This document shows positions 1 through 64,000 of a stretch of DNA of 64,000 bases, piece by piece. Both the position numbers and the translations under genes were made by a program. How positions within the stretch are numbered: the first letter of the stretch is position 1; each line of letters begins with the position of its first letter. Below the pieces are notes generated by a model that worked only from the letters and a program-made list of their open reading frames with translations, did not search any database and was not told where the DNA came from. The stretch is taken from NCBI GenBank assembly GCA_002709835.1, contig PAQX01000019.1:46197-110196 (forward strand). The letters are read 5' to 3'. This stretch comes from Deltaproteobacteria bacterium. GTDB lineage: Bacteria; Myxococcota_A; UBA9160; UBA4427.

Positions 1-1
1 G

Positions 2-322
2 AACTTCTTCTTCGGCTGCGAGGCGGACGATCCGCTGATCCACCACGCGTTCGACCCGAAAGGACTGCCGAAGGGCGTTCAGCTCTCGACGCTCTACGGG
101 TCGGACATCGGCCACTGGGACGTGCCCGACATGCGCGACGTTCTGCACGAAGCCTGGGAAGGCGTCGAGGAAGGTCGCCTTGATCGCGACCAGTTCCGCG
201 CCTTCACCTTCGAAAACGCGGTCCGGTTCTACACCGACACGAACCCCCGCTTCTTCGAGGGAACGCGGATCGAGGCGGAGGTCGATGCGTTCCGGGCGAG
301 CGATCAGATCTCGTCGACGTAG
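2..322 (+). CDS. amidohydrolase-family protein, C-terminal fragment (5' end lies outside the window)
   Basis: Frame 2 is open from the window edge to TAG at 320-322. The translation NFFFGCEADDPLIHHAFDP...GSDIGHWDVPDM...FTFENAVRFY looks like the C-terminal part of TIM-barrel metal-dependent hydrolases. The family call is from motif memory only. Confidence 0.55.
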   Translation, partial: NFFFGCEADDPLIHHAFDPKGLPKGVQLSTLYGSDIGHWDVPDMRDVLHEAWEGVEEGRLDRDQFRAFTFENAVRFYTDTNPRFFEGTRIEAEVDAFRASDQISST

Positions 323-1122
323 CGATCGGTGCCAGGAATCGTCGGAAGGAAGCCCGCGGCCATCGAGACCTCGCCCATCCCCGCCGCTTCCTGCGCGGCC
401 CCGAATTCCGCGAACGTCTCGGACCACACTGCGTCCGGCGTCTGGTCCAGGAAATAGATCTCGAGGGTCCGCCGGTCCGCCCCGTCTTCCGGCGGCACGT
501 AGACCGGCGAGGACTCCGGGAGCTGGAGCTGATCGAGGGAGAGACAAAGCGCGGCGCTCGAGCCGGGGAGCGTCCTCGGCAGGTACTCATCGACGAGCCA
601 AACCGATCTCGCTTCGCTCGTCACGCCCTCGGGAAGCTGGGACAAGACGAGCACCACGCCCGGAAAGGCATGATCCAGGGCGACTTCCGGCGGAATCCCG
701 TCGTCCTCCCTCGTCACGGCCAGACGATGGGCGTAGAAGCTCGCGTGCACGGCCTTGCGTGCCCCACCTCCATCCATTCGACCCTGGGCGTGCAACGAGA
801 GAACGCGCTCGAGGGACCAGTCCTCGGTCTTCTGGTGGTAGCCCCGCTCCATCCAGTAGAGCGCGAGAAAGGAACCGAGGGACGTGTCCGCGACCTGCCC
901 CGAGGATGCGGGATAGCGCAGCTTCTTCAGGTCCCGGGTCGCGACGAAGCGGCGCCCTGCGAAGAAGTGCTCGCCGGTCATGCAGCCCGCATAGAAATGA
1001 TCCCGCTCGTACCAGCGGTTGAAATCGCGGGCCTTCCCGGGCGCCGGCTCGAGCAGGCTGACCAGGATACTGCCGAGGCCGACACCGTATTCAGGCGCTT
1101 CGTCGGCGCGGATCACGTGCAT
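304..1122 (-). CDS. conserved hypothetical protein (272 aa)
   Basis: Long ORF with normal amino-acid composition (MHVIRADEAPEYGVGLGSILVSLLEPAPGKARDFNRWYERDHFYAG...), unlike the Arg/Pro/Gly-rich alternative frames. No family recognised. It converges on and overlaps the upstream gene end by 19 nt. Confidence 0.6.
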   Translation of the reverse strand: MHVIRADEAPEYGVGLGSILVSLLEPAPGKARDFNRWYERDHFYAGCMTGEHFFAGRRFVATRDLKKLRYPASSGQVADTSLGSFLALYWMERGYHQKTEDWSLERVLSLHAQGRMDGGGARKAVHASFYAHRLAVTREDDGIPPEVALDHAFPGVVLVLSQLPEGVTSEARSVWLVDEYLPRTLPGSSAALCLSLDQLQLPESSPVYVPPEDGADRRTLEIYFLDQTPDAVWSETFAEFGAAQEAAGMGEVSMAAGFLPTIPGTDRYVDEI

Positions 1123-1135
1123 GCCGTTGCTCCGC

Positions 1136-1543
1136 CTACCATCCGTCCGGAAACATCACGCGGCCGGCGAGGGCCGTGTCCATGTACTCCTTCCACTCGG
1201 TGACCTGCCCATCCCGGGCGCGCATCACGAAGTGGTACTGCTGCTCGTAGCGGTCGCCCCGGAAGGTCGTGCCCGCGCTGTGTGCCTCGATCGCGACGGT
1301 GTCGCCCTCCGCGGTCATCCGGTCGATCGTGAAGACGAGCCCCTCCGGGAAGAGATCGAGCACCGCAGGCATGCCCGCGACCGCGCTCGCCTTGTCGCCG
1401 TCGCCGCTGAACGGAAGGTCTCCGGCCGCCCAGATCTTGAAGTCCTCGGCGTAGTTCTTCTTGACCCATTCGACGTCGGCGCGGGTGAGCGCGTCGATCA
1501 TCTCCCTGGCGAGCTGCTTGTTGACTTCTTCCTGTTTACCCAT
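1136..1543 (-). CDS. SnoaL-like / NTF2-fold protein (135 aa)
   Basis: The plausible protein starts at the ATG at 1543 (MGKQEEVNKQLAREMIDALTRADVEWVKKNY...TAEGDTVAIEAHSAGTT...DGQVTEWKEYMD). The listed 312-aa ORF has an Arg-rich N-terminal extension that overlaps the next gene and is discarded. Confidence 0.75.
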   Translation of the reverse strand: MGKQEEVNKQLAREMIDALTRADVEWVKKNYAEDFKIWAAGDLPFSGDGDKASAVAGMPAVLDLFPEGLVFTIDRMTAEGDTVAIEAHSAGTTFRGDRYEQQYHFVMRARDGQVTEWKEYMDTALAGRVMFPDGW

Positions 1544-1596
1544 GACGGGGGACTCCTCGATTCGGTCGGGGTTCGGTTCTTCGGTCGGAGGCGAGC

Positions 1597-2496
1597 CTAG
1601 AGCAGTCGGCCCGTCTGGTGCTCGCCCTTCATCGTCGTACGATGGACGACGCGATCCAGTCCAGTGGGGACGCCGCGGGCGGTATGCATCGTTCGCCAGT
1701 TGTCCCAAAGGACCATGTCGCTCTCCTCCCAATCGTGGACATACGCGAAACGTTCGTCGAGGGTGTGTTCCACGAGGTGCTCGAGGATCGGATCGCCCTC
1801 TTCCCGAGACAGGCCGACCACGTCGATCAGGTGAACGGTCGAGAGGGAGAGCGACTTCCGAGCACTGATCGGATGGACCCAGACGAGCGGGTGCGCGACG
1901 TCGGGAAACTCGGGATACGGGACGCTGCCTTTGTCGACGAGAGCGACGCCCTCGGGCTTCCCGAAGCGCATGACCTCGAGATTCCAGACGAAATCGAAGC
2001 GCGCTTCGAGGCCGTCGATCCGTGCCTTCGTCTCGGCGTCGAGGGCATCGTAGGCGGCCGCGGTGTCGATCCAACCGGTCTCGCCACCGACCGCCGGCTT
2101 TTCGACCATCCGCAGGATCGCGCCCCGGTTCGGCGTCGTCGTGTAGATCAGGTCCGTGTGATACGGGATGCGACCCACGATGTCCTCTCCCGCGAAGCGG
2201 TAGGTCATCTGGTCCGTGTCCCCCGCCTTCTGCGCGAGGCGGATGATCTCGGGGGCGCCCTCGAGGCGGATGCTCTCGACGGGGTGGACTTCGAGCTCGC
2301 CGAAGGCCCGCGAGAGCCGCACGTGAGACTCGTTCGAGGTCCCGATCCCGCGAAACAGCACGATCGCGTATTCGAGCCAGACGGCGTTGAGCGCGTCTGC
2401 GGTCGCCGCGTCGATCTCGCGGTCCAGATCGAGCCCGATCACCTCCGCGCCGATCCCGCCTGCGAGCGGCTTCACGTCGAACGCTGCGCCCCCCAT
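1597..2496 (-). CDS. TauD/TfdA-family Fe(II)/2-oxoglutarate dioxygenase
   Basis: 299 aa. It has the typical family layout: GIGAEVIGLDL near the N-terminus, HTD in IPYHTDLIY (His-x-Asp iron ligands), and WDNWRTMHTA near the C-terminus (distal His/Arg region). Confidence 0.9.
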   Translation of the reverse strand: MGGAAFDVKPLAGGIGAEVIGLDLDREIDAATADALNAVWLEYAIVLFRGIGTSNESHVRLSRAFGELEVHPVESIRLEGAPEIIRLAQKAGDTDQMTYRFAGEDIVGRIPYHTDLIYTTTPNRGAILRMVEKPAVGGETGWIDTAAAYDALDAETKARIDGLEARFDFVWNLEVMRFGKPEGVALVDKGSVPYPEFPDVAHPLVWVHPISARKSLSLSTVHLIDVVGLSREEGDPILEHLVEHTLDERFAYVHDWEESDMVLWDNWRTMHTARGVPTGLDRVVHRTTMKGEHQTGRLL

Positions 2497-4203
2497 CTAA
2501 CGGGCCCCCGCGCCGCGGCGCAGGATACGCCCGGGCAGCGCCCCGGTGTGTCTCCCGTCGCGGAGGAGGACTCGGCCGTCGACGATCGTCGCCAGGAAAC
2601 CAGTGGCTTCCTGGACCAGGCGACGAGCCCCACCCGGGAGGTCATGTTCGATTCGCGGCACCGCCGGCGCGACCGTCTCCGGATCGAAGATCGCAAGATC
2701 CGCGACGAGCCCCTCCGCCACACGGCCCCGATCCGCGAACCCGAAGGCCACCGCCGGCTGAGCGGTCAGCATCGATACCGCCTCTTCCAGCCCGACCGCC
2801 TGCTGCTGACGAACCCAGTAGCCGAGCAGATGCGTCGCGATCGAGCAGTCGGAAATCTGGGACACGTGGGCGCCGGCATCGGAGAACGTGACGAGAGAAC
2901 GTGGATGCTTCATCAGGGCGAGGACCTGCTCCTCGACCTCGTTCGCGAAGGGCTGCAGGAAGTTCTGTTTCAGGTCGCTCTCGAGGGCGAGCTCGATCAT
3001 CAGCTCGACCGGATCGAGCCCCCGCGCCTTCGCGAGATCGCTCACCCGCTCGTGGGGCCCGAGCGGATCGCCCATGATCAGCACCCAATCGTAATCGGGC
3101 TTTCGCGCCTCGGCGCCGACTGCCTGCCCGTACTCTCCGTGATGCGCTTCGTGAACCAGCCTGGCCCGCCTCTCTGGATCCCGGAGCGCGGCAATCTGCT
3201 CTTCCCGAGAATGCGCCCGGAGGGCCTTCCAGCCCGGGAGCCCGTCGAAGGGCAGCTGGCCCTCGAAGTTGAGGACGATGTTGAACTGGCGCGAGTGGAC
3301 CTGCGCGAAAGCGCGCCCCCCGCCGTCGGAGACGCGATCCACGAGTCCCATCCAGGGACGCCAGCTCTCGGGTGCATGGCGGCTGCTGCCCACGCCGAAC
3401 ATGATCGTCGCGCCGCTGTCCTTCGCGAGCGCCTCCATCCGGGCGAAGTACTCAGGCTGAGCACTCGGGTCCTCGACCGCCGCGTCCTCGTTCGTGATCT
3501 CGAAGATCCCGCCGGCGCCCCCCGCCACATCGACCAGGGCGCGAACCTCTTCCCAGCTCGCGATTCGGCTCGCGACCGGACGGTCGTCGGACGTCTGGTG
3601 ATTCAGCGTGCGCGACGTCGTGAAGCCCATCGCGCCGGCGGCCATCCCGGCCGCGAGCTCCCGTTTCATGGCGGCGATGTCGTCGTCGCTGGCTTCCTCT
3701 TCGAAGGCGCGCTCGCCCATCACGTAGGTGCGAAGCGCCGAATGACCGACGTAGCCGCAGTAGTTGATGCCCTTCGGCAGCGCCTCGATCGCGTCGAGGT
3801 ACTCGGCATAGGTCTCGAAGCCCCAGCTGATCCCTTCGGCCATCGCCGCAGGGGAGATATCCTCGGCCCGCTCGAGGTTTCGCACGACGAGCTCGCGGGC
3901 CTCCGCCCGGGACGGTGCGAGAGTGAAGCCGCAGTTGCCCATGACCACGCTCGTGATGCCGTGGTAGGACGAGCAGGTCCCGAGCGGATCCCAGTAGACC
4001 TGGGCATCCATGTGGGTGTGGCCGTCGATGAAGCCAGGCGTGACGACGTGACCTTCGGCGTCGATCGTCTCCGAAGCGGCCTCGCCCGCGAGGTCGCCGA
4101 TCGCCGTGATCCTGCCGTCCGAGATCGCGACGTCGGCGCGCCGGCCGGGCTCACCGGTGCCGTCGATGACGGTGCCGTTCTGGATCAGGAGGTCATGGGC
4201 CAT
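2497..4203 (-). CDS. D-aminoacylase-type amidohydrolase (N-acyl-D-amino-acid deacylase family)
   Basis: 568 aa. The N-terminus DLLIQNGTVIDGTGEPGRRADVAISDGRITAIGDL...GFIDGHTHMD is the characteristic amidohydrolase_3 / D-aminoacylase beginning. The stop abuts the start of the TauD gene (2497/2496). Confidence 0.9.
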   Translation of the reverse strand: MAHDLLIQNGTVIDGTGEPGRRADVAISDGRITAIGDLAGEAASETIDAEGHVVTPGFIDGHTHMDAQVYWDPLGTCSSYHGITSVVMGNCGFTLAPSRAEARELVVRNLERAEDISPAAMAEGISWGFETYAEYLDAIEALPKGINYCGYVGHSALRTYVMGERAFEEEASDDDIAAMKRELAAGMAAGAMGFTTSRTLNHQTSDDRPVASRIASWEEVRALVDVAGGAGGIFEITNEDAAVEDPSAQPEYFARMEALAKDSGATIMFGVGSSRHAPESWRPWMGLVDRVSDGGGRAFAQVHSRQFNIVLNFEGQLPFDGLPGWKALRAHSREEQIAALRDPERRARLVHEAHHGEYGQAVGAEARKPDYDWVLIMGDPLGPHERVSDLAKARGLDPVELMIELALESDLKQNFLQPFANEVEEQVLALMKHPRSLVTFSDAGAHVSQISDCSIATHLLGYWVRQQQAVGLEEAVSMLTAQPAVAFGFADRGRVAEGLVADLAIFDPETVAPAVPRIEHDLPGGARRLVQEATGFLATIVDGRVLLRDGRHTGALPGRILRRGAGAR

Positions 4204-4386
4204 GAAGTGCTCCTCACGTGCGGGCTCTCCATGGTTCCAGGGTGGAACGAGGCTGTAAAGGCGAGCGGAGAAGCCCGGAGAGGCGCGAAAACGAGGCTTC
4301 CGCGGTCAGCCGGCGAGCCGCTGTCCCGAAAGGGACCTCGCCCTTCGAGTGGGCAGCGGCGGGGAGCACCGCGGGCGGCGGAGCGT

Positions 4387-4881
4387 TCAGCTCGCCCCCT
4401 GGGCTCGCTTCATGATCTCCTCCATCCAGCTTGCGGGAAGCTGGCTCGTAAAGGAGTTCATGTCCCAGAATTCGTGCCAGTCGGCGATCTTGCCGGCGCG
4501 GATTTCGTGGACGCACATCACGGGAAGCGCGAGGACCTCCCCGGTCGGGAAGTGCCATTCCTCGGCCCGCCGCGACATCACGCGGACGCCGTCGGCAACG
4601 ACCGTGTTCACGCACATCGGGAACGCGTTCAGCCCCGCGATGGCATTGTTCAGCTTGGCGGTGATCGCCGCCGGGCCCGTCGCGTCGGCATCGTGAGAGG
4701 GCTCGTCCCGATAGCGGGCGTCTTCGTGGAACATCGCGCCGACCGCCCCGAAGTCCATCTTCTCCATCTCTGCGAAGAATCGTTCGATCAGGTCGATGTT
4801 GGCGCGACCGGCGTCGGTCGCTTGCTCACGGGCAGCGTCGAAGGGATTCATCGGGGTCTCCATCTCTTTCAGTGCGGGCAT
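4387..4881 (-). CDS. limonene-1,2-epoxide-hydrolase-like / SnoaL-fold protein
   Basis: 164-aa ORF. The C-terminal VMCVHEIRAGKIADWHEFWDMNSF resembles the LEH family. The true start may be the ATG at 4851 (MNPFDAA...), which has GGAG 6 nt upstream. Confidence 0.7.
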   Translation of the reverse strand: MPALKEMETPMNPFDAAREQATDAGRANIDLIERFFAEMEKMDFGAVGAMFHEDARYRDEPSHDADATGPAAITAKLNNAIAGLNAFPMCVNTVVADGVRVMSRRAEEWHFPTGEVLALPVMCVHEIRAGKIADWHEFWDMNSFTSQLPASWMEEIMKRAQGAS

Positions 4882-4915
4882 CTAGCATAACGATCGGCGA
4901 TGACACTCGCTGCGA

Positions 4916-5788
4916 CTACGGCTGGGCCCGCGCGAAGTCGAGGAGCGCCTCCGCGAGGACAGCGCTGTTTGCGAGGGTGACGTCGTGCGCCATGCCGTCG
5001 ATCACGACGAGCGGCGCGCCGGCACGCTTCGCGGTGTCCTCACCGCAAGCGAGCGGGATCAGCGGATCCTCGCGACCGTGCACGACCTGAAACGGCACGC
5101 TGATCTCGGCGAGTCGCTCGGGCCGGTCTGTGTCCGTCAACACGGCCATCATCTGTCGCGTCGACCCATCCGGGCAATAGCACCGGTCGTAAGCGCCCTC
5201 GAAGTACGCGCGCAGTTCATCCTCCGTCATGGGGAAGCCCGGGCTCATGATGACGGCCTGCGTACGCATGTTGTGTTGAATCACGCCTTCCCGGTCGTCG
5301 GGATCCTCCGGGCGCTCCGTGAGCGCCGCAAGGGCCTCGGGTGTTCCACTCGGCAGGCCCGGTGCGCCGGAGCTCGACATGACGCTCGTGACGGAACGGA
5401 AGCGCTCGCCGTGATCGATCGCGAGGTGCTGCGCGACCATCCCGCCCAGGGAGATCCCGGCGACGTCCGCCCGGTCGATTCCGAGCGCGTCGAGGACGCC
5501 GACGACGTCCCGCGCCATGTCCGCAACGCCATAGAAGGGCGCGACCTTGCCGGTCACCACATCGCCCATGTCGGGCATCGGCTGGCGGTCGAATTTCGTC
5601 GACAAACCGCAATCCCGGTTGTCGAAGACGACCACGCGGTACCCGGCCGCGAGGAAGCGGTCCAGAAAGGCGTCCGGCCACTGGATCAGCTGGGTGGAGA
5701 GCCCGCGGATCAGGACGAAGGCAGGCGCGTCGTCGGGCCCGCGCGTCTCGACCTCGATCCGGATCCCGTTCGCCTCGATCTGTGCCAT
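4916..5788 (-). CDS. alpha/beta-fold hydrolase (290 aa)
   Basis: Starts at the ATG at 5788 (MAQIEANGIRIEVETRGPDDAPAFVLIRGL...). It has the nucleophile elbow GISLGG and HG in VVHGREDPLIP. The listed 423-aa ORF has an implausible Arg/Ser-rich N-terminal extension. Confidence 0.85.
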   Translation of the reverse strand: MAQIEANGIRIEVETRGPDDAPAFVLIRGLSTQLIQWPDAFLDRFLAAGYRVVVFDNRDCGLSTKFDRQPMPDMGDVVTGKVAPFYGVADMARDVVGVLDALGIDRADVAGISLGGMVAQHLAIDHGERFRSVTSVMSSSGAPGLPSGTPEALAALTERPEDPDDREGVIQHNMRTQAVIMSPGFPMTEDELRAYFEGAYDRCYCPDGSTRQMMAVLTDTDRPERLAEISVPFQVVHGREDPLIPLACGEDTAKRAGAPLVVIDGMAHDVTLANSAVLAEALLDFARAQP

Positions 5789-5900
5789 TTCCGTTCCCTC
5801 TCCGCGTGACGCTTCCACTCTACGCGGTAGCCTCCCGTCGGCGCCAGCCGGCCGAACGAACGAGGGTCTCCCGCGACCGGAAACCGGAGGATGAAGAGGC

Positions 5901-6575
5901 ATGAATTCCAGCCACCGCATTCGCGTAGGACTCACCTGTGCCCTTCTGATCCTCGCGACCTCGGGCTGCTCGGCTTCCGCCGACGGTGAATCCGCCGAGG
6001 GCCGCGTGGTCGATGCGAACACCGGTGAACCGATCGCCGGCGTATGGGTCTTCGAGGCCGTCCCCGCCGAACGACTCGCCGCCGACGTCCGCCGCTTCGG
6101 GCGCGTGCGCGAACAACAGACCGACGAGGACGGGCGCTTCCGTTTCGAGCCCGTTGCACGTGGCTTCCTCGAGCGCCTTTTCTCCAAGCCGAAGCCGCCG
6201 CGCTATCACGTCTATCACGAGAGCTACGGCTTCGTCTGGGGTCGCGCCGAAGCGGGCCGAATCGAAATCTCGCTATTCAACTCGAATCCGCAGTATCAGG
6301 ACGCGCTCCTCTTCTGCACGAGCAAGGAAGCAGACCGCCTCCGCGAAAGAGTGCGCTCCCTCCACTGCCCCCCGGCGCAGCCGGAACTCTTTGCCGACGG
6401 ATCACCGCGGACCCGCGGCACACACGATGTGCGGGGAGATCGAACCGGTGTCTGGCGCTTCTACCGAGAGGACGGCTCCGTAATCGCGGAAGGTTGGTTC
6501 GTCGGCGGGGCAGCGACGGGCAACTGGGTATATCGCACTAGACCGGGCAGTACGGGTTCTCGCGAAGGCAACTAA
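5901..6575 (+). CDS. putative lipoprotein with carboxypeptidase-regulatory-like and MORN-variant repeats
   Basis: The N-terminal signal peptide has a lipobox (LILATSGC). GRVVDANTGEPIAGVWV...TDEDGRFRFEPV is CarboxypepD_reg-like. The C-terminal GVWRFYREDGSVIAEGWFVGGAATGNWVY is MORN/YwqK-like. Confidence 0.7.
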   Translation: MNSSHRIRVGLTCALLILATSGCSASADGESAEGRVVDANTGEPIAGVWVFEAVPAERLAADVRRFGRVREQQTDEDGRFRFEPVARGFLERLFSKPKPPRYHVYHESYGFVWGRAEAGRIEISLFNSNPQYQDALLFCTSKEADRLRERVRSLHCPPAQPELFADGSPRTRGTHDVRGDRTGVWRFYREDGSVIAEGWFVGGAATGNWVYRTRPGSTGSREGN

Positions 6576-6891
6576 CAACGGAGATAGTACGGTCAGACAT
6601 CTGCTTCGGTGATCTGCACCGCATAATAACGGCTTCAACGACGAGGTGGAGGACAACCTCCGGAATAACCGCTTCCGCCTCCGCATCGGAATCGAGGTCG
6701 CCCCGCCCGGCCAGTCCCGAATCGCCCCGAACCTCTATCACCGCAATGACCGTCCGGTCGCGTTCGCTGCCCGCAAAGGCGAGCCCTCAGGGACTATCGA
6801 TTCGTGCCGATCGAGTTCCTCGGCTGTCTGCTCCGCGACGTCGGCGCGCGAAGATCGAGCAGATATTCACCGTGCAGACCGAAGACGCGGG

Positions 6892-8121
6892 CTAGACGCT
6901 CATCGCCGCGCAGTAGTCCGCGAAGCGGTCGCGCACGATCTCCCGGGACAAGCCAATCGTGTCGAGCGCGTGCTGATGGCGACCGCCCGGGGACGCCGCC
7001 CGCTGATCGAGAAAAGCGGTCATCGCCGCCCGCGCCGCATCAGTGAACTCGAGCCCGAGGATCTGGTAGATCGTCTGCGCCATCGCGACCGGGTCCGCGC
7101 GCAGGTCGGGATGCCGAACGTCGACGGCCCTGCCTTCCGGCAGTTCCGCACGAAACTTCCGAGCGGCTTCGAGCGCCGGAGGCCAGTACCCGTCGAGGAG
7201 CTCGCGACCGATCGCGCTCGCGTCGACGTCGTCGGTGAAGAGGGCTCGGGTGTACGCGATCAGGCTGCCTACGGACGAGAGCGCTTCGGCGGGATCCCGA
7301 TGGGTGAAGATGAACTTCGCGTTCGGGAAGAGCGCTGCGATCGTCTCGAGGTGGAGGATGTGGGTGGGATCCTTGAGCAGCAGCCGCGCGCCCGCCGGCC
7401 GGGACGCGGTCACGAGCTTCAGCTGCCGCAGGTACGCAGTGTAGGCGACGTCTGGATCCTGCTCGAGCAGCCAGTTCGCATATCCCGGCACACGGTATTG
7501 GAAATCGAACTGATGGGTACGGAATGCGTTCATGAAGAGCGCGACACACTCCTCTGGCGAGTCTGCGGTCATCGGATGGATCGCGTCGTACCCCGGTGCG
7601 AGGAAGCGCAACTGACCGAGCATCTTGTCGAGCCGGGGCGCACGCGTATCGGCTTCACCCTCCGGCGGCGGGACCGGATCGAAGCTCTCCCAGTACGGCA
7701 TCGTCCGGTTCGCCGGATCCTGCGCCAGGAGTTGATGCAAGAAGGTCGTCCCGGTCCGCGCCCACCCGATGATGAAGACCGGCGGTGGCAGCTCGATCGC
7801 CAGGGTCTCGGGACGCGCCGCGAGCGCCCGCTCGATCCGGAGATGGGTCCGCGCGATCCGCAGCGTGTCGTCGAGCGCGGAGAACGTACCGAGGGGAGTG
7901 AAGTCGACGTGACGCCGGAGGTCTTCGACGAGAACCGCGAGGGCCTCCTGGACGTCCGCCGAGGGTTCGGGACAGCCGGGCTCCTTCGCGATCGCTTCCG
8001 TCCAGATCTTCTCGCCGTCGAGGGAGGAGAGCGGCAGGAGTGCCCCGACCCGATTCATCGCGCGCACGAGCCAGGGATGACTCGCGCGGGCCGTCGTGAA
8101 GATCGGAACGTCGATCGGCAT
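6892..8121 (-). CDS. sulfotransferase-family protein (409 aa)
   Basis: Starts at the ATG at 8121 (MPIDVPIF...). It has the PAPS 5'-phosphosulfate-binding-loop-like IIGWARTGTTFLHQLL and FIFTHRDPAEAL (3'-phosphate-binding region). Confidence 0.85.
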   Translation of the reverse strand: MPIDVPIFTTARASHPWLVRAMNRVGALLPLSSLDGEKIWTEAIAKEPGCPEPSADVQEALAVLVEDLRRHVDFTPLGTFSALDDTLRIARTHLRIERALAARPETLAIELPPPVFIIGWARTGTTFLHQLLAQDPANRTMPYWESFDPVPPPEGEADTRAPRLDKMLGQLRFLAPGYDAIHPMTADSPEECVALFMNAFRTHQFDFQYRVPGYANWLLEQDPDVAYTAYLRQLKLVTASRPAGARLLLKDPTHILHLETIAALFPNAKFIFTHRDPAEALSSVGSLIAYTRALFTDDVDASAIGRELLDGYWPPALEAARKFRAELPEGRAVDVRHPDLRADPVAMAQTIYQILGLEFTDAARAAMTAFLDQRAASPGGRHQHALDTIGLSREIVRDRFADYCAAMSV

Positions 8122-8488
8122 CGCCACTCGACTCAGGCTCCCGTCGGATCCGAACAGGGACCGACCCGGGTCTCGCGCATCGGTCCGCCGCGGCCCCACG
8201 AAGCATCGTCGATGTGCGAGAGGGTCGCCCGGCTCATGTTTTCTCCCCGCGGTGTGCCGTCAGGGTAGCCCCGAACGAAGCCCCTCCCACCGCACGACTC
8301 GCCCAACGATCCCGCCGGATGGAGATCGGCCAGACAGCCGTCGACCTCGACCGCCACACGGGGCAAGCAGTCGCGATCGCGATCAGGAAGCGCGTCGTGA
8401 GAGGGCCCGCAGGACGCTACGATTCGGTGCGCCCGCGACGGCGGGCTCGGTCTATCCCTTCGCAGAGCCTTCCGGAGAATCCCCGCCC

Positions 8489-9268
8489 ATGGCCTCGCTC
8501 GACTCGTCCTCGCTCCCCGAGATCTGGCTCGCGACCTTCGCCTTCGCGGGCGTCGTCTCGCTCTTCTCGTCCGGCTTCGCCGTCTTCTTCGAGCGCGTCG
8601 CGACGCGCTACAAGATCTTCGACGTCGAGGTCCCGGCGGAGCAGCTCCGCCACGAACGCCGCGCCTATCTCCGGTTCCTGCTCCTGCTCGCGACCTGCGC
8701 CACGCCCTTCCTGGGGCTCGGCTGGATCCGCTTCGACGCCGAGGGCCCGCTCGCGATCGCCGCGACGTTCGGCGCAATATGGACGGGCTTCGAGATCTAC
8801 TACTACGGGCTTCACCGGTCGCTGCACACGAAGCCGCTCTACCGCTTCCACGTCTACCACCACGAATCCCGCGTCACGACCGCCTGGACCGGGCAATCCC
8901 TCTCCGTCCTGGAGTCCCTCGGCTGGATCGCAGGCCTTCTCGTGATCCCGGCGCTCCTCAGCCTCGTGATGCCGCTCAGCTGGGAAGGATTCCTCGTGTA
9001 CTTCGTGGCGAATACGTTCGTGAACGTCGCGGGGCACGCGAACGTCGAGCTGAACCCGATCTCGGCACGCGCGGCGACGTGGCTCGCCCACCCGTGGCTC
9101 TACCACTCGCTCCACCACGCGCGCTTCCGGAACCACTACGCCTTCGCCAGCACCTTCATGGACCGCCTCTTCGGGACGGAGTGGAAAGACTGGCACGAGC
9201 TGCACGGGCGAGTGGTCGCAGGCGATCCGCTGCCGAGCCTGAACGAGCGCGGTGCCTCGGAGCGCTAG
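8489..9268 (+). CDS. fatty acid hydroxylase / sterol desaturase-family membrane protein
   Basis: Starts at the ATG at 8489 (MASLDSSSLPEIWLATFAF...). It has several hydrophobic segments and three His boxes (HRSLH, HVYHH, HSLHH). The longer 390-aa ORF has an Arg/Pro-rich extension that was rejected. Confidence 0.85.
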   Translation: MASLDSSSLPEIWLATFAFAGVVSLFSSGFAVFFERVATRYKIFDVEVPAEQLRHERRAYLRFLLLLATCATPFLGLGWIRFDAEGPLAIAATFGAIWTGFEIYYYGLHRSLHTKPLYRFHVYHHESRVTTAWTGQSLSVLESLGWIAGLLVIPALLSLVMPLSWEGFLVYFVANTFVNVAGHANVELNPISARAATWLAHPWLYHSLHHARFRNHYAFASTFMDRLFGTEWKDWHELHGRVVAGDPLPSLNERGASER

Positions 9269-10170
9269 GACTCGCCAGGCTCGGCATCCTCGAAGAAGAC
9301 CGAGTAAGGCGTTTCGCTCCAGTCTTCCTGGAGATGGAACCCATCGAACCGGCTCATCGGATCGTGATGGGTCGGACGGAAGAGCGGCGTCTTCTGGAAC
9401 GAAGCCCCCCCGTCGATCGCGATGTTCTGGCCGGTCACGAAGGCCGATGCCGGTGACAGCAGGAAGGTGACGACCGCGGCGACCTCGCTCTCGGTCCCGA
9501 GCCGGCAGGCAGGGACGTGTCGGGCGCCCTTCACGGCACTCTCCTGGATCGGCTCCGGGTACGTCCGCATGCCGGATGAGAGGATCGTGCCCGGCGCGAC
9601 GCAGTTCATCCGGATGTCGTAGCGGGACCACTCGAGGGCGAGGGTGATGGTCATGTTCGCGATCCCGGCGCGAGCTGCGGCGCTGTGCACCATCCCGATG
9701 TAGCCGCTCCGGATGTCCGCAAGCATGTTCACGACGGAGCCGCCGTGCTCCTTCATCGACGCTTCAAAGACGGCCTTCGTCACCTGGAAGGTCCCGTTCA
9801 GGTTGAGGTCGACCACCTTCTTGAAGGCGCTCGTCGAGATCTTTTCGGCGGGGGCCGCGAACTGCCCTCCCGCGTTATTGAAGAGCCCGCGGATGGGCCC
9901 GGCGCGCTCGACGAGCTTCGCGACGGCCGCGGTCACCGACTCGTCGTCGCGAACGTCCATCGTCTCGAAGTCACACTCCCCCCCGTCGGCCCGGATCTCT
10001 TGAGCGGTCTCCGCGAGGACGTCTTCCCGACGCCCACAAATCGCCACCCGGGCGCCCAGGCTCGCGAGCTCGTGGGCCGTACACCGCCCGAGGCCGGTCC
10101 CGCCTCCAGTGATCAGGACGGTCTGCCCGTCGAAGAGGCCGGGTCGGAAGATGCTCGCGTAGCCGCCCAT
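9265..10170 (-). CDS. SDR-family oxidoreductase (enoyl/dienoyl-CoA reductase-like)
   Basis: 301 aa. It has the cofactor motif ITGGGTGLG, NNAG, and hydrophobic active-site regions typical of classical SDRs. It overlaps the preceding gene's stop by 4 nt. Confidence 0.9.
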   Translation of the reverse strand: MGGYASIFRPGLFDGQTVLITGGGTGLGRCTAHELASLGARVAICGRREDVLAETAQEIRADGGECDFETMDVRDDESVTAAVAKLVERAGPIRGLFNNAGGQFAAPAEKISTSAFKKVVDLNLNGTFQVTKAVFEASMKEHGGSVVNMLADIRSGYIGMVHSAAARAGIANMTITLALEWSRYDIRMNCVAPGTILSSGMRTYPEPIQESAVKGARHVPACRLGTESEVAAVVTFLLSPASAFVTGQNIAIDGGASFQKTPLFRPTHHDPMSRFDGFHLQEDWSETPYSVFFEDAEPGES

Positions 10171-10316
10171 TGCGCGTCGTCCCCTCGTGTCGTGGATCCG
10201 GACCAGCGTAGCCGAGTGAGCTCCGATTCGGCCGTCATCCCCCTGGAACCCGCCGGTTTTGATGGCGCACGGGGGCAGCCGCCTCTTGCCCGATCGAGCT
10301 AGCCTCCGGCTCCGTC

Positions 10317-11606
10317 ATGTCGAATCCGAACCTCACGATCGAAGGATCCGTCGCCCCAGGCTTCGAGTCCGTCCGCGACCTCTACGCCCGCAACATGCGA
10401 AAGCTGGAGGAGCGGAACACGCAGCTCTGCGTCTACCACCGCGGCGAGAAGGTCGTCGATCTCTGGGGGACCCAGATCGGCGACACCGACTTCACCCCCG
10501 ATACGCTGGTCAACATCTTCAGCAGCGGGAAGAGCATGGAGGCGATCGCGATCGCCTCTCTCCACGGTCGCGGCCTCCTCGACTACGACAAGAGGATCGC
10601 CGACTACTGGCCCGAGTTCGGTCAGCAGGGCAAGGAAGACCTGACGGTCGCGGACCTCATGCGCCACGAAGGCGGCCTCGCGAGCTTCGACCGCTCAATC
10701 GAGCCCGAGGCACTCTTTCCCGAGAACATCAAGAAGAACCAGGTCGCTCCGATCATCGAGACCCAGATCGCGCGCTTTCCGCAGCGTGAAGACACGAACC
10801 GGGAGTACCACGCGATCACTCGAGGCTGGGTGGCCAACGAGATCTTCCGACGGATCGACCCGGCGGGCCGGACGATCGGCGACTTCCTACGCGAAGAGGT
10901 GAGCACCCCGCTGAAGGTCGAGGCCTACGTCGGACTCAGGGAGAACGAGCTCCCCCGCGTATCCCCGGTGATCATCGTCTCCTTCCTTTTCATCCTCCTC
11001 CAGAGCCTGATCCCGAAATTCCTCGGCCGACGGATCGAGAAGAACATCTTCCAGCTCGGTGCGCGGATCTTCCGAATCCTTCGCAGCGCCCGGAACGGGT
11101 CGACCGCCCGCCGCGACGTCCCGCCGATCGCTGGCGGCGGCGGCCTCCCGGACTTCAATTCGCGCGAGGTCCGGATGGGTGAGACGCCCTCAGCCAACAC
11201 CCACTCGAACGCGCGCAGCCTGGCCAAGATCGCGGCGATGGTCGCGAACGGCGGGGCTTTGGACGGGCGCGAAGTACTCCCCCGCGCCGCCTGCGACGCC
11301 ATGCACGCCGAGACGATCGAAGCGGACATGATCATCATGCCATGCGCATTCTCTCAGGGCGGTGTGAACGCCTTCGGAAAGACGAGCGTCGGAAATCGCG
11401 ACTTCGGCGAGGCCCTGAACGAGGGCCGCGAGGGCTTCTTCGGCTGGATGGGCTTCGGCGGCTCGATCTTCCAGTGGAACCGAGAGCGCGAGATCGGCTT
11501 CGGCTACGTCCCGACCTCGCTCCACGCCCTCGATCTCTTCAACGAGCGGGGCAAGGAGTACCAGCGCGAAGTCCTGCGCTGCGTGGAGAAGCTCGGCGCG
11601 AGCTGA
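10317..11606 (+). CDS. beta-lactamase-fold serine hydrolase (esterase / class-C-related)
   Basis: 429 aa. It has an SxxK nucleophile motif (FSSGKSM) about 70 aa from the N-terminus, a conserved HEGGL, and a C-terminal GWMGFGGS (KTG-like region). No signal peptide is obvious. Confidence 0.85.
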   Translation: MSNPNLTIEGSVAPGFESVRDLYARNMRKLEERNTQLCVYHRGEKVVDLWGTQIGDTDFTPDTLVNIFSSGKSMEAIAIASLHGRGLLDYDKRIADYWPEFGQQGKEDLTVADLMRHEGGLASFDRSIEPEALFPENIKKNQVAPIIETQIARFPQREDTNREYHAITRGWVANEIFRRIDPAGRTIGDFLREEVSTPLKVEAYVGLRENELPRVSPVIIVSFLFILLQSLIPKFLGRRIEKNIFQLGARIFRILRSARNGSTARRDVPPIAGGGGLPDFNSREVRMGETPSANTHSNARSLAKIAAMVANGGALDGREVLPRAACDAMHAETIEADMIIMPCAFSQGGVNAFGKTSVGNRDFGEALNEGREGFFGWMGFGGSIFQWNREREIGFGYVPTSLHALDLFNERGKEYQREVLRCVEKLGAS

Positions 11607-11949
11607 TTCGCGATAGAGGGGGGCGCCGACGGCCTCGCCCTGGCCGCCTTCCCGGTCCTCGCGAACGTGGGCCGATCCTTGGGAAGGGGCACGCTTGAGC
11701 GCCGCTCAGGAGGGGGGCATACGCTCGAGATGCCCCTGATCGCGTGGCTCGTCGCCCCCCGTCGACTCTCAGGATCCTGGCCGTCGCGCTCTTCGTGAAC
11801 CTGAGGCGGGCCATCGCCGCATGACTCCAGGCGATTGCCCCGGCCCAAGGAATCCGTGTCCATCGAAGAGGCGGTCTGCTAGCTTCGGTGTGCCCTCGGG
11901 TCTTCGTGCTCGCACGAATTGCCTTTCTGCCTTGCCTTGCAAGGACCGC

Positions 11950-12026
11950 GCGCCGGTAGCTCAGCTGGATAGAGCATCAGGCTTCGAACCTGAGGGTCGG
12001 GGGTTCGAATCCCTCCCGGCGTGCCA
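11950..12026 (+). tRNA. tRNA-Arg (anticodon TCG)
   Basis: A 77-nt cloverleaf folded by hand. Acceptor GCGCCGG/CCGGCGT (G1-U72 wobble). D arm GCTC-AGCTGGATA-GAGC. Anticodon stem TCAGG/CCTGA with loop CTTCGAA. Variable loop GGGTC. T arm GGGGG-TTCGAAT-CCCTC. Discriminator G with an encoded CCA. Confidence 0.95.
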
Positions 12027-12036
12027 TTAATTCCGC

Positions 12037-12756
12037 CTACTTAGGCGGATCATCGCATTCGAATTCCTCGAATTGGGCCGTTTTGGGCCGTCCGGGGCCA
12101 CCGAAGTCGGCGAACGAGAGGTCGGTTTCCTCCTCTCGAAGCGCATGGGCGTAGACCCGAAGCGTGAACGCCGGGTCCGCATGGCCGAGTTGATCGGATG
12201 CCCAGCGAATGTTCTTGCCCGCGTGAAGCGCGAAGGTCGCCCACGTATGACGAGCGTCGTGGATGCGAAGCGGACGAACGCCGAGCGGCTGAGCGCGTCG
12301 ACGGATGCGGTTCCAGACGCGTGTGACGTTGCTCGGATCCAATGCGGTCCCAGCCTCGGAGCAGAACACCCACTTCGGCGGCTCAGCCCAGCCTCGAGTC
12401 ATCCCCTGAATGCGCCTCTTCGCCAGCAAGTCGAACAGATCCGAGGCAAGCGAGGCGGTCATCTGGGCCCGCCGCGACCGGCCGTTCTTCGGCGTACTCT
12501 CGCCCTGTGTGCCGACCGAGCGGCGAATCGAGCGGCCTCTTCCAGGCGACTTCGCACGTCACGGCCCCACGGCGTGCTGGAATTCATCCGCAGCAATCTG
12601 GATTTCGTCGTGACCACAGCGGCCACACGCAATCGCGAGCTTGATGTATCTCTCGGCGGCCCCGTTCAGCCCTTCAGAGACACCAGCCTCACTCAGCTGC
12701 TCGAAGTGCCGCCTCCAGCTCCTACGGCAGCGCCCTGCCGTGTGCTTTCGCTCTAA
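12037..12756 (-). pseudogene. tyrosine recombinase (phage-type integrase), truncated and interrupted
   Basis: The 141-aa ORF (12037-12462) carries only the C-terminal catalytic half: HDARHTWAT (the HxxR region) and LGHADPAFTLRVYAH (His and the Tyr nucleophile). In the same frame upstream, STPKNGRSRRAQ (the Lys/Arg beta-strand region) is readable, but an in-frame TGA sits at 12559-12561. Only about 240 codons exist before the AT-rich sequence begins. Confidence 0.7.
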
Positions 12757-12997
12757 TCCAAGGGAGTCGTCGCTGTCGCCGACGACTTGAGCTGACTAAC
12801 AGATGGGGCATTTGCATGATCACCGAAGCAGACCGTGAGCATTTCACCCCTCACCTTCCCTTTCATACCGTTTCGAATCCCCCTAACCCCTTTTTCTCCC
12901 TAGATCTGGCATGAGGGTGACTTGTTTTCACCTGCATTATGTGTATCAATTGTGTGTAGATCCTTGCCCAACGCAAGGAAATTTGGGGGGTTTATTG

Positions 12998-13231
12998 ATG
13001 CTGGATCAGGTTCGAACTTTCCTTAGAACGGCAACTGAACTCGGGCTGCTTTTAGTGGCACTAGCCGTCGTACTTCAAATTCTGTTCGGCTCTGCCGTTC
13101 CATTTGTCGGAGGGGATGTCGTCGGAAACATCACGAGTTTGATTGGCTCGTTGGGCCAGCAGGGTCTCGTCGGGCTTATTGCTCTCTTGGTCATCGTTTA
13201 CCTGTTTCAAAGACAGCCTAGGGCGGCCTGA
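12998..13231 (+). CDS. small membrane protein, 2 predicted TM helices (77 aa), unknown function
   Basis: The ATG at 12998 is preceded by a GGGGGG run. The translation MLDQVRTFLRTATELGLLLVALAVVLQILFG...GLVGLIALLVIVYLFQRQPRAA has two hydrophobic spans. A strong terminator lies about 45 nt downstream. It sits in the AT-richer islet. Confidence 0.45.
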   Translation: MLDQVRTFLRTATELGLLLVALAVVLQILFGSAVPFVGGDVVGNITSLIGSLGQQGLVGLIALLVIVYLFQRQPRAA

Positions 13232-13275
13232 ATGATCGCCGGGAAGCCCAATTGGAGCTGACCCGGAAGGCCATA

Positions 13276-13314
13276 AAAACGGGCATGCCTTTTAAGGCAT
13301 GCCCGTTTTCTTTG
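13276..13314. terminator. bidirectional rho-independent terminator
   Basis: A perfect stem CGGGCATGCC (13280-13289) / GGCATGCCCG (13296-13305) with loop TTTTAA. It is flanked by AAAA on the left and TTTTCTTT on the right, so either strand reads a GC stem followed by a U-run. Confidence 0.75.
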
Positions 13315-13763
13315 GAGGCCCGGCTTAGGCCCGCTGCGGAGCCGAGTCGTCGCTGAGGATCTTACGGAGCGCCTCGACCGCGTCCCGAGCGACGTTAAAA
13401 GTGGATGCGGGCACCGTCGAAGGCATTTTCTCCGCTGTGACTCTTCCCGTTCTCATTGAATGACTGAAATGGAAGAGTTCGGGGCTCCTCACTCAGGCCG
13501 TGCTCTAGGTATTGCCGGAGCCTGGCGTTGCGCTTTTGCTAGGACTCGGGGTTAGAGGTCTTTCGCTCAATCGGTCTTCGCGTCGACGGGGCCTCCCATG
13601 ACCAGAGGGGCCGACGGTCGCATCGGCCTTGAGCACTATTTCTATCCGGTCGATGGCACCTGTCAGGGATCCGAAGCCTATCGGGGCAGCTTCGGCTCTG
13701 GCGCGGTCTGCCCTTCGAGGTTTCCAGCCTCGAGCACCGCCCCTGAGTCGTCGAGGAGAGCAC

Positions 13764-14507
13764 ATGGCGAATAATATCTACCACGGGGTCGTTCGAACAC
13801 GCGACCAGATCACTCCCAACATGCTGCGCTTCTCGCTCGAGAGCGAAGCGTTAAGCGATTTCCCAGACGGCTTTGAAGGCGGCTACGTAAAACTCGTTTT
13901 CCCGCGACCCGAGGCGAAACGACCCGCCATGAGGTCCTATACCGTTCGCTCCTTCGATCGCGGTGCCCGACAAGTCACTCTTGAGATGGTCACGCATGGC
14001 GATCTCGGACCTGCGGGTCGTTGGGCCGAACGCGCGAAGCTCGGCGATTCCATCGTCTTCGCCGGGCCAGGGCCCTGCCGCTCCGCGGACCCGAGCGCTG
14101 ATTGGTTCCTGCTAGCGGGCGACATGACAGCTCTACCAGCGATCTCTGTTCAACTTGAGAACCTCCCGCCAAACGCCGTCGGCGATGCGGTGATCGAGGT
14201 CATCAGCGACGAAGACCGTCGAAAAATCATCCGACCCGACGGCATTGAGGTCCACTGGATCACGAATCCGGAGCCGGCGCGCCCGAACTCTTTGCTCGCC
14301 GATGCTGTGATGAATCTGCCCTGGCGATCCGGCAGAGTGTCTGCTTGGATCGCCAGCGAGTTCGCAAATGCACGCGCACTACGGCAGTACATGCGACACG
14401 ACCGGGCCGTCGACCGCGATTCGCTCTACGTGAGCTGCTACTGGAAGATTGGCGATACCGATGAGGGGATGAAGGCGGCGAAGGGCTCAGATTCGGAGTC
14501 CTGGTAG
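13764..14507 (+). CDS. siderophore-interacting protein (SIP/ViuB-type flavin reductase)
   Basis: The ATG at 13764 follows GGAGAG. It has the FAD-binding RxYT motif (MRSYTVRS), LLAGDMTALPAI, WIASEFANARALRQYM and YWKIG, which together give the FAD_binding_9 + SIP layout. The longer 292-aa ORF was rejected. Confidence 0.85.
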   Translation: MANNIYHGVVRTRDQITPNMLRFSLESEALSDFPDGFEGGYVKLVFPRPEAKRPAMRSYTVRSFDRGARQVTLEMVTHGDLGPAGRWAERAKLGDSIVFAGPGPCRSADPSADWFLLAGDMTALPAISVQLENLPPNAVGDAVIEVISDEDRRKIIRPDGIEVHWITNPEPARPNSLLADAVMNLPWRSGRVSAWIASEFANARALRQYMRHDRAVDRDSLYVSCYWKIGDTDEGMKAAKGSDSESW

Positions 14508-14543
14508 TCGCCACGTCGCACGGCCTCCGAAGCGAAGGGCGGT

Positions 14544-15935
14544 TCAGCTTGACACAGGCGGCTCGGAGAGCGTCCGCTCATCAGGGTTGAAGAAGCGCAA
14601 GAAGCGCCAAGCGATCACGATGGCTTTGAGCGCCTCTTCAAAGATCAGTACATACCAGAGGCCGATTACGCCGAGCTGCCGGTCGACACATAGCCACCAT
14701 GCGAGCGGAAGACTGATCCCCCACATCATGAGCTGGGTCGCGATCACCGGAACCCGAACGTCCCCCATCGTTTTGAGTGAGTGGAAGAGCACCGTGTTCA
14801 CTGCGCTGAGGGGCTGCACAAAAATGGTTAGCCAGAGCAGACGACTCGCCTCGGCGAGCACGACCGGGTCGTCAGTAAAAAGGCCGAGCAGCGGATCCGC
14901 GGAAAGATAGAGCGCGACAGCGAGCCCCGTCGTGAGCACCGTCGCAACCCAGGAAGCGTGGAATGCCGCCGCGAATACCGATTTTTTCCGACCTGCGCCG
15001 AACCGGTAGCCGACCATGACCTCGTTCGCCTGGCTGATCGCCATGAGTACGACGATCAGGAAAGAGCTCAGCGCGAGGGTGAACGAGCGCGCGAGAACCA
15101 TCGCGACGTCGAACCGCGCGATGAAGCTCACGAGAAACATCTGGTAGACGCCGTAGGCTAGATTGTCAGCAGTCGTTGGGAACGAGATTTCGAGGAGATC
15201 CTTCAGGGTCTGCTTGAGTTGCGCACCTTCGAGCCAATCCCGGATCCGAACGCCGAGACTGCGCCACAAGACGAAGAGCAGGACGAACATGCCCTGCACC
15301 CGGACGATCAGGGTGGCGATCGCCGAGCCCGCGACACCGAGTTCAGGAAAGGGGCCGAACCCGAAGATCAGGAGCGAGGCTGCCAGCAAGTAGAGGGCAT
15401 ACGCGAAGATGCCTAGGAAGAGCAGCATCCTCGTCCGCCCGAAGCCACGGAGCGTCGCGGTACCCGCCATCATGACGCCGTTGAAAACGATCGTCGCCGA
15501 CGCGATCTGGAGATAGAGGACCGTGTCCTCGAATATCTCCGCCGGTGTGTTGATCCACGCCGCCATCGTCCGACCGGCCAGCAAGAGCGCCGACCCGAGC
15601 ACGAGGCTGAGCACGAAGTTCGCCGCGACGGTCGTGAGCGCGATCGAACGCGCCGCGTCCGCGTCGCCACGCCCGAGGGCGCGCGAGATCAGCGCGACAC
15701 CTCCGACCGCAAAAAGGACCGACAGGTCGTAGGCGACCAGCAGAATCTGGTTCGCGAGGCTGACGGCCGCCGCTGCGTTCGCGGAGTAGGAGCTGATCAG
15801 GATCGTGTCGATCAGCGTCACGATCATGCCGATCCCGGCGTTCAACAGGAGCGGATAGCTCAGCTGGAAGAGCGTCTTGTCCACGGCCTCCCCGGCCGCG
15901 GCGCGCGCTTCCCCGGGCTCGGCATCGGCGCTCAT
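14544..15935 (-). CDS. MATE-family efflux transporter (463 aa)
   Basis: Starts at the ATG at 15935 (MSADAEPGEARAAAGEAVDKTLFQLSYPLLLNAGIGMIV...). About 12 hydrophobic segments are present. The start overlaps the NRPS stop as ATGA (15932-15935). The 623-aa version in the ORF track is an Arg/Gly-rich artefact. Confidence 0.9.
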   Translation of the reverse strand: MSADAEPGEARAAAGEAVDKTLFQLSYPLLLNAGIGMIVTLIDTILISSYSANAAAAVSLANQILLVAYDLSVLFAVGGVALISRALGRGDADAARSIALTTVAANFVLSLVLGSALLLAGRTMAAWINTPAEIFEDTVLYLQIASATIVFNGVMMAGTATLRGFGRTRMLLFLGIFAYALYLLAASLLIFGFGPFPELGVAGSAIATLIVRVQGMFVLLFVLWRSLGVRIRDWLEGAQLKQTLKDLLEISFPTTADNLAYGVYQMFLVSFIARFDVAMVLARSFTLALSSFLIVVLMAISQANEVMVGYRFGAGRKKSVFAAAFHASWVATVLTTGLAVALYLSADPLLGLFTDDPVVLAEASRLLWLTIFVQPLSAVNTVLFHSLKTMGDVRVPVIATQLMMWGISLPLAWWLCVDRQLGVIGLWYVLIFEEALKAIVIAWRFLRFFNPDERTLSEPPVSS

Positions 15936-18900
15936 TCTTCGTTCCCGAATCGGACCTGGGCCAGGACCGCGGCGAGCTCCGAGGCTTCCAGGTCGTGACC
16001 GGGCACGGGCGCGTCTCCACCCTCGAGACACGCCGCCACCAACGCCTTGAGCGCCTGAACGGCTTCGTCCGCCACGCGCTCGATCAAATCGGGAGCGAGA
16101 TCCGTCGCGACGAATTCCCATTCCATCGTGACTTCCCCGCCGGAGATCCAAGCATTCAAGTCGAGGCGATGGGGGCGCTCGTTCCCCGCCGCAGCGCGCG
16201 GGCCCGGGACCGGCTCCCGAGAGAGCCCCTGGTCGTTCCCGCGCCCCGCGTCGAGTTGGCCGAGGTAGTTGAACCCGACCGCGGGTCGAACCGCGAGTGC
16301 CTCGCCGCCTTCCGAATAGCGAAGCAAGCCGTAGCCGAGGCCCTCCGCGGGCACCGCCTCGAGGGCGGACCGGACGTGGCGAACCCGCTCGATCGGCGCG
16401 GCGTCCTCGGGCCACTCGGGAGTGAACGGATGGAGCGCGGTGAACCAGCCGACCGTGCGCGACGCGTCGTACAGGATCTCGAGATCGCGGGCGTCTCGCC
16501 CGTGGGTCTCGACGGCGAGCGTCGGGGGCGGCGCGCCCGTCGTCTCGGCGAGGGCCGTCGCGGCGGACGTGAGCAGGAGCGTATGCGGATCGAATTCCGT
16601 CGCCCGCGGAATCTCGCGGGTCAGCCGCTCGGTCTCCGCGACCGGGAGGCGGCGCGTGATCGTCTCGACATCGCCATATCGCGTCGGCGCCGGCTCGGGC
16701 GCGCCCGGCATCGCCGTCCGCGCTTCCGCCACGACCGCGCGCCAGTAGTCGCGCTCGGCCTCGACAAGGGGGCGTGCCGCGACGAGGGCCTCGCTCCAGG
16801 CGCGAAAGCTGACCCCGCCCTGCAAGACGGGCAGATCCGGGAAGCGATAGGCGTGGCTCAGATCGTCGAGCAGGATCCGCCAGGACACCCCGTCGACGAT
16901 CAGGTGGTGGACCACGAATACGAGCAGCGGCCCTGCGCGTTCACCGCGGTCGAAGAGCGCGGCGCGGACGAGCGGTCCCGCCGAGAGATCGAGGCCCGCG
17001 TGCATCGCCGCGATCGCCGCGTGGAGCTCTGCATTGGATGCTCCACGGACGCGCTCGATCTCGAACGTCCCGAGCGACTCGGCATGGAACTGGCGCCAGC
17101 CCTCGTCGGTTCGCTCGAAGCGGAGACGAAGCGCCCCATGGGCCTCGAAGGTACGACGCGTCGCCTCGGCGAGGGCATCCACGTCGACTTTCCGGGGCAA
17201 ACCGATCGCGACGGCCTGGTTGAAATGCGCGGGACGTTCGGCCGGCCGCTCCAGGAACCACGACTGGATCGGCGTGAGCGGTACTTCGCCTTCCGCCGGC
17301 GGGGCCTCGGCGGGGACCGGGTTCGCGCGCCCGGCGACGAGCGCGAGCTCTTCGACCGTCTGGTACTGGAAGACGTCCGCTGGCGTGAGTCCCAGTCCGG
17401 CGCGGGCCGCAGCGCTCACGATCTGAAGCGCGATGATCGAGTCGCCGCCCGCCTCGAAGAAGTTGGTCTCGCGCCCGAGCGTCGGCTCGGGGAGGAAGGC
17501 GCGCCAGATCCCGAGCAGCGCGTCTTCGGTCGGGCTCTCTCCCTCGCTCGCGCCGGCCTCGACCGCGGACTCGGAGAAGGTCGGTCGGGGGAGCGCCTCG
17601 ATATCGACCTTGCCGTTCGGACCGAGGGGGAACGCGTCGACCCAGGTAAAGGAAGCGGGCATCATCTGCCGCGGCAGACGCGCGAGCAATTCGACCCGGA
17701 GCGAAGCCGAGGACGGACGAACGGTGTCCTCCGCCGGCAAGAGCCAGGCGACGAGCCGCCGCTCCGAGGCGGAGTCGCCCTCCGCACGGACCACCGCGTC
17801 GGCGATCGCCTGGTTCGAGACGAGGGCGCTCTCGATCTCGCCGGGTTCGATCCGGAAGCCCCGGACCTTCACCTGGTCGTCGATCCGACCGAGGAATTCG
17901 ACCACGCCATCCCTTCCGAACCGAACCCGGTCGCCCGTTCGATAGAGCGTGAGCGCGGCATCGTCGATCGCGTCGCGGCGCGGATCCAGGAAGGGGTTCG
18001 GGACGAAACGCTCGGCGGTCAGGGCCGGGCGCCGATGATAGGCGCGCGCCAACCCGTCTCCGCCGAGATAGAGCTCGCCGGGCACGCCCGGCGGAACCGG
18101 CTGCATCGACTCGTCGAGCACATAGACCTGCGTGAACCCGATCGGTCGACCGATCGGCGCGCTCGGCAGATCCGAACCCGGCGCGAGCTCGCTCGGCTCG
18201 AACCGATGGCAGCAGGTGAACGTCGTCCCCTCGGTCGGCCCGTAGCCGTTGATCAGTCGCGTGTTCGGCAGCGCCGCCTGCGCACGCCGAAGATGATCGA
18301 CCGAGAGCACGTCGCCCCCGGCGAGCAACTGCCGGACCGTCGCGAAGCGCTCGAGTCCATCGTCGACGACGAGGTGGAAGAGGCCAGCGGTCAGCCAGAG
18401 CGTCGTCACGCCGTGGTTCTCGACCAGCCCGCCGAGGGTCTCTAGCGCGAGCGGGCCCGACGTCTCCGCGTCCGGCAGGACGAGACAGCCGCCGTTCAGG
18501 AGCGGGCCCCAGATCTCGAGCGTCGACGCGTCGAAACCCATCGGCGCGGCGCCCAGGAAGACCTCGTCCGGACCGAAGTCGACGAAGCGATCCTGCTTCA
18601 CGAGACGCGTCACGCCGCGGTGGGGCACGGCGACGCCCTTCGGCGTTCCGGTCGAGCCCGAGGTGTACATGAGATAGGCGAGTCGATCGGGGCCCGAGGA
18701 GACCGCGAGCAAGGCATCCGCCGCCGCGTCGCCCGTGGACGGAACCGACGCGAGACAGAGCCACTCCGCCGCGAACGCTTCGGGGGCCGAGGCCCGGGTC
18801 GCGGACACGATCGTGCGAAGGTCCGCGTCCTCGATCGTCCACGCGATCCGAGCGGTCGGAAGACTCGTGTCCAGGGGAACGTAGACGCCGCCGATCTGGA

Positions 18901-21900
18901 GGGTCGCGATCATCGCCGCGATCGAATCGACGTGCCGCTCGGCCCAGAGCCCGACCGCCTGCTCGGGCCCGACGCCGCGCTCCGCGAGCGTCCGAGCGAT
19001 CGCGTCGGCCCGCCCTGCAAGTGCGCGGTAGGAAACGACCGCGTCGCCCTGACGAAGCGCGACCGCGTCCGGGGCCCGGGCGACCTGCTCGGCGAAGAGC
19101 GCGTGGATCGATTCGCGCGGACCGCGCGCGGTCTCCGCCGACCCGCCCCAGCGCGCGAGGGTTTCGGTCGCGGCTTCGTTCAGCAGTCCGAGGTTCGAGA
19201 GTCGAAGATCGACCGCGCCCGGAAGCCGCTCGAGGAAGTCGCCGAAGAGCGACACGAAGCGTTCGATCGTGCGCCGCTCGAAGAGATCCGTCCGGTATTC
19301 CAACTGACCGGCCAGCGCCTCCGGCGTCTCGCTCATCGTGAGGGTCCAATCGAACTTCGCCGTTCCGCTCTCGAGAGGCAGTGGGCGCCATTCGAGCCCT
19401 CCGACCTCGACCGCCTCGAAGGGCGCGTTCTCGAGGGTGAAGAGCACCTGGAAGGCCGGCGCGTGGCTCGCGCTGCGCGGCACCTCGAGCGCCTCCAGGA
19501 CCTGCTCGAAGGGCGCGCTCGCATGTTCGAAGGCCGCCAGGGTCATCGACCGCACGCGCTCCAGGATCTCGGTGAAGGCGGGATCGCCGTCGAGGTCGAC
19601 CCGAAGGACGAGGGTGTTCACGAAGAGCCCGATCAGGGATTCGACGTCGGGATGATTCCGGTTCGCGACCGGCGTGCCGATCGCCAGGTCCGTCTCCCCG
19701 GTCATGCGGTGGAGCGCCGCGGCGAAGGCCGAGAGCAGCGTCATGAAGAGGGTCGTGCCCTCACGCCGGGCGAGCGCCTGCAGCGCGTCGCCGGTCTCGC
19801 GCGAGAGCGTGAATCGAACCGTGTCGCCCTCGCCCGACGCTTCGACCGGGGGCGTGAAATCCGTCGGGAGCGAGAGGCGCGCGGGCAGACCGGCGAGGTG
19901 TCCCCGCCAGTAGTCGACGTGGCCGGAAACGTCGGCGTCTCGCGCCCAGGCGGTGTAGTCCGCGTACTGGATCGGCAGCGGCGGGAGCGAGGCGGCGTTC
20001 CCCTGCGCGCGGAATCCGTCGTACAGCGTCGCGACTTCGCGCACGAGGATCCCGATCGACCACCCGTCGACGAGGATGTGATGACAGTGGAAGACGAGAA
20101 CGTGCCGCGTGTCCGAGAGAGACAGGACCGTCATCCGCCAGAGCGGCGGATTGGCCAGGTCGAAGGGCTCGCGCGCGGCGCGGACCATCCAGTCCCGAAG
20201 CGCCGTCTCCCGGGCTTCGTTCGTCTCGCCTTCGATGAACGTCCGCCCGACGCGCACGGGAGACGAGGACGAGAGGACCGACACGAGCTCCCCGCCGCGC
20301 TCCTCGAAGTGGGTGCGCAGCATCTCGTGCCGATCGACCACGGTCTGCATCGCGAAATCGAGCGCGGCGAAGTCGATCTCCCCGTCGATCGAGATCGCCG
20401 TGGGGATCCCGTAGAGCGGGCTCTCGGGCGCGAGCTCCGCGAGGAGCCACTGGCGACGCTGCGCGTCGGAGACGGGTCCGAGCCCCTCCGGTCGCTCCGT
20501 TCGCGGAATCGGCGTCTTCGCATCGACCCCGACGTCCAGGGTCTCGACCGCGTCGGCGAAATCGTCGAAGCGCGAGTGCTCGAAGAGAACGCGCAAGGGA
20601 ATCTCGGTTCCGAGGAGCTGGGAGAGGCGCGAGACCAGACGGGTCGCCGTCAGCGAGTGACCGCCCAGCTCGAAGAAGTCGTGGTCGGCGTCGACCTCCG
20701 GGACGTCGAGCAGCTCGCAGAAGACGCCGGCGATCAACTGCGCCCGCGGCGAGCGCTCGCGGGTCGAGGCCAGACCCTCGGCGGGCGCGCCGACCTCCGA
20801 CGCGCCATCCGCCTGGCCGAGGAGGGCCCGCCGGTCGATCTTTCGATTCGGCGTGAGCGGGAAGGCATCCACCGCGAGGAAGCGCGCGGGCACCATGTAG
20901 TCTGGCAAGCGTTCGCGCAGGTCCCGCCGAAGGGCGGCCGGGTCGAGGCGTTCGGAGGCGCGAAGGAACGCGACCAGGCGCGCACCTGACGTCCCCGCTT
21001 CCTGGAGCAGCACGACGGCCTCGTCGACGTCCGATCGCGCGAGCAGGACCGCTTCGATCTCGCCGAGCTCGATCCGGAAGCCGCGTAGCTTGACCTGCGA
21101 GTCCATGCGCCCCACGAAGTCGAGCAGGCCGTCTTCGCGACGCCGGACGAGATCCCCGGTCCGGTAGAGACGCGTCGGCGCCCCGTCCCCGGCTTCCACT
21201 TCGAGGAAGCGGTCGTCCGTCAGTTCGGCGCGCTGCCAGTAGCCCGCGCTCAGGCCTTCGCCGCCGATCAACAGCTCGCCCAGGGCGCCGACGGGCACGC
21301 GTCGAAGCGCGGGATCGACGACACGGAGTTCGGTCTCGGCGATCGGGGGACCGATCGGCACGAACTCGCCCGAGGCGAGCGTCTCCTCTATCCGGAGCGC
21401 CGCAGACCAGATCGTCGTCTCCGTCGGACCGTAGAGATTCCACAGTTCGGCGGATCGCTCGAGGAGCGATCGCGCCAGATCGCCCGGCAGGGCTTCGCCG
21501 CCACAGAGCACACGCAGAGACGCCCTTCCCTTCCAGCCGCTCTCGACGAGCAGCCGCCAGGTCGCGGGCGTGGCCTGCATGACGGTGACGGCCTCGCGGA
21601 CGAGCCCTTCGATCAGTCGCGGCCCGTCTCGCGCTTCCTCCGCACTCGCCAGCACGACGCGTGCGCCGACCGTGAGCGGAAGCAGAAGCTCGAGGATCGA
21701 GATGTCGAAGGAGATCGTCGTGACCGCGAGCAGCACATCGTCCGCGCCGAGCCCGGGTTCCCGCGCCATGGAAGCGAGGAAGTTCTCGAGCGCACCGTGG
21801 GAAATCGCGACACCCTTCGGCTTCCCCGTGCTGCCGCTCGTATAGAGGACGTACGCCAGCGCGGCGCGGTCGACGGTCGGCAAGGTCTCCACTCGCGGCG

Positions 21901-23698
21901 CGTCGGCCGTCTCTTCGGCCAGATCGAAGAGCGGAACGGCGCCCAGGGCAACCGCGGCCCGCGCCGTCTCCCCCTCGTGCAGGACGAGATCGAGGGCGGC
22001 GTCTTCCGCGATGAACGCCAGGCGATCCTCGGGGTGGTCGGGCGCGAGCGGGACGAAGGCCGCGCCCGTCTTCAAAACCGCGAGCATCGCCAGCGGGAGC
22101 GACGCCGTCCGTTCTAGAAAGAGACCGACGCGCTGGCCGGGGCCGATCCCGGCGACGTGCACGAGGTGCGCCGCGAGCCGCGTCGATTCACGGGCGAGCG
22201 TCGCGGAGCCGAGAGCGACCGAGGCCCCACCCTGCCCTTCGGCGACCACGGCGATCGCCTCTCCGCGCGACACGGCGATCGCGTCGACCTGTGCGAAGAC
22301 ACGGTCCCCGGACGCCGGCGCGGCCGCACCTTGCTCCCACGCCGCCAGTTGGCGCCGCTCTTCCGGCGCGAGCATCGAAAGCGTATCGAGGGCACGCTCC
22401 GGATCCTGCGCGAGCCCTTCGGCGATCGACGCGAGGAGGGTCTCGAGATGTCCGCACAAGCGCGCGACAGCCGAATCGCCCATACGCGCCCGCTCGAAGC
22501 GCGCCTCGACCCGAAGCCGCTCCCCGGGATGCACGAAGAGCGAGAGCGGGTAGTTCGTCCGCTCGAAGCCCCCCGGATCCTCGAGGGCGATCCCGAGATC
22601 GAGCCCCTGGATCGCCGCGTCGATCGAGACCGGATAGTTCTCGAAGACGAGCAGCGTGTCGAAGAGCGGCACGCCGGTCGGCACGTCGGTCAGACGCTGG
22701 AGATCGATCAGGGAGGCGTGGGCGTGTTCGTCGCGATGGGACTGCTCTGCGTGGAGCGCGCGCAGCCAGGGAAGCAGGGCTTGCCCGGTCCCGGTATCGA
22801 CCCGAACCGGAACCGTGTTGAGGAAGAGCCCGACGATCTGCTCCGCGCCGGGTAGCGCCGCGGGTCGCCCGGAGACCGCCGCGCCAAAGAGGACGTCTTC
22901 GGTTCCCGTCATGCGGCCGAGCAGGAGCGCGAGGGCCCCCTGGAAGAGCGTGCTCAACGTGAGTCGGTGCTCCTTTGCCGCTCGCTCGAGGGAAGCGCTC
23001 AGGTCGGCGTCGAGTTCGCGCGTCACGGTCGCGTAGCCCGACGACCCGTCGCCCCCGGGCAGGTCGAGGGCGCCCGGAGATTCGACGCCTTCGAGGGCGT
23101 GGCGCCAGTAGTCCTGCTCCCGAGCGGCGTCCCGACTGTGGAGCCAGTCCACAAAGCTTCGATAGGGAACCGGCGCGGGGAGCGTGACCGGCGCCCCCTG
23201 CGTCGTGCCCCGGTAGGCCTGCATGACCTCGCGCAGCAGGAGCCCGTTGCACCAACCGTCCATCAGCAGGTGATGATGTGTCCAGACGAATCGCCACCGA
23301 TCGTCGGCCAACCGGAAGAGCGCACAGCGCATGAGCGGCGCTCGATCGAGCTCGAATCCGCGCCGGCGATCGTCTTCGAGGAAGCGCTCCAGTCGTGCCG
23401 CCTGGCCCGCCCGGTCGTCGCGCCAGTCTTCTTCGAGCCAGGGAAGCGCCAGCGCGTCGAACACCGCCTGAAGCGGCTGCTCCATGTCCTGCCAGTGGAA
23501 CTCGGTCCGCAGGACGGCGTGCCGGTCGACGACTTCCTGCCAGGCCGCGTGGAACGCTTTCGTGTCGAGCGCGCCCGCGATCTCGCACCAACGCTGCTCG
23601 ACGTAGACGCCGCTCTCGGGCGAGAGCAGCGAATGGAAGAGCATTCCCGACTGCATGGGCGCCAGGGGATAAGCGTCGACCAGCGTGGATCCGGCCAT
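15932..23698 (-). CDS. NRPS, two modules: C(DCL)-A(Gly)-T-C(LCL)-A(Val-like)-T-E (2588 aa)
   Basis: Starts at the ATG at 23698 (a TGATG junction with the upstream stop). Motif order: YPLAPMQSGMLFH and HHLLMDGWC; LAYVLYTSGSTGKPKGV with hand-read code DILQLGLIWK; FFELGGHSLTATRL; SDAQRRQWLL and HHILVDGWS; LAYLMYTSGSTGTPKGV with code DALWLGGTFK; FFEAGGDSIIALQ; then the E-domain motifs PIQSWF, HHLIVDGVSW, ETHGRD, RTVGWFT, FNYLGQ. No TE or R domain. Confidence 0.95.
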   Translation of the reverse strand: MAGSTLVDAYPLAPMQSGMLFHSLLSPESGVYVEQRWCEIAGALDTKAFHAAWQEVVDRHAVLRTEFHWQDMEQPLQAVFDALALPWLEEDWRDDRAGQAARLERFLEDDRRRGFELDRAPLMRCALFRLADDRWRFVWTHHHLLMDGWCNGLLLREVMQAYRGTTQGAPVTLPAPVPYRSFVDWLHSRDAAREQDYWRHALEGVESPGALDLPGGDGSSGYATVTRELDADLSASLERAAKEHRLTLSTLFQGALALLLGRMTGTEDVLFGAAVSGRPAALPGAEQIVGLFLNTVPVRVDTGTGQALLPWLRALHAEQSHRDEHAHASLIDLQRLTDVPTGVPLFDTLLVFENYPVSIDAAIQGLDLGIALEDPGGFERTNYPLSLFVHPGERLRVEARFERARMGDSAVARLCGHLETLLASIAEGLAQDPERALDTLSMLAPEERRQLAAWEQGAAAPASGDRVFAQVDAIAVSRGEAIAVVAEGQGGASVALGSATLARESTRLAAHLVHVAGIGPGQRVGLFLERTASLPLAMLAVLKTGAAFVPLAPDHPEDRLAFIAEDAALDLVLHEGETARAAVALGAVPLFDLAEETADAPRVETLPTVDRAALAYVLYTSGSTGKPKGVAISHGALENFLASMAREPGLGADDVLLAVTTISFDISILELLLPLTVGARVVLASAEEARDGPRLIEGLVREAVTVMQATPATWRLLVESGWKGRASLRVLCGGEALPGDLARSLLERSAELWNLYGPTETTIWSAALRIEETLASGEFVPIGPPIAETELRVVDPALRRVPVGALGELLIGGEGLSAGYWQRAELTDDRFLEVEAGDGAPTRLYRTGDLVRRREDGLLDFVGRMDSQVKLRGFRIELGEIEAVLLARSDVDEAVVLLQEAGTSGARLVAFLRASERLDPAALRRDLRERLPDYMVPARFLAVDAFPLTPNRKIDRRALLGQADGASEVGAPAEGLASTRERSPRAQLIAGVFCELLDVPEVDADHDFFELGGHSLTATRLVSRLSQLLGTEIPLRVLFEHSRFDDFADAVETLDVGVDAKTPIPRTERPEGLGPVSDAQRRQWLLAELAPESPLYGIPTAISIDGEIDFAALDFAMQTVVDRHEMLRTHFEERGGELVSVLSSSSPVRVGRTFIEGETNEARETALRDWMVRAAREPFDLANPPLWRMTVLSLSDTRHVLVFHCHHILVDGWSIGILVREVATLYDGFRAQGNAASLPPLPIQYADYTAWARDADVSGHVDYWRGHLAGLPARLSLPTDFTPPVEASGEGDTVRFTLSRETGDALQALARREGTTLFMTLLSAFAAALHRMTGETDLAIGTPVANRNHPDVESLIGLFVNTLVLRVDLDGDPAFTEILERVRSMTLAAFEHASAPFEQVLEALEVPRSASHAPAFQVLFTLENAPFEAVEVGGLEWRPLPLESGTAKFDWTLTMSETPEALAGQLEYRTDLFERRTIERFVSLFGDFLERLPGAVDLRLSNLGLLNEAATETLARWGGSAETARGPRESIHALFAEQVARAPDAVALRQGDAVVSYRALAGRADAIARTLAERGVGPEQAVGLWAERHVDSIAAMIATLQIGGVYVPLDTSLPTARIAWTIEDADLRTIVSATRASAPEAFAAEWLCLASVPSTGDAAADALLAVSSGPDRLAYLMYTSGSTGTPKGVAVPHRGVTRLVKQDRFVDFGPDEVFLGAAPMGFDASTLEIWGPLLNGGCLVLPDAETSGPLALETLGGLVENHGVTTLWLTAGLFHLVVDDGLERFATVRQLLAGGDVLSVDHLRRAQAALPNTRLINGYGPTEGTTFTCCHRFEPSELAPGSDLPSAPIGRPIGFTQVYVLDESMQPVPPGVPGELYLGGDGLARAYHRRPALTAERFVPNPFLDPRRDAIDDAALTLYRTGDRVRFGRDGVVEFLGRIDDQVKVRGFRIEPGEIESALVSNQAIADAVVRAEGDSASERRLVAWLLPAEDTVRPSSASLRVELLARLPRQMMPASFTWVDAFPLGPNGKVDIEALPRPTFSESAVEAGASEGESPTEDALLGIWRAFLPEPTLGRETNFFEAGGDSIIALQIVSAAARAGLGLTPADVFQYQTVEELALVAGRANPVPAEAPPAEGEVPLTPIQSWFLERPAERPAHFNQAVAIGLPRKVDVDALAEATRRTFEAHGALRLRFERTDEGWRQFHAESLGTFEIERVRGASNAELHAAIAAMHAGLDLSAGPLVRAALFDRGERAGPLLVFVVHHLIVDGVSWRILLDDLSHAYRFPDLPVLQGGVSFRAWSEALVAARPLVEAERDYWRAVVAEARTAMPGAPEPAPTRYGDVETITRRLPVAETERLTREIPRATEFDPHTLLLTSAATALAETTGAPPPTLAVETHGRDARDLEILYDASRTVGWFTALHPFTPEWPEDAAPIERVRHVRSALEAVPAEGLGYGLLRYSEGGEALAVRPAVGFNYLGQLDAGRGNDQGLSREPVPGPRAAAGNERPHRLDLNAWISGGEVTMEWEFVATDLAPDLIERVADEAVQALKALVAACLEGGDAPVPGHDLEASELAAVLAQVRFGNEE

Positions 23699-26600
23699 CA
23701 GCGCGACCCCACGCGTGACAGGAGTTTGTCGAGGCTGCCGCGATCGACGCCCTTCGCATCGAGCTCCGGCGTCGGGCTCACCGCCACGGGTTCCGCGCGG
23801 ACGGACATCGAATGGAGCATCGCGCCGTGCCGCTCCGCCACCCGCTCGATCGTCGCGCGGGCGACCGCGTCGGAAGCGAAGCGCCAACGCAGCGTGAGTC
23901 GCCCCGCGTCGACGAGCGCCACCACCTCGACCCGAACGCCCGTCGGATTGCCGGCTGCGCGCAGAGAGGGCAGCGGTCGAGCGTCCAGCGCGCCGAAATC
24001 CTCGCCACCCGCGACGGCGGCCCCCGCGCGACCGAGATAGTTCAGCTGGACCTCGGCCGGGGATTGCACGCCCTCTCGGCCCTGCTTCGCCAACACACCG
24101 AAGCTCAGGCCCTGATGCGGTGCTTCCGCGATCTGCCTCCGCGCTTCACCGACCGGCGAGGCATCCGCCCCCCTCGGCACGCGCAGCCGGACGGGATGAC
24201 GGCTCGTGAACCATCCGGTCGTCCGCATGAGGTCGATTCCCGGATCGAAGGCGTGTCGACCGTGGCCCTCCACGTCGATCACGACCTCTTCGACGTCGGC
24301 CCACCGGCAGAGCGCATGCCCGAGCGTCGCGGTGAGGACCGCGTCGACCCCGTTCGGTCCCTGGGCCTCTGATGAGGCGAGAACGCCTTCCGTCCGATCC
24401 GACTCGAGGCTCACGACCACTTCTTCGATGCGCGCGTTCCCCGCCCCCTCCTTGGGCGCCGGGTCCCAGGGAAGCGCGGGGACCGGACGACAGACGTCCA
24501 CCCAGTGGCGCTGGGCCGCTTCGATTCCGTCGAGGCCTTCGTCCAGATGCTCGATCCAGGAGGCAAAGCTCGACGTCTTGGACGGAAGCGAGATCGCCTC
24601 GCCGCTTCCGAGCTGTGCGCACGCGAGCCGAAGGTCTTCGACGATCAGCTTCATCGACCACGCGTCGACCGCCCAGTGATGGGCGAGCAACAAGAGCCGA
24701 TCGGGCTCGCCGTCCGGCATCGCATAATGAAGCGCGCGGAAGACGCGGCCCGCCGCGAGATCGAACGTTCGCTGGGCCTCGGTGATGCGTGCCTCGAGCT
24801 CCGCAGCCGCCCGGGGCGACGCCGAAAGATCGAGGCCCTCGAAAACCGAACCGATCTCTTCCGTCGACCGATATCGCTGGCGCAGGGGCGACTCCCCGAC
24901 CCATTGCAAGCGGAGCGAATCGTGGTGGGCCACGATCGCCGCGACCGCCCGGTCGAGGATCTCGGGCGCAATCGGCGCAGTCAGGGAGAGCAGCACTCCG
25001 TGATTCTCGTGGTCGAGATCGCCGTCCGTCGCGTTTCGCACGCGCTCGAAGAACGCGGCCTGGATCGGCGACAAGGAGAAGGCGCCCTCCGGAAGCGCGA
25101 GCCCGAGGGTCACGTGCTCGTCGAGCGCCCGGGCGACCCGCGCCTGCCCGGCGACGGTCTGATTCTCGAAGAGTTGCCGCGGGGTGAGGTGGAGACCGGC
25201 TTCCCGTGCGAGGCCGATGATCTGGATCCCTGTGATCGAGTCGCCGCCGAGCTCGAAGAGATTCGCGTCGAGCGCAACGTCCTCGCGGCCGAGTGCTTCC
25301 TGCCAGCAGGCCAGCAGCTGCGCTTCCGCTTCGGTCTCCGGCGCCCGGGGCGCGCCCGCCGAGACCGTGGATACCGTCGGCAGAGCCTTTCGGTCGACCT
25401 TTCCGTTCGGCGTCAGGGGAATGTGATCGATCGCTTCGATCCGGTGTGGACGCATCGAGGTCGGCAGGGTCTCGGCCATCCAGTCCGGGAGGGCCGCTGC
25501 GACCGCTTCGGAATCCGCTTCGGACGCGAAGAACGCGACGAGCTGCGGAACGCTGGCCGGCGTCTGGACGACGACCGCCCCCGCGTCGACGTCCGGATGG
25601 GCGAGCAGCCGCGACTCGACCTCGGCCAACTCGACACGAACCCCGTTCAACTGGACCTGCTCGTCGAGCCGCCCGAGGTAGAGCAGGACGCCGTCCTCTC
25701 GCCAGACCACCCGGTCCCCGGTCCGGTAGAGCGTTTCGCTTCCCGCCCCCTCGGCGCCGCGGAACGGGTTCGGCACGAATCGCTCCGCCGAGAGCCGAGG
25801 ACGATCGAGATAGCCGCGGGCGACACCGGGCCCACCGATGTAGAGCTCGCCCGGCACGCCGATCGGACAGAGCTCCCCCCACCGATCTAGCACGTAGAGC
25901 GCCACCCCATCGATCGGTCGGCCGATCGGGAGGTTGCCCGTGTCCGCCGGCCCGACCTCGTGCACGCAACAGCCGACGACCGCTTCGGTCGGGCCGTACT
26001 CGTTGAGGAGCGCCGCGTCGGGCGCTTCGCGCCGCCACGTCTCGACATGGGCCGCGGTCAGCGCCTCGCCCCCGATCACGAAGGCGCGCGGCGCGCGTCC
26101 CGGATCGAGTCCGTCCGCGAGGAGCGGCGGCAGCGCTCGAAGATGGGCGGGCGTGAGCTTCACCACGCCCGGGCGACCGATCGGCGGATTCGCCAACTCG
26201 TCCGCAAGCGCCGCGAGGTCATCGTCGTCGGAGACGAGATGGACCATCGCCCCGGCGACGATCGGAGCGAAGAGCGCGGTCAAGGTCGCGTCGAATCCGA
26301 TCGACCCGTGGACGGGCGCGCCATAGCCCTCGTCGATCGGATAACGCCGCCGGCACCAGTCGAGGTAATGCGCGAGCCCCGCGTGGTGGATCATCGTGCC
26401 CTTCGGCCGACCACTCGAGCCCGACGTGTACATGACGTAGGCGAGTTGCTCCGGTCGCAGCGCCGGGAGGGCCTCGTCCTCCTCTACCGACGCCGCTTCG
26501 AGGTCCGCGAGGCCGACTGCGCCCTCCCCCATGACGAGACGACACCCCGCGTCCTCCGTCATGAACCGCAGGCGCGCCTCGGGCAGCTTCGGATCGAGCG

Positions 26601-28437
26601 GGACGAACGCGGCCCCTGCGCGCAGGACCCCGAGGAGCGCCACGAGCAGATCGACCCGCCGTGGCAGACGGATGCCGACCCGGTCTTCGGCGCCGATCCC
26701 CCGAGCGGCGAGCCCCCGGGCGACGCCGCGCGATCGCGCTTCGAGTTCCTCGTACGTGAGACTCTCCCCGTCCGCGTCCCGCGCCGCGATCGCCGAGGGC
26801 GTCCGTTCGGCCTGCGCGACGAAGGACTCGGGGAGCGTCGCCTGCGCGAGCGGCGGGGCCTCGTGTCCTTGCGCGAACGCGAGGAGCCGCGCTCGCTCGT
26901 CGGGCGAAACCGGCGTGAGGTCGGCGAGCCGCGCAGTCGGTGTCTCTGCGATCGCCTCCAGAAGACGCTCGAAATGCTTCGCCATCGTTTCGGCGAACGC
27001 TTCTTCGAAGAGCGAAGACCGGGTTTCGATCGCGACCAGTAGCCCGTCGTCCCGATCCAGCAGATGCCAGCTCATGTCGAACTTCGTCTGGTTCATCGTG
27101 ACCGCGTGCTGGGTGATCGCCAGATCACCGAGGGCGACTTCGGGCGTGGCGGCGTTCTGGGTCCGATACCCGTCCGTCTGCGCCTGGAACATGATCTCGA
27201 AGAAGGGATTACGGGCCCCCTGGCGCGGCGGCGCGCAGGCGTCGACGACGTCCGCGAAGGGCACCCGCTGGTGTTCGAGGGCGCCCACGACCGAGTCCTT
27301 TACCGCACCGAACCAATCCGAGAGGCGCCCCTCGTCCGCGATCTCGAAACGGGTCCGCACGACGAGGGTGTTCACGAAGAAGCCGACGAGAGAAAGCGCC
27401 CGCGGATCGGTGCGCCCGCCGACCGGGACGCCGACGGCGAGGTCCGTCTCGCCGGTGTAGCGGTGGAGCAGGAGCTTGAACGCCGCCAGCAGGAACATGA
27501 AGTAGGTGAGGCCCGAGCGGCGAGCGATCTCTTTGAGGGATTCGTTCAGGGCCGGCGGCAGGGTCGCGATGAACGTTTGGCTGCGGAAGCCGGCCTCCGC
27601 CGGGCGCGGACGGCCCGTCGCGAGTTCGAGGGGCTCCAGTCCCTCGAGCTGCTTCGCCCAGTAGTCGAGCTCTCGCTTCGCTTGAGGGGACTCCCGAAAG
27701 GCGCGCTCCGCGAGGACATGATCGGCGTAGTGCCACTCGAGCGGTGACAGGACCGCGCCTAGATCCTCCCCCTCGCCGCCGGTCGCCGCGCGGTAGTAGG
27801 CGGCGAGCTCCGTCATGAAGAGCCCCCGAGACCATCCGTCCGCGACCAGATGATGGAGCACGACGACCACCACCACGTGATCTTCCGCGACACGCATCGG
27901 GGCGATCCGCAGCAGCGGTCCCTGCGAGAGGTCGAAGGCGAGATCCGCCAGCGCGCACGCCCGGCCGCGAACCCATTCAGGAAGGCCTTCCACGCCCACC
28001 GAGCGGTCTGCGTGGCCCGGCACGTCCTCCCACTCCAGGGGAACCGCGACCTCCTGGTGCACATCCTGGTAGGGACGCCCCTCCTCTCCCATCGGGAACG
28101 CCGTGCGGAGCGATTCGTGTCGCGCAACGAGCGCCGCGAACGCACGCTCGAGTGCCGCTTCATCGAGGGCACCACGCAGGGACCAGGCGAAGGGAATGTG
28201 ATAGGCGGTGAGCCCGGGAATGATCTGATGGAGGACCCATACCCGAGACTGCGCCGCGGAGAGCGGAAGGCGCGCCGGTCTTTCGTGGACAGGCTCAGGC
28301 GCCGGTGCCTCTTCGGGCTCGAGCAGAGACGGATCGATCCCCTGCCCGATCAGCCGCTCTCGGAGCAGCTCACGTTGGGCCGGGGCGAGCGATGCAATTC
28401 GCTCCTGCAGTGCGGCGATCCTCTTCGGGTCCATCAT
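23698..28437 (-). CDS. NRPS, one module: C-A(Asn)-T-E (1579 aa)
   Basis: Has a helical N-terminal leader (MMDPKRIAALQERIASLAPAQRELLRERL). C domain: LPLSAAQSRVWVLHQ and HHLVADGWS. A domain: LAYVMYTSGSSGRPKGT with hand-read code DATKVGEVGK, the canonical Asn code. T domain: LFELGGDSITGIQ. E domain: SPIQAAFF, HHWAVDAWS, EGHGRH, RTTGWFT, LNYLGR. Confidence 0.95.
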   Translation of the reverse strand: MMDPKRIAALQERIASLAPAQRELLRERLIGQGIDPSLLEPEEAPAPEPVHERPARLPLSAAQSRVWVLHQIIPGLTAYHIPFAWSLRGALDEAALERAFAALVARHESLRTAFPMGEEGRPYQDVHQEVAVPLEWEDVPGHADRSVGVEGLPEWVRGRACALADLAFDLSQGPLLRIAPMRVAEDHVVVVVVLHHLVADGWSRGLFMTELAAYYRAATGGEGEDLGAVLSPLEWHYADHVLAERAFRESPQAKRELDYWAKQLEGLEPLELATGRPRPAEAGFRSQTFIATLPPALNESLKEIARRSGLTYFMFLLAAFKLLLHRYTGETDLAVGVPVGGRTDPRALSLVGFFVNTLVVRTRFEIADEGRLSDWFGAVKDSVVGALEHQRVPFADVVDACAPPRQGARNPFFEIMFQAQTDGYRTQNAATPEVALGDLAITQHAVTMNQTKFDMSWHLLDRDDGLLVAIETRSSLFEEAFAETMAKHFERLLEAIAETPTARLADLTPVSPDERARLLAFAQGHEAPPLAQATLPESFVAQAERTPSAIAARDADGESLTYEELEARSRGVARGLAARGIGAEDRVGIRLPRRVDLLVALLGVLRAGAAFVPLDPKLPEARLRFMTEDAGCRLVMGEGAVGLADLEAASVEEDEALPALRPEQLAYVMYTSGSSGRPKGTMIHHAGLAHYLDWCRRRYPIDEGYGAPVHGSIGFDATLTALFAPIVAGAMVHLVSDDDDLAALADELANPPIGRPGVVKLTPAHLRALPPLLADGLDPGRAPRAFVIGGEALTAAHVETWRREAPDAALLNEYGPTEAVVGCCVHEVGPADTGNLPIGRPIDGVALYVLDRWGELCPIGVPGELYIGGPGVARGYLDRPRLSAERFVPNPFRGAEGAGSETLYRTGDRVVWREDGVLLYLGRLDEQVQLNGVRVELAEVESRLLAHPDVDAGAVVVQTPASVPQLVAFFASEADSEAVAAALPDWMAETLPTSMRPHRIEAIDHIPLTPNGKVDRKALPTVSTVSAGAPRAPETEAEAQLLACWQEALGREDVALDANLFELGGDSITGIQIIGLAREAGLHLTPRQLFENQTVAGQARVARALDEHVTLGLALPEGAFSLSPIQAAFFERVRNATDGDLDHENHGVLLSLTAPIAPEILDRAVAAIVAHHDSLRLQWVGESPLRQRYRSTEEIGSVFEGLDLSASPRAAAELEARITEAQRTFDLAAGRVFRALHYAMPDGEPDRLLLLAHHWAVDAWSMKLIVEDLRLACAQLGSGEAISLPSKTSSFASWIEHLDEGLDGIEAAQRHWVDVCRPVPALPWDPAPKEGAGNARIEEVVVSLESDRTEGVLASSEAQGPNGVDAVLTATLGHALCRWADVEEVVIDVEGHGRHAFDPGIDLMRTTGWFTSRHPVRLRVPRGADASPVGEARRQIAEAPHQGLSFGVLAKQGREGVQSPAEVQLNYLGRAGAAVAGGEDFGALDARPLPSLRAAGNPTGVRVEVVALVDAGRLTLRWRFASDAVARATIERVAERHGAMLHSMSVRAEPVAVSPTPELDAKGVDRGSLDKLLSRVGSR

Positions 28438-28450
28438 CCGCCGCCGTGTC

Positions 28451-29524
28451 TCAGGCCGCGTCGTTCGCGGTCGGCCCCGCGCCCGCGTCGACGCGCTTCT
28501 TCAGCCCGGCGAGATGCGGGAGGGATGCCATCACGACGTCGTAGTCCTGGACGAAATCGATCAGACAACAGACTTCGTCGATCCCGATCGACTCCATCTC
28601 CCGAACGAAGGGCAGGCAGCCCTCGGGCGTCCCGATCAGGGAGCGGTTGCGCATGAAGCCTTCGACCCCGAAATCGAGGACCGCCGAAAGGTCGTCGTCG
28701 CTGAAGTCGTCCAGGCTCACGTCGAGCCCCATTCCTTTCGCGAGGTTCTCGAGGAGCCCGTAGTGGGTCTTCAGGTACTCCCGGAAGGGCTCGCGAATGT
28801 CGCGTTTCACGGTCTCTTCGTCGTCGCCCAGGAAGGTGTGCATCATGAGCGAGACCGTGCCCGCCGCCGGGTCGTGCCCCGCCGCGCTCCTCGCCTCCCG
28901 GTACTTTCCGATCTGCTCGGCCACGTTGTCGAGGCTTTCGCCGAGGACCGAGGTCAGGATGTTCACGCCGAGCCGCCCCGCTTCGACGAAAGTCTCAGCG
29001 GACTGACAGGTGATCCAGATCGGAAGCTCCGGCTGAATCGGTCGCGGCAGCGTCTTCGCTTCGACCAGACGTCCGGCCGCGTCTTCGAACTCGACCGCTT
29101 CGCCGCGCCAGAGCCGCCGGACTTCGTCGAGACTCCGCCACATGAGTCCACGACGGCTGCCGTGGGGCTCCGAAGAAAGGATGAACTCGTCCATCGTCCA
29201 CCCGGTCGCCGCGGCCATCGCGACGCGCCCTCCGGACAGGTTGTCGACCACCGCCCAGTCCTCCGCGACGCGCACGGGATGGTGGAGCGGCAGCACGACG
29301 CTGCCGGCGCGCAACTGCACGTTCTCCGTAATCATCGCGAGGGAAGCCGCCGTAAGAGCCGGGTTCGGATAGAGTCCGCCGAACGCATGAAAATGACGCT
29401 CGGGCGTCCAGATCGCGACGAGGCCTTCGCGATCAGCGAAGCGCGCGGCGTCCTGAATGAGTCGGTAGTGATCGTCCCCGACCGCGGATCCGTCGCCGTC
29501 GAAGAAGAAGAGGCTGAACTGCAT
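28451..29524 (-). CDS. LLM-class (luciferase-like) flavin-dependent monooxygenase, free-standing
   Basis: 357 aa, MQFSLFFFDGDG...WTPERHFHAFGGLYPNP...GRVAMAAATGW. It resembles the luciferase-like monooxygenase domain that is often embedded in PKS/NRPS proteins. It is wedged between the last PKS and the first NRPS with gaps of 11 and 13 nt. Confidence 0.9.
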   Translation of the reverse strand: MQFSLFFFDGDGSAVGDDHYRLIQDAARFADREGLVAIWTPERHFHAFGGLYPNPALTAASLAMITENVQLRAGSVVLPLHHPVRVAEDWAVVDNLSGGRVAMAAATGWTMDEFILSSEPHGSRRGLMWRSLDEVRRLWRGEAVEFEDAAGRLVEAKTLPRPIQPELPIWITCQSAETFVEAGRLGVNILTSVLGESLDNVAEQIGKYREARSAAGHDPAAGTVSLMMHTFLGDDEETVKRDIREPFREYLKTHYGLLENLAKGMGLDVSLDDFSDDDLSAVLDFGVEGFMRNRSLIGTPEGCLPFVREMESIGIDEVCCLIDFVQDYDVVMASLPHLAGLKKRVDAGAGPTANDAA

Positions 29525-29535
29525 GAAGTCTTCCG

Positions 29536-32500
29536 TCAGTCGTGCCCAGCCGCGTCTTCGACGGGCATGGCTTCGATTTCGCCGAGGAGATCCTCGAGGG
29601 TGTCGACCTCCTCTTCAGAGAGGCCGAAGTCGCCGCGCTCGATCGCAGCTGCGATCCCGGCGACGGTGGGTGTGCCATAGAGAAGGGAGCGCATGGAGAG
29701 CTCGACCCCGAACTCCTTGCGAAGTCGAGTGACCGCCTGGATGGCGAGCAGCGAGTTGCCGCCCAGCTCGAAAAAGTCGTCATCGACGCCGACGCGTTCC
29801 AGGCCGAGCAGTTCCGCGACCGCCGTCGCGACGGCCGTCTCCACCGGGGTGCGCGGCTCCGCGTAGGTCGTCGAAAGCTCCGGCCGGGCATGATTGCCGC
29901 CCATGCGACCGACGGCGTCTCCCGCTCGACCGAAGGCAAGCTCCATTCGCGCATCGAGGTCTCGGGCGCTGACGGCGGCGTAGGTGAGCCCGGGCTCCGC
30001 GAGCGCCCGGCACGTCGCCGCCCAGACATCGTCCGGCGAGAGCGCGGTGGCGAGGAGCGAGGTCATTCGCGTCGGTCCCTCTTCTTCCTCGCGGACCGCA
30101 TCCCATCCGAGACTCAACCACCGGACCGGGCCACGATGGAGCTGTGCCACGCCATCGAGATGACTGTTCGCCGCCGCGTAGGCTGAGAAGCCCACGCCCC
30201 CCACGACCGAGGAGAGCGACGACTGGAGCAGGACAAAGTCGAGGTCGATCCCTTCGAGCGCAGCCGCGAGCGCGCGAGTTCCGTCCACCTTGCTGCGCAT
30301 GATCCGTCGCCGTTCGCTGGGGTCGAGGTCGGGCAGTGCGCAGGCGGAGTCGTCGCCCATCAGATCACTCGTGAAGACCGCGGCCAAGCTACCGGAAGCG
30401 CTGCCCGCCGCGCGAATCGCCGCGCCGATCGCGCCCGCGTCCGTCAGGTCGAGGGAAGAAAGCGCCCACGCCTTGCCTTCTTCGCCGAGCGACCGGATCT
30501 GCTCGATCGTCGCGACGTGTGCCGGCGACGCATCGGGATCCGCCAGCACCGCATCCCAGGCGTGCGGTTCCGGAAAGTCCTGGCTCGCGAGGAAGACGAC
30601 CCGGGCATTCAACTCCTGGCGAAGGAACCGCGCGTAGAAGAGCGCGAGCCCGCCGGTCGGATCGCCCACGATCGCGTAGCTCGCGTCGCGGCGCAGACCG
30701 GGATCCCCCTCGGCAAGCGGCAGCCGCCGCTGACGACGCATCCATCGATAGGCGCCGCGGAGGGCGACGACCGGAACGAGCGCTTCCGGGGCCGCCTCGA
30801 TCGTGCGCGTGAAGGCCTCGGCCACCACGTCCCCGGAGAGGTCGATCGTGCGAAGCGCGAGACCGGGTACTTCCTGGGCGACGACCTGCATCAGGCCGAT
30901 CGCTTGTCCGCGATGAGCAACCGCCGCCTCGAGGCCCACGACTTCGAACGCATCGCGCGTCACCAGGTTGAATTCGACCTCGAGCCCCGTCGTGAGCAGC
31001 GCGCGACCGAGGGCCACGAGCACGTCGAGATCATGGGCGCCATGCTCGTCCGGCGCCTGGACCCAGAGGATCCGTGCCGCCTCTCGCCCAGCAAGGGACT
31101 CGAGTAGAAGCGTCCAGTCCGACTCGATCCTGGGATCGAGACGGAAGTCGAGATCCGACTGCGCGACGAAGGACGCTCCCCGCTCGACGCGAACGATGGA
31201 ACCAGCCGATCCACTTTCCACCAGATCGCCCAACGGTCGCGAGCCGAAGACGACCGCGATCGTGTCATGCCGCTCCGGATCGCTGCCATGAGCGCGAGAC
31301 TCCCCCCCTTCGAAGCGGAGGGCCGAACGTTCCCAGCGCGGAGCGTAGAACCAGTCACTCGGATCCGTCGCCTTCCGATTTGGATCGACCGAAGGCGTCC
31401 GGCTCGTTCCCGAGAGGTCGGGGTAGTAGCGCTTGCGCTCGAAGGGATAGGTCGGCAGCGAAACCGGAGGTGGCGGGGAAGCACCCTCCGCGCGGAGCAC
31501 GCTCCAGTCGACGTCGGCTCCCATCATCCAGAGGCGTCCGAAGGCCTGCGCGAAATAGCGCTCGGCGTGCCGCGCCTGCTGGACCCCGGGCAGGCTCGGA
31601 ATCGCGACGTTCGAGTTGCCCACGCACGCCACGACGGAGCGCGTCAGCGCGTCGCCAGGACCGATCTCCAGGAAGAGCGGCGCGTCGAGCTCCCCGACCT
31701 GCGCCACGCCATCCGCGAACCGGACCGGCTGGCGGAGATGCCGCGCCCAGTAGTCGGGGTTCGTCGCCTCCTCGTCGGTCAGCCATGCGCCGGTCACGTT
31801 CGAGATGATCGGGATCGTCGGCGGCGCGAGCGACGCGCCGCGCAGGTGCGCCGCGAGAGTCTCGGCCGCGTCGGCCATGCTCGCCGAGTGGAACGCGTGG
31901 GAAACGGCGAGACGCTTCATGGGCAGCTCGCGCTCCCGAAGCCAGGCCTCGGCCTGCGAGATTGCATCCTCGGGCCCGGCGACGGTCGTCGCCTGCGGCG
32001 CGTTGATCGCGGCCAGCTCGAGCCCGGGCGTAGCCGCGAGTAGCGCTTCGAGATCGTCGCCATCGGCAGCGACCGCGAGCATCGACCCGACCGGACAGGC
32101 CTGCATCGCGCGTCCCCGCTCGGCGACGGCCTCGAGGGCCGCTTCGAGCGTGAAGACGCCGGCGATCGCGGCGGCGACGTATTCCCCCAGGCTATGACCG
32201 ATCAGCGCATCCGGCTCGACGCCACGAGACTGCCAGAGCTGCGCGAGGGCATACTCGAAGGCGAAGAGGACGGGCTGGGTGTGATCCGTTCGGGCCAGCT
32301 CTTCCGGATCGGTCTGCGCATCGACCAGTCGCAAGAGATCGAGCTTCGGCGCGAGGTGAGCAGCGCAAGCGTCGAGGGCTTCGCGAAAAACGGGCTCGCT
32401 CACGTAGAGCCGCCGCGCCATCCCCGGATACTGGGTTCCCTGTCCGCTGAACACGAACACGATCGGCCGGGAGGCACCGGACGCCTGCCCCCGCTGACCC

Positions 32501-34158
32501 GGCAACGGAGGCGCGGAGAGGGTCGCGATCGCGTCCTCGCGTGACTTCACCACGCAGATTCGGCGCTCGCCGAGGGCGCGTCGCCCCTGCTGGAGTGTGC
32601 GCGCGACCGAATCGAGTTCGGCCTCGGGGTGCGCCGTCAGATGCCGGGCGAGGCGCTCGGCTACCTGGTCGAGGGCCGAGGGCGTGTGCGCGGAGAGCGG
32701 GAGGATCTCCCACGCGTCGGTGGCGGCGCGACGGGAAACGGGCGTGGCCGGCGCTTCTTCGAGCACGACGTGGGCGTTCGTTCCGCCCATTCCGAACGAA
32801 CTGACCCCCGCGCGACGCGGATCGTCGCCGCGCTTCCAAGGCGTCTTTTCGCGGACGACATCGAAAGGACTCGTTTCCAGACCGAGCTGCGGATTCGGCT
32901 GCGCGAAGTGCAGGCTCGGCGGAAGCGCTTCGTGGTGGAGGGCCAGCACCGCCTTGATGAGACCCGCGACCCCCGCCGCGGCGTCGAGATGACCGACGTT
33001 CGTCTTGACCGATCCAAGGGCGCAGGTCCGACCCGCGTCGCGAAGCTTGGCGCCGAGCGCCCGCTCGAGGGCGGCGAACTCGATGGGATCTCCCAGCTCC
33101 GTCGCGGTCCCGTGGGCTTCGACATACCCGACCGTGGAAGCGTCGAGGCCTGCACTCTCCCACGCCTTCTCGATCACTTCCGCCTGTCCGGTAACGCTCG
33201 GCGCGAGCAGGCCGACCTTTCCGGAGCCGTCGTTGTTGACCGCCGATCCCGCGACCACGGCCAGGATCCGGTCGCCGTCTCGCTCGGCCGCGGCGAGGGG
33301 CTTCAAGACGACGAGGCCGACGCCGTTTCCAAAGAGCGTCCCGCGTCCTTTCGCATCGAAGGCCCGACACATCCCGTCCGGCGATGCGATCCCGCCGGCT
33401 TCGAACACGTAGCCTTCCGGGTCGACGCGACCGATCGTGACGCCGCCGGCGAGCGCGATCTCGCAATCGCCCCGCATCAGCGCATGGCAGGCATCGTGGA
33501 CGGCGACCAGCGATGTCGAACAACCGGTCTGCACACCGCACGCCGGGCCTTTGAGATCGAGATGATAGGCAACCCGCGTCGGCATCAGGCCCATGACGTT
33601 GCCGACGACCGCTTGAACGGGATTCGACGGGTCTCGAAAGGCGGGGTCCGCATTCAGGGCGAGCAGGTAGCTGTTGAGCGCGGCTCCTCCGTACACGCCG
33701 ATCCGAGCACCCGAACGTGTCGAGTCGATCCCCGCATCTTCGAGTGCAACCCAGGCACACTCGAGAAAGACACGGTGCTGGGGATCGAGGATCGTCGCCT
33801 CGCGTGGCGCATACCCGAAGAGTCCCGCGTCGAAGGAGGCCGGATCCTCAAAGCTCGCATAAGCCCGGACATAGTCCGCGCTTGCCGCGACCTGCGGATC
33901 GACGCCCGCGGCTTCGAGCTCAGCGTCGTCGACATCGCGCACGCCGGAGCGGCCTGCGGCGAGCATCTCCCAGAACGCCTCGACGGACTCCGCCCCCGGC
34001 AACCGGGTCGCCATCCCGATCACCGCGACCCGGCGATCGCCGCCCTTCTTGAGCGTCTCGATCTGCAGGCGCGCCTCACGAAGCGCTTCCAGCATCCTCT
34101 GCTGCGAAGCGCGCGGCGGCGTCTGTTCTTCGGAATCACTCATCGGGTCGGGGTCCAT
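29536..34158 (-). CDS. type I PKS module: KS-AT-KR(like)-carrier protein (1540 aa)
   Basis: KS: TGCSTSLVAVH, EAHGTATELGD, NVGHLD. AT: GHSLGEY and HAFHS (malonyl-type). KR-like region: SKVDG, SSLSS, YAAAN, but a degenerate glycine-rich motif (VGDPTGGLA). C-terminal carrier: FFELGGNSLLAIQ. An alternative start at the second Met (MSDSEEQ) is possible. Confidence 0.95.
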   Translation of the reverse strand: MDPDPMSDSEEQTPPRASQQRMLEALREARLQIETLKKGGDRRVAVIGMATRLPGAESVEAFWEMLAAGRSGVRDVDDAELEAAGVDPQVAASADYVRAYASFEDPASFDAGLFGYAPREATILDPQHRVFLECAWVALEDAGIDSTRSGARIGVYGGAALNSYLLALNADPAFRDPSNPVQAVVGNVMGLMPTRVAYHLDLKGPACGVQTGCSTSLVAVHDACHALMRGDCEIALAGGVTIGRVDPEGYVFEAGGIASPDGMCRAFDAKGRGTLFGNGVGLVVLKPLAAAERDGDRILAVVAGSAVNNDGSGKVGLLAPSVTGQAEVIEKAWESAGLDASTVGYVEAHGTATELGDPIEFAALERALGAKLRDAGRTCALGSVKTNVGHLDAAAGVAGLIKAVLALHHEALPPSLHFAQPNPQLGLETSPFDVVREKTPWKRGDDPRRAGVSSFGMGGTNAHVVLEEAPATPVSRRAATDAWEILPLSAHTPSALDQVAERLARHLTAHPEAELDSVARTLQQGRRALGERRICVVKSREDAIATLSAPPLPGQRGQASGASRPIVFVFSGQGTQYPGMARRLYVSEPVFREALDACAAHLAPKLDLLRLVDAQTDPEELARTDHTQPVLFAFEYALAQLWQSRGVEPDALIGHSLGEYVAAAIAGVFTLEAALEAVAERGRAMQACPVGSMLAVAADGDDLEALLAATPGLELAAINAPQATTVAGPEDAISQAEAWLRERELPMKRLAVSHAFHSASMADAAETLAAHLRGASLAPPTIPIISNVTGAWLTDEEATNPDYWARHLRQPVRFADGVAQVGELDAPLFLEIGPGDALTRSVVACVGNSNVAIPSLPGVQQARHAERYFAQAFGRLWMMGADVDWSVLRAEGASPPPPVSLPTYPFERKRYYPDLSGTSRTPSVDPNRKATDPSDWFYAPRWERSALRFEGGESRAHGSDPERHDTIAVVFGSRPLGDLVESGSAGSIVRVERGASFVAQSDLDFRLDPRIESDWTLLLESLAGREAARILWVQAPDEHGAHDLDVLVALGRALLTTGLEVEFNLVTRDAFEVVGLEAAVAHRGQAIGLMQVVAQEVPGLALRTIDLSGDVVAEAFTRTIEAAPEALVPVVALRGAYRWMRRQRRLPLAEGDPGLRRDASYAIVGDPTGGLALFYARFLRQELNARVVFLASQDFPEPHAWDAVLADPDASPAHVATIEQIRSLGEEGKAWALSSLDLTDAGAIGAAIRAAGSASGSLAAVFTSDLMGDDSACALPDLDPSERRRIMRSKVDGTRALAAALEGIDLDFVLLQSSLSSVVGGVGFSAYAAANSHLDGVAQLHRGPVRWLSLGWDAVREEEEGPTRMTSLLATALSPDDVWAATCRALAEPGLTYAAVSARDLDARMELAFGRAGDAVGRMGGNHARPELSTTYAEPRTPVETAVATAVAELLGLERVGVDDDFFELGGNSLLAIQAVTRLRKEFGVELSMRSLLYGTPTVAGIAAAIERGDFGLSEEEVDTLEDLLGEIEAMPVEDAAGHD

Positions 34159-34191
34159 GCTCGCTCGCTCGGCTCATCGGCGCGTCGGGCT

Positions 34192-37100
34192 TCAGTCGTT
34201 CAAGAGTTCGCCGAGGGCATCGAGCTCCACCGCGAGAGCGGCCTCGAAGTCCTCTTCTTCGCCCGCAGAGTGCGGAATCGGTTGGCCCGGTGTTCCGACC
34301 GGAGTTTCTGTTCGCGGTTGTTCCGGATCTCGGCCGGGCTCGGGTTCGGTCGCGTTCGCAAAAACCAACGCGTCGAGATGGTCCGAGAGTTCGGCGATGT
34401 TCGGATACTCGAAAAGCGTGGTCGATGAGAATTCGAGACTCGCCGACGCCTCCAGGCGCGCGGTGAGATCGACGGCCATCAAGGAGTCCAGTCCCAGATC
34501 GAAGAACCCGTCGACCGCCGAAGGTAGCTCGCCTTCCGGCAGCCCCAGGACGAGTCCGATCTCACGCTGGAGCCGACGCCGGATCTCTCCGCGGCGACGC
34601 TTCTGAGGCATCCGGTCGAGCCCCGCGAAGACGCCCTCGTCCGGCGAAGTCGTAGGGCCTTTCGGAGCGGCGGCAGGGCGCGCCGGCGACTCGTTTGCGA
34701 AGAGAGAGAAGAACGGGTCACGGGCGAAGCCGGACGCCTTCGCCCAGTCGATCGGGACGACGCCGACGCGGGTCACGTCGGCCCGGCCGAGCAACGCGCC
34801 GAGCGCCGCCAGGCCCTGATTCGTTCGGATCGGTCCGATTCCGCGTCCACGCATCGCCGCCGCGACGTTCTCGTTCGCCGCCGAGCCGGTCTCCGACCAG
34901 GGCCCCCATCCGACACTGAGAGCCGGGAGCGCCCGTCGCCGGCGATGGAGCGCGAGCGCATCCAGAAAACCGTTCGCCGCCACGTGCGCGGCCTGGCCCG
35001 GAGAACCGAGCAGCGAAGCCGCCGACGAGTAGAGCACGAAGAAGTCGAGTGAGCGCGAACGCGTCGCGCGGTCGAGCTGGAGCGCGCCTTCGACCTTCGG
35101 CCGGAGAACGGTTCCGATCTTCTCCGCATCGAGCCCCTTCAACAGTCCGTCTTCGAGGACCCCTGCCGCGTGCACGACGCCCCGGAGCGGACCGCATCGC
35201 TCCGCGACTTCGATCGCCGAATCGACGTCCTCGGCGTGGGCGACGTCCCCGGCCGCGCACACGACCTCGACTCCGCGATCGACGAGTCCGTCCAGCTCGG
35301 CCGGCATTTCCTCCGGTACGCGTCGCCCCATCAATACGATCGAGCGCGCGCCGGCGTCGGCGAGCCACCGCGCGGTCGCAAGTCCCAGGCCACCGAAGCC
35401 TCCGGTGATCAGATAACTGGCCTCGGCGTCCACCGGCATCCCGGAGGCGCCGAAGTCGAGCACGATCTTCCCGGTGTGCCGCGCGTTTCGCATGAATCGA
35501 AGCGCCGCGCCCGCATGCCCGACCGCAAAGATCTGTCGGGGCAAGGGTCCCAGGTCCCCGCGCTCGAGTGCAGGGAGCCACGCGTCGAAGAGGTTCGCGA
35601 TTCGTTCCGGCTCGTCCGCGGCCATCGTCATCAGATCCACGATCCGATAGTCGACGTCGTCTCGGATCGCGCGGATGTCCTCTTCCCTCCGCAGGTCGCG
35701 CTTGCCGATCTCGAGGAAGGTCCCGCCCGGCGCGAGGGCGCGCAGGCCTTCGTCGATGAAGTCGCCAGTCAGGGAGTTCAGGATCACGTCGACGCCTCGC
35801 CCGTCCGTCGCAAGGCGAACCGCTTCTCCGAACCCGGGCCGACGGCTATCGAGAGGCGCCTCGACCCCCAACTCTCGAAGCGTCTCCCACTTCTCCCGAC
35901 TCGCGGTCGCGAAGACCCGTACACCGCGGGCCCGAGCCACCTGGATCGCCGCCATGCCCGTGCCGCCCGCCCCCGCATGCACCAGCACCGTCTGCCCCGG
36001 TTCGATTCCTGCGACTTCCACGAGCGCCTGCCAGGCCGTGAGGAAGGTCGCGGGGAGCGTCGCTCCCTCGAGCGCCGAGAACGCCCCGGGGAGCCGGGCG
36101 AGATGCAGGTCTCGCACGATCGCGCGGTCCCGGAAGCTCCCTTCGCAGAGCGCGATCACCCGATCTCCGACGGCGCATCTCTTCACACCTTCTCCGACTT
36201 CCAACACCCGCCCGCAGCACTCGACTCCGAGCCAACCGCGCTCGAAGGGCAGCATGCCCATCGAGTCGAGCACGTCGATGAAGTTGAGCCCCGCAGCGAG
36301 GACTTCTACGACGACCTCGCCCGGTCCGGGCGCGTCCGTCGTGGCCGGCACGAATCGGACGCCTCCCTCTTCACCGCGCGTCGCGGGTTCGATCCGATAG
36401 TCGGACGCCGGACGCGGATCCGGAGAGGCGAGCGGCAGACGTTCGAGTCGTTCGACCCGCGTCTTTCCGTCTCGCAGCCGCCGCGCCTCACGAACCGGGG
36501 ACGCAAGCGCCTCAAGCACCGCGGTCCGCTGCGCGTCGACGGCCGCGCTCGGATCGACGTCGATCCGCGCGCAGTCGAGCCCCGGGTGTTCCAGCCGCGC
36601 GACCTGAATGAGTCCGGCGAGCACGGCCTGCGTCGGCACTTCGTGCCCTTCCCCCGTCGCGCCGCGCGTCACCAGGGTCAGGCGAGGCCGAGAGGCGCGA
36701 TCGACGAGGTCCCGGATCGTCGAGAGAACGCGATCGATCTGCTGCGCGAGCGCCTTTGGATCGGCCGACGGAGTCGGCACGAGGAGCACGTGATCGCATT
36801 CCGCCTCACCCAGAATGGAGCTTGCTTCGAGCGTCGAAGTGAGCGCGTTCACCAGGGGCTCGTCTTCTCCGAGGACGACGGTTCTTCCCAGCACCACGGA
36901 AGGAGATTCGGGACGACGAGCGACGATCAGGCTCTGTGCCGCTTCGTGCGATTCGCTCGGCCTGAGCGCCGTCGCCTCGAATCCGGATTCGCGCAGCAAC
37001 TCGACCCAGGCGGCCGCCGACAGAAGTGGATGTGCCGGTCGGAGCGCCTCGTCCTCGAAGGCCCACCACCCCTCGGTCAGACCGAAGATCAGGTCGAGGA

Positions 37101-40100
37101 AGGGAACCACCGACGTCGACTCCAGCAAGAGCAGCGAGCCCCCGGGCGCGAGGAGTCCCCCGATTCGCTCGAGCGTCCTACGCAGGTCGGACGTTGCGTG
37201 GAGCACGTTCGCGGCCACCACCACATCATGGCTGCCCAGGGCGATCCCCTGGCCGACGGGCTCCGCGGTCACGTCGAAGCGTTCGAAGCGAAGCGACTCG
37301 TGTTCCCCGAATCGTTCGCGCGCGCGCTCGACGAGAAGCGGCGCGACGTCGCTCACCGTGTAGTCGACGCCGCCCAGCTGATCCAAGAGGAAGCGGGTCG
37401 TCGCCCCGGTTCCCGCACCAATCTCGAGGACCCGGAGCGGGCGCCTTTCCCCCCCGTTCTCGGCCACCTCTCGACGAAGCTGCGCGAACGCGGCCGCGAC
37501 CTGTTCATTCATCAGGCGCGCACCGGTCGAGCTCGCGTAGATCGCCTCGACCAGCGTCCCGTCTCCGTCCGGAAAGAGCAGGGACATCGGTGCGACTTCG
37601 CCCCGCAACACCCCGGCGAGCGAGCCTCCGCAGCGCTCGAGCAACGCGGCCTCGCTCGAGGCCGACGGCGTGCTCTCGACGAGCGCGGCCAGAGATGCCC
37701 CGAGTTCTTCGGCCGAAACGCCTCCTTCGCCTCGGGTCTCGGCTTCGCAAGCGAGCTCTCGAATCCGGCGCCAGAGACGTTCGAAGCGCGGGGGGACCGT
37801 CGCGTCTTCGCCCAGGCGCTCGCGACAGGACCAGGCATAGCCGCGGGCGGCCGCGTCGAGCTCTCCGAGCACTTCGGTGTAGGCGCGTTGTTCGTCACTC
37901 TCGGCTTCGCGACGAAAGGCCGGTGTGAGCGCTTCGACCACTTCTTCCGGGCGCGGCTGAGGGAGAGCGGTGACGACGCGTCGCTCGTCGACGCGGACGT
38001 GATAGAACCAGTCAGGATCGACCCGTTCGTGATGCCAGCGCGCTTCGCTGATCGGTCGCAGTCTGAGATCGACGAGAGAGAGAAGCGGTCGCCCCTCCCC
38101 GTCGTAGACGTCGATGGAGACCGAAACAGAGTCACGCACGATCTCGGTTCGCAGATGGGCGTGAACGAAGCCGCCCTCCCCTGGCAGACCGTGAACGACG
38201 ACCGTCCCCACGCTCGCAGGAAGGAAGGTCTCCGCTTCTGCCCGATCCAAGAAGAGTGCGGAACAAGCCTGGACGCAGGCATCCGCCACGATGGGGTCCC
38301 ATGCGAATCCGAAACCGACCCGCTCGGGACGACGGATCCGCGCGAGGGCTTCGTTTTCTCCGAGCTGAACTGCCTCGAGCAATCGCCACGCAGGTGCGTA
38401 CGTGACGGACTGCGCCGCGAGGCGCGCCCAGCAGTCTTCCGGATCGACACTGTTCGGACAGCGCCCACGAATCGCCTCCAGATCCGCGGAAGGCCGCGCG
38501 TCCGCCGCCGCCCCTGAATCGATCCGCCCGACGCAGTGCGTGTCCCAATCGCCGTTCGGCGTGCGGCTCAAGACGCGGAAACGACGACCGTTCGCGGCCG
38601 GCTCGACTTCGATCTGGGCATCTTCTGCCTGGTCCAGTCGAAGCGCGCCGGTAAAGTGCACGGCGGAAATCCTGAGTCGGGCGTCTTCGCCACCGAGTCG
38701 TCGTGCAGCCTCGAGGCCTAGGCCCCAGAGCCCCGCCGCGGGCAACACCGAGTCACCGAACACGCGATGTCCCTGCCAGATCGGCTGCGCGAGCACGTCG
38801 CGAGAAAGCGCGTGGATCGATCGGTCGCCGTCACCCGGATGGAGCGCGGGACCGAGCACCCCCTGTCGCCTCGGCTCGACCGTCGACTGCGCGAGCGCGG
38901 CGTGCCCCCTCTCGGACGCGTCCGGCGCGGCCCAATGCTCCCGACGCACGAAGCGATAGGTCGGCAGGTCCACAGCGGCTCCCGGCGCGTCTCCCCAATG
39001 GAGTCCCACGCCGGCTTCGAAAGCGGCCCCGAGCGCAGCCAGAAAGTCCTCGCCGTCTTCACTTCGTCCGCGGAGGCTTGGAATGCGGGGGCCCTGCCAT
39101 TCCGGTGCGATCCGAGACGAGAGTGGAATCAGCGTGGGACGCGATCCGATCTCGACCAGCAGATCGATCCCGTCCTCGACGAGCGCCGAGACGGCCTCCG
39201 CATAGCGGACGGGGGAGCGGATCTGCCGCGTCCAGTAGGCCGCGTCGAGTCGCTCTTCGAGAACCCGCGCTCCGGTGGCGGTGGAATAGAAGCGCAGACC
39301 GGGCGCGCTCGGCACCGCCCGGAAATCGCGCTCGAAGTCACCGAGAATCGGCGCCATCAAGTCCGAATGAAACGCATGGGAGACCGCGAGGCGCTGACTC
39401 TCGAAGCCGAGCGCCGAAAGGGCTTCAGTCGCCGCAGCGAGGTCCGCGTTCGTCCCCGCGATCACGGTGTTCCTCGGACCGTTCATCGCGGCGATCTCGA
39501 CGCCGGCGGGAAGCGCAGACCCGACCTTCTCCGGCTCCCCGAAGACCACGACCATCCCACCGTTCGGGGGGAGCGATCCCATCAATCGTCCCCGCAAGAC
39601 GACCGCCTCGAGCGCCTCTTCCACTCCGAGAACGCCTGCCGCGACGGCCGCCGCGTATTCGCCGATGCTGTGGCCCAGGACCGCGCTCGGCTCGACGCCC
39701 CAGGCGCGCCAGGCCTCGCAGAGCCCATAGGCGAGCGCAAAGAGTGCGGGCTGGGCGTGCTCGGTCTTCTCGAGTTCGCGGGCAGCTCGTTCTTCCCATC
39801 CTTCGCCCCCGGGCGCCGGATGGATCAGACCGAGAAGGTCGAGACCCGCGTTCGCCGAGAGCCAATCCGCACATCGATCGATCGCCGCCCGGAATGCCGG
39901 TTGAGTCGCGTAGAGCCCGCGCCCCATGCCGATGGCCTGGGAGCCCTGCCCGGTAAACAGGAACGCAACCCTCGGCTTGCGGTGGGCCGGCTGGCGGACG
40001 CCACCGTCCTCCGCCGCGAGTCGAGTCTGGACGCGCTCGATCGCCTCGAGTGCAGACGTACGATCGCGAGCAACGACGGCGACGCGCTCCTCGAAACACT

Positions 40101-41637
40101 CGCGATCGCGCAGGGCACTGAAACAGACGTCGGTCCACGGCGAGCCCCCCGCGATCGAGTCGCGGAGTGCGTCGAGCTGCGCCGCGAGAGCCGGACGTTC
40201 GCGGGCGGACACGCAGAGCAACGAAGCACGGTCCAGGGACGGCTCCGGAGCAGGCCGCGCATCGCCTGGAATCGCCTCGGGTCCCGCGAGGACCACGTGC
40301 GCGTTGGTTCCGCTGAACCCGAAGGAACTGACGCCGGCGTTGCGCGCGCGGTCCGACTTCCAGGCTTCGGGATCACGCAGGATCTGGATCGGCGTTTCGT
40401 CCCACGGAATTCGGGTGCTCGGGGCCTCGCAATGCAGATGTTTCGGAAGCGACTCGTGATCGAGCGCGAGAATCGTCTTGATCACACCCCCGATCCCCGC
40501 CGCGGCTTCCATGTGTCCGACGTTGGTCTTGAGCGACCCGACGCGTACGACTTCGTCGCGCGCGCCACCGAAGACTTCACCGAGGGCCCGCGCTTCGATC
40601 GGGTCGCCGAGCTCGGTCCCCGTCCCGTGCGCCTCGACATAGTCGACATCGGCGGGCTCGATCCCGGCGTCGGCCAGCGCGGCTCGGATCACGGCCTGCT
40701 GGGCGGGGCCGTTCGGAACCGTCAGCCCCCCGCTCCGGCCATCCTGATTGACGGCGGAGCCACGTACGATCGCGAGCACGCGATCGCCGTCTCGCCGGGC
40801 CTCGTCGAGCCGCTTGAGGACGAGGACCCCGCAGCCCTCGGCTCGGCCGAAGCCATCCGCTCCCTCTCCGAAGGCCTTGCAGCGCCCGTCGGGCGCGAGC
40901 ATTCGCGCGCTCGAGAAGTTCACGGTGAACTCGGGCGAGAGCAATCGATTCACGCCCCCGACGAGTGCCGCACGACACTCGCCCCGACGTAGACTCGCGA
41001 CCGCGAGGTGGAGAGCGACGAGCGACGAAGAGCAGGCCGTATCGACGGCCATCGCCGGCCCGTTGAAGCCCCACGTGTAGGCGAGCCGGCCCGCGGCGAC
41101 GCTATGCGAGTTGCCCGTCGCCAGATACGGATCGATCGACTCGAGGGGCCGCGACAGAAGTCGTTGGGAGTAGTCGTGGCCACTGATGCCGACGAACACA
41201 CCGATGGAGTCACCCTGCCACTCCGACGGAACGACACGCGCGTGCTCCATCGCTTCCCAACCGACTTCCAACAAGAGCCGCTGCTGCGGATCGAGGGTCG
41301 CGGCTTCCCTCGGCGACAAGCCGAAGAAGGAAGCGTCGAACTCTCGAGGCGAACCGATGAACCCGCCTTCGCGCGTGACGACCTTTCCCGGCGTCGCGGG
41401 GTTGGAATCGAAGAGCGCCTCGGCGTCCCAGCGATCGGTCGGCACGGGGCCGATCGCGTCGCCTCCGCGATCGAGAAGCTCCCAGAAGGCATCCGGATCC
41501 TCGCCCCCGGGAAAACGGCAACCGAGCCCGATCACCGCGACCGGGGCGCGCGAAGCTCGTTCGCTCGCCTCGAGTCGTGACTGCAGCCGCTCGATCGTCT
41601 TCATCGCGCGGAGGAGTCGTTCGCGATCCTGACTCAT
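34192..41637 (-). CDS. type I PKS module: KS-AT-DH-cMT-ER-KR-ACP (2481 aa)
   Basis: KS: DTACSSSLVALH, EAHGTGTELGD, NVGHME. AT: GHSIGEY, HAFHS. DH: HRVFGDSVLP, DPIVADACVQ. cMT: LRVLEIGAGTGATT. ER: VLVHAGAGGTGMAAIQ. KR: ITGGFGGLGLA, LED, PKVEG, YSSAAS, AAHVAAN. ACP: LGLDSLMAVDL. Joined to the upstream gene by an ATGA overlap (41634-41637). Confidence 0.95.
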   Translation of the reverse strand: MSQDRERLLRAMKTIERLQSRLEASERASRAPVAVIGLGCRFPGGEDPDAFWELLDRGGDAIGPVPTDRWDAEALFDSNPATPGKVVTREGGFIGSPREFDASFFGLSPREAATLDPQQRLLLEVGWEAMEHARVVPSEWQGDSIGVFVGISGHDYSQRLLSRPLESIDPYLATGNSHSVAAGRLAYTWGFNGPAMAVDTACSSSLVALHLAVASLRRGECRAALVGGVNRLLSPEFTVNFSSARMLAPDGRCKAFGEGADGFGRAEGCGVLVLKRLDEARRDGDRVLAIVRGSAVNQDGRSGGLTVPNGPAQQAVIRAALADAGIEPADVDYVEAHGTGTELGDPIEARALGEVFGGARDEVVRVGSLKTNVGHMEAAAGIGGVIKTILALDHESLPKHLHCEAPSTRIPWDETPIQILRDPEAWKSDRARNAGVSSFGFSGTNAHVVLAGPEAIPGDARPAPEPSLDRASLLCVSARERPALAAQLDALRDSIAGGSPWTDVCFSALRDRECFEERVAVVARDRTSALEAIERVQTRLAAEDGGVRQPAHRKPRVAFLFTGQGSQAIGMGRGLYATQPAFRAAIDRCADWLSANAGLDLLGLIHPAPGGEGWEERAARELEKTEHAQPALFALAYGLCEAWRAWGVEPSAVLGHSIGEYAAAVAAGVLGVEEALEAVVLRGRLMGSLPPNGGMVVVFGEPEKVGSALPAGVEIAAMNGPRNTVIAGTNADLAAATEALSALGFESQRLAVSHAFHSDLMAPILGDFERDFRAVPSAPGLRFYSTATGARVLEERLDAAYWTRQIRSPVRYAEAVSALVEDGIDLLVEIGSRPTLIPLSSRIAPEWQGPRIPSLRGRSEDGEDFLAALGAAFEAGVGLHWGDAPGAAVDLPTYRFVRREHWAAPDASERGHAALAQSTVEPRRQGVLGPALHPGDGDRSIHALSRDVLAQPIWQGHRVFGDSVLPAAGLWGLGLEAARRLGGEDARLRISAVHFTGALRLDQAEDAQIEVEPAANGRRFRVLSRTPNGDWDTHCVGRIDSGAAADARPSADLEAIRGRCPNSVDPEDCWARLAAQSVTYAPAWRLLEAVQLGENEALARIRRPERVGFGFAWDPIVADACVQACSALFLDRAEAETFLPASVGTVVVHGLPGEGGFVHAHLRTEIVRDSVSVSIDVYDGEGRPLLSLVDLRLRPISEARWHHERVDPDWFYHVRVDERRVVTALPQPRPEEVVEALTPAFRREAESDEQRAYTEVLGELDAAARGYAWSCRERLGEDATVPPRFERLWRRIRELACEAETRGEGGVSAEELGASLAALVESTPSASSEAALLERCGGSLAGVLRGEVAPMSLLFPDGDGTLVEAIYASSTGARLMNEQVAAAFAQLRREVAENGGERRPLRVLEIGAGTGATTRFLLDQLGGVDYTVSDVAPLLVERARERFGEHESLRFERFDVTAEPVGQGIALGSHDVVVAANVLHATSDLRRTLERIGGLLAPGGSLLLLESTSVVPFLDLIFGLTEGWWAFEDEALRPAHPLLSAAAWVELLRESGFEATALRPSESHEAAQSLIVARRPESPSVVLGRTVVLGEDEPLVNALTSTLEASSILGEAECDHVLLVPTPSADPKALAQQIDRVLSTIRDLVDRASRPRLTLVTRGATGEGHEVPTQAVLAGLIQVARLEHPGLDCARIDVDPSAAVDAQRTAVLEALASPVREARRLRDGKTRVERLERLPLASPDPRPASDYRIEPATRGEEGGVRFVPATTDAPGPGEVVVEVLAAGLNFIDVLDSMGMLPFERGWLGVECCGRVLEVGEGVKRCAVGDRVIALCEGSFRDRAIVRDLHLARLPGAFSALEGATLPATFLTAWQALVEVAGIEPGQTVLVHAGAGGTGMAAIQVARARGVRVFATASREKWETLRELGVEAPLDSRRPGFGEAVRLATDGRGVDVILNSLTGDFIDEGLRALAPGGTFLEIGKRDLRREEDIRAIRDDVDYRIVDLMTMAADEPERIANLFDAWLPALERGDLGPLPRQIFAVGHAGAALRFMRNARHTGKIVLDFGASGMPVDAEASYLITGGFGGLGLATARWLADAGARSIVLMGRRVPEEMPAELDGLVDRGVEVVCAAGDVAHAEDVDSAIEVAERCGPLRGVVHAAGVLEDGLLKGLDAEKIGTVLRPKVEGALQLDRATRSRSLDFFVLYSSAASLLGSPGQAAHVAANGFLDALALHRRRRALPALSVGWGPWSETGSAANENVAAAMRGRGIGPIRTNQGLAALGALLGRADVTRVGVVPIDWAKASGFARDPFFSLFANESPARPAAAPKGPTTSPDEGVFAGLDRMPQKRRRGEIRRRLQREIGLVLGLPEGELPSAVDGFFDLGLDSLMAVDLTARLEASASLEFSSTTLFEYPNIAELSDHLDALVFANATEPEPGRDPEQPRTETPVGTPGQPIPHSAGEEEDFEAALAVELDALGELLND

Positions 41638-44600
41638 GCCGGATCCTCGTTCCCGAGTGCGAGCAGCGCCTCGAGCTCATCGAGTTTCCGATCGATCGCG
41701 TCCTCGTCCGGCGCAGTAGTCGATTCGCCGCGCGGGTCGCCCGCACCCGACGTGGAGCCTTCCGGGGTGCGGACTGCGAGATCCGGCGTAGGCGCCGAAT
41801 CGGGGAACAGGCGCGCCTCCAGCAGATCGAGCAGAGCGACCGGCGTCGGATGATCGAAGAGCAGTGTTTCCGGAAGCGCGATCCCGAGGTCGGATTCGAT
41901 CCGGTTCCCCAGCTCGAGGGCCGTCAGGGAGTCGACGCCGAGATCGAAGAAGCCGAGACGCGGATCGATCGCATCCGGCGTGAGGTCGAGAACCCGCGCG
42001 AGATGTTCGATCACGTGCTCATCGAGTCGCTCACGACGTTCTCCGGGCGGGAGTGCCGCAAGGGTTTCGAGCAGACGCGCCGCTTCGACGCCGACCGGAG
42101 TCGCGCCGCTCTGGGCTGCGTCGGCTTCGGCGTCGGAGAGCACCTGCTCGAAGTAGGGAAGCGACGCGACCGCGGGAATCCGCGAGACCTGATCGAGGTC
42201 GGCCTCGATGATCCCGATCGTGCCCCGCCGCGCGTTCCACACGTGACCGAGATGATCGAGGGCCTCCTTCGGCGCAAGCATGCCGATCCCGGGCAGCGCG
42301 CCGAGCGCCTCTCGCCGCCCGAGCACCGCTTCCGACTCGTCTTCCACACCTTCTTCCGTATACGCGAGCGCGGCGCCGATCTCGCTCCAGGGGCCCCATG
42401 CGATACTCAAGGCGGGCAGGCCGAGAGCACGGCGATATTCCGCGAACCCATCGAGGAATCGATTGGCTGCCGCGTGGTTGGTCTGCCCGGGCGCGCCGAG
42501 CAGACCCGACGCCGACGAGAAGAGTACGAAGGCCTCGAGCGGGAGGTCCCGGGTCACGTTGTGGAGATGGACGGTCCCGTCGACCTTGGGCGCGAGGACC
42601 CGTTCGAAGTCCTCACGCTCGAGCCGACCGATCGCGCCGTCCGCGAGGGTCCCCGCAGCATGGATCACGCCCGCGAGCGGAACCCCACTCTGCTGCGTCG
42701 TCCACGGAGCCAACGCCTCGGCGAGGCCGGCTTCGTCCGTGACGTCGGCCTGGACGAGGGTGACCGAGGCGCCCAGGGCTTCGAGCGCGCGAAGGTCTTC
42801 TACCTGACGGCCCTCCGGTCGGGCGTTGCGTGCGAGGAGAACGAGATGTAGCGCCCCGCCATCCACGAGCCAACGCGCGACCGCGAGGCCCAGGCCACCG
42901 AGGCCACCCGTCACGAGATAGGCCGCGTCGTCGCGCAGTGAGAAAGGCACGGAATGGATCGCGGCCGCGTCCCCCGTGTCCCTGGAGAAGTCGAGAACGA
43001 GCTTTCCGACGTGCTGTCCGCGCTGCATCGTCCGGAACGCGCGGGTCGCCGCCGCGGCTTCGATCCGGCTCGTCGGCAGGGGGCGCCAATCGTGCTGGTC
43101 CACGCCCGAGACGACGCGTTTCAAAACGTCGGCCACTTCGCTCGGCGCCTCCGAGGACAGCGCCGCGAGATCGAGCACGAAATGGGAAAGGTCCGGGCGA
43201 CTCGCCGCGATCTCCTCGGGCGACGGTCCCTGGCCCTTGCCGATCTCGACGAAGCGACCGCCCGCGACCGTCACGTCGATCGAGCGCTGTCGCATTTCGC
43301 CAGGGAGTGCACTCAGGACGACGTCGACGCCCCGCCCGCCTGTCGCTTCGAGCACCGCCTCTGCAAATCCCGGATCCCGGGAGTCGAGCGCGAGTTCCAC
43401 GCCCAAAGCTTCGAGCGCGGCACGCTTCGAGGCGCTCGCGCTCCCGAAGACCCGAGCTCCCCGGGAACGCGCGATCTGGACCGCGGCCTGTCCCACCCCA
43501 CCCGTCGCGTTGTGGATGAGGACCGTCTCGCCCGGACCAAGCGCCGCGCGGTCGAGCAACCCGGCCACGGCGGTCGCGAACGCGACCGGAAGCGTCGCCG
43601 CTTCCACGAAGTCGAGGCCGCGCGGCAGACGCACGGCGAGCCCCGCACGGACGACGACCTCGGATGCGAAACAACCGGCCCCGAGCGCCATCACCGGATC
43701 GCCCACGGAAAGGCCCTCGACATCCGACCCGATTTCCGCGACGACCCCGACGCACTCGCAGCCCATCTCGCCCGGCTCCGGGTAGAGGTCGAGGGCGATC
43801 AGCACGTCGCGAAAATTCAGGCCTGCCGCACGCACGTCGACGCGGACCTCGTCGGACCCGAGCGACGGAACGCACTCGCCGGCTTCCATCGCAAGCTGGT
43901 CCAGCGTACCGACGGCACGATGAACCAAGCGCCGAGGCGCCTCCGCGCCGTGAACGGAGCCTACCCGAGCGAGACGGGCGACGCGACGGCGACCGCCTGC
44001 GTAGTTCACCTCGACCTCGTCGTTCGTCGAACGAAGTTCCGCGACGGCCTCGGACGAAGAATCCGCCACGATGAGCCGGGTCCGCCAGGTCGGGCGCTCG
44101 AGGGCGAGGGCCTGGAGGAAGCCTCGGATCGCAGACGCCGCGAGTCGGTCCTCCTTCGAGGGATCGATCACGACGACGGAGAGTTCGAGATGGGTCGAAC
44201 GCGCGGCCCGAGTAGTTTCCTCGAAGAGCGAGACGACCGGCTCACGGATCGAAGCGTCGAGCGAAGCTCCGGAGGGCGGAACGACGACGAGGTGCGCGTC
44301 CTCATCTTCAATGGAAAGAGACGAGCGCGACACGGGATGGCCCGCTTCGCGCAGCTTCGCCTCGAGCCTGTCGAGGGGATCGCCTTCGCCCACGAGCCGA
44401 ATGGGCCGAGCGACACGCGACTTGAACGCGACGAGCACACTCTGCGCAGGCGCCGCCGCCTCCTCCGGGAGCATCGGCGCACTGTCCACGAAACCCGCCT
44501 CGGCCAGTACCGAATCCCAGTCCGCGCCCGAGAGCAGCGGCGCGTGCGCGCGACGGGACGCATCGTCGAAACGCCACCATCCCTCCGTGACGCCGAAGAC

Positions 44601-47600
44601 GAGGTCGAGCCACGGCTGCGATCGCGTGCCCTCGAGCAGAACGAGAGCGCCGCCCGGTGCGAGAAGCGTCTCGATCTGCCGAAGAGAACCCACGACATCG
44701 GCCGTCGCATGCACGACGTTCGCCGCCAAGATCAGATCGAAGCGATCGTGACCGACCGCCGGGCGCTCGAGGTCGAGGGTCTCGAAGTCCATATTCGCGC
44801 GGTCGGCGAATCGGGCGCGGGCACGGGCGACGAGCTGCGGAGAGAGGTCGGTGAACGTATACGACGAGCCTTCGGCGCGATCGTCGAGAATCGACAGGAC
44901 GTGCTCGGTCGTCCCCCCGGTTCCGCCGCCGAGTTCGAGGACCCGGAGCGGTCGCCCGGCGGCGGCGTCCGATAGATGCGCGATCACCCGGCCGACCTGA
45001 GCGTTCATCGCGCGCGCTCCGACCGACTCGCCGTACAGCGCCTGGAGCCGACCGGCGTCGCCCTTCGGAAAGAGGACCGACAGCGGATCGACTTCTCCGC
45101 GTAGAATCCGCGGCAGCGCTTCGCCGACGCGATCGACGAACTCGGCTTCCGTCTCGAGCGCCGGGTACCGGTTCACCAACGCCGTCCCATCGCTGCCCGC
45201 CGCTCCAGACGAAACGCTGGCGGCCATCTCCTGGAGGCGCGCCACGAATCGCGCCGTCGTTCTCGACGATCCCAACGCCTCCAGGTCGACGTCCTCGAGT
45301 GCACGCTTCGCGTGTCCCGCGGCCACGTGGTCGAGTTCGGCCAGTCCTTTCTGATAGGCCTCGACCTGCGGGTCGCCCAAAGCGCGGTCGAAGTCCGGAG
45401 CGATGGCCTTCGCCAGGACCGAAGCAGCCGGGAACGACGGGGGCGCTTCGATGGCCGTGCCTGACGCTTCGACGTACTCGACGTCGAAGTAGGGGAGCAG
45501 ACGATCCCCCGCGAGCGCGGCCCCGGGGCCCGAGAAACGACCGAGAATCAGACGATCGAGGGTCGCGACGACCTGGCCTTCCAGACCGAGCCAGCGAACA
45601 CACGCGCTGCCATCCTCGGACCGGGAGGCCTTGATCCTGCGCGCACGATCCAGCGCGCTCTCGATCCTCAACCCCCGTAGCGCGATCGGGACGAGCGTCT
45701 CGTCTTCACGCGACGGACCGAGATTCGTCTCGAAGAGCGGCCCCGCCGCCTGGAGTCCGAGGTCGAGCAACTGGACCGGATCCGCGCCGACATCGGCGTG
45801 AAGGCTCGCCAGCACCTCGTCGTCCTGAATCACGATCCCGTCGATCCCCTGGAAGCGGGCTCCGTACGCGAGCCCCCGATCGGCGAGCTTCGAGTAGAAC
45901 TCGGAAGCCGAGACCGAAGGGACCGCGTGCCAATCGGCGTCCGGACCGTCGATCCCTGCTGTGATCGATGACGCGACCCGTTCCAGGCGTCCATGCGCAT
46001 GGAGCACGAATTCATCGTCGGCCCGCGACCAGATTTCGAAGCGATGCCCTCCCTCCTTCTCGGGCTGGAGTTGGGTCTGGATCTCACGGCGGCACGAAGC
46101 CGGAAGCACGAGCGGTGCGCGCAGGGTCAGCTCCGAGACACAGGCGGTCGCGTCGGCGCGGATGTAACCGGCCGCCCGAGCCGCCGCGAGCGCGAGTTCC
46201 ACGAATCCAGTCGCCGGCCACCAGACCTCGCCCTGGACGACGTGATCCGCGACACGGCGATCGCCCCCGTCCACCTCCATCGAGAAGCAGCGAACGAGGT
46301 CGCCCGCGATGGGAACGCGACGCCCGGGCCATGCGCTCGTCGTGAGGGGCCGTGCCAACTCCGCGGAAGCCGGATCGATCCAATAGCGCTCGCGCAGGAA
46401 GGGCTGGTTCGGGAGACGAGATCGCACGGCCCCCGCGGCTCCCGCGACGCCTCCCCAATCGACGTCGACTCCGGCGTCATAGAGGCTGGTCAGCGCCGAA
46501 TCGATCGCCAGCACGCGCGCCGCCCCCGGCCGAGCGGGGCGTAGACTCGGCGCGCCGAAGAAGGGACTGCCGAGCATCGCGCGCGACAGCCCGAGCAGCG
46601 TCGAGCGGGGTCCGATCTCGACGAACCGCGTCGACGGCGCATCCTCCGCGACGCCGAGGGCGCCGAGGGCCTCGCGGAATCGAACGGGCTCCGTCAGCTG
46701 CCGCACCCAATGCGCGGCGCCGAGCGACGCCCCATCGACTCGGCTCCCCGTCACCGTCGAGGCCCAGCGTGTCGCAGCCGGCGCGAACCGGATCGAGGCG
46801 CCGGCCTCCGCGAACGCCCCCGCCATCGGCGCCATCATGCGTCCGTGGAACGCGTGGGAGACGCTCAGCCGCGTCGCGCGAATCGATCTTTCGGACGCGC
46901 GCGCTGCGATCCGTTCGATCGCGTCAGGCGGACCGGCGACGACGGATTCGGCCCCATTGTCAGCCGCAAGGTCGACGGGCTCCCCTTCGAGAAGCGCTTC
47001 GATTTCGCTTGCCGGACGGGAGAGCGCCAACATTGCGCCGCCGGGAAGCGCCTGCATCATTCGTCCGCGCTCCGCGACCCAGAGGAGCGCTTCGTCCCAG
47101 TCGAGCGCGCCCGCGACGCAGGCCGCGGCGAACTCGCCGACGCTATGTCCGAGAACGGCGTCCGGCTCGATGCCCCACGATCGCCAGAGCGCGACCAGCG
47201 CGCGTTGGAGCGAGAAGATCAGGGGCTGCGCGAGCCCCGTCTGCTCCAGCACCGCTTCCGAGACCGCGTCCGTCTCGCCTGAGAACACGGCGAGCAGGTC
47301 GGGACCACCGGCTTCGCGAAGTCGCGACGCGCAGCGCTCGATCGTTTCCCGGAACACGGGCTCACGTTCGAAGAGTTCGTGACCGAGGGCCGGGTAGAGC
47401 CCACCCTGCCCCGAGAACAGAAAGACGACACGGGGGGACGACGAGACCCGCCCGACGTCCGTGGTCGCCAGGGCCTCGAGCTCGTGAACGAGGGTTTGGG
47501 GATCCGCGGCCGCGATCGCGCGGCGATAGGGCCCCTGACTTCGACGTTCGTTGTGGAAGGCGCATCGCTCGGCCAGGTCGCCGCGAAGGCCCTCGCCCCA

Positions 47601-49157
47601 GCGCGCATAGGCGCGCGCGAGCACGTTCAGGTGGGAGGCGCTCTTCGCCGAGAGCGCGAGGACGGCTGGCCGGGTCTCGTTTCCCGCGGCTTCACGCGGA
47701 TCGCCTCGGACCTCGGTCGAAAGCCCTGTCACGAGTCGACTCGCCTCCGAGTCGACGGATTCGACGACGAGATGCGCGTTCGTGCCGCTCATCCCGAAGC
47801 TGCTGATCCCGGCGCGACGCGGTCGATCCGCCTCGGGCCACGCGAGGGTCTCGGTCGGAACGGTGAAGCCGAGTCGGTCGAAGTCGATCCGCGGCGACGG
47901 TCGGTCGCAGTGGAGGTGACTCGGAATCCGAGCGGCCGAGAGCGCGAGGACCAGTTTCAGCAGGCCCGCAGCGCCCGCCGCGGATTCGAGATGGCCGAGA
48001 TTCGTCTTGACCGATCCGACATAACAAGGCGCCTCTCGCGGACCGAGCGCGTCGTGCAGCGCATCGAGCTCGATCGGGTCTCCGAGCGGCGTCCCCGTCC
48101 CGTGCGCCTCGACGTAGTCGAGGTCGCGACCGGACCAGCCAGCGTCCTGGAGCGCGGCGCGAACGACCTCCGTCTGGGCCGATCGGCTGGGCGCCGTTAG
48201 GCCGTTGCTCCGTCCGTCGTGGTTGATCCCCGAGCCACGGATCAACGCGAGCGTGTCCTGAGGGTCCGCCTCGCCCGCTCGCTCGAGAACGAATGCCGCG
48301 CAGCCCTCACCGCGTCCATAGCCGTCGGCGTCTTCCGAGAAGGTCTTGCAGCGCCCGTCGGGCGAGAGCGCCCGCAACTTGCAACACGCGACCGTGGACT
48401 CCGGCGTGAGCACCAGGTTCACGCCGGCGACGAGTGCCCGATCGATCTCGCGCCGACGAAGCGCCTGGAGAGCGAGGTGGATCGCAACGAGTGAGGAGGA
48501 GCAGGTCGTGTCGATCTGGAGCGCCGGTCCGTTCAGGCCGAACGTGTACGCGATCCGACCCGCCGCGATCGCCCGCTGTGAACCCAGCGCGCTGTGGGCG
48601 TCGATCCGCGCCGGATCGCCTGATCGAACGGTGCGATTGGCGTAGTCGTCGAGACTGAGTCCGACGTAGACGCCCGTTCGCGAGCCACGCAACGAGTCGA
48701 TCGGGATTCCTGCGTTCTCGAAGGCTTCGTGGGCACACTCGAGAAGCAGTCTCTGCTGTGGATCGAGGTTCCGCGCCTCGCGCGGTGAGATCCCGAAGAA
48801 CCCCGGATCGAACCCGGCAGGATCTTCGACGAACGCGCCGCGTCGCGTGTACATCCGTCCGGGCACGTCGGGGTCCGGGTCGTACCAGGCTTCTACGTCC
48901 CAGCGCTCGGGCGGAACCTCGCTCGTCGCATCAAAGCCGCGTTCCAGGGCGGACCAGAACGCTTCGGGGGATTCGATTCCACCGGGAAGACGGCAAGCCA
49001 GACCCGTGATCGCGACGGGGGCGCGCTCCGCTGCGTCCCGCGCCTCCAGTTCACCCCGAAGCGCGCGCAGTTCGAGGGCGGCTTCGCGCAGGAGTGCATC
49101 CCGGTCGTCGACCGACCGCGCGCCCGATTCGGGCCCGGCACTCTTGCGCGACGTCAC
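41634..49157 (-). CDS. type I PKS module: KS-AT-DH-cMT-ER-KR-ACP (2507 aa)
   Basis: KS: DTTCSSSLVAIH, EAHGTGTPLGD, NLGHLE. AT: GHSVGEF, HAFHG. DH: HVVQGEVWWP, LLDLGLQ. cMT: LRVLELGGGTGGTT. ER: VLIHNATGGVGQAAVQ. KR: VTGGLGGLGLA, LAD, PKVDG, FSSASG, TNHAAAN. ACP: LGVDSLTALEL. Has a coiled-coil-like N-terminal leader. Confidence 0.95.
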   Translation of the reverse strand: MTSRKSAGPESGARSVDDRDALLREAALELRALRGELEARDAAERAPVAITGLACRLPGGIESPEAFWSALERGFDATSEVPPERWDVEAWYDPDPDVPGRMYTRRGAFVEDPAGFDPGFFGISPREARNLDPQQRLLLECAHEAFENAGIPIDSLRGSRTGVYVGLSLDDYANRTVRSGDPARIDAHSALGSQRAIAAGRIAYTFGLNGPALQIDTTCSSSLVAIHLALQALRRREIDRALVAGVNLVLTPESTVACCKLRALSPDGRCKTFSEDADGYGRGEGCAAFVLERAGEADPQDTLALIRGSGINHDGRSNGLTAPSRSAQTEVVRAALQDAGWSGRDLDYVEAHGTGTPLGDPIELDALHDALGPREAPCYVGSVKTNLGHLESAAGAAGLLKLVLALSAARIPSHLHCDRPSPRIDFDRLGFTVPTETLAWPEADRPRRAGISSFGMSGTNAHLVVESVDSEASRLVTGLSTEVRGDPREAAGNETRPAVLALSAKSASHLNVLARAYARWGEGLRGDLAERCAFHNERRSQGPYRRAIAAADPQTLVHELEALATTDVGRVSSSPRVVFLFSGQGGLYPALGHELFEREPVFRETIERCASRLREAGGPDLLAVFSGETDAVSEAVLEQTGLAQPLIFSLQRALVALWRSWGIEPDAVLGHSVGEFAAACVAGALDWDEALLWVAERGRMMQALPGGAMLALSRPASEIEALLEGEPVDLAADNGAESVVAGPPDAIERIAARASERSIRATRLSVSHAFHGRMMAPMAGAFAEAGASIRFAPAATRWASTVTGSRVDGASLGAAHWVRQLTEPVRFREALGALGVAEDAPSTRFVEIGPRSTLLGLSRAMLGSPFFGAPSLRPARPGAARVLAIDSALTSLYDAGVDVDWGGVAGAAGAVRSRLPNQPFLRERYWIDPASAELARPLTTSAWPGRRVPIAGDLVRCFSMEVDGGDRRVADHVVQGEVWWPATGFVELALAAARAAGYIRADATACVSELTLRAPLVLPASCRREIQTQLQPEKEGGHRFEIWSRADDEFVLHAHGRLERVASSITAGIDGPDADWHAVPSVSASEFYSKLADRGLAYGARFQGIDGIVIQDDEVLASLHADVGADPVQLLDLGLQAAGPLFETNLGPSREDETLVPIALRGLRIESALDRARRIKASRSEDGSACVRWLGLEGQVVATLDRLILGRFSGPGAALAGDRLLPYFDVEYVEASGTAIEAPPSFPAASVLAKAIAPDFDRALGDPQVEAYQKGLAELDHVAAGHAKRALEDVDLEALGSSRTTARFVARLQEMAASVSSGAAGSDGTALVNRYPALETEAEFVDRVGEALPRILRGEVDPLSVLFPKGDAGRLQALYGESVGARAMNAQVGRVIAHLSDAAAGRPLRVLELGGGTGGTTEHVLSILDDRAEGSSYTFTDLSPQLVARARARFADRANMDFETLDLERPAVGHDRFDLILAANVVHATADVVGSLRQIETLLAPGGALVLLEGTRSQPWLDLVFGVTEGWWRFDDASRRAHAPLLSGADWDSVLAEAGFVDSAPMLPEEAAAPAQSVLVAFKSRVARPIRLVGEGDPLDRLEAKLREAGHPVSRSSLSIEDEDAHLVVVPPSGASLDASIREPVVSLFEETTRAARSTHLELSVVVIDPSKEDRLAASAIRGFLQALALERPTWRTRLIVADSSSEAVAELRSTNDEVEVNYAGGRRRVARLARVGSVHGAEAPRRLVHRAVGTLDQLAMEAGECVPSLGSDEVRVDVRAAGLNFRDVLIALDLYPEPGEMGCECVGVVAEIGSDVEGLSVGDPVMALGAGCFASEVVVRAGLAVRLPRGLDFVEAATLPVAFATAVAGLLDRAALGPGETVLIHNATGGVGQAAVQIARSRGARVFGSASASKRAALEALGVELALDSRDPGFAEAVLEATGGRGVDVVLSALPGEMRQRSIDVTVAGGRFVEIGKGQGPSPEEIAASRPDLSHFVLDLAALSSEAPSEVADVLKRVVSGVDQHDWRPLPTSRIEAAAATRAFRTMQRGQHVGKLVLDFSRDTGDAAAIHSVPFSLRDDAAYLVTGGLGGLGLAVARWLVDGGALHLVLLARNARPEGRQVEDLRALEALGASVTLVQADVTDEAGLAEALAPWTTQQSGVPLAGVIHAAGTLADGAIGRLEREDFERVLAPKVDGTVHLHNVTRDLPLEAFVLFSSASGLLGAPGQTNHAAANRFLDGFAEYRRALGLPALSIAWGPWSEIGAALAYTEEGVEDESEAVLGRREALGALPGIGMLAPKEALDHLGHVWNARRGTIGIIEADLDQVSRIPAVASLPYFEQVLSDAEADAAQSGATPVGVEAARLLETLAALPPGERRERLDEHVIEHLARVLDLTPDAIDPRLGFFDLGVDSLTALELGNRIESDLGIALPETLLFDHPTPVALLDLLEARLFPDSAPTPDLAVRTPEGSTSGAGDPRGESTTAPDEDAIDRKLDELEALLALGNEDPA

Positions 49158-49160
49158 GCC

Positions 49161-51368
49161 TCACGACCTCCTGCGTCGCGCCCGGTCGAGTTCCGCCGCA
49201 AGCAGATCGGCCGCATCGCCCCCGGCGTCGGCGTCTGCGTTCGCGCCCCCCGGTTCCTCGCTGGAGACCATCGCTTCCTCGATCGCGCCTTCGCCCGTCA
49301 GGAAGCGAGCCACGTCTGCCGCCGTCGGGTGTTCCCAGGCGAGCGTCTCCGAGACTTCGTCCTCACGTTCGAGCCAGGAACCGAGCGCCGTCGCCAACTC
49401 GATCGCGCCCACGGAATCGAGCCCCAGCTCGCTCATTGGCCGGTCCGGATCGAGTTCAGATGGCGCGAGCCCCAATCTGCGCCCGACCCAATCGAGCATG
49501 AAGCGCTCGATCTCCTGCACATTGGCATCCGGCCGCGAATCGAGTCCCCGATCTTCGGCACTGCTTGGCGTCTCCGCTTCTGTCGGTCGCGACCACCGCG
49601 CAACTTCGCTGAGCGCGCCTGCTTGGAAGAGATCGCGGCATGCGACCCGCTGAACCTTACCGCTCGGGGTCATCGGCAGACTGCCCGGCTCAAGGAGCAC
49701 GATCGTATGGGGCGAGACCTCGAACGCTTCAACGACGGCGCGACGGATCGATCCGAAGACCGAATCGGTCGAGTCGAGATCGAAACGCCGCGACACCTCG
49801 TGCACGATCACGAGCATGTCACCAAACTCCGATTCGACCGCGAACGCGGCGGTGACGTTAGTGGCCGCGACCTCGCTCGCTTCCTCAATCGCGCGCTCGA
49901 GATCGCTCGGAAAGAGGTTTCGACCTCGCAAGACGATCAGATCCTTGAGGCGCCCGCTGACGTAGAGCCGACCTTCCCGAAGAAAACCGAGATCGCCTGT
50001 TCGCACGAAGGGGCCGTCCCCCTCAGCCGTTCGGGCCCCGAAGGTCTCTTCGGTCGCCTTTTCGTTCTGCCAGTAGCCGCGCGCCACGCTCGGTCCTTGA
50101 ATCCAGATTTCTCCGGTTTGACCTTCACCCTGCGTCTGCTTGGTCTCCGGATCGACGCAGCGAACATCGTGACCGGCCACGGCGCTCCCGCTCGAGACCC
50201 GCGCCAGTGAGCCCGACCCGTTCGTCTCGGAGGCCTCGGCCCGTCCGGCCTCAAGGGCTTCCCGGTCGACACGCAGATGCGTCGCCCCATCACCGGCGAA
50301 GCCGCCCGTCGCCATCAACGTCGCCTCCGCGAGGCCATAACAAGGCAACCAGGCTTCCCGACGGAACCCGGCCGGCGCAAAAGTCTCGGCAAAGCGTTCG
50401 AGTGTGAGGGACGAAACGGCCTCTGCACCGTTGAAGGCGACCTTCCAGGACGAAAGGTCGAGCTGGGCACGCTCCTCTTCCGAGATCCGCATGAGGCAGT
50501 GTTCGTAGGCGAAATTCGGACCGCCGCTCGTGGTCGCACGGAACGCGCTGATCGCCTTGAGCCAGCGCACGGGGCTCCGGATGAACGCGCCCGGCGCCAT
50601 CAGGGTGACTGGGAAGCCGACGTAGAGCGGTTGCAACAGGCCACCGATCAGGCCCATGTCGTGATAGGGCGGGAGCCAGATCACACCGCGCGAATCTTCG
50701 TCGTGGCCAAAGCGTTCGCAAATGTGAGCCAGATTGTCCCCGAGGTTCGCGCAGCTGACCTGCACACCACGGGGGATGCCGGTCGAACCCGACGTGTACT
50801 GGAGGAAAGCCAGTCGGTCCGGATCGAAGGGACTCGCAGGCGGCGGCGCCCCCCCTTCCAGCGGCGCATCACTGACGACCGTCGCAGGCGCCTTGCCATT
50901 CGAGGCCCGTTCGTCCTCGAGCAGGTCGCCCAGATGACGGGTGACGCTCTCGGGCGCGAGCAGCGCGACTGCGTCGGAGTCGCGAATGACCCAACGGAGG
51001 CGCTCTTGCCTACGACGCCCGGGAGGCGGCAGAGGCACTGCGGTCACCCCCAGATGCAGGCACGCGAAGAACGCGGCTACGAACTCCAGCCCCGGGGGGA
51101 AAACGAGGATGACCCGGTGAGGCGCTTGCCTATCCGTTCGTTCGGGAAGGATCGGCGCAAGGCGCGTCGCGATCTCAGAGACCCAGCGTTCCAGTTCCGC
51201 GTAGGTCAGCGTGTCCTGACGGGCGGATTCGACCGGCTCGCCGTCATCCGCCAGGAATCGATAGGCAAGCTGATTCTGCTGATGAGTCGCACGATGTGAA
51301 AGGACATCGACGAGATTGCTAGAGAGAGACGGGCCCGATCGAACCGGCTCAGCTTCGGAGGGACACAA
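49161..51368 (-). CDS. fatty acyl-AMP ligase (FAAL) fused to an ACP, loading module (735 aa)
   Basis: A TTG start at 51368 has AAGGAG 8 nt upstream, and there is no in-frame ATG/GTG before the conserved N-terminus. Motifs FLQYTSGSTGIPRGV, PPYHDMGLIGG, TGDLGF and GRLKDLIVLRGRN are FadD32/FAAL-like. C-terminal ACP: LGLDSVGAIEL. The stop lies 3 nt before the next start. Confidence 0.9.
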   Translation of the reverse strand: MCPSEAEPVRSGPSLSSNLVDVLSHRATHQQNQLAYRFLADDGEPVESARQDTLTYAELERWVSEIATRLAPILPERTDRQAPHRVILVFPPGLEFVAAFFACLHLGVTAVPLPPPGRRRQERLRWVIRDSDAVALLAPESVTRHLGDLLEDERASNGKAPATVVSDAPLEGGAPPPASPFDPDRLAFLQYTSGSTGIPRGVQVSCANLGDNLAHICERFGHDEDSRGVIWLPPYHDMGLIGGLLQPLYVGFPVTLMAPGAFIRSPVRWLKAISAFRATTSGGPNFAYEHCLMRISEEERAQLDLSSWKVAFNGAEAVSSLTLERFAETFAPAGFRREAWLPCYGLAEATLMATGGFAGDGATHLRVDREALEAGRAEASETNGSGSLARVSSGSAVAGHDVRCVDPETKQTQGEGQTGEIWIQGPSVARGYWQNEKATEETFGARTAEGDGPFVRTGDLGFLREGRLYVSGRLKDLIVLRGRNLFPSDLERAIEEASEVAATNVTAAFAVESEFGDMLVIVHEVSRRFDLDSTDSVFGSIRRAVVEAFEVSPHTIVLLEPGSLPMTPSGKVQRVACRDLFQAGALSEVARWSRPTEAETPSSAEDRGLDSRPDANVQEIERFMLDWVGRRLGLAPSELDPDRPMSELGLDSVGAIELATALGSWLEREDEVSETLAWEHPTAADVARFLTGEGAIEEAMVSSEEPGGANADADAGGDAADLLAAELDRARRRRS

Positions 51369-51541
51369 GGGCTACGCTCCTTCCGCCGCCCCGCAGGGAT
51401 GCGGAGTCAAGAGCGCAGCAGCTCGGCCGGACTCCGGTCGAGGAAGTGCTCGTACGGGCACCTTGGGAATTCCTCGCACCGGACGGACGCAGACTGCCGG
51501 AAATGAGAGGCAGGATGGGTGAACCGCCACTCTACAAAACG

Positions 51542-51562
51542 CTGTTGCGCGAAACGCAACAG
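51542..51562. promoter_or_regulatory. perfect inverted repeat CTGTTGCG-N5-CGCAACAG in the divergent intergenic region (candidate operator)
   Basis: Read directly: ctgttgcg cgaaa cgcaacag. The core TGCG-N5-CGCA also fits a T-N11-A pattern. A related half-copy GCTGTTCGCAAC occurs at 51589-51600. Confidence 0.3.
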
Positions 51563-51604
51563 GGGCTTGAGTCTACTCGGGCCGGCCCGCTGTTCGCAAC
51601 CCGA

Positions 51605-51632
51605 TTGCATACTAATCTCGGCATGTTATATC
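51605..51632 (+). promoter_or_regulatory. candidate sigma70-type promoter for the plus-strand operon
   Basis: TTGCAT (51605-51610), a 16-nt spacer, then TATATC (51627-51632). It lies in the most AT-rich patch of the intergenic region, about 240 nt upstream of the ATG at 51874. Pattern match only. Confidence 0.25.
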
Positions 51633-51873
51633 ATTCTCACACCCACGGCGCTCGCCATTAGACATCCACTAAGAGACCAGTCCTCGGCGTCTCGGCGTCG
51701 AGCCTCGTCTTGAGTCTTCCGAACATCTCCGTCCTCGCGAGCGCACCCGCGCCGAGGGTCTGCATGTTGGTGTTGCGGCGACTTTTCGCCCTTACGCTGC
51801 TTCTGACGCTCAGCGATTTGCTCTCGTGCTCGCGTTGATTCGCGCCGCGGTGGCGGACTGATGTCCTCTTTTC

Positions 51874-54800
51874 ATGAGCCAATCCGAAGACATCGACCGC
51901 CTGCTCGCTCAACTCTTCCGTCTCGGCGTCCGCCTCGAGGCCAAGGGCGACAGCCTGAGGGCTTTTGGGCCCAAAAGTGCGCTGGACGGAAAACTCCGCC
52001 AGGAGATCCAGGATCGGAAGGCCGAGATCCTCGCGACCCTGGCCGCGCGAAAGCATAGTGCGGGTTCGGCCGCGTCGGCTTCGATCGGCACCAGTGACCG
52101 ACCGACTAACCCTCCTCTCTCCTTCGCCCAGCAACGACTCTGGTTTCTCGAGCAGCTCCAACCCGGGACTTCGGCGTACAACCTTCCCCTTGGTTTCACG
52201 ATCCAGGGCCAGCTCGAGCCGAAAGCCCTGATCGCCACGCTCGACGAACTCATCGCTCGCCACGAGATCCTGCGGACTCGCTACGTCCTCGACGAGGGCG
52301 AAGCCATTCAAGTCATCGATGAGGAAGTCCAACTCACCGTCCCCGTCCTCGATCTCCGGGACCAGGTCGACCGCGAACGCGCCGTCATCGCTGAGATCCG
52401 CTCCGCCGCGGCGCGCCCCTTCGATCTCGCGGCCGAACATCCGGTACGCGCCGCGATCCACCGAGTCGGCGACGCCCATTGGGTTGTGCTCTTCACCCTC
52501 CATCACATAGCCGCCGACGGCTGGTCCCTTGAGATCCTGCTGCGAGAGATCTCGACGATCTATCCTGCGAAACTCCTCGGGACGGAAGCCTCGCTGCCTG
52601 ATCTACCTGTCCAATACGCGGACTTCGCGGTTTGGCAGCGATCCGACGCGCACGCGCAGACACTCGACCAACAGCTCCGCTACTGGCGCAAACAGCTCGA
52701 CGGTCACATCCCCCGACTCCAACTTCCGACCGACCACACGCGTCCGCGCAGCCAGAACTTCAACGGGGACTTCGTAGAGTTCGAGATCGACCGCCACGTA
52801 GCCGACCGACTCCGGCAGATTGGAAAGACGCGCGGCGCAACGCTGTACATGACGTTGCTCGCCGCACTGAACGTCCAACTCCTCCGGTATACCGGCCAGC
52901 GCGACATCCTGGTCGGGTCTCCGATCGCGAATCGCCAACATGCCGAGGTCGAATCCCTCGTCGGGCTCTTCGTGAATACGCTGGTCATCCGTTCGCGCCT
53001 CGACCCCAAGGATCGTTTCGAAACCCTGGTCGACCAGGTCCGGGAGACGACCCTCGCGGCCTACGACCACCAGGACCTTCCTTTCGAGCTGCTCGTCGAG
53101 GCCCTCGCGCCCGATCGCGACCCTGGCATACACCCACTCTTCCAGGTGAAGTTCCGCCTTGAGAACGCGCCTGCCCAACGCCTCGAGATGCCAGGCCTGA
53201 CCCTCGAGCGCCTTCGCCAGGAAACCGTGTCCGCCAAGCTCGACCTGAGCGTCGACGTCTATGAGACGGATGGAGGCCTGGCCGGCGCCTTCGAATACGA
53301 TCGCGACCTCTTCGATCGCACAACGATCGAACGTATGAGCGCACAGTATGCAGCGCTCCTCGAAGTCATCGCGAGCCAACCAACAGCGGCGATCGGCTCG
53401 CTGTCCGCGCTGACCGAAGCAGAGATCACCCGACAGCAGCGCGAGTGGAACGACTCAACGAAGTCCTATCGCGACGACGCCTGCTACCACCACCTCTTCG
53501 AAGACCAGGCCGCCGCCCATCCCGACACGCTCGCGGTCCGATTCGACGACGGCTGCACGCATACGGATCTCACCTACGACGCGTTGAACGCACGCGCGAA
53601 TCGGCTCGCGCGCCGATTGATCGACGAAGGCGTCGGCCCCGAGTGCGTGGTCGCGATCTGCCTGGACCGATCGCCGGAGATGGTCGTCGCCATGCTGGGC
53701 GTCCTGAAGGCCGGAGGCGCCTACCTTCCCCTCGATGCGGAGTACCCCGCCGAGCGGCTCGAGTACATGATCGAGGACGCCGCCGTCCAGCTACTGGTCG
53801 GCGGCGGTCAAGCGCCAAAACTCTCAGGCGCGAAGATGATCGACCTCGATCGTTTCGACTGGAGCGGCGATGACCCGGGCAATCCGGATGTCGCGTTGTC
53901 CCCCGACAATCTGGCCTACCTGATTTACACGTCGGGTTCGACCGGACGACCGAAGGGGGTCACGATCGCCCACCGTGGCCTCGTGAACCTGACCGAAGAC
54001 AAGATCAGGAAGTGCGACGTCCGCCACGGCGACTGCGTTCTCCAGTTCTTCTCGTTCAGCTTCGACGGGTCCGTCCCGGAGTTCGTGATGACCCTCGCGA
54101 CCGGCGCGCACTTACTGATGGCGCCGGCGGAAACGATGCTGCCCGGGCCGGAACTCGCGGACCTCCTCCGACGCAATGACGTCACGCACATCACGCTCAC
54201 CCCGTCGGCACTCACCGCGCTCCCGTCTGGGGACTACCCCGCGCTCCGGATGGCACTCGTCGGCGGCGAAGCACCTTCTCCCGAGCTGATCCGGGAGTGG
54301 AGTCAGGGTCGGAACTTCATCAACGCCTATGGGCCGACCGAGACCACGGTCAACGCGAGCATGGTCTATTGCGGGAACGAGCACCCCGTCGAACCGACAA
54401 TCCTGCCTAGCGCGAACAAGCAGCTTTACGTCCTCGACCCCGATCTCCAGATCACACCGGTCGGCGTCGTCGGCGAGCTGCACATCGGCGGGGTCGGTCT
54501 CGCGCGCGGCTACCACAACCAACCTGCGCTGACCGCAGAACGCTTCATCCCGAACCCATTCGCGACCGGCGAGACGGGCGAGCATGGCATCGGCGCACCG
54601 CCGCTCCTGTACAAGAGCGGCGACCTCGCCGCCTATCTCCATGACGGTCGGATCAAGATCCTGGGACGCGTCGACCACCAGACCAAGCTGCGCGGCTTTC
54701 GGATCGAACTCGGCGAGATCGAGCGCAATCTCGAGGCCCATCCGGCCGTCCGCGCCGGCGTCGTGGCGATCCGGGAGTTCGGCGACGATCGGCGTTTGGT

Positions 54801-55284
54801 CGCCTATGCCGTACCAAAGGACGCCCCGGTCGACCCGGCCGAAATCCGACAGTTCCTCGCATCGAAGCTGCCCCACTTCATGCTCCCGACGACGTGCGTA
54901 TGGATCCCGGAGCTGCCGCGAACGAGCAATGACAAGCTCGACAGCGACGCGCTCCCCATGCCGAACTTCACGAAGGCCGAGCGCCGAGAGCCGCGGACGG
55001 AGACCGAGGCTCTCCTCGTCGAGACTTTCGCATCCGTCCTCGCGCTCGATCGTGTCGGAATCGACGACGATTTCTTCGACCTCGGCGGGCACTCGCTCCT
55101 CGTCACCCGGCTCGTAGCGCTCCTCAAGAATCGATTCGACGTCGAGGTCACGGTCATGGATCTCTTCGACGCGCCGAGCGCCTCGTCCCTTGCGCAGCGG
55201 ATCGAACAAAAGCAGGTGATCGGTCGGCTCGTCGAATCCGACGTCGAAGGCGCAGACGACGACCGAGAGGAGATGGCGCTGTGA
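51874..55284 (+). CDS. NRPS, one module with an N-terminal docking domain: DD-C(LCL)-A-T (1136 aa)
   Basis: Residues 4-58 form a TubC_N-type docking domain (DIDRLLAQLFRLGVRLEAKGDSLRAFGPKSALDGKLRQEIQDRKAEILATL). C domain: LSFAQQRLWFLEQL, HHIAADGWS. A domain: LAYLIYTSGSTGRPKGV, YKSGDL, hand-read code DGPTLGAVNK. T domain: FFDLGGHSLLVTRL. No E/TE. Acidic C-terminal tail ...VESDVEGADDDREEMAL. Confidence 0.95.
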   Translation: MSQSEDIDRLLAQLFRLGVRLEAKGDSLRAFGPKSALDGKLRQEIQDRKAEILATLAARKHSAGSAASASIGTSDRPTNPPLSFAQQRLWFLEQLQPGTSAYNLPLGFTIQGQLEPKALIATLDELIARHEILRTRYVLDEGEAIQVIDEEVQLTVPVLDLRDQVDRERAVIAEIRSAAARPFDLAAEHPVRAAIHRVGDAHWVVLFTLHHIAADGWSLEILLREISTIYPAKLLGTEASLPDLPVQYADFAVWQRSDAHAQTLDQQLRYWRKQLDGHIPRLQLPTDHTRPRSQNFNGDFVEFEIDRHVADRLRQIGKTRGATLYMTLLAALNVQLLRYTGQRDILVGSPIANRQHAEVESLVGLFVNTLVIRSRLDPKDRFETLVDQVRETTLAAYDHQDLPFELLVEALAPDRDPGIHPLFQVKFRLENAPAQRLEMPGLTLERLRQETVSAKLDLSVDVYETDGGLAGAFEYDRDLFDRTTIERMSAQYAALLEVIASQPTAAIGSLSALTEAEITRQQREWNDSTKSYRDDACYHHLFEDQAAAHPDTLAVRFDDGCTHTDLTYDALNARANRLARRLIDEGVGPECVVAICLDRSPEMVVAMLGVLKAGGAYLPLDAEYPAERLEYMIEDAAVQLLVGGGQAPKLSGAKMIDLDRFDWSGDDPGNPDVALSPDNLAYLIYTSGSTGRPKGVTIAHRGLVNLTEDKIRKCDVRHGDCVLQFFSFSFDGSVPEFVMTLATGAHLLMAPAETMLPGPELADLLRRNDVTHITLTPSALTALPSGDYPALRMALVGGEAPSPELIREWSQGRNFINAYGPTETTVNASMVYCGNEHPVEPTILPSANKQLYVLDPDLQITPVGVVGELHIGGVGLARGYHNQPALTAERFIPNPFATGETGEHGIGAPPLLYKSGDLAAYLHDGRIKILGRVDHQTKLRGFRIELGEIERNLEAHPAVRAGVVAIREFGDDRRLVAYAVPKDAPVDPAEIRQFLASKLPHFMLPTTCVWIPELPRTSNDKLDSDALPMPNFTKAERREPRTETEALLVETFASVLALDRVGIDDDFFDLGGHSLLVTRLVALLKNRFDVEVTVMDLFDAPSASSLAQRIEQKQVIGRLVESDVEGADDDREEMAL
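51883..52047 (+). other. TubC_N-type (beta-hairpin) docking domain, copy 1 (N-terminus of the NRPS)
   Basis: Pattern L..L...GV.L...G..L....PK.AL...L...L...KAEIL..L, as in the N-terminal docking domains of myxobacterial-type NRPS subunits. Assigned from memory of the family consensus. Confidence 0.7.
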
Positions 55285-58200
55285 ATGTGCGCTCCTCCGG
55301 ACGTTTGAACCCGACGACGACCTTCGAGCCGCTGTGGAATCAGTGGTACGCGTGGAGCTATCTGATCCCGCCCGCCTCCGCGTCGCGGTATCTGACCGAA
55401 TCCCATCTCGCGACGCTGCAGTCCTTCGCGGATGCGCCCGAAATACACGTCGAGGCGCTCCGCGATCCGGCGATGCGCGGCGGTCCCTTCATCGAATACG
55501 GCGTCGATCGCGCGGACGAGATCCGGGCGTTGTTCACCCGCACGACCGCGAAAACCACAGCCTTGGCGAACCTGAGTCTCGCAATCCGTAATCTCGAGGC
55601 GAAGCTGTCGGCCTATCCGCGCGGCATGTCCCTCGAACCGCTCTACGACGAGATCCCCGAACCCCTTCGCGGCTTCGTCGAACTCGTCTATGACGCCCGG
55701 GACAGCGCTGCCATCCGCTTCATCGAGCCGATGCTCTACCGGAGCGAGTTCTACGACCCCTCGCTCCAGACGATCGCGCTGCAGCGAATGGACGATCCCG
55801 ACACCCGCGGCTTCGTGCTGAGCACGCCGCGCCTCGAGGCCGACCTCGACTGCCATCTGCCGATCCCCTTCGACGACGCGCGCATCGATGCCCTCGCGCG
55901 TACCCGTCGCGAAGCGCGGGTGATCGGCGAACTCGCCGAAGAACTCGGGATCGGCGCCGCTGAACTTGATCGTTTCGCAGCACTCTTCACCGAGACGAAG
56001 GCGCCCGAAGCCGGCGTCCGTGCCGAAGGCGTCCGCGTCCGATACCTGGGTCATGCTTGCGTTCTCCTCGAGACCCGAGACGTCACGATCCTCGTCGACC
56101 CGCTGATTCCCTACGCAAGCGCAACCGGAATCGATCGAATCTCGTACGACGATCTGCCGGAGCGGCTAGATTACGTTCTGATCACTCACAACCATCAGGA
56201 CCACGTGATGCTGGAGACCCTTCTCCAGCTGCGCCACCGGATCGGCACGGTCGTCGTCCCGCGTTCCCAGAAGGGCTCGATCCTCGACCCGTCGATGCGT
56301 CTATGCCTGAAGCGGATCGGCTTCCGGAGCGTTCGGGAGATAGACGAGCTGGACGCAATCGACCTCCCCGATGGTGAGATCGTTTCGCTTCCCGTACTCG
56401 GGGAACACGGAGACCTGAACATCGGGGCGAAGAGCGCCTACTGGATCCGCGTCCTAGGACGATCGATCGTGTGCGCCGCCGACTCGAACAGCATCGACGA
56501 CCGACTCTACGCCCACTTCCGCCAGCTACTCGGCCGACCGGATCTCCTCTTCATCGGCATGGAGTGCGACGGCGCCCCCTTTACCTGGTCCTATGGGCCG
56601 ATCCTGCCCACGCCGGTGCCCCAGCGGATCGCGAAGTCCCGCCGCCTCGACGGCTCGGACGCCGAGCGCGCTCTGCGGATCGTCGACGCGCTCGATCCGA
56701 GCGCCGTCTACGTTTACGCGATGGGCGGCGAACCGTGGCTGACCTTCATCACATCGATCGCTTATACCGAAACGTCGCGCCCGATCGTCGCGTCGAACCG
56801 ATTCGTCGAAGCCTGCCACGAGCGCGGCCTCGACAGCGCGCGCCTCCTCGGGCGACGGGACTTCCACTTGACGCCCGGCAACGGGACCACCGCCCCCTCC
56901 GCGGCCCCGCTCCCGGCTCGGCTCGACCCGAACCTCGAGGCGTCGCCGCAGCCGGTCGCCGCGTCTAAGCGCCCCTCGGAAACCGCCAGTGCAGTCTCGG
57001 CCCGTCGCGATGGCAAAGGTCAGAAGCTAACGGCGCTCCTCGCGGAGCTCGAGTCTCTGGACGTCCGCTTACACGTCGACGGCGAGCAGCTGAAGGTGAA
57101 CTCGCCGAAGGGCGCGCTGACCGACACGCTCAAAGCCGCGCTGAAGGAGCACAAGGCGGCGATCGTGGCGCTCATCTCGGGCGGCCGCGATAGCGAGGCG
57201 AAGGCCGGACCGGAAGATGAGCGCCCCGCGCACGAGGGTGCCGAAGACGTTCGTCTTGCCGCGGACCTCGTCGTCGCGAGTTCGCGCACCCCGCGCCACG
57301 ACACCACGCCGAGCGAGATCCTCCTGACGGGCGCCACGGGTTTCCTCGGCGCCTATCTCATGGACGCGCTGCTCGAACGGACCGACGCCCGCATCACCTG
57401 CCTCGTCCGATCGGACTCCACCGAAGCCGGACTCGAGCGGATCGCGGAGGCCTTCTCGCTCTACGCCCTGGACTCCGGGCGCCTTGAAGCGCGGATCGAC
57501 GTGCTCCCGAGCGACCTCACGAAGCCCCGCCTTGGGCTCGACGAAGCGACCTTCGATCGACTCGCGTGCGAAATCGACGTGATCCATCACGCCGGCGCCA
57601 TGGTGCACCACGCTTCACCCTACTCGCAGCTCCGCGACGCGAACGTCGACGGCACCCGTCGGATCCTCGAACTCGCGGCGGCGGGCGGCGGCCTCCCGGT
57701 CCACTACGTCTCGACCCTGAGCGTCCTCCCGCCCCGTCCATTCCCCGGGAAGACCCGCTTCCACGAGCACGATCCGATCGACGCGTTTCCGGTACCGGCC
57801 GGCGGCTACAACCTGAGCAAGTGGGTCGCGGAGCATCTCGTCGTCGACGCCCGCCGCGCAGGGATTCCGGTCTCGGTCTACCGGCCCGGTCCGGTTTCCG
57901 GCGACCAGCGCACGGGCGCCTTCAATCGCGACGACTTCCTCTACCGCTTGATGTCGGGATACCTGCAGTCGGGCCTCGCGCCGGACGGCGAGACCTCCCT
58001 CGACATGCTGCCTGTCGACTTCGTTGCCGAGACGATCGTCGCGCTGGCGGACGATCCGGATTCCCTTGGACAGACCTTCCACCTTCTCCACCCGAATCCC
58101 GCCTCCTCGGAGATCCTCTTCGAGGTCTGCCGTGAAGCGGGTCATCCGATCAAACGCGTGCCCTATCAGCGCTGGTTCGAACACCTGACCGAAATCGCGA

Positions 58201-58451
58201 AGCACGACGAGAACCATCCGCTCTATCCGCTCGTAGGGCTCTTCTCGTCGCGCTCCGGACGAAGCGATTCGGCCCCAGCGCCGGAAGGGCCGCCTGAGCT
58301 GCCATTCGAGACGGCGAACCTGCACGCGGGCCTTCTCCGCGTCGGTCTCGAGATCCCGCCCCTCGATCACGCGCTCTTCCATACCTACGTGGGCGCGATG
58401 CTCCCCGCCGAGGGCGAAGACGTGCGGCGCGCGATCGGAGGCGAGCGATGA
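55281..58451 (+). CDS. three-part fusion: CmlA-type non-heme diiron beta-hydroxylase (MBL fold), internal docking domain, thioester reductase (R) domain (1056 aa)
   Basis: One uninterrupted ORF. The GTG start overlaps the upstream stop (GTGA). The MBL core has THNHQDH (nt 56184-56204; H303, H305, D307, H308), LGEHGD (E375) and CAADSN (D401). Then a Pro/Ala/Ser linker and a docking domain at aa 581-634. The R domain runs from aa 680: LLTGATGFLGAYL, RITCLVR, HHAGAMV, YNLSK. No T, C or A domain. Confidence 0.85.
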   Translation: MNVRSSGRLNPTTTFEPLWNQWYAWSYLIPPASASRYLTESHLATLQSFADAPEIHVEALRDPAMRGGPFIEYGVDRADEIRALFTRTTAKTTALANLSLAIRNLEAKLSAYPRGMSLEPLYDEIPEPLRGFVELVYDARDSAAIRFIEPMLYRSEFYDPSLQTIALQRMDDPDTRGFVLSTPRLEADLDCHLPIPFDDARIDALARTRREARVIGELAEELGIGAAELDRFAALFTETKAPEAGVRAEGVRVRYLGHACVLLETRDVTILVDPLIPYASATGIDRISYDDLPERLDYVLITHNHQDHVMLETLLQLRHRIGTVVVPRSQKGSILDPSMRLCLKRIGFRSVREIDELDAIDLPDGEIVSLPVLGEHGDLNIGAKSAYWIRVLGRSIVCAADSNSIDDRLYAHFRQLLGRPDLLFIGMECDGAPFTWSYGPILPTPVPQRIAKSRRLDGSDAERALRIVDALDPSAVYVYAMGGEPWLTFITSIAYTETSRPIVASNRFVEACHERGLDSARLLGRRDFHLTPGNGTTAPSAAPLPARLDPNLEASPQPVAASKRPSETASAVSARRDGKGQKLTALLAELESLDVRLHVDGEQLKVNSPKGALTDTLKAALKEHKAAIVALISGGRDSEAKAGPEDERPAHEGAEDVRLAADLVVASSRTPRHDTTPSEILLTGATGFLGAYLMDALLERTDARITCLVRSDSTEAGLERIAEAFSLYALDSGRLEARIDVLPSDLTKPRLGLDEATFDRLACEIDVIHHAGAMVHHASPYSQLRDANVDGTRRILELAAAGGGLPVHYVSTLSVLPPRPFPGKTRFHEHDPIDAFPVPAGGYNLSKWVAEHLVVDARRAGIPVSVYRPGPVSGDQRTGAFNRDDFLYRLMSGYLQSGLAPDGETSLDMLPVDFVAETIVALADDPDSLGQTFHLLHPNPASSEILFEVCREAGHPIKRVPYQRWFEHLTEIAKHDENHPLYPLVGLFSSRSGRSDSAPAPEGPPELPFETANLHAGLLRVGLEIPPLDHALFHTYVGAMLPAEGEDVRRAIGGER
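57021..57183 (+). other. TubC_N-type docking domain, copy 2 (internal to the fusion protein)
   Basis: QKLTALLAELESLDVRLHVDGEQLKVNSPKGALTDTLKAALKEHKAAIVALISG. Hand alignment with copy 1 gives 19 identical positions over 51 ungapped residues, including VRL, PK.AL and KA.I. Confidence 0.7.
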
Positions 58452-59302
58452 GCGCGCGCTATGACCGATACGACGGTTGGGCCTCGCTCTACAACGCCAC
58501 GATGGGGCCCGAGTACGGGCACGCGCAGTTCGAGATCGTCGAGAGACTGATCCTTCCGTCGATTCCCGCGCGCGCGACGATCCTCGACCTCTGCTGTGGG
58601 ACCGGCCAGCTTCTTACCCCACTCGCGGAAGCAGGCTACGCGGTCACCGGTCTCGACGGCTCGACCGAGATGCTCCGCTTCGCCGCGGAGAACGCCCCCG
58701 ACGCGAAGCTCGTCGCGGAAGACGCTCGGGAGTTCCGTAATCCCGAAGCGTTCGACGCAGTGGTGTCGACGAGCGCCTCGCTCAATCACGTGGGCTCTCT
58801 CGATGATCTCCAGTGCGTGTTCGGAAACGTCTTCGCCTCCCTCCGTCCGGGCGGCGGCTTCCTCTTCGACCTGAATCACCCCGCCCAGCTCGAACGCTGG
58901 TGGAACGGTCGCCCCACCGAAGGCGAGATCGACCGACACCTGGCCTGGATGATCACCCCCGAGTACGACGCCGCCCGGAGTGAGGGCCGCTTCACGGTCA
59001 CCGTCTACAGCGCACCCGAAGCCTCAATCCGCCCCTGGAAGACCCCGCTCTACCGACTCCTATCGCTTCCACGCTTCATCGGGCTCCGCCTGTGCGCAAT
59101 CGGCCGCTTCGATCGACTCGAACCTGAATGGGCGCGAGATTCCATGGCTTTCCCCGTTTTCGGCCACTCCATCGACGGCGTCCGCGAACGACTGGAGCGT
59201 GTCGGGTTCGATGATATTTGCGTCGAGACCGCCGACGGCATGCCTCTCGACGAAAACCACTCCGCGCATTTCGTCTGTCGGAAGCCTTCGGAGGACGCGT
59301 AG
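58448..59302 (+). CDS. class I SAM-dependent methyltransferase (284 aa)
   Basis: Motif I ILDLCCGTGQL, post-I VTGLDGS, motif II FDAVVS, and LRPGGGFLF. Joined to the upstream gene by an ATGA overlap. Confidence 0.85.
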   Translation: MSARYDRYDGWASLYNATMGPEYGHAQFEIVERLILPSIPARATILDLCCGTGQLLTPLAEAGYAVTGLDGSTEMLRFAAENAPDAKLVAEDAREFRNPEAFDAVVSTSASLNHVGSLDDLQCVFGNVFASLRPGGGFLFDLNHPAQLERWWNGRPTEGEIDRHLAWMITPEYDAARSEGRFTVTVYSAPEASIRPWKTPLYRLLSLPRFIGLRLCAIGRFDRLEPEWARDSMAFPVFGHSIDGVRERLERVGFDDICVETADGMPLDENHSAHFVCRKPSEDA

Positions 59303-60774
59303 TGAGCAAGGCGACGAAGCAGAACCGCGAACCGGGCGCGGCACAGCTCCGCGCGCAGCTGATCTCCGAGCTCGGCGCGCGCACGAGCAAGTCGAAGGCC
59401 TACGCCGAAGAGCACCGACTGCACCACGCGGACAAGAGCTCGATCGGCGCGGACTTCGACCCGCGCCTCAAGGAGATCTTCTACCCGATTGTGACGACAC
59501 GGGCCGAGGGTGCCCACTTGTGGGACCTCGATGGCAATCGCTACGTCGACATACTCCAGGGGCTCGGGGCAAACCTCTTCGGACACAACCCTGACTTCGT
59601 CCGCGAGGCGATCGCCAGCCAGCTCGAGGACGGTTTCCCAGTGGGACCCCAGACACCGCTCGCCGGCGAAGTCGCCCGCCAGGCGGCTCGCCTAACCGGA
59701 GCCGATCGCGTCTGCTTCAGCGTGACCGGGACAGAAGCCGTGATGACAGCGATCCGTCTCGCGCGAACCTCGACCGGCCGCAACAAGATCGTAGTGTTCA
59801 CCGACTCCTATCATGGCCATTCCGACGCCGTGCTTAATCGAGCTTCGATCGTCGAGTACGCACGCCGCAAGGTTCAGGGTGCTCTCGCCAGCCGCGGGGC
59901 GCCCGGAGCGATCGTCGAAGCGCTTCGCCGCCCCCTGCGGACCCGCGGCGTCCCCGCGGTGCCGGGCATCCCCGGTTCCGTCGCTCGTGACGCCCTCGTA
60001 CTCGAATACGACAACCCGCGTTCCCTCGACGTGATTCGACGCAACCGGAAAAAAATCGCGGCGGTGATAGTCGAACCCGTTCAGAGCCGCTGCCCCGAAC
60101 GCCAGCCCGTCGAGTTCCTCAGGGATCTGCGAGCGGTCACCCGAGAACACGACATCGCCCTCGTCTTCGACGAAATGGTGACCGGATTTCGAACCCACCC
60201 CGCCGGTGCACACGGCCTCTTCGAGATCGAGCCCGATATCGCAACCTACAGCAAGGTCGCGGGAGGAGGGCTTCCGCTTTCCCTGATCGCGGGTTCCGCG
60301 CGCTACCTCGACGCCATCGACGGCGGCGCCTGGCGCTTCGGCGACGAGTCTGCGCCGGAGGTCCAAACCACCTTCTTCGCCGGCACCTTCGCGAAGCATC
60401 CACTCTCCCTGCGCGCCGCTCACGCGGTTTTCTCGCGCTTGCTCGATGAAGGACCGGCCTTCCAGGCAGGTCTGACCGAAAAGACGGCGGCACTGGTAGA
60501 GCGGATCAACCACACGACCAAGGCTGAGGGTCTGCCGGTCCGGTTCACGCACTTCGGATCCTTCTTCGCGATCGCGCTGAGCGAAAGCCGCATGGATCCG
60601 CACGCCGTGGTGCTTCTCTCTTATTGGCTTCTTCGCGAGGGAATCTTCCTTCGCCCCGGAGACAAAGGCGGCTTTCTGACCACTGCACATGACGAGCAGG
60701 ACACCCACGCGATCGCGACGGCCTTCGAAGGTGGGATTCGAGCCTTGCGAGACGCACACGTATTGCCGGCTTGA
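59302..60774 (+). CDS. class-III PLP-dependent aminotransferase (glutamate-1-semialdehyde aminomutase-like)
   Basis: A GTG start at 59302 (TAGTG junction with the methyltransferase stop) gives 490 aa. Motifs: HLWDLDGNRYVD, GFPVGPQTPLAGEVA, SVTGTEAVMTAIRLAR, VIVEPVQ, LVFDEMVTGFR, and the PLP lysine in ATYSKVAGGGLP. The upstream part of the listed 518-aa ORF overlaps the methyltransferase. Confidence 0.9.
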   Translation: MSKATKQNREPGAAQLRAQLISELGARTSKSKAYAEEHRLHHADKSSIGADFDPRLKEIFYPIVTTRAEGAHLWDLDGNRYVDILQGLGANLFGHNPDFVREAIASQLEDGFPVGPQTPLAGEVARQAARLTGADRVCFSVTGTEAVMTAIRLARTSTGRNKIVVFTDSYHGHSDAVLNRASIVEYARRKVQGALASRGAPGAIVEALRRPLRTRGVPAVPGIPGSVARDALVLEYDNPRSLDVIRRNRKKIAAVIVEPVQSRCPERQPVEFLRDLRAVTREHDIALVFDEMVTGFRTHPAGAHGLFEIEPDIATYSKVAGGGLPLSLIAGSARYLDAIDGGAWRFGDESAPEVQTTFFAGTFAKHPLSLRAAHAVFSRLLDEGPAFQAGLTEKTAALVERINHTTKAEGLPVRFTHFGSFFAIALSESRMDPHAVVLLSYWLLREGIFLRPGDKGGFLTTAHDEQDTHAIATAFEGGIRALRDAHVLPA

Positions 60775-60831
60775 CGCCGGTCGACTGACCAAATGCTGCC
60801 CGATTGGGCGCACGCAACCTGAAAGACGAAC

Positions 60832-61056
60832 ATGAGTGAAACGAATACGACGGACAGCGCGATCTTTTCGGTCGTCGTCAGCGAAGAAGGTCGTTACTCC
60901 ATCTGGCCAGAATACAAGGAGATCCCCTGGGGTTGGCGGGCAGATGGCAAGCGCGGATCGAAGGCTGAATGCCTCGACTACATCGAAACCGTGTGGACGG
61001 ATATGCGCCCCTTGAGCCTTCGCCGTGCGATGGACAAAGACACCTCGAGCAACTAG
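60832..61056 (+). CDS. MbtH-like protein (74 aa)
   Basis: Signature [13 protein letters not shown] ... [14 protein letters not shown] (three conserved Trp and the PxGW motif). Confidence 0.9.
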
Positions 61057-61077
61057 CGGCGAACGAGCAGAGTCACG

Positions 61078-61563
61078 ATGGAACCCATGCCCGAAGAGCG
61101 CGATAAGACGACCGAGGAACCGCAGGTTCTCGATCTAGTCGCACCGTGGAATCTTCCGCTCGCGCTCGACCTCGGCGATCGTGAGCGCGAGACGATCGCG
61201 GCTACGCTCACGGAGCTCAACGCGGAGCTCGCGTCCGAGCAGCCTCGCTCGCAAGCCCTCGAGAAGCTGATCGAGCGCTTCCCAACGCCAACTGTCCAGA
61301 GGCACTCGATCACGGACACCAAGTCGAACCTCACGTCCGAAGACGTCGAGTCGTACGACCGCTACTTCGAGGTTCGGCACGTCGATACAGAATCGCCCGC
61401 GCGCTCGATCGTGCGCAGTCTGCTCATGACCTGCCATTCTTTCCTTTCACTGCGTGAGACCGGCTTCTCGTTCGATTCCGAACAAGTCGCCCTGCAGACG
61501 ACGGGTTTCCGCGAGCATGCGCGTCTGATCGCGCGGATCTGCGGAATCGCACTGGAGCGCTGA
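61078..61563 (+). CDS. hypothetical protein (161 aa), acidic N-terminal half
   Basis: The ORF has ordinary composition and sits in operon context. Its stop overlaps the next start (TGATG). No family recognised. Confidence 0.5.
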   Translation: MEPMPEERDKTTEEPQVLDLVAPWNLPLALDLGDRERETIAATLTELNAELASEQPRSQALEKLIERFPTPTVQRHSITDTKSNLTSEDVESYDRYFEVRHVDTESPARSIVRSLLMTCHSFLSLRETGFSFDSEQVALQTTGFREHARLIARICGIALER

Positions 61564-62192
61564 TGTCGACTTTCGCTCCGAACATGTCGACACCGTCGGC
61601 AATTGAGCTCTGGAAGCGTTTCCACTGGGCGTTCTTCGTGAACACCCAGGGGCTCCTCATGGCGCTCTCTCGATTCGAGCGTTTCGTGGAAACGGAAGAC
61701 TTCGAGGGTGCTCGGCGAGAGATGGCCGCTGCCGCGACGCTCATGCGGGCCTCGGGCGCGTCGATGCAGTTGGCAGGCAGCTTCACCCGGCAGGAATACA
61801 AGGACCAAGTCCGACCATCGATGATGCCCCCGGAGCTGGAGGTCGCGGGATTCAGCGGCCTCATGTCCTGGGATCACGCGAGCTTGATCGAACTCTGGCG
61901 ACGACTCAGCCCGATCTTCGCTTCGCTGCCTGACGTACTCAAGCACGAGTATGAGGACTTCGTAGCCGCCTACGGCACGCTTGCTGACTCGCATAGTGCA
62001 GTCTGCTCACGCTTCGTCGCGAAGGGCGAGGGCTCGATCCGCTACGAGGGCGATGAAGCCATCGAGTCCTTGTCCCGATTCCGCAAGGGACGGGAGGCGA
62101 TGATCGCTCCGCAGGGACGCGTGAGTGGCTGCCCCGCCCACGGCGCACCGGCGACGCACCGCGACGAAGCGGACGACGACATCGAGAGCTGA
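61563..62192 (+). CDS. hypothetical helical protein (209 aa), possible distant tryptophan-2,3-dioxygenase-superfamily (heme) fold
   Basis: Translationally coupled ORF. By-eye resemblance to TDO landmarks: ELWKRF (the ELW helix), YKDQVRP...AGFSGLMSWDHASLIE (compare F.xFR..L.P.SGFQS.QfR.lE), and SHSAVCSRFVAKGEGS (compare the proximal-His region H...V.R.iG.K.GTGGSS). The functional call has low confidence. Confidence 0.5.
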   Translation: MSTFAPNMSTPSAIELWKRFHWAFFVNTQGLLMALSRFERFVETEDFEGARREMAAAATLMRASGASMQLAGSFTRQEYKDQVRPSMMPPELEVAGFSGLMSWDHASLIELWRRLSPIFASLPDVLKHEYEDFVAAYGTLADSHSAVCSRFVAKGEGSIRYEGDEAIESLSRFRKGREAMIAPQGRVSGCPAHGAPATHRDEADDDIES

Positions 62193-62194
62193 AG

Positions 62195-64000
62195 ATGTCG
62201 CGCGAAGCCATCCCTCACGACCGTATCGAAGATGTCTATCCGCTGACCCCGACTCAGCAAGGCATGCTCTTCCACGACCTGATGCATCCGAACTCCGGTG
62301 TCTACGTCGTGCAGGTTTCATTCACGGTTTACGGCGCGATAAACGAAGCGGCCTTCGCCGAGACCTGGCGTGCGCTCCAGAAACGGCATCCCGTCCTCCG
62401 GACCGCCTTCGCGTGGGAAGGACTAGCCCGCCCGATGCAGGTCGTTGGACGCGAGGCGCCGGTCGGGATCACGGACGTCGATGCGCGAGGAACGAGCGAG
62501 CGCGAACGGAACTCGTTGCTCGAGGGCTGGCTGGCCGAGGACCTCTCGCAGGGCTTCGACCCGAGCCGCGCGCCGCTCATGCGCGTCGCACGGATCCGGT
62601 TGGACGAGAGAACGACCCGTATCGTCTGGACCTATCATCATCTCCTCCTCGACGGCTGGTCTCTTCCTCTCCTGCTCGGCGAGTGGATCGCCTGTTACCA
62701 GGCCGCGGCCCGAAACGAGTCACCGCCCCTGGGTGAAGCGCCGCGCTACCGGGAGTTCGTCGACTGGCTGGAGGCGCAGGACCAGGCGGCAAGCCGTGCC
62801 TACTGGACGGAAGCTCTCGAAGGTTGCACCCCTACCCACGTGAGCGGCGGCCATCGCGACCCGAAGGAGACGCGTCAGGCGCGAACGATCCGAACCCTCA
62901 AACCCGAGACGACCGCGCGGCTCCGGGCCTTTGCCCGAGCCGAACGCGTCACCCAGAGCACCGTCCTTCAGGCCGCCTACGGTCTCGTACTGGGACGCCA
63001 CTGCGAGCAGGACGACGTTCTATTCGGCCTCGCCCGATCGGGCCGTCCCCACGCCCTCGATCGGATCGACGAACGCATCGGTCTCTTCCTCAATCTGCTG
63101 CCGACACGAGTGGAACGGCACGAGGTGGCGACGATCGGGGACTGGCTGCGCGCGCTCCAGGCACGCTTCGTCGAGCAGCAACGCTTCGAATACTCCTCGC
63201 TCCGCGACGTCCACGTCGCGAGCGGGGTCGCGGCGGATCAGCAGCTCTTTTCGTCGATTCTCGTCTTCGAGAACTACCCGACCCTTGAGGGGGGAAGCGA
63301 GGATGTCCCGAGCGACGGCCTCAGGATCTGCGACGTCGACGTCCGCGAGCACACGAACTACCCGCTCAATCTCTACATCTCGGGCACCGACGCCCTTGAG
63401 CTTCGACTGCTCTATGGACTCGGCCACTTCACTTCCTCGGAAGCAGACCGCCTCGTCGGCCAGATCGCTTCGACGTTAGACGCGATCATCCAGGACGGCT
63501 CGCGCCAAGTCGGCTCGCTGACTGCCGCCTCCCTCGCGGAGATCCACGAGGCGCACGTCGCCCCAAACTCGACACGTAGGGACTCTCAGCCCGAGTCCGT
63601 TCTCGAGTCGTTTCGGAAGCAGGTCACCAGCGGGCCGACACATCCCGCGCTCGTCTGCGGGGATACGCGACTCGACTACACCACGCTCGCGCGAGAAGTA
63701 GCCGCTATCGCTGAACGCTTGCGCGCCACGGGGATCGGCGAAGGCCGCCTCGTCGGAATCTGTCTTCCGCGAACGGCCCGCCTCCCGATCGCTCTCCTCG
63801 CGGTACTTTCAACCGGCGCCGCTTACGTTCCGCTCGACCCGTCGTTCCCCGAACAGCGCCTGCGCCAGATCGTAGAAGACTCCGGGATCGCCTCGGTGCT
63901 CGTCGACGACGCAACTGAAGCGCTCGCACGATCTCTCGGCGCGGCGCCGGTCCGCGTGGACGCGGACAACGAAGCGCCCTGCTTCGAGCTCGGCGAGGCT
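62195..64000 (+). CDS. NRPS, partial: C(DCL-type)-A... (3' end lies outside the window)
   Basis: Not in the ORF track because it has no stop. Frame 2 is open from the ATG at 62195 to the window edge (602 codons, checked by hand at both ends). MSREAIPHDRIEDVYPLTPTQQGMLFH, YHHLLLDGWS, then the start of an A domain (LVCGDTRLDYTTLAREV...LLAVLSTGAAYVPLDPSFPEQRL). Confidence 0.9.
   Translation, partial: MSREAIPHDRIEDVYPLTPTQQGMLFHDLMHPNSGVYVVQVSFTVYGAINEAAFAETWRALQKRHPVLRTAFAWEGLARPMQVVGREAPVGITDVDARGTSERERNSLLEGWLAEDLSQGFDPSRAPLMRVARIRLDERTTRIVWTYHHLLLDGWSLPLLLGEWIACYQAAARNESPPLGEAPRYREFVDWLEAQDQAASRAYWTEALEGCTPTHVSGGHRDPKETRQARTIRTLKPETTARLRAFARAERVTQSTVLQAAYGLVLGRHCEQDDVLFGLARSGRPHALDRIDERIGLFLNLLPTRVERHEVATIGDWLRALQARFVEQQRFEYSSLRDVHVASGVAADQQLFSSILVFENYPTLEGGSEDVPSDGLRICDVDVREHTNYPLNLYISGTDALELRLLYGLGHFTSSEADRLVGQIASTLDAIIQDGSRQVGSLTAASLAEIHEAHVAPNSTRRDSQPESVLESFRKQVTSGPTHPALVCGDTRLDYTTLAREVAAIAERLRATGIGEGRLVGICLPRTARLPIALLAVLSTGAAYVPLDPSFPEQRLRQIVEDSGIASVLVDDATEALARSLGAAPVRVDADNEAPCFELGEA

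Follow-up and report, generated by a model that had tools for sequence, protein, structure and literature searches.

The C-terminal motifs (SLiMs) that beta-hairpin docking domains (bHDs) take up pair with strand beta2 of the docking domain through their last ~5 residues and two salt bridges; such domains are known on trans-acting C domains, halogenases and thioester reductases, and one SLiM is able to recruit several partners (PMC9113145). In the release of enacyloxin, the bHD of a trans enzyme captures the C-terminal motif of a carrier protein (Bamb_5917 PCP-SLiM with Bamb_5915 bHD-C; Kosol et al. 2019, 6cgo), and the halogenase AerJ (8aqq) and the bHD-thioester reductases of Kosol et al. 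are likewise tailoring or release enzymes recruited via a bHD. A second group of described enzymes bears on the locus studied here: the oxygenases CmlA (chloramphenicol) and FrsH (FR900359) are stand-alone proteins without a docking domain, and CmlA acts together with the A-T-R protein CmlP, an oxygenase and a reductive release domain thus meeting on one carrier protein.

We compared with these systems a stretch of DNA of 64,000 nucleotides (the window; all features given below lie on its forward strand), which encodes one bHD at the N-terminus of a C-A-T protein and a second one inside the neighbouring protein. The first has the position, the fold and the presumed subunit-linking role of the bHDs of TubC, EpoB and Kj12 (2jug, 5t7z, 6EWV). 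The second recalls the enacyloxin, AerJ and thioester reductase cases, but whereas the bHD of Bamb_5915 is N-terminal and serves one catalytic domain (C), here it lies between an oxygenase and a reductase on two flexible linkers; unlike CmlA and FrsH, this oxygenase is fused to a bHD and a reductase. The literature searched, the primary text of Kosol 2019 aside, describes no bHD that lies C-terminal to a CmlA-type oxygenase and none that is shared within a fusion protein. We consider the arrangement a variant of the known docking mechanism rather than a new one. In the reading that we favour and hold to be quite probable, each of the two bHDs would have a docking contact of its own, orthogonal to the other, in a single siderophore assembly line, and the internal copy most likely tethers the oxygenase-reductase fusion to the acidic tail of the neighbouring NRPS module.

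Two docking domains of separate lineages

The N-terminal bHD (51892..52041, aa 7-56) opens an NRPS module of the type bHD-C(LCL)-A-T, a protein of 1136 aa (51874..55284; domains by Pfam), and the internal bHD (57012..57182) forms aa 578-634 of a putative bifunctional trans-acting enzyme of 1056 aa, CmlA-bHD-R (55281..58451). The NRPS module matches, at 100% identity, a protein from an NCBI MAG labelled 'Deltaproteobacteria bacterium'. The sequence-only reading had announced two TubC_N-type docking domains, one terminal and one internal, and had named a profile search and a fold check as the means of deciding. Both copies exceed the gathering score of TubC_N (PF18563), which is 26: aa 7-56 of the C-A-T protein reach 42.4 bits in the whole protein and 49.5 bits when excised, and aa 585-631 of the fusion protein reach 55.7 and 62.4 bits, respectively. 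The AF2 models have a beta-hairpin in both copies and give the internal bHD the same fold as aa 3-65 of the C-A-T protein, with helices and strands at H3-16, E20-24, E27-31, H39-47 and H49-65 in the N-terminal copy (pLDDT ~62-83) and at H578-592, E596-600, E603-607, H615-623 and H625-632 in the internal copy (pLDDT 84-93). The internal bHD also matches solved bHDs by sequence (EpoB 5t7z, AerJ 8aqq, TubC 2jug and Bamb_5915 6cgo). The earlier translations at 51883-52047 and 57021-57183 proved correct, and the family HMM, run over all six reading frames of the window, found no third copy beyond these two. We regard both domains as ordinary ones, which match their Pfam label and act as such domains usually do.

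Aligned by BLASTP, the two copies share 19 of 48 positions without gaps (E 3e-10), and the best gapless offset gives 19 identities, the same count as the 19 shared ungapped positions obtained earlier by hand. The description of the copies as paralogous stands at the level of the family but not beyond it, as they belong to two separate lineages. The N-terminal bHD scores 58.9 bits with an HMM of the N-terminal class versus 47.9 bits with that of the internal class, the internal bHD 82.6 bits with the internal-class HMM versus 58.3 bits with the N-terminal one, and the identity of the two copies (35%) does not exceed the mean of 42% between both classes. These scores and identities rule out a recent duplication; by sequence, each copy is a member of its own conserved lineage.

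The copies also differ in position. The first precedes directly the C domain that it serves, as expected of a bHD; the second is not N-terminal, since it starts at aa 578 behind an oxygenase of 546 aa, yet it too lies directly upstream of a catalytic domain, the R domain. Strand beta2 and the next loop read ...SLRAFGPKSALD in the N-terminal bHD and ...EQLKVNSPKGALT in the internal bHD. A lysine follows the conserved proline in both: Lys34 after Pro33 (GPKS) in the former, and K610 directly after the invariant P609 (SPKG) in the latter.

The oxygenase-reductase fusion protein

The fusion gene starts with a GTG that overlaps the stop codon of the C-A-T gene, TGA (together GTGA), and the two genes are translationally coupled. 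The N-terminal part of the fusion protein is a CmlA/FrsH-like diiron oxygenase (55302..56918) with a CmlA_N domain (Pfam, E 3e-73) and a metallo-beta-lactamase fold. Its ligand motif H303-x-H305-x-D307-H308 does not vary among 103 sequences, nor do the carboxylate ligands E375, D401 and E428. Searched with Foldseek, these 546 aa gave FrsH 8a90 (TM 0.96, 41% identity) and CmlA 4jo0 (38%) as top structural matches; the fold and metal ligands are those of both enzymes, at TM 0.92-0.96 and 38-41% identity. The C-terminal part is a thioester reductase (R/TD) domain (57318..58394, aa 680-1038), which scores 326.9 bits with TIGR01746 against a cut-off of 213, carries the nucleotide-binding motif TGATGFLG and an invariant Tyr/Lys catalytic pair, Y843 and K847, and whose model resembles the myxalamid R domain 4w4t (Foldseek, 38% identity). 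The bHD is joined to these domains by two linkers, both disordered with pLDDT below 50: linker 1 (56919..57011, aa 547-577), variable in length and sequence across the family alignment, and linker 2 (57183..57230, aa 635-650).

The acidic tail of the C-A-T protein and its charge pairing

The C-A-T protein ends in ...VESDVEGADDDREEMAL immediately before its stop, exactly as quoted in the sequence-only reading. The candidate SLiM is DDDREEMAL (55255..55281, aa 1128-1136), which follows the T domain (aa 1047-1110) in a segment, aa 1122-1136, that is disordered in the AF2 model (pLDDT below 50). A C-terminal core of the form [RK]-x-[ED]-phi-x-phi is carried by this tail and by no other ORF end in the window, and its core R-x-E-phi-x-phi agrees with the pair of salt bridges and the hydrophobic face described for Kj12B/C (PMC9113145).

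We fetched 80 related loci of the 518 detected, mostly from cyanobacteria, and counted tail motifs over those in which the tail could be read. The T-ending protein encoded directly upstream of the fusion ends near-universally, and across phyla, in [DE][DE][DE]-R-E-E-[IFM]-[AE]-[LIF]; residues R1131, E1132 and E1133 of the C-A-T protein are invariant in this position (alignment A3). The exceptions are L026, without the acidic run, and L022, with L at -6 in its last module. In the cyanobacterial relatives, N-terminal bHDs are preceded by tails of a second class, G-R-K-E-I-E-L.

When the tail residue at -5 is set against the bHD residue after the conserved proline, the charges are opposite in 87 of 90 adjacent pairs: 58 pairs combine an acidic tail with a basic bHD residue and 29 a basic tail with an acidic one, while one side is neutral in the other 3 and like charges never meet (0/90). 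In one locus, L026, Q stands in place of K/R after the proline. The figure of 87 reflects mostly two old lineages, with only two independent class switches going beyond shared ancestry: in L022 and L029 the N-terminal bHDs have changed class jointly with the tail before them. The pairs form two classes, REE tails with P-K-G and RKE tails with P-E-E. Because the tail motif is conserved in related loci and its charge co-varies with that of the bHD, it is very probable that the internal bHD binds the acidic tail of the C-A-T protein, which the sequence-only reading had named as one candidate donor.

By the same charge rule, the N-terminal bHD should prefer a tail that is acidic at -5, since it too has a lysine after the proline. 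Both bHDs, GPKS and SPKG, might then compete for or share a single REE-type tail, the N-terminal copy binding the tail of another C-A-T protein; this would allow self-docking and iterative use as in rhabdopeptide synthetases, or would gate the access of the tailoring enzymes. That the C-A-T tail is the sole acidic -5 tail of this type in the window agrees with this idea, as does the documented promiscuous and iterative use of SLiM-bHD pairs (PMC9113145). However, the closest orthologue, L001, whose C-A-T protein is 79% identical, has GPTE at the same site, so the lysine is not conserved even within the clade; the remaining N-terminal copies are acidic and paired with the different tail class, and the C domain, being of the ordinary LCL type, expects an upstream donor. 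We therefore consider a shared tail unlikely. The cognate tail of the N-terminal bHD may simply be unseen, as the rest of the assembly line (NRPS5 onward) lies outside the window.

Gene and domain arrangements among related loci

CmlA_N, MBL, TubC_N and NAD_binding_4 are present in all 120 homologues listed (44-76% identity), and the gene pair [bHD-C-A-T][CmlA-bHD-R] recurs among the 80 fetched loci. Other arrangements occur as well. CmlA-bHD and bHD-R are separate genes in the split loci L061, L063, L064 and L066; the fusions of L052 and L059 carry a tandem bHD-bHD; CmlA-bHD proteins without R, the bHD being C-terminal, are found in L054, L057 and L060; and many CmlA homologues (L071-L079) have no bHD.

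This series bears on which enzyme the internal bHD serves. It could belong to the reductase alone, if the gene of an R protein with an ordinary N-terminal docking domain, formerly separate, was joined downstream of a CmlA gene and the oxygenase finds the carrier unaided like the stand-alone CmlA and FrsH. N-terminal bHDs of thioester reductases have already been catalogued, according to the account of Kosol 2019 given in PMC9113145, and the stand-alone bHD-R genes of the four split loci and the many CmlA homologues without a bHD speak for this history. It is nevertheless improbable in our judgement, for CmlA-bHD proteins exist without R, the oxygenase of the split loci retains its own bHD beside bHD-R, two fusions have tandem copies, and in L054 the CmlA-bHD gene follows a C-A-T gene whose product ends in DDDREEIAL. 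Use of the bHD by both oxygenase and reductase is, as part of the favoured reading as a whole, quite probable on these comparisons.

The bHD might instead grip the carrier domain directly, the SLiM being dispensable. The FR-901375 system can do without its SLiM in vivo, and the bHD there contacts the carrier domain at its first and last helices (PMC13324335), so that the tail may matter less than its conservation suggests. The SLiM contacts of such systems are, however, poorly conserved and mainly hydrophobic, whereas here R, E and E at -6, -5 and -4 do not vary in A3 and the charge at -5 co-varies with that of the bHD. A tail without importance for docking is hence a doubtful reading, for which we see little likelihood.

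Candidate partners of the N-terminal docking domain

That two receivers imply two donors, as the sequence-only reading had argued, holds. For the second donor it had pointed to the NRPS that leaves the window, NRPS3, whose N-terminal part (DCL-type C, then A) occupies 62195..64000. With the N-terminal 601 aa of NRPS3 as query, all relatives were 41% identical or less; the complete protein of 1094 aa was taken from a 99.9%-identical TARA scaffold (L081), found by exact look-up of the 209-aa peroxidase gene described below. That its C-terminus is the second donor tail is contradicted by this protein and highly improbable: the gene (62195 onward) shares strand and operon direction and the window stops before its C-terminus, but the completed protein ends in ...RRSTLRDRRRRAAGGPTG, a basic tail in which the core R-x-E-phi-x-phi is lacking, on L081 its stop codon lies across the first codon of the gene for a KS-AT-KR-ACP PKS that it would feed, a KS follows the basic R-x-R-L-x-x-R-R-R tail in 6 of 6 homologues, and two further megasynthase genes lie downstream.

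NRPS2 was also rejected as donor: its last domain is of E type (HHLIVDGVSWRIL) and bears a COM-like helix, and the C domain of the C-A-T protein is of LCL type, whereas that of NRPS3 is of DCL type. When NRPS5 was used as metagenome query, the relatives recovered were 52% identical or less, and their tails (..EELTAQLNALLQEDQEEE and ..DEVEAQLRKLLSDQSS) are helix-like, with no clear SLiM. Neither the window nor L081 yielded a cognate tail for the N-terminal bHD, a difference from TubC, EpoB and Kj12; that of the cyanobacterial relatives is the G-R-K-E-I-E-L tail.

A probable siderophore cluster with a Dmaq-like cassette

The fusion gene is followed by genes for a SAM-dependent methyltransferase (58448..59302; Pfam) and a class III aminotransferase (59218..60774; Pfam, NCBIfam), the true start of the latter being probably downstream of 59218. 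This cassette is conserved behind the fusion gene in 51 of the 80 fetched loci, and 49 also keep a pair of peroxidase genes. In the window this pair consists of two adjacent SfmD_perox genes (PF27188; 161 aa and 209 aa, 61078..62192; precomputed Pfam hits), preceded by a gene for an MbtH-like protein (60832..61056; Pfam PF03621). The window also encodes a FAAL, an Atu3671-family LLM, a siderophore-interacting protein and a MATE exporter.

These genes resemble the Dmaq genes of anachelin (A. cylindrica PCC 7122) and fabrubactin (A. fabrum C58), which comprise the last NRPS module, a reductase, a methyltransferase and an aminotransferase and share a tyrosine-oxidising function (Calteau 2014; FbnL/FbnM). 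The two proteins FbnL and FbnM form a haem peroxidase that turns Tyr into DOPA (PMC12971057), and the SfmD_perox pair may be its counterpart by analogy. All gene types of the Dmaq cassette are present and syntenic in 49-51 loci, a likeness by gene type and not by Fbn or anachelin sequence. The pocket code of the A domain of the C-A-T protein is DGPTLGAVNK, and DAPTLGAVNK or DGPTLGAVNK is the code of the partner A domain in 57 of 62 cases; judged by the likeness of the cluster to the Dmaq genes of anachelin and fabrubactin, DOPA or Tyr is the probable substrate. The anachelin and fabrubactin literature searched, the primary fabrubactin report aside, contained no discussion of the docking logic of this cassette. 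The cyanochelin clusters were considered and rejected as a match: cyanochelins are reported to rely on aspartate beta-hydroxylases ('DOX' genes), stand-alone or NRPS-fused, with CmlA unmentioned, and to carry ethanolamine as the last residue of the chain, beside a TD (thioester reductase) domain.

Proposed mechanism and significance

In the two-contact reading that we favour, the C-A-T module would load the last building block, and its T domain is followed by the disordered tail DDDREEMAL, the last six residues of which, R-E-E-M-A-L, would be the SLiM. On binding, the SLiM would extend the central bHD by a strand beside beta2, with R(-6) and E(-4) in salt bridges, M(-3) and L(-1) packed on the helices and E(-5) opposite K610, and both catalytic domains would thereby be tethered to a single carrier protein. 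We infer that the oxygenase acts first, on the T-bound residue, and that the reductase would then release the chain as an aldehyde, on which the aminotransferase and methyltransferase encoded next door would act. Through its N-terminal bHD, the C-A-T protein would be linked to an upstream carrier domain, probably encoded outside the window. The chemistry of the oxygenase is where this proposal is weakened: Dmaq, the presumed end product, carries no beta-hydroxyl, and a CmlA-type enzyme has no evident job in making it.

A bolder version, to which we would give about an even chance, makes the central bHD a swivel hub on which the diiron oxygenase and the thioester reductase alternate at one carrier. 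The charge code formed by position -5 and the residue after the proline would keep the tailoring dock orthogonal to the elongation dock, the series of split, tandem and single-bHD arrangements would record the origin of the hub, and a bHD would be able to work from the C-terminal side.

For splitting and rewiring NRPS/PKS assembly lines, few tools are as portable as SLiM-bHD pairs. The family described here would be a natural case of a single docking domain serving two trans-acting enzymes, and of bHDs acting from the C-terminal side of an enzyme. The two-class charge rule, if true, would provide ready-made orthogonal pairs inside one pathway, and the analysis annotates a putative docking logic for the Dmaq chelator cassette, a gene set that many siderophore clusters of cyanobacteria and some of proteobacteria contain.

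Domain architecture of the coupled gene pair

Two adjacent and translationally coupled plus-strand genes, in which the GTG start of the second overlaps the TGA stop of the first, encode a bHD-C-A-T NRPS module (51874-55284, 1136 aa) and a CmlA-bHD-R fusion (55281-58451, 1056 aa), each with one beta-hairpin docking domain (bHD). The sequence-only reading had assigned both segments to TubC_N, and its translations of them were correct on retranslation. The assignment holds, as the Pfam profile (PF18563, cut-off 26 bits) scores 42.4 bits at aa 7-56 in the first protein and 55.7 bits at aa 585-631 in the second, and the fold appears in the predicted models of both. A six-frame HMM scan found no third TubC_N copy in the window. 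The internal bHD is related in sequence to docking domains of known structure, those of EpoB (5t7z), AerJ (8aqq), TubC (2jug) and Bamb_5915 (6cgo), and the model of the fusion (103 sequences, mean pLDDT 88) places it at aa 578-632 (pLDDT 84-93), with a disordered linker on either side (547-577 and 635-650). The model of the C-A-T protein, of lower confidence with 15 sequences only and a mean pLDDT of 65, places the N-terminal bHD at aa 3-65 and predicts a disordered tail (1122-1136).

The two domains had also been described as paralogous, which is true at the level of the family (BLASTP, 19/48 identities, ungapped, E 3e-10). Recent paralogy is ruled out, as the class HMMs assign each copy to its own class (N-terminal bHD, 58.9 against 47.9 bits; internal bHD, 82.6 against 58.3 bits) and their identity of 35% is lower than the 42% mean between classes.

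The C domain of the first protein has the motif PLSFAQQRLWFL, which we take to be of the LCL type. The pocket code of its A domain is DAPTLGAVNK in 54 loci and DGPTLGAVNK in three, the window included; D[AG]PTLGAVNK hardly varies from phylum to phylum (window and 57 related loci), and the context would make DOPA or Tyr the substrate. In the fusion, CmlA_N and the metallo-beta-lactamase fold are matched by profile at aa 8-546, the H-x-H-x-D-H motif, E375, D401 and E428 are invariant, and the thioester reductase (R) matches TIGR01746 with 327 bits (cut-off 213). Using Foldseek, the N-terminal half resembles FrsH (8a90, TM 0.96, 41% identity) and CmlA (4jo0), and the C-terminal half the myxalamid terminal R domain (4w4t).

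Tail motifs and a charge rule

At every readable locus, the T-ending protein encoded immediately before the fusion has an acidic run and then R-E-E-[IFM]-[AE]-[LIF] at its C-terminus, for example DDDREEMAL (window), DEEREEIAL, EGEREEMEF and DGEREEIEL. DDDREEMAL is the only ORF end of the window with the terminal core [RK]-x-[ED]-phi-x-phi. The published Kj12B/C complex shows a pairing of the last five residues with beta2 that involves two salt bridges and a hydrophobic face (PMC9113145), and the core of the window family, R(-6)-x-E(-4)-phi(-3)-x-phi(-1), agrees with it. In cyanobacteria, the protein encoded before bHD-C-A-T has a tail of another class, G-[RH]-K-E-I-[ES]-L.

The bHDs differ in the residue that follows the invariant proline behind beta2, with P-K-G in the internal and P-E/D-E/D in the N-terminal domains. 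Among 90 adjacent tail-to-bHD pairs, which mostly represent two old lineages and hence not 90 independent events, an acidic tail position -5 meets a basic residue after the proline in 58 and a basic position -5 meets an acidic residue in 29, while one side is neutral in three and like charges occur in none. Two related loci, L022 and L029, have an N-terminal bHD switched to the K type together with a preceding tail switched to the REE type, and thus provide two independent confirmations of the rule. The acidic tail of the C-A-T protein, proposed previously as one donor, is therefore a well supported candidate, given the universal motif and the charge complementarity.

Donor of the N-terminal docking domain

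The second donor had been sought in the C-terminus of NRPS3, the NRPS that runs off the window. This C-terminus could be read after an exact look-up of the 209-aa peroxidase gene, which led to a TARA Oceans scaffold (L081) overlapping window positions 61495-64000 at 99.9% identity. NRPS3 (L081 701-3985; window 62195 onward) is a C-A-T protein of 1094 aa with the C-terminus DEARRAAGATRRSTLRDRRRRAAGGPTG. Its stop codon and the start codon of a KS-AT-KR-ACP PKS overlap, and another NRPS of at least 2112 aa follows. The proposal is thereby refuted: the basic tail feeds a PKS and is part of an NRPS-to-PKS junction rather than the partner of a bHD. A tail of the form AG..R-x-R-L..RRR is common to six NRPS3 homologues in related loci (L001 13754-18160, L009 16154-20032, L010, L011, L026 and L048), with KS next in 6/6, and may be an NRPS-to-PKS docking element. 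The tail, as AG..R-[QNS]-R-L-x-x-R-R-R, always precedes a gene whose first domain, a KS, has almost no N-terminal extension.

The last domain of NRPS2 is of the E type (motif HHLIVDGVSWRIL), which, together with the C-domain types (DCL in NRPS3, LCL in C-A-T), fits a longer assembly line. The likely order is NRPS1 > NRPS2 > NRPS3 > PKS4 > NRPS5 ... > bHD-C-A-T > R, so that the true donor of the N-terminal bHD would lie further downstream. One SLiM (short linear motif) can recruit more than one partner (Kosol et al. 2019, per review PMC9113145), and the N-terminal bHD of the window has, as internal domains do, a lysine after the proline (GPKS); its closest orthologue, however, has GPTE at this site, and we consider it improbable that both bHDs share or compete for the single REE tail.

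Genomic context and predicted product

The cluster is a large hybrid. Its minus strand encodes a FAAL-ACP, two KS-AT-DH-cMT-ER-KR-ACP PKSs, a KS-AT-KR-ACP PKS, two NRPSs, a MupA/Atu3671-family luciferase-like monooxygenase (28451-29524), a MATE exporter (14544-16415) and a siderophore-interacting protein of the ferric-siderophore reductase family (13629-14504). On the plus strand, a methyltransferase and a class III aminotransferase gene lie 3' of the gene pair, and an MbtH-like gene (60832-61056) precedes two adjacent SfmD_perox genes (61078-61563 and 61563-62192) and NRPS3. These two small peroxidase-like genes have no match in the Pfam copy searched or in NCBIfam; their PF27188 annotation comes from a precomputed table and hints at a two-protein haem peroxidase of the FbnL/FbnM kind. 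Of the 80 related loci fetched, 51 keep the methyltransferase and aminotransferase genes and 49 the peroxidase pair. At the left end of the window (1-13600) lie genes for an amidohydrolase (2497-4203, minus), an alpha/beta hydrolase (4916-6187, minus), an SDR (9265-10170, minus) and a serine beta-lactamase-family protein (10317-11606, plus), and G+C falls to 0.59-0.63 near 12-16 kb, at the cluster edge.

Atu3671 is a gene of the A. fabrum siderophore cluster, and the monooxygenase of its family, the siderophore-interacting protein and the MATE exporter support a fabrubactin-like siderophore product. In its types of gene, the set published for the Dmaq chelator of anachelin and fabrubactin matches that of the window: genes 11-15 of the proposed anachelin cluster are annotated Red, MT, AmT and TyrH (PMC4247773), and FbnL/FbnM form a two-protein haem peroxidase producing DOPA (PMC12971057). 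By gene content, we infer a fabrubactin/anachelin-like siderophore cluster. The cassette, whose presumed product is Dmaq, includes a CmlA/FrsH-type beta-hydroxylase (55302-56918). Dmaq has no beta-hydroxyl group; the CmlA-type enzyme may hydroxylate cryptically or oxidise a ring, or the product may be a different one.

Variants of the fusion and a proposed docking mechanism

All 120 homologues of the fusion listed (44-76% identity; mostly cyanobacterial, some from Burkholderiales, Pseudomonadales and Myxococcota) contain CmlA_N, MBL, TubC_N and NAD_binding_4. The pair [bHD-C-A-T][CmlA-bHD-R] recurs in most fetched loci, with a few partner modules devoid of an N-terminal bHD. In alignments the internal bHD is well conserved (LDIRLW.DG..LRCNAPKG.LT) and its flanking segments vary freely in length and sequence. 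Four loci encode CmlA with a C-terminal bHD and a separate bHD-R (L061 8302-11581, L063 8599-13662, L064 6220-9628 and L066 9983-13349), two fusions have a tandem bHD-bHD (L052 742-3714 and L059 9938-13636), three loci have CmlA-bHD without R (L054 9977-11896, L057 and L060), and the more distant CmlA homologues (L071-L079) have no bHD. These split, tandem and R-less variants argue that each enzyme uses a bHD in its own right, and the single-bHD fusion looks like a condensed form. No NRPS was found in the fetched flanks of the split loci, which encode RTX/T1SS-like proteins, a phycobilisome-linker-like membrane protein and a DUF4347/DUF5648 protein. Since genes for the methyltransferase, the aminotransferase and the peroxidase follow 6-10 kb downstream in L061, the NRPS could be located slightly further on.

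The proposed mechanism follows known SLiM-bHD docking, for which Kosol et al. (2019) found more than 1400 pairs, per review PMC9113145. In function, it comes closest to Bamb_5915, the AerJ halogenase and catalogued bHD-thioester reductases. Unlike in these, the bHD here lies inside a fusion, with the oxygenase on one side and the reductase on the other; in contrast to known systems, bHDs also occur at the C-terminus of CmlA-type enzymes, and a two-class charge rule would keep tailoring and elongation docks apart within one pathway. A search of the accessible literature turned up none of these three features.

The SLiM carried by the T domain of the last module would be captured by the central bHD of the coupled fusion, and the linkers, of about 31 and 16 residues in the window, would give first the oxygenase and then the reductase access to the thioester; neighbouring enzymes would transaminate and methylate the aldehyde released. 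We infer this binding, the sequence of the two steps and the chemistry of the oxygenase. In L022 (2849-13060), an extra Gly module (pocket code DILQLGLIWK, K-type bHD) separates the conserved DAPTLGAVNK module from the CmlA-bHD-R gene, and both T domains end in REE/LEE-type tails. In this arrangement the substrates of oxidation and release would be bound to different carriers, and the L022 fusion could turn to one T domain for the oxidation step and to the other to release the chain.

What the first reader, a model, noticed from the sequence alone, without database searches (positions are those of the whole stretch)
55281..58451. Carrier-less three-part enzyme: CmlA-type diiron beta-hydroxylase, internal docking domain, thioester reductase
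A single 1056-codon ORF joins three parts. (i) An N-terminal region of about 535 aa has the two-part architecture of carrier-protein-dependent non-heme diiron beta-hydroxylases. It comprises a helical N-domain and an MBL fold with H303-x-H305-x-D307-H308, E375 (LGEHGD) and D401 (CAADSN). That is the His/His/Asp/His plus bridging-carboxylate plus Asp ligand spacing expected for this family. (ii) A Pro/Ala/Ser linker leads to a TubC_N-type docking domain. (iii) An NRPS-type terminal reductase follows (LLTGATGFLGAYL ... YNLSK). R domains normally follow a T domain in cis, and diiron hydroxylases are normally discrete proteins. Here both are fused around a docking domain and neither has its own carrier. 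The GTGA start/stop overlap with the upstream C-A-T NRPS suggests stoichiometric co-production. Hypothesis: one docking event tethers a combined tailoring-and-release unit to the T domain of that NRPS, so the same phosphopantetheinyl arm visits the hydroxylase and then the reductase in trans. I am not aware of a described example of this fusion, but I cannot search.
Basis: partly seen in the sequence, partly recalled or inferred. Interest (0 to 1): 0.85.

Follow-up and report, generated by a model that had tools for sequence, protein, structure and literature searches.

The report
Hydroxylase–dock–reductase enzyme of siderophore pathway
The three-part gene is real and conserved in about 130 bacterial lineages, and it is a variant release enzyme of a known iron-chelator (Dmaq siderophore) pathway that carries an extra hydroxylase, so these clusters probably make a hydroxylated chelator that has not yet been described.

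Summary
The ORF at 55281-58451 is confirmed. It holds a CmlA-type diiron hydroxylase (all seven metal ligands present), a flexible linker, a beta-hairpin (TubC_N) docking domain, a second linker, and a thioester reductase. There is no carrier domain.

It is not an assembly artefact. About 130 protein clusters (at 90% identity) share the architecture, mostly in cyanobacteria, and the catalytic residues are invariant across 50 diverged members.

The gene sits in the cassette that builds Dmaq, the catechol-quinolinium chelator of anachelin and fabrubactin: a DOPA-type C-A-T module, reductase, methyltransferase, aminotransferase, MbtH and the FbnL/FbnM peroxidase pair.

- In Agrobacterium and Acaryochloris the same cassette has the reductase in cis (C-A-T-R) and no hydroxylase.
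- Other loci have a stand-alone dock-R.
- Here the module is split, and the hydroxylase is fused in front of the dock.

The upstream C-A-T ends in a conserved REE-x-x-x tail. This tail occurs only in split loci, which supports docking in trans.

Dock-reductases and the CmlA-plus-reductase logic are both already known. The triple fusion and its predicted product (a beta-hydroxylated Dmaq) appear undescribed in the literature I could read. My verdict is a new variant of a known kind, of moderate interest.

The parts
51874..55284 (+). NRPS subunit: N-terminal beta-hairpin dock, C, A (code DGPTLGAVN, the DOPA type shared with the Agrobacterium FbnH-like module), T, then a C-terminal tail
   Evidence: Pfam; A-domain code comparison
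55264..55281 (+). C-terminal short linear motif REEMAL of the C-A-T protein, the predicted ligand of the internal docking domain
   Evidence: Conserved as REE[MIF][AE][LIF] in 7 of 8 split-type loci (TEEIEL in the eighth). Absent from cis-type loci. Occurs once per locus in a six-frame scan
55281..58451 (+). The whole fusion ORF (1056 aa): hydroxylase, linker, dock, linker, reductase
55302..55994 (+). CmlA_N helical domain (aa 8-238)
   Evidence: Pfam PF18456, E = 3e-73; aligned to 8a90 and 4jo0
56028..56870 (+). MBL-fold diiron catalytic domain (aa ~250-530). Ligands H303, H305, D307, H308, E375, D401, E428
   Evidence: all seven invariant in 50 family members
56871..57011 (+). Pro/Ala/Ser-rich flexible linker (aa 531-577)
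   Evidence: AF2 pLDDT below 50 over residues 552-577
57012..57176 (+). [quoted passage not shown]
   Evidence: Pfam E = 5e-15; sequence matches to the EpoB, AerJ, TubC and Bamb_5915 docking domains; AF2 secondary structure
57177..57314 (+). Second flexible linker (aa 633-678)
   Evidence: AF2 pLDDT below 50 over residues 635-650
57315..58400 (+). Thioester reductase domain (aa 679-1040). G684-x-x-G687-x-x-G690; Y843-x-x-x-K847
   Evidence: TIGR01746, 326.9 bits; MxaA R domain 4u7w, E = 5e-77; motifs invariant
58448..59302 (+). SAM methyltransferase (FbnI position in the fabrubactin-type gene order), predicted N,N-dimethylase
   Evidence: Pfam; conserved neighbour in 8 of 8 loci; fused to the reductase in P0026
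59302..60774 (+). Class-III aminotransferase (FbnJ position), predicted to convert the released aldehyde to an amine
   Evidence: Pfam; synteny
60832..61056 (+). MbtH-like protein, assigned by synteny only
   Evidence: The orthologous 74-aa gene in L004 carries PF03621. No NCBIfam hit here
61078..62192 (+). FbnL/FbnM-like two-gene haem peroxidase pair (61078-61563 and 61563-62192), Tyr to DOPA
   Evidence: tblastn gives 47-49% identity to the Agrobacterium/Allorhizobium FbnM-position gene (annotated 'siderophore biosynthesis protein' in the Agrobacterium records). SfmD_perox Pfam on the orthologues. Function as cited in PMC12971057
28451..29524 (-). FbnE-type luciferase-like monooxygenase of the same cluster
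   Evidence: TIGR04020 MupA/Atu3671 family, 491.9 bits
49161..51368 (-). FAAL-ACP loading protein (FbnG position), divergent from the C-A-T operon
   Evidence: Pfam; PMC11837247
13629..16415 (.). Siderophore-interacting ferric reductase (13629-14507, +) and MATE exporter (14544-16415, -) at the cluster edge
   Evidence: Pfam

Best explanation
The ORF encodes a trans-acting tailoring-and-release subunit of a Dmaq-type (anachelin/fabrubactin-like) lipopeptide siderophore assembly line.

Proposed sequence of events:
1. The FbnL/FbnM-like peroxidase makes L-DOPA.
2. The upstream C-A-T module loads L-DOPA and condenses it with the growing chain.
3. The C-terminal REEMAL tail of that module binds the internal beta-hairpin docking domain of the fusion. 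Two roughly 45-residue flexible linkers then hold the diiron hydroxylase and the reductase next to the same phosphopantetheine arm.
4. The hydroxylase beta-hydroxylates the tethered DOPA residue.
5. The reductase releases the chain as an aldehyde.
6. The adjacent aminotransferase converts the aldehyde to an amine, and the methyltransferase dimethylates it.
7. Oxidative ring closure gives a Dmaq-like quinolinium catechol. In this variant it is predicted to carry a hydroxyl at C4, the former beta-carbon.

In evolutionary terms this is the FbnH-type C-A-T-R module split after T, with a CmlA-type gene fused in front of the dock-R piece.

What is shown: the architecture, its conservation, intact catalytic residues, the cassette context and the tail motif. 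What is inferred: the physical docking, the substrate, the order of reactions and the product.
For: - **Domains and residues:**. All seven diiron ligands, the NAD(P)H motif and the Tyr/Lys pair are invariant in 50 members that share 43-75% identity with the window protein.
- **Cassette:** the same set [dock-C-A-T][fusion][MT][AmT][MbtH][perL][perM] is found in 8 of 8 loci examined, from Cyanobacteria, Burkholderiales, Pseudomonadales and Myxococcota.
- **Siderophore context:** transport genes lie alongside, and an Atu3671/FbnE-family monooxygenase is present.
- **Cis-type comparison:** Agrobacterium, Allorhizobium and Acaryochloris cassettes have dock-C-A-T-R in cis and no CmlA.
- **Intermediate form:** stand-alone dock-R occurs in otherwise identical cassettes.
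- **Substrate:** the A-domain code D[A/G]PTLGAVN is identical in split and cis types.
- **Docking tail:** the REE-x-x-x tail is found only at the C-terminus of the C-A-T in split loci. The last five tail residues and two salt bridges are known to mediate this kind of docking (PMC9113145).
- **Gene fusion evidence:** P0026 adds the methyltransferase to the same polypeptide.
- **Pathway function:** Dmaq pathway and FbnL/M function as cited in PMC12971057; anachelin cassette in PMC4247773.
Against: - Dmaq as named in the papers read (1,1-dimethyl-3-amino-1,2,3,4-tetrahydro-7,8-dihydroxyquinoline) has no hydroxyl at C4. The predicted product is therefore hypothetical.
- No product from a fusion-bearing cluster is documented in the literature I could read.
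- The primary fabrubactin paper (Vinnik 2021) was not available. The Anabaena cylindrica PCC 7122 gene itself could not be inspected.
- AF2 pTM is 0.57, which gives no reliable inter-domain geometry.
- Nothing here shows that the hydroxylase acts on the DOPA-loaded T domain rather than on another carrier.
- The R-domain tree does not separate the architectures cleanly, so the direction and number of split and fusion events are unresolved.
Confidence: 0.65

Rival explanations
1. The beta-hydroxylation is cryptic. The hydroxyl is installed on the tethered DOPA and lost later, for example by dehydration to a quinone methide or an enamide. That loss would either supply the two-electron oxidation needed for ring closure or give an unsaturated chromophore. 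The final chelator would then be ordinary Dmaq or a dehydro form.
For: The only Dmaq structures described lack a C4 hydroxyl. Hydroxylase-free cassettes still make Dmaq, so ring closure needs some oxidant (PMC6562677 describes a proposed tyrosinase/ortho-quinone route). One fusion-bearing Nostoc locus also encodes a tyrosinase.
Against: From general catechol chemistry, a quinone methide is attacked at the benzylic carbon, not on the ring. That would not give the quinolinium ring. Cis-type clusters manage without the hydroxylase. No dehydratase is conserved in the cassette.
Confidence: 0.15
2. The hydroxylase domain serves a different carrier-bound residue of the assembly line, or performs a different oxidation. 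On this view its fusion to the dock-R merely ensures co-expression or co-localisation.
For: CmlA-type enzymes hydroxylate various tethered amino acids, and they occur fused to other NRPS domains such as C or A-T. Beta-hydroxy amino acids are common iron ligands in siderophores (PMC12971057).
Against: The fusion places the hydroxylase on the same dock as the reductase. The reductase must act on the DOPA-loaded T domain, because it occupies the position of the cis R domain of FbnH-type modules. The only REE-type tail in each locus is on that C-A-T. The fusion co-occurs with the Dmaq cassette in clusters whose other modules differ.
Confidence: 0.12
3. The hydroxylase part is catalytically dead and is kept as a dimerisation or scaffolding module for the trans-acting reductase.
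For: Stand-alone dock-R proteins work in otherwise identical cassettes without it.
Against: All seven metal ligands and many surrounding residues are invariant across 50 diverged members. The domain is 40-47% identical to stand-alone CmlA-like proteins and matches solved diiron monooxygenases at E = 4e-132.
Confidence: 0.04
4. The long ORF is a sequencing or assembly artefact that joins two or three genes.
For: None was found. The linkers are low-complexity regions, where frame errors could hide.
Against: About 130 independent database clusters from different phyla and projects have the same uninterrupted architecture. An identical protein is on record from another assembly (P0001). A 74%-identical orthologue in a Myxococcota MAG has the same gene boundaries.
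Confidence: 0.01

Closest known systems
FbnH-type terminal module of the fabrubactin/anachelin Dmaq cassette (dock-C-A-T-R, followed by MT, AmT, MbtH, FbnL, FbnM)
   Same: Same cassette and gene order. Same A-domain code (DAPTLGAVN against DGPTLGAVN). The R domains are 42-45% identical to the window's R domain. The same FbnE-family monooxygenase and FAAL are nearby.
   Different: There the reductase follows T in cis, there is no hydroxylase, and the protein has no REE tail. Here the module is split and a CmlA-type domain plus a dock precede R.
Chloramphenicol CmlA with CmlP (A-T-R) (established knowledge: Makris et al. 2010 and 2013)
   Same: A diiron MBL-fold beta-hydroxylase acts on a T-tethered aromatic amino acid, which an NRPS reductase domain then releases reductively. 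The hydroxylase matches CmlA at E = 4e-117 with all ligands aligned.
   Different: CmlA is a discrete protein and CmlP carries its own T and R. Here the hydroxylase and R are on one chain, and the T domain is on another protein reached through a dock.
Beta-hairpin docking (SLiM-betaHD) recruitment of trans-acting domains: Bamb_5915 C domain, AerJ halogenase, and the betaHD-thioester reductases catalogued by Kosol et al. 2019
   Same: The dock has the same fold. A C-terminal tail follows a carrier domain and contains the conserved Arg and Glu. One tail can serve more than one partner (PMC9113145).
   Different: In the described cases the dock is at the N-terminus of its protein. Here it is internal, with a 530-aa enzyme in front of it, so a single dock brings two catalytic domains.
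Myxochelin MxcG (C-A-T-R) with the MxcL aminotransferase (established knowledge)
   Same: Reductive release to an aldehyde followed by transamination to an amine. The window R domain matches the MxcG model over its R region (E = 1.1e-76).
   Different: In MxcG the R domain is in cis, there is no hydroxylase or N-methylation, and the siderophore type is different.
Other CmlA-domain fusions seen only as database sequences (CmlA-C, for example P0188; CmlA-A-T, for example P0158)
   Same: A CmlA_N plus MBL hydroxylase sits at the N-terminus of a larger NRPS-related protein.
   Different: The C-terminal partners differ. No dock or reductase was detected in them. None is characterised, as far as I could find.

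Membership tests
CmlA-type non-haem diiron beta-hydroxylase | CmlA_N helical domain followed by an MBL fold | tested here: met
   PF18456, E = 3e-73; Lactamase_B_2/_3. E = 4e-132 to 8a90 and 4e-117 to CmlA 4jo0 over residues 9-528
CmlA-type non-haem diiron beta-hydroxylase | Full diiron ligand set (CmlA H305, H307, D309, H310, E377, D403, E430; numbering from established knowledge) | tested here: met
   H303, H305, D307, H308, E375, D401 and E428 align with them and are invariant in 50 members
CmlA-type non-haem diiron beta-hydroxylase | O2-dependent beta-hydroxylation of a carrier-tethered amino acid | not testable with these tools
   Needs enzyme assays
Beta-hairpin (TubC_N) docking domain | [quoted passage not shown] | tested here: met
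   PF18563, E = 5e-15; matches to EpoB, AerJ, TubC and Bamb_5915; AF2 elements H578-592, E596-600, E603-607, H615-623, H625-632
Beta-hairpin (TubC_N) docking domain | Located at the N-terminus of its subunit | tested here: not met
   It lies at residues 578-632, behind a 530-aa hydroxylase
Beta-hairpin (TubC_N) docking domain | Partner short linear motif at the C-terminus of the upstream carrier-containing subunit | tested here: met
   REEMAL at the end of the C-A-T. Conserved, and exclusive to split loci
Beta-hairpin (TubC_N) docking domain | Physical binding of tail to dock | not testable with these tools
   Needs ITC or NMR, or a multimer model
NRPS/PKS thioester reductase (TIGR01746) | Model score above the curated cut-off | tested here: met
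   326.9 bits against 213.35; MxaA R domain E = 5e-77
NRPS/PKS thioester reductase (TIGR01746) | GxxGxxG nucleotide motif and the Tyr-x3-Lys catalytic pair | tested here: met
   G684, G687, G690, Y843 and K847 are invariant
NRPS/PKS thioester reductase (TIGR01746) | Follows a carrier domain in the same polypeptide | tested here: not met
   No PP-binding hit in the ORF. The T domain is on the upstream protein
Dmaq chelator cassette (anachelin/fabrubactin) | FbnL/FbnM peroxidase pair (the antiSMASH marker for Dmaq) | tested here: met
   61078-62192. The FbnM-like ORF (61563-62192) is 47-49% identical to the Agrobacterium/Allorhizobium gene. The FbnL-like ORF was matched only to loci of this cassette (26-68%). 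SfmD_perox on the orthologues. Marker rule from PMC12971057
Dmaq chelator cassette (anachelin/fabrubactin) | Terminal module with the same substrate code, plus reductase, aminotransferase and methyltransferase | tested here: met
Dmaq chelator cassette (anachelin/fabrubactin) | Reductase in cis in the terminal module and no hydroxylase, as in the Agrobacterium-type cluster | tested here: not met
   Split module with a fused CmlA domain
Dmaq chelator cassette (anachelin/fabrubactin) | Product contains Dmaq | not testable with these tools
   Needs isolation and MS/NMR

The most novel reading that the evidence does not exclude
The fusion defines a widespread, uncharacterised branch of Dmaq siderophores. 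It is found mainly in cyanobacteria, and also in Burkholderiales, Pseudomonadales and Myxococcota. Its chelating chromophore would be built from beta-hydroxy-DOPA, giving a C4-hydroxy- or dehydro-quinolinium catechol. It would also be the first case in which one C-terminal tail and one internal docking domain multiplex two different catalytic domains, a tailoring oxygenase and a chain-releasing reductase, onto a single carrier domain. A charge-swapped tail/dock code (REE with P-K-G against RKE with P-E-E) would keep this contact orthogonal to the upstream module-to-module dock.
Probability: 0.4. Interest if true: 0.6.

Novelty: new variant of a known kind. Interest (0 to 1): 0.45.

Why it matters
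If the model holds, more than a hundred sequenced cyanobacteria and several proteobacterial and myxobacterial lineages make a modified Dmaq chelator that nobody has isolated. Mass-spectrometric searches for Dmaq fragments would currently miss it.

The enzyme is also a compact, natural example of bringing a tailoring step and the release step to one carrier domain through a single short peptide tag. That is directly useful for engineering split NRPS systems.

Three natural architectures now exist for the same step: cis R, trans dock-R, and trans hydroxylase-dock-R. Together they offer a ready-made comparison for asking what a docking domain costs or buys in assembly-line kinetics.

Tried and rejected
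- **Frameshift or assembly artefact:** rejected because of conservation.
- **Tetrahydroisoquinoline (saframycin-like) pathway:** considered because of the SfmD-like peroxidase. Rejected once the FbnL/M and Dmaq literature and the Agrobacterium synteny were found.
- **Primary fabrubactin paper (PMC7882191 / DOI):** not held.
- **Searches for FbnH-K or Atu locus tags:** returned only unrelated papers.
- **Genome-contig scan with the aminotransferase alignment:** It did not return Agrobacterium fabrum or Anabaena cylindrica.
- **Third homologue search, with the Acaryochloris C-A-T-R:** swamped by multi-module NRPSs, and did not resolve A. cylindrica.
- **P0137:** looked like a 65%-identical stand-alone dock-R but is a contig-truncated fragment.
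- **Quick NJ tree of R domains:** did not separate the architectures, so I make no claim about the order of evolutionary events.
- **The reductase as an electron donor for the diiron site:** considered and dismissed. It is a flavin-free SDR that sits exactly where the cis release domain sits.
- **All ten literature searches:** found no paper describing this fusion.
Full report
**Observation.** The ORF at 55281..58451 (+) is uninterrupted and encodes 1056 aa. Its GTG start overlaps the TGA of the upstream ORF (GTGA), and a GAGGAG ribosome-binding site lies 8 nt upstream. Pfam finds CmlA_N (8-238, 3e-73), MBL-fold models (252-426), TubC_N (585-631, 5e-15) and NAD_binding_4 (682-919, 8e-63), with no carrier domain. 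NCBIfam places residues 680-1038 in the thioester-reductase family, above the curated cut-off (326.9 against 213 bits). The upstream ORF is TubC_N-C-A-T and the downstream ORF is a SAM methyltransferase.

**Catalytic competence.** Residues 9-528 align end to end with two solved diiron monooxygenases, 8a90 (E = 4e-132) and CmlA 4jo0 (E = 4e-117). H303, H305, D307, H308, E375, D401 and E428 fall on the CmlA ligand positions (ligand numbering from established knowledge of CmlA). I aligned 50 family members that share 43-75% identity with the window protein. In that alignment these seven residues, the reductase G-x-x-G-x-x-G motif and the Y843/K847 pair are all invariant, and several dock residues are conserved (L590, P609 and K625 invariant; K610 and G611 nearly so). 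An AlphaFold2 model has mean pLDDT 85.6. It shows three folded units separated by two low-confidence linkers (552-577 and 635-650). The dock has the alpha-beta-beta-alpha-alpha pattern of beta-hairpin docking domains. Its sequence matches the docks of EpoB, AerJ, TubC and Bamb_5915.

**Not an artefact, and not rare.** The best 120 hits of a search of 5.8 billion proteins all carry the same domain set at about 1000-1130 aa. Most are cyanobacterial (Nostoc, Nodularia, Gloeocapsa, Limnoraphis, Crocosphaera, Acaryochloris, Leptolyngbya). Others come from Aquincola, Burkholderiales and Pseudomonadales MAGs, and a Myxococcota MAG at 74% identity. An identical protein is on record from another assembly (P0001). 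One member also has the methyltransferase fused at its C-terminus (P0026). At 50% clustering the full-length family collapses to about three representatives, so it is one tight clade.

**Context: a Dmaq siderophore cassette.** All eight loci with the fusion that I read have the same neighbours in the same order: TubC_N-C-A-T, the fusion, a methyltransferase, a class-III aminotransferase, usually MbtH, and a pair of small SfmD-like peroxidase genes. This holds across four phyla or orders. TonB-dependent receptors, ExbBD, ABC binding proteins or ferric reductases lie alongside. In the window itself a siderophore-interacting reductase and a MATE exporter flank the cluster.

The literature identifies this cassette. 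Dmaq is the catechol-quinolinium chelator of anachelin and fabrubactin. Its synthesis starts with FbnL/FbnM, a two-protein haem peroxidase that makes L-DOPA from tyrosine. FbnE is a flavin monooxygenase and FbnG is a FAAL (PMC12971057; PMC11837247). The proposed anachelin cluster lists reductase, methyltransferase, aminotransferase and a tyrosine-modifying gene for Dmaq (PMC4247773). The window has all of these, including an Atu3671/FbnE-family monooxygenase (491.9 bits) and a FAAL-ACP. antiSMASH already labels the Aquincola cluster that carries P0049 as fabrubactin-like (PMC11092185).

**What differs from the characterised type.** Agrobacterium tumefaciens pAt15955 and Allorhizobium ampelinum pAtS4e carry the fabrubactin-type cluster. 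Their gene order matches the published letters at three anchor points: E is the monooxygenase, G is the FAAL, and L/M are the peroxidases. In that cluster the H position is a single 1506-1522-aa protein, TubC_N-C-A-T-R. It has no CmlA domain, and no CmlA_N match exists in any Agrobacterium plasmid record. The salicylate-type (anachelin-like) cluster of Acaryochloris marina pREB1 is the same, with a 1573-aa C-A-T-R.

A third form also exists. Stand-alone dock-R proteins of 487-490 aa occur in otherwise identical cassettes. The nine specificity residues of the A domain are D[A/G]PTLGAVN in all split and cis versions, and differ in an unrelated C-A-T-R. All of these modules therefore very probably load the same amino acid, L-DOPA according to the cited work. 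The R domains of the three architectures are 38-48% identical to the window's R domain (apart from its 76%-identical Myxococcota orthologue) and intermix in a rough tree. They appear orthologous, but I cannot order the events.

**Docking.** The C-A-T proteins that precede the fusion end in DDDREEMAL, EEREEIEI, AGREEFEL, EDREEIEF, DEREEFEI and EEREEIEF. One has TEEIEL. A six-frame scan of 13 loci finds this REE-type C-terminus exactly once in seven of the eight split-type loci (the eighth carries the TEEIEL variant), always at that position. It never occurs in cis-type loci or, within range, in stand-alone dock-R loci. The review of docking domains states three relevant points: the last five residues of such a tail form a strand against the dock with two salt bridges; docks of this kind were found N-terminal to thioester reductases and halogenases; and one tail can recruit more than one partner (PMC9113145).

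In the cyanobacterial loci, the NRPS that feeds the N-terminal dock of the C-A-T ends differently, in GR[KR]EI[KES]L. That N-terminal dock has P-E-E/D where the internal dock has P-K-G. This looks like a charge-swapped specificity code. That reading is inference only.

**Mechanism.** The best-supported reading is a trans-acting tailoring-and-release subunit. The tail of the DOPA module binds the internal dock. The hydroxylase and then the reductase act on the same phosphopantetheine arm. The aldehyde is transaminated and N,N-dimethylated, and oxidative ring closure gives a Dmaq-type catechol.

The logic of a CmlA-type hydroxylase followed by reductive release is that of chloramphenicol (CmlA with CmlP; established knowledge). 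Reductase followed by aminotransferase is the logic of myxochelin B. The new element is the extra oxygen. Dmaq as named in the papers has no substituent at C4, and the cassettes of the characterised type lack the hydroxylase. I therefore predict that fusion-bearing clusters make a C4-hydroxylated (or subsequently dehydrated) Dmaq. A cryptic hydroxylation is the main rival.

**Limits.**
- I could not read the primary fabrubactin paper.
- I could not inspect the Anabaena cylindrica gene.
- I could not model the complex.
- Ten literature searches found no description of the fusion. Absence from an open-access library is weak evidence that none exists.

**Verdict.** The claim of uniqueness is overstated: trans dock-reductases are known, other CmlA fusions exist, and there are about 130 family members. 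This is a new variant of a known system, and it carries a concrete, testable prediction about an unisolated siderophore chromophore.

Noticed in passing
L001 9874-9894, L005 14911-14931, L090 9981-10001 compared with L001 ~6480-6502, L005 ~11540-11560, L090 ~6545-6567: There are two distinct C-terminal tail classes in the same pathway. REE[IF]E[IF] lies on the C-A-T that precedes the fusion. GR[KR]EI[KES]L lies on the NRPS that precedes the C-A-T. The matching docks differ at one spot, P-K-G (internal) against P-E-E/D (N-terminal). This suggests a charge-swap code that keeps the two contacts orthogonal.
   Followed up: partly
L095 10001-11464, L096 10001-11464, L094 67-1539: Stand-alone dock-reductase proteins (487-490 aa) occur in complete Dmaq cassettes, with no hydroxylase and no adjacent DOPA module. 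The partner C-A-T must be encoded elsewhere.
   Followed up: partly
database proteins P0188 (1024 aa) and P0158 (1131 aa), also P0159, P0207, P0247: There are other N-terminal CmlA-type hydroxylase fusions. One is hydroxylase-condensation domain, another is hydroxylase-A-T, and several have 200-300-aa C-terminal extensions with no Pfam match. I found none described.
   Followed up: partly
database protein P0026 (1342 aa): One family member extends the fusion to four parts by adding the downstream methyltransferase to the same polypeptide.
   Followed up: no
window 29536-49157 (-): Downstream of the FAAL-ACP there are two nearly identical, fully reducing, C-methylating PKS modules (KS-AT-DH-MT-ER-KR-ACP, 2507 and 2481 aa), then KS-AT-KR-ACP. 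The Agrobacterium cluster has only the last of these. The lipid part of this siderophore should therefore be longer and branched.
   Followed up: no
window 51874-52040: The N-terminal dock of the window's own C-A-T has G-P-K-S at the position where cyanobacterial N-terminal docks have P-E-E. None of the NRPS/PKS proteins encoded in the window ends in a matching tail. Its upstream partner must lie beyond the window end, past 64000.
   Followed up: partly
window 61078-62192: The two peroxidase ORFs get no hit in the Pfam or NCBIfam copies searched here. Precomputed Pfam hits nevertheless label their orthologues SfmD_perox (PF27188), and NCBI calls the Agrobacterium ones 'siderophore biosynthesis protein'.
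   Followed up: partly
L009 5604-12222 (Calothrix sp. NIES-4101), also L008, L010, L011, L018: A different cyanobacterial siderophore-type cluster uses C-A-T-R in cis followed by an aminotransferase and a methyltransferase. Its A-domain code is different (DLTKIGHVG; Asp-like from my memory of published codes, not checked here) and it has no peroxidases. The reduce-transaminate-methylate ending is therefore not restricted to Dmaq.
   Followed up: no
literature: PMC9248904 (chitinopeptin clusters of Chitinophaga): That paper reports adjacent, separate genes for a thioester-reductase-domain protein and a CmlA-like MBL protein, in clusters whose products are not reductively released. This association of the two enzyme types is unexplained.
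   Followed up: no
window 12001-14000: GC content drops to 0.59 against about 0.68 elsewhere. The dip lies just outside the siderophore-interacting reductase gene, at the cluster edge.
   Followed up: no

Follow-up and report, generated by a model that had tools for sequence, protein, structure and literature searches.

A coupled reductase, methyltransferase and aminotransferase cassette probably contributes to a Dmaq-type chelator in a likely siderophore cluster of marine origin

Which end group would be formed by a thioester reductase (R) domain, a class I SAM methyltransferase (MT), and a class III aminotransferase encoded side by side downstream from a non-ribosomal peptide synthetase (NRPS) module? 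This question was raised by a 64,000-nucleotide stretch of DNA (hereafter the window), for which a preliminary description predicted a free or simply N-methylated C-terminal amine. Our analysis indicates that the three genes are likely to be the central part of a cassette for a Dmaq-type chelator, within a lipopeptide siderophore cluster of the fabrubactin/anachelin family. Dmaq is a quaternary 1,1-dimethyl-3-amino-tetrahydro-dihydroxyquinolinium acting as a catechol iron ligand.

Open reading frames (ORFs) were called on the forward strand at 55281..58451 (1056 residues), 58448..59302 (284 residues), and 59218 or 59302..60774. The GTG start codon at 59302 is backed by 490-residue homologues displaying 99% and 80% identity over 100% coverage. 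The R domain (57318..58451) starts where it had been placed previously since the match to TIGR01746 (residues 680–1038) begins at this position. Its stop codon is overlapped by the start codon of the MT gene (ATGA, 58448–58451), and the TAG stop codon of the latter gene has one G in common with the GTG start codon of the aminotransferase gene (GTAGTG, 59299–59304). R, MT (58448..59302), and the aminotransferase (59302..60774) are translationally coupled, and the back-to-back organization proposed in the preliminary description is confirmed by both the ORF calls and the sequence. The adjacency of the three genes is not due to chance since the identical order was found in four phyla; the block was seen in alphaproteobacteria, Burkholderiales, and many cyanobacteria.

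The cassette is preceded on the same strand by a terminal NRPS module comprising a TubC-type docking domain followed by C, A, and PCP domains (51874..55284; Pfam TubC_N, Condensation, AMP-binding, and PP-binding). R is the C-terminal part of a fusion that also contains a CmlA-type diiron hydroxylase (55281..56960) and, at the junction, an internal TubC-type docking domain (57033..57173; residues 585–631; Pfam TubC_N, 55.7 bits) similar in sequence to the N-terminal docking domain of the preceding NRPS. The hydroxylase is full-length, associates CmlA_N (246 bits) with a diiron domain of the metallo-β-lactamase fold, and matches PDB entries 8a90 (447 bits) and 4jo0 (CmlA; 398 bits over residues 13–528). 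The R domain matches NAD_binding_4 (residues 682–919) and TIGR01746 (327 bits for a cutoff of 213) in Pfam and NCBIfam, and its TGATGFLG, YVST, and YNLSK motifs are intact. Since R has no carrier protein of its own, its substrate has to be presented in trans by the preceding C-A-PCP protein, which serves as the carrier. In the alphaproteobacteria Marinivivus and Agrobacterium, the orthologous terminal module carries a fused R domain. The CmlA-dock-R architecture was found in 213 matches (E ≤ 1e-30), mostly from cyanobacteria, and all 120 listed matches were of fusion length. To our knowledge, no protein of this architecture has been characterized.

The R domain of MxaA is the closest solved relative of the window R domain (265 bits). 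As MxaA performs four-electron reduction to an alcohol, capture of an aldehyde in the window pathway is an assumption. The window R domain also matches the R region of MxcG (258 bits), and compounds formed through the myxochelin reductase include an alcohol as well as aldehyde-derived products. These similarities would be in keeping with a C-terminal alcohol formed as by MxaA, the aminotransferase and MT contributing to precursor supply only. We regard this outcome as highly improbable because the adjacency of R and aminotransferase genes is tightly kept across many terminal residues, and because R and MT can be fused, as found in one homologous protein (CmlA-dock-R-MT). Among the 62 stand-alone aminotransferase homologues for which the upstream sequence was long enough, 55 have R directly upstream, irrespective of the final amino acid. 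In addition, we know of no precursor in the fabrubactin/anachelin family that would call for an ω-transaminase. Reductive release followed by transamination has a precedent in the myxochelin B pathway, in which the aldehyde generated by the NRPS reductase (MxcG) is converted to an amine by a class III aminotransferase (MxcL), as proposed here; the same pairing of an NRPS thioester reductase with a class III aminotransferase is present in the window. Methyltransferase, DOPA, and ring closure, all part of the window proposal, are absent from the myxochelin pathway.

The stand-alone aminotransferase (490 residues; GSAM/MycA-AMT-like; Aminotran_3, 165 bits) is predicted to aminate an aldehyde. Residue K318 (YSKVAGGG), at the expected position of the PLP lysine, occupies an invariant column in an alignment of 14 sequences. 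The best PDB match is the AMT domain of MycA (6kfm; 358 bits, E 4e-106), versus 184 bits for the best GSAM. In mycosubtilin synthase, this embedded domain follows KS-AT-ACP and introduces the amino group into a β-ketoacyl-ACP, and amination of a β-keto intermediate was the alternative role offered by the preliminary description. The window enzyme would then act on the ACP-bound intermediate of a KS-AT-KR*-ACP module (KR*, divergent KR), located either at 29536..34158 (reverse strand; Pfam) or downstream of the window, leading to a β-amino acid that might also be N-methylated, with an aldehyde or an alcohol as the product released by R. The KR domains of both modules are divergent, with altered NADPH motifs. 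The Pfam KR score is only 71 bits for the first module, compared to more than 200 bits for other KRs, its glycine-rich motif being altered with K, S, Y, and N retained, and 35 bits for the downstream module. The first module is followed by a gene encoding a luciferase-like FMN monooxygenase (LLM) of the FbnE/Atu3671 family (28451..29524, reverse strand; TIGR04020 MupA/Atu3671 family, 492 bits), an arrangement resembling the Ox-AMT pairing of some β-amino-α-hydroxy fatty acid pathways.

These features are outweighed by the family relationships, and we assign very little probability to β-keto amination. In a neighbour-joining tree rooted at midpoint, with no outgroup, the 22 PKS-embedded homologues formed a clade of their own, apart from the window enzyme. 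None of the 22 had R or MT nearby; they belonged to ORFs of 887 to 3227 residues, with a KS upstream in 21 cases, usually at about −3.5 kb. Embedding after KS-AT-ACP is absent from the window aminotransferase, and many of the loci in which R precedes a stand-alone homologue have no KS within 10 kb. Similarity to MycA does not discriminate between the two activities since the aldehyde-aminating enzymes MxcL and Zmn12 were grouped with MycA in one Aminotran_3 subfamily (PMC3870968). Finally, FbnE of the fabrubactin system has been proposed to turn PKS-derived units into α-hydroxycarboxylates rather than amines (PMC12971057).

A second clade of stand-alone enzymes comprised R-aminotransferase pairs, with or without MT, located after modules bearing an Asp, His-like, Val, or Orn code in loci devoid of peroxidase genes. 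Judged from this gene linkage, a thioester reductase followed by a stand-alone class III aminotransferase, often with an MT, is a widespread and general cassette for predicted C-terminal release by reductive amination. Uncyclised terminal amines are a likely general outcome of this cassette since the second clade retains the pair without peroxidase genes.

The MT (Pfam Methyltransf_25/11/12) is predicted to be an amine N,N-dimethyltransferase. Its best matches were weak (45–56 bits) and were amine N-methyltransferases, namely the daptide methyltransferase (55 bits), DesVI, TylM1, CalS10, and CypM. A related MT gene was located at most 4 kb away in 50 of 66 stand-alone aminotransferase loci, including loci with neither a CmlA hydroxylase nor catechol-forming genes. 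Since this linkage holds without such genes and since the CmlA-dock-R-MT fusion exists, N-methylation is favoured over methylation of a β-hydroxyl; of the two substrates initially considered for the MT, the new amine is the more probable.

The cassette does not end at position 60774, contrary to the initial delineation. The operon continues on the forward strand with genes for an MbtH-like adenylation-domain helper (60832..61056; Pfam MbtH, 70.6 bits), whose position is kept in all related loci, two small ORFs (61078..62192), and an NRPS extending from 62195 beyond the end of the window. The translated portion of the latter (62195..64000) starts with C-A-PCP and harbors a Gly code (DILQLGVIWK). 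In a matching TARA scaffold, gene calls and Pfam revealed a KS-AT-KR*-ACP PKS and more NRPS genes further downstream.

The two small ORFs provide an indication as to the end product. The second (61563..62192, 209 residues) is FbnM-like and corresponds to the C-terminal half of SfmD, a heme-dependent tyrosine hydroxylase/peroxygenase (PDB 6vdp; E 7e-15, residues 182–354 aligned). The equivalents of SfmD His274, His313, and Cys317, i.e. the two His heme ligands and the Cys, are conserved (WDH and DSHSAVC). The first ORF (61078..61563) is FbnL-like, syntenic in all related loci, and presumed to be the N-terminal partner of a split heme peroxidase. Sequence and profile searches of the PDB with this ORF returned no match, SfmD included; its homologues have a weak precomputed match to PF27188 (SfmD_perox). 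In contrast to the heme-dependent tyrosine hydroxylases of the SfmD/LmbB2 type, the window version consists of two polypeptides, as do FbnL and FbnM. The window pair is syntenic with its Agrobacterium counterpart. FbnL and FbnM convert Tyr to L-DOPA in the first step toward Dmaq, and this two-protein heme peroxidase is the antiSMASH marker for Dmaq (PMC12971057).

The A domain of the terminal module has the code DGPTLGAVNK, one position off the DAPTLGAVNK code of the R-linked module of the fabrubactin-type Agrobacterium locus and of other family loci. Wherever the peroxidase pair was present and an upstream A domain was available, the locus has the D[AG]PTLGAVNK code or a one-residue variant and, conversely, every locus with a D[AG]PTLGAVNK module has an FbnL/M-like pair. 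The terminal A domain would load L-DOPA, as suggested by this family-wide code and by the DOPA assignment reported in the literature.

Gene order is common to the window and the fabrubactin A/B cluster of Agrobacterium fabrum C58 (Atu3663–3691 region; Vinnik et al., 2021), with a DOPA-type R module followed by genes for MT, aminotransferase, MbtH, FbnL-like and FbnM-like proteins, PKS, and NRPS. The Agrobacterium locus used for comparison encodes dock-C-A-PCP-R, MT, aminotransferase, MbtH, a 172-residue ORF, SfmD_perox, PKS, and NRPS, as well as a divergent FAAL-ACP and KS-AT-KR-ACP. Its aminotransferase falls into the 90% cluster of AAK89725.1 from A. fabrum C58, annotated as a siderophore biosynthesis protein. 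Identity between the window and Agrobacterium proteins was 55% for the aminotransferase (also for AAK89725.1) and the terminal A domain, 48% for the FbnM-like protein, 45% for R, 42% for MT, and 26% for the FbnL-like protein. Both clusters also contain an oxidase-containing heterocycle module in an NRPS, an FbnE-family LLM, a KS-AT-KR*-ACP module, and a divergent fatty acyl-AMP ligase (FAAL)-ACP. In the window, this FbnG-like starter protein is encoded at 49161..51368 on the reverse strand, divergently from the forward operon (Pfam AMP-binding, DIP2-like, and PP-binding), and is 40% identical to the Agrobacterium FAAL, which holds the equivalent divergent position. The window differs from the fabrubactin cluster by the separation of R from the module and its joining to a CmlA-type hydroxylase via the internal docking domain, by two extra KS-AT-DH-cMT-ER-KR-ACP modules predicting a longer methyl-branched lipid, by an extra Gly module ahead of the second PKS, and by its other NRPS modules (Asn-like/E, Gly, Val/E).

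The comparison extends to anachelin, in which the Red, MT, AmT, and TyrH genes were assigned by bioinformatics to the assembly of Dmaq, the chromophore at the C-terminus (Calteau 2014; PMC4247773). The window contains the same set, by likeness to this published gene assignment, and cyanobacterial relatives of the cassette have the CmlA-dock-R fusion. Anachelin starts from salicylate whereas the window product would start from a FAAL-loaded fatty acid. As the genes match the Dmaq cassette of fabrubactin and anachelin one for one, the window cluster can be considered as a further member of a known pathway. Roles for R, the aminotransferase, and MT in formation of the fabrubactin Dmaq are said to have been proposed by Vinnik in 2021.

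A Dmaq pathway in the window could comprise six steps. The split heme peroxidase (61078–62192) would hydroxylate L-tyrosine to L-DOPA, by homology to FbnL/FbnM. The last NRPS module (51874–55284), aided by MbtH, would load DOPA and join it to the lipopeptide. The CmlA-dock-R fusion would dock on this module, its hydroxylase half possibly β-hydroxylating the tethered residue and its R half reducing the thioester with NAD(P)H to release a peptidyl aldehyde. The aldehyde would be converted to a primary amine by the aminotransferase, and the amine would be dimethylated by MT. Finally, the catechol would be oxidized to a quinone, and attack by the tertiary amine would close the Dmaq ring. The third to sixth steps are deduced from the identity of the domains, from gene linkage, and from the known structures of family members. 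The logic of reductive release, transamination, and amine N-methylation put forward in the preliminary description is thus supported by the R and MT linkages and by the match to fabrubactin and anachelin. In contrast, its end point of a free or simply N-methylated amine is unlikely since the cassette continues into homologues of FbnL/FbnM, making the cyclised N,N-dimethyl Dmaq the likely product.

Taken literally, the preliminary description would lead to an uncyclised C-terminal amine, or to an N-methyl or N,N-dimethyl diamine, the CmlA hydroxylase and the two peroxidase proteins modifying the aromatic residue independently. This would parallel the second clade, in which R-aminotransferase pairs occur without peroxidase genes, and no catechol oxidase dedicated to closing the ring was identified. 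We consider this outcome unlikely given the consistent association of the D[AG]PTLGAVNK module with the FbnL/M-like pair. The ring reportedly closes readily after catechol oxidation in biomimetic synthesis. This route to Dmaq is described in a review (PMC6562677), and both characterized family members, fabrubactin and anachelin, contain the cyclised Dmaq (PMC12971057, PMC4247773).

The published Dmaq structure has no place for a CmlA hydroxylase, and the end group formed in this organism may therefore differ from Dmaq. We tentatively suggest that the fused CmlA-type oxygenase could be a working part of chelator formation, catalyzing either β-hydroxylation of PCP-bound DOPA, which would lead to a 4-hydroxy-Dmaq variant, or the oxidation required for ring closure.

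The product is likely to be a siderophore, as suggested by the FbnE-family LLM and by genes flanking the cluster for a siderophore-interacting protein of the ferric-siderophore reductase type (13629..14507, forward strand; Pfam SIP, 116 bits, and FAD_binding_9, 87 bits) and for a MatE-family efflux transporter (14544..15931, reverse strand; Pfam MatE, 131.6 bits), the true start of the latter being uncertain since the listed ORF overlaps the end of an NRPS gene. The window belongs to a marine metagenome organism, in contrast to the Agrobacterium host of fabrubactin, and the closest MAG is labelled Myxococcota; the source is probably a marine myxobacterium. The Dmaq-type pathway, so far associated with Agrobacterium and other alphaproteobacteria and with cyanobacteria, is thereby placed in a probable member of a phylum considered as understudied for metallophores in an eLife survey (PMC12971057). 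The R-aminotransferase pair can serve in genome mining to predict terminal amines. The CmlA-dock-R fusion, an obvious target for enzymology, may account for how the chelator is completed or varied. With either role of its CmlA oxygenase, the window would specify a novel chelating terminus for a methyl-branched lipopeptide siderophore.

The preliminary description had placed a thioester reductase (R) domain, a methyltransferase, and an aminotransferase back to back with overlapping stop and start codons, and this translational coupling was confirmed in both the ORF listing and the raw sequence. The first gene (55281..58451, plus strand) encodes a protein of 1056 residues, and domain assignment located the start of its R domain exactly where it had been proposed, at position 57318. 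The gene for a class I SAM methyltransferase of 284 residues (58448..59302, plus strand) follows, its ATG overlapping the preceding TGA (ATGA), and then that for a class-III aminotransferase of 490 residues (59302..60774, plus strand), whose GTG start overlaps the TAG stop codon by one base (GTAGTG). In the domain search, the 1056-residue protein matched NAD_binding_4 at residues 682–919 and the thioester reductase model TIGR01746 with 327 bits (cutoff 213). The R motifs TGATGFLG, YVST, and YNLSK are all intact. Lys318 of the aminotransferase occupies the position expected for the PLP-lysine and is invariant in an alignment of 14 sequences.

These three genes are real, and the operon does not end with them at position 60774. 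It continues on the plus strand with an MbtH gene (60832..61056), two small ORFs (61078..61563 and 61563..62192), and a further NRPS gene for a Gly-coded C-A-PCP module (62195–64000), which runs past the end of the window. The window lacks the 3' end of the cluster. On a TARA Oceans scaffold whose genes are identical to those of the window (ERZ28653918 scaffold_3243, locus L002), the C-A-PCP module is followed at least by KS-AT-KR*-ACP, KR* denoting a divergent KR, and by a long NRPS (>2100 residues). In relatives, the last NRPS has an oxidase module of the thiazole/oxazole type. The second small ORF (209 residues), designated FbnM-like, aligned to residues 182–354 of the heme-dependent 3-methyl-tyrosine hydroxylase SfmD (E value of 7e-15), with both His ligands and the Cys conserved. 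The first, FbnL-like, had no significant match in the PDB, whether the query was the sequence by itself or a profile built from 8 sequences, and owes its assignment to synteny and to weak precomputed Pfam hits. Pfam hmmscan recognized neither small ORF with a model set that may not include PF27188.

The preliminary description had also considered that the aminotransferase might aminate the β-keto intermediate of a KR-like PKS module. Since the best solved relative of the enzyme in the PDB is the AMT domain of MycA (358 bits versus 184 for the best glutamate-semialdehyde aminomutase), and since the KR is divergent in both KS-AT-KR*-ACP modules, β-keto amination was favored at first. However, the aldehyde-aminating enzymes MxcL and Zmn12 have been placed in the same subfamily as MycA (Milano et al., PMC3870968), and similarity to MycA therefore cannot distinguish the two readings.

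A block consisting of R, methyltransferase, aminotransferase, MbtH, small ORF, and SfmD_perox ORF was common to all gene neighborhoods of aminotransferase homologues compared (a Myxococcota MAG, two metagenome contigs, a Pseudomonadota MAG, a Burkholderiales MAG, Marinivivus, and Phormidesmis), with homologues at 57–80% identity and an NRPS or PKS after the SfmD_perox ORF. In Marinivivus, R is fused to a C-A-PCP module, indicating that this module is the substrate of R. A scan with the aminotransferase alignment, limited to one genome per species, provided 80 more loci, which were annotated by tblastn with the domains of the window, and a tree was built. Stand-alone aminotransferases (n = 66) were encoded directly 3' of an R domain in 55 of the 62 loci with enough upstream sequence, and a methyltransferase was found at 4 kb or less in 50 of the 66. 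The 22 aminotransferases embedded in megasynthases had neither R nor methyltransferase, and a KS was present upstream in all but one, usually at about –3.5 kb; one of them was FAAL-KS-LLM-AMT (LLM, luciferase-like monooxygenase). Many R-linked loci had no KS within 10 kb. In the tree, which did not include MxcL, the embedded enzymes formed a single clade of their own. The R linkage, the separate position of the embedded domains, and the subfamily placement of MxcL and Zmn12 led us to drop β-keto amination.

An adjacent R was missing for seven stand-alone homologues. Four of these (L016, L017, L018, and L023) had at most a methyltransferase upstream of the aminotransferase; an unrelated gene was found upstream in L017, the only one of the four that was inspected. 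The three others (L059, L062, and L063, from two Nostoc MAGs and an Acetobacteraceae MAG) encode a KS-AT-KR-ACP-TE PKS, a TauD dioxygenase, a cupin/JmjC protein, and then the methyltransferase-aminotransferase pair, with part of a second aminotransferase also present in L062. These loci are a different context for the same pair.

The Agrobacterium homologues of the aminotransferase include AAK89725.1 of A. fabrum C58 (55% identity), encoded by a replicon of 2,075,653 bp. At the corresponding locus, both strands are organized as in the window, with identities of 45% for R, 42% for the methyltransferase, 48% and 26% for the FbnM-like and FbnL-like proteins, 40% for the FAAL, and 55% for the terminal A domain, whose code is DAPTLGAVNK. 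FbnG has been described as a FAAL (PMC11837247). Dmaq (1,1-dimethyl-3-amino-tetrahydro-dihydroxyquinolinium) is the catechol-quinolinium chelator of fabrubactin and anachelin (PMC12971057), and its production in the anachelin cluster was assigned to the Red, MT, AmT, and TyrH genes by Calteau et al. (PMC4247773). FbnL and FbnM are reported to convert Tyr to L-DOPA, with which Dmaq formation begins (PMC12971057). Judging from these sequence relationships, the window cassette is the predicted core of this known chelator pathway, and the predicted product is a siderophore. Independent support for such a product comes from the cluster edge, where a siderophore-interacting FAD reductase (13629–14507, plus strand) and a MatE exporter (14544–15931, minus strand) adjoin the NRPS genes. 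The G+C content is 0.59 at positions 12001–14000, immediately 5' of the gene for the siderophore-interacting protein, versus about 0.68 elsewhere in the window. Cyanochelins, lusichelins, fatuamide, and leptochelins were considered as the known product and rejected, as none has this cassette; cyanochelin B does have a reductase, but the outcome is ethanolamine, and neither an aminotransferase nor a peroxidase has been described for it.

The best-supported reading is a six-step route to the quinolinium ring. The split peroxidase would supply L-DOPA, which the last NRPS module would load; R would release the peptidyl aldehyde, the aminotransferase would convert it to a primary amine, and the methyltransferase would dimethylate this amine, before the catechol was oxidized and the tertiary amine attacked, closing the ring. 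In the literature, the roles of R, aminotransferase, and methyltransferase in Dmaq formation are proposals. Methylation of the amine is suggested by the conserved pairing of methyltransferase and aminotransferase, which holds with or without CmlA or catechol genes, by weak similarity to amine N,N-dimethyltransferases, and by a fusion protein from a JGI metagenome (P0213, 1342 residues) that combines CmlA_N, a metallo-β-lactamase fold, a TubC docking domain, R, and a methyltransferase in one polypeptide, functionally linking R to the methyltransferase. Reductive release, transamination, and amine methylation, the chemical logic initially put forward, are thus supported by the R and methyltransferase linkage and by synteny with Agrobacterium.

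The minus strand encodes FAAL-ACP, two KS-AT-DH-cMT-ER-KR-ACP modules, one KS-AT-KR*-ACP module, NRPS modules C-A-PCP-E and C-A-PCP-C-A-PCP-E, and a luciferase-like monooxygenase (MupA/Atu3671 family, 492 bits). The same peculiar KR-like domain occurs in 29536–34158 (minus strand) and in L002:3982–8520 (Pfam, 71 and 35 bits), with substitutions and an insertion of one residue in the glycine-rich loop and with K, S, Y, and N retained; it is probably an adaptation to monooxygenase chemistry of the FbnE type and not mere degeneration. The two α-hydroxycarboxylates of fabrubactin are the proposed product of the flavin monooxygenase FbnE (PMC12971057). Both KS-AT-KR*-ACP modules and the monooxygenase are accounted for by this chemistry, not by amination, which, together with the locus survey, disfavors a β-keto substrate for the aminotransferase. 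In the fully reducing modules (41634–49157 and 34192–41637, minus strand), the KR has a His at the expected catalytic Tyr (GQTNHAAAN and GQAAHVAAN, near residue 2200 of each protein), with the NADPH motif, Lys, Ser, and Asn retained; this substitution is unusual for modules also bearing DH and ER.

Features specific to this lineage are a predicted additional methyl-branched lipid portion, a different set of peptide modules, and a CmlA-R fusion. R lacks a carrier protein and forms the C-terminal third of the fusion, after a CmlA-type diiron β-hydroxylase (PDB 8a90, 447 bits; CmlA 4jo0, 398 bits) and an internal TubC-type docking domain (residues 585–631); the preceding gene encodes a docking domain-C-A-PCP NRPS (51874..55284, plus strand). 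Such fusions are common (213 matches at E ≤ 1e-30). The 120 matches listed were all of fusion length. Most were cyanobacterial, among them Nostoc, Trichormus, and an Anabaena, and a few came from Burkholderiales and Pseudomonadales. In alphaproteobacterial clusters, including the fabrubactin-type locus, R has no fused hydroxylase, and published Dmaq has no hydroxyl where β-hydroxylation would mark the residue. Either Dmaq is made in a hydroxylated form in this lineage or the oxygenase serves some other purpose.

The host is probably a marine myxobacterium, and its cassette belongs to a subfamily associated with a specific aromatic residue: in all loci that carry the small-ORF pair and for which an upstream A domain was available, the code of the R-linked A domain was D[AG]PTLGAVNK or differed from it at one position. 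A second, cyanobacterial clade of stand-alone aminotransferases (L032, L034–L038, L040–L054, L057, L061, L067, L071, L073, L080, L082, and L085), often with methyltransferase and MbtH genes, directly follows the R of modules coded for Asp (DLTKIGHVGK), a His-like residue (DSASIAEVWK), Val, or Orn. This linkage after modules of differing codes suggests that the R-aminotransferase pair, often with a methyltransferase, is a general cassette for C-terminal reductive amination, and the second clade predicts C-terminal diamines in many uncharacterized cyanobacterial peptides.
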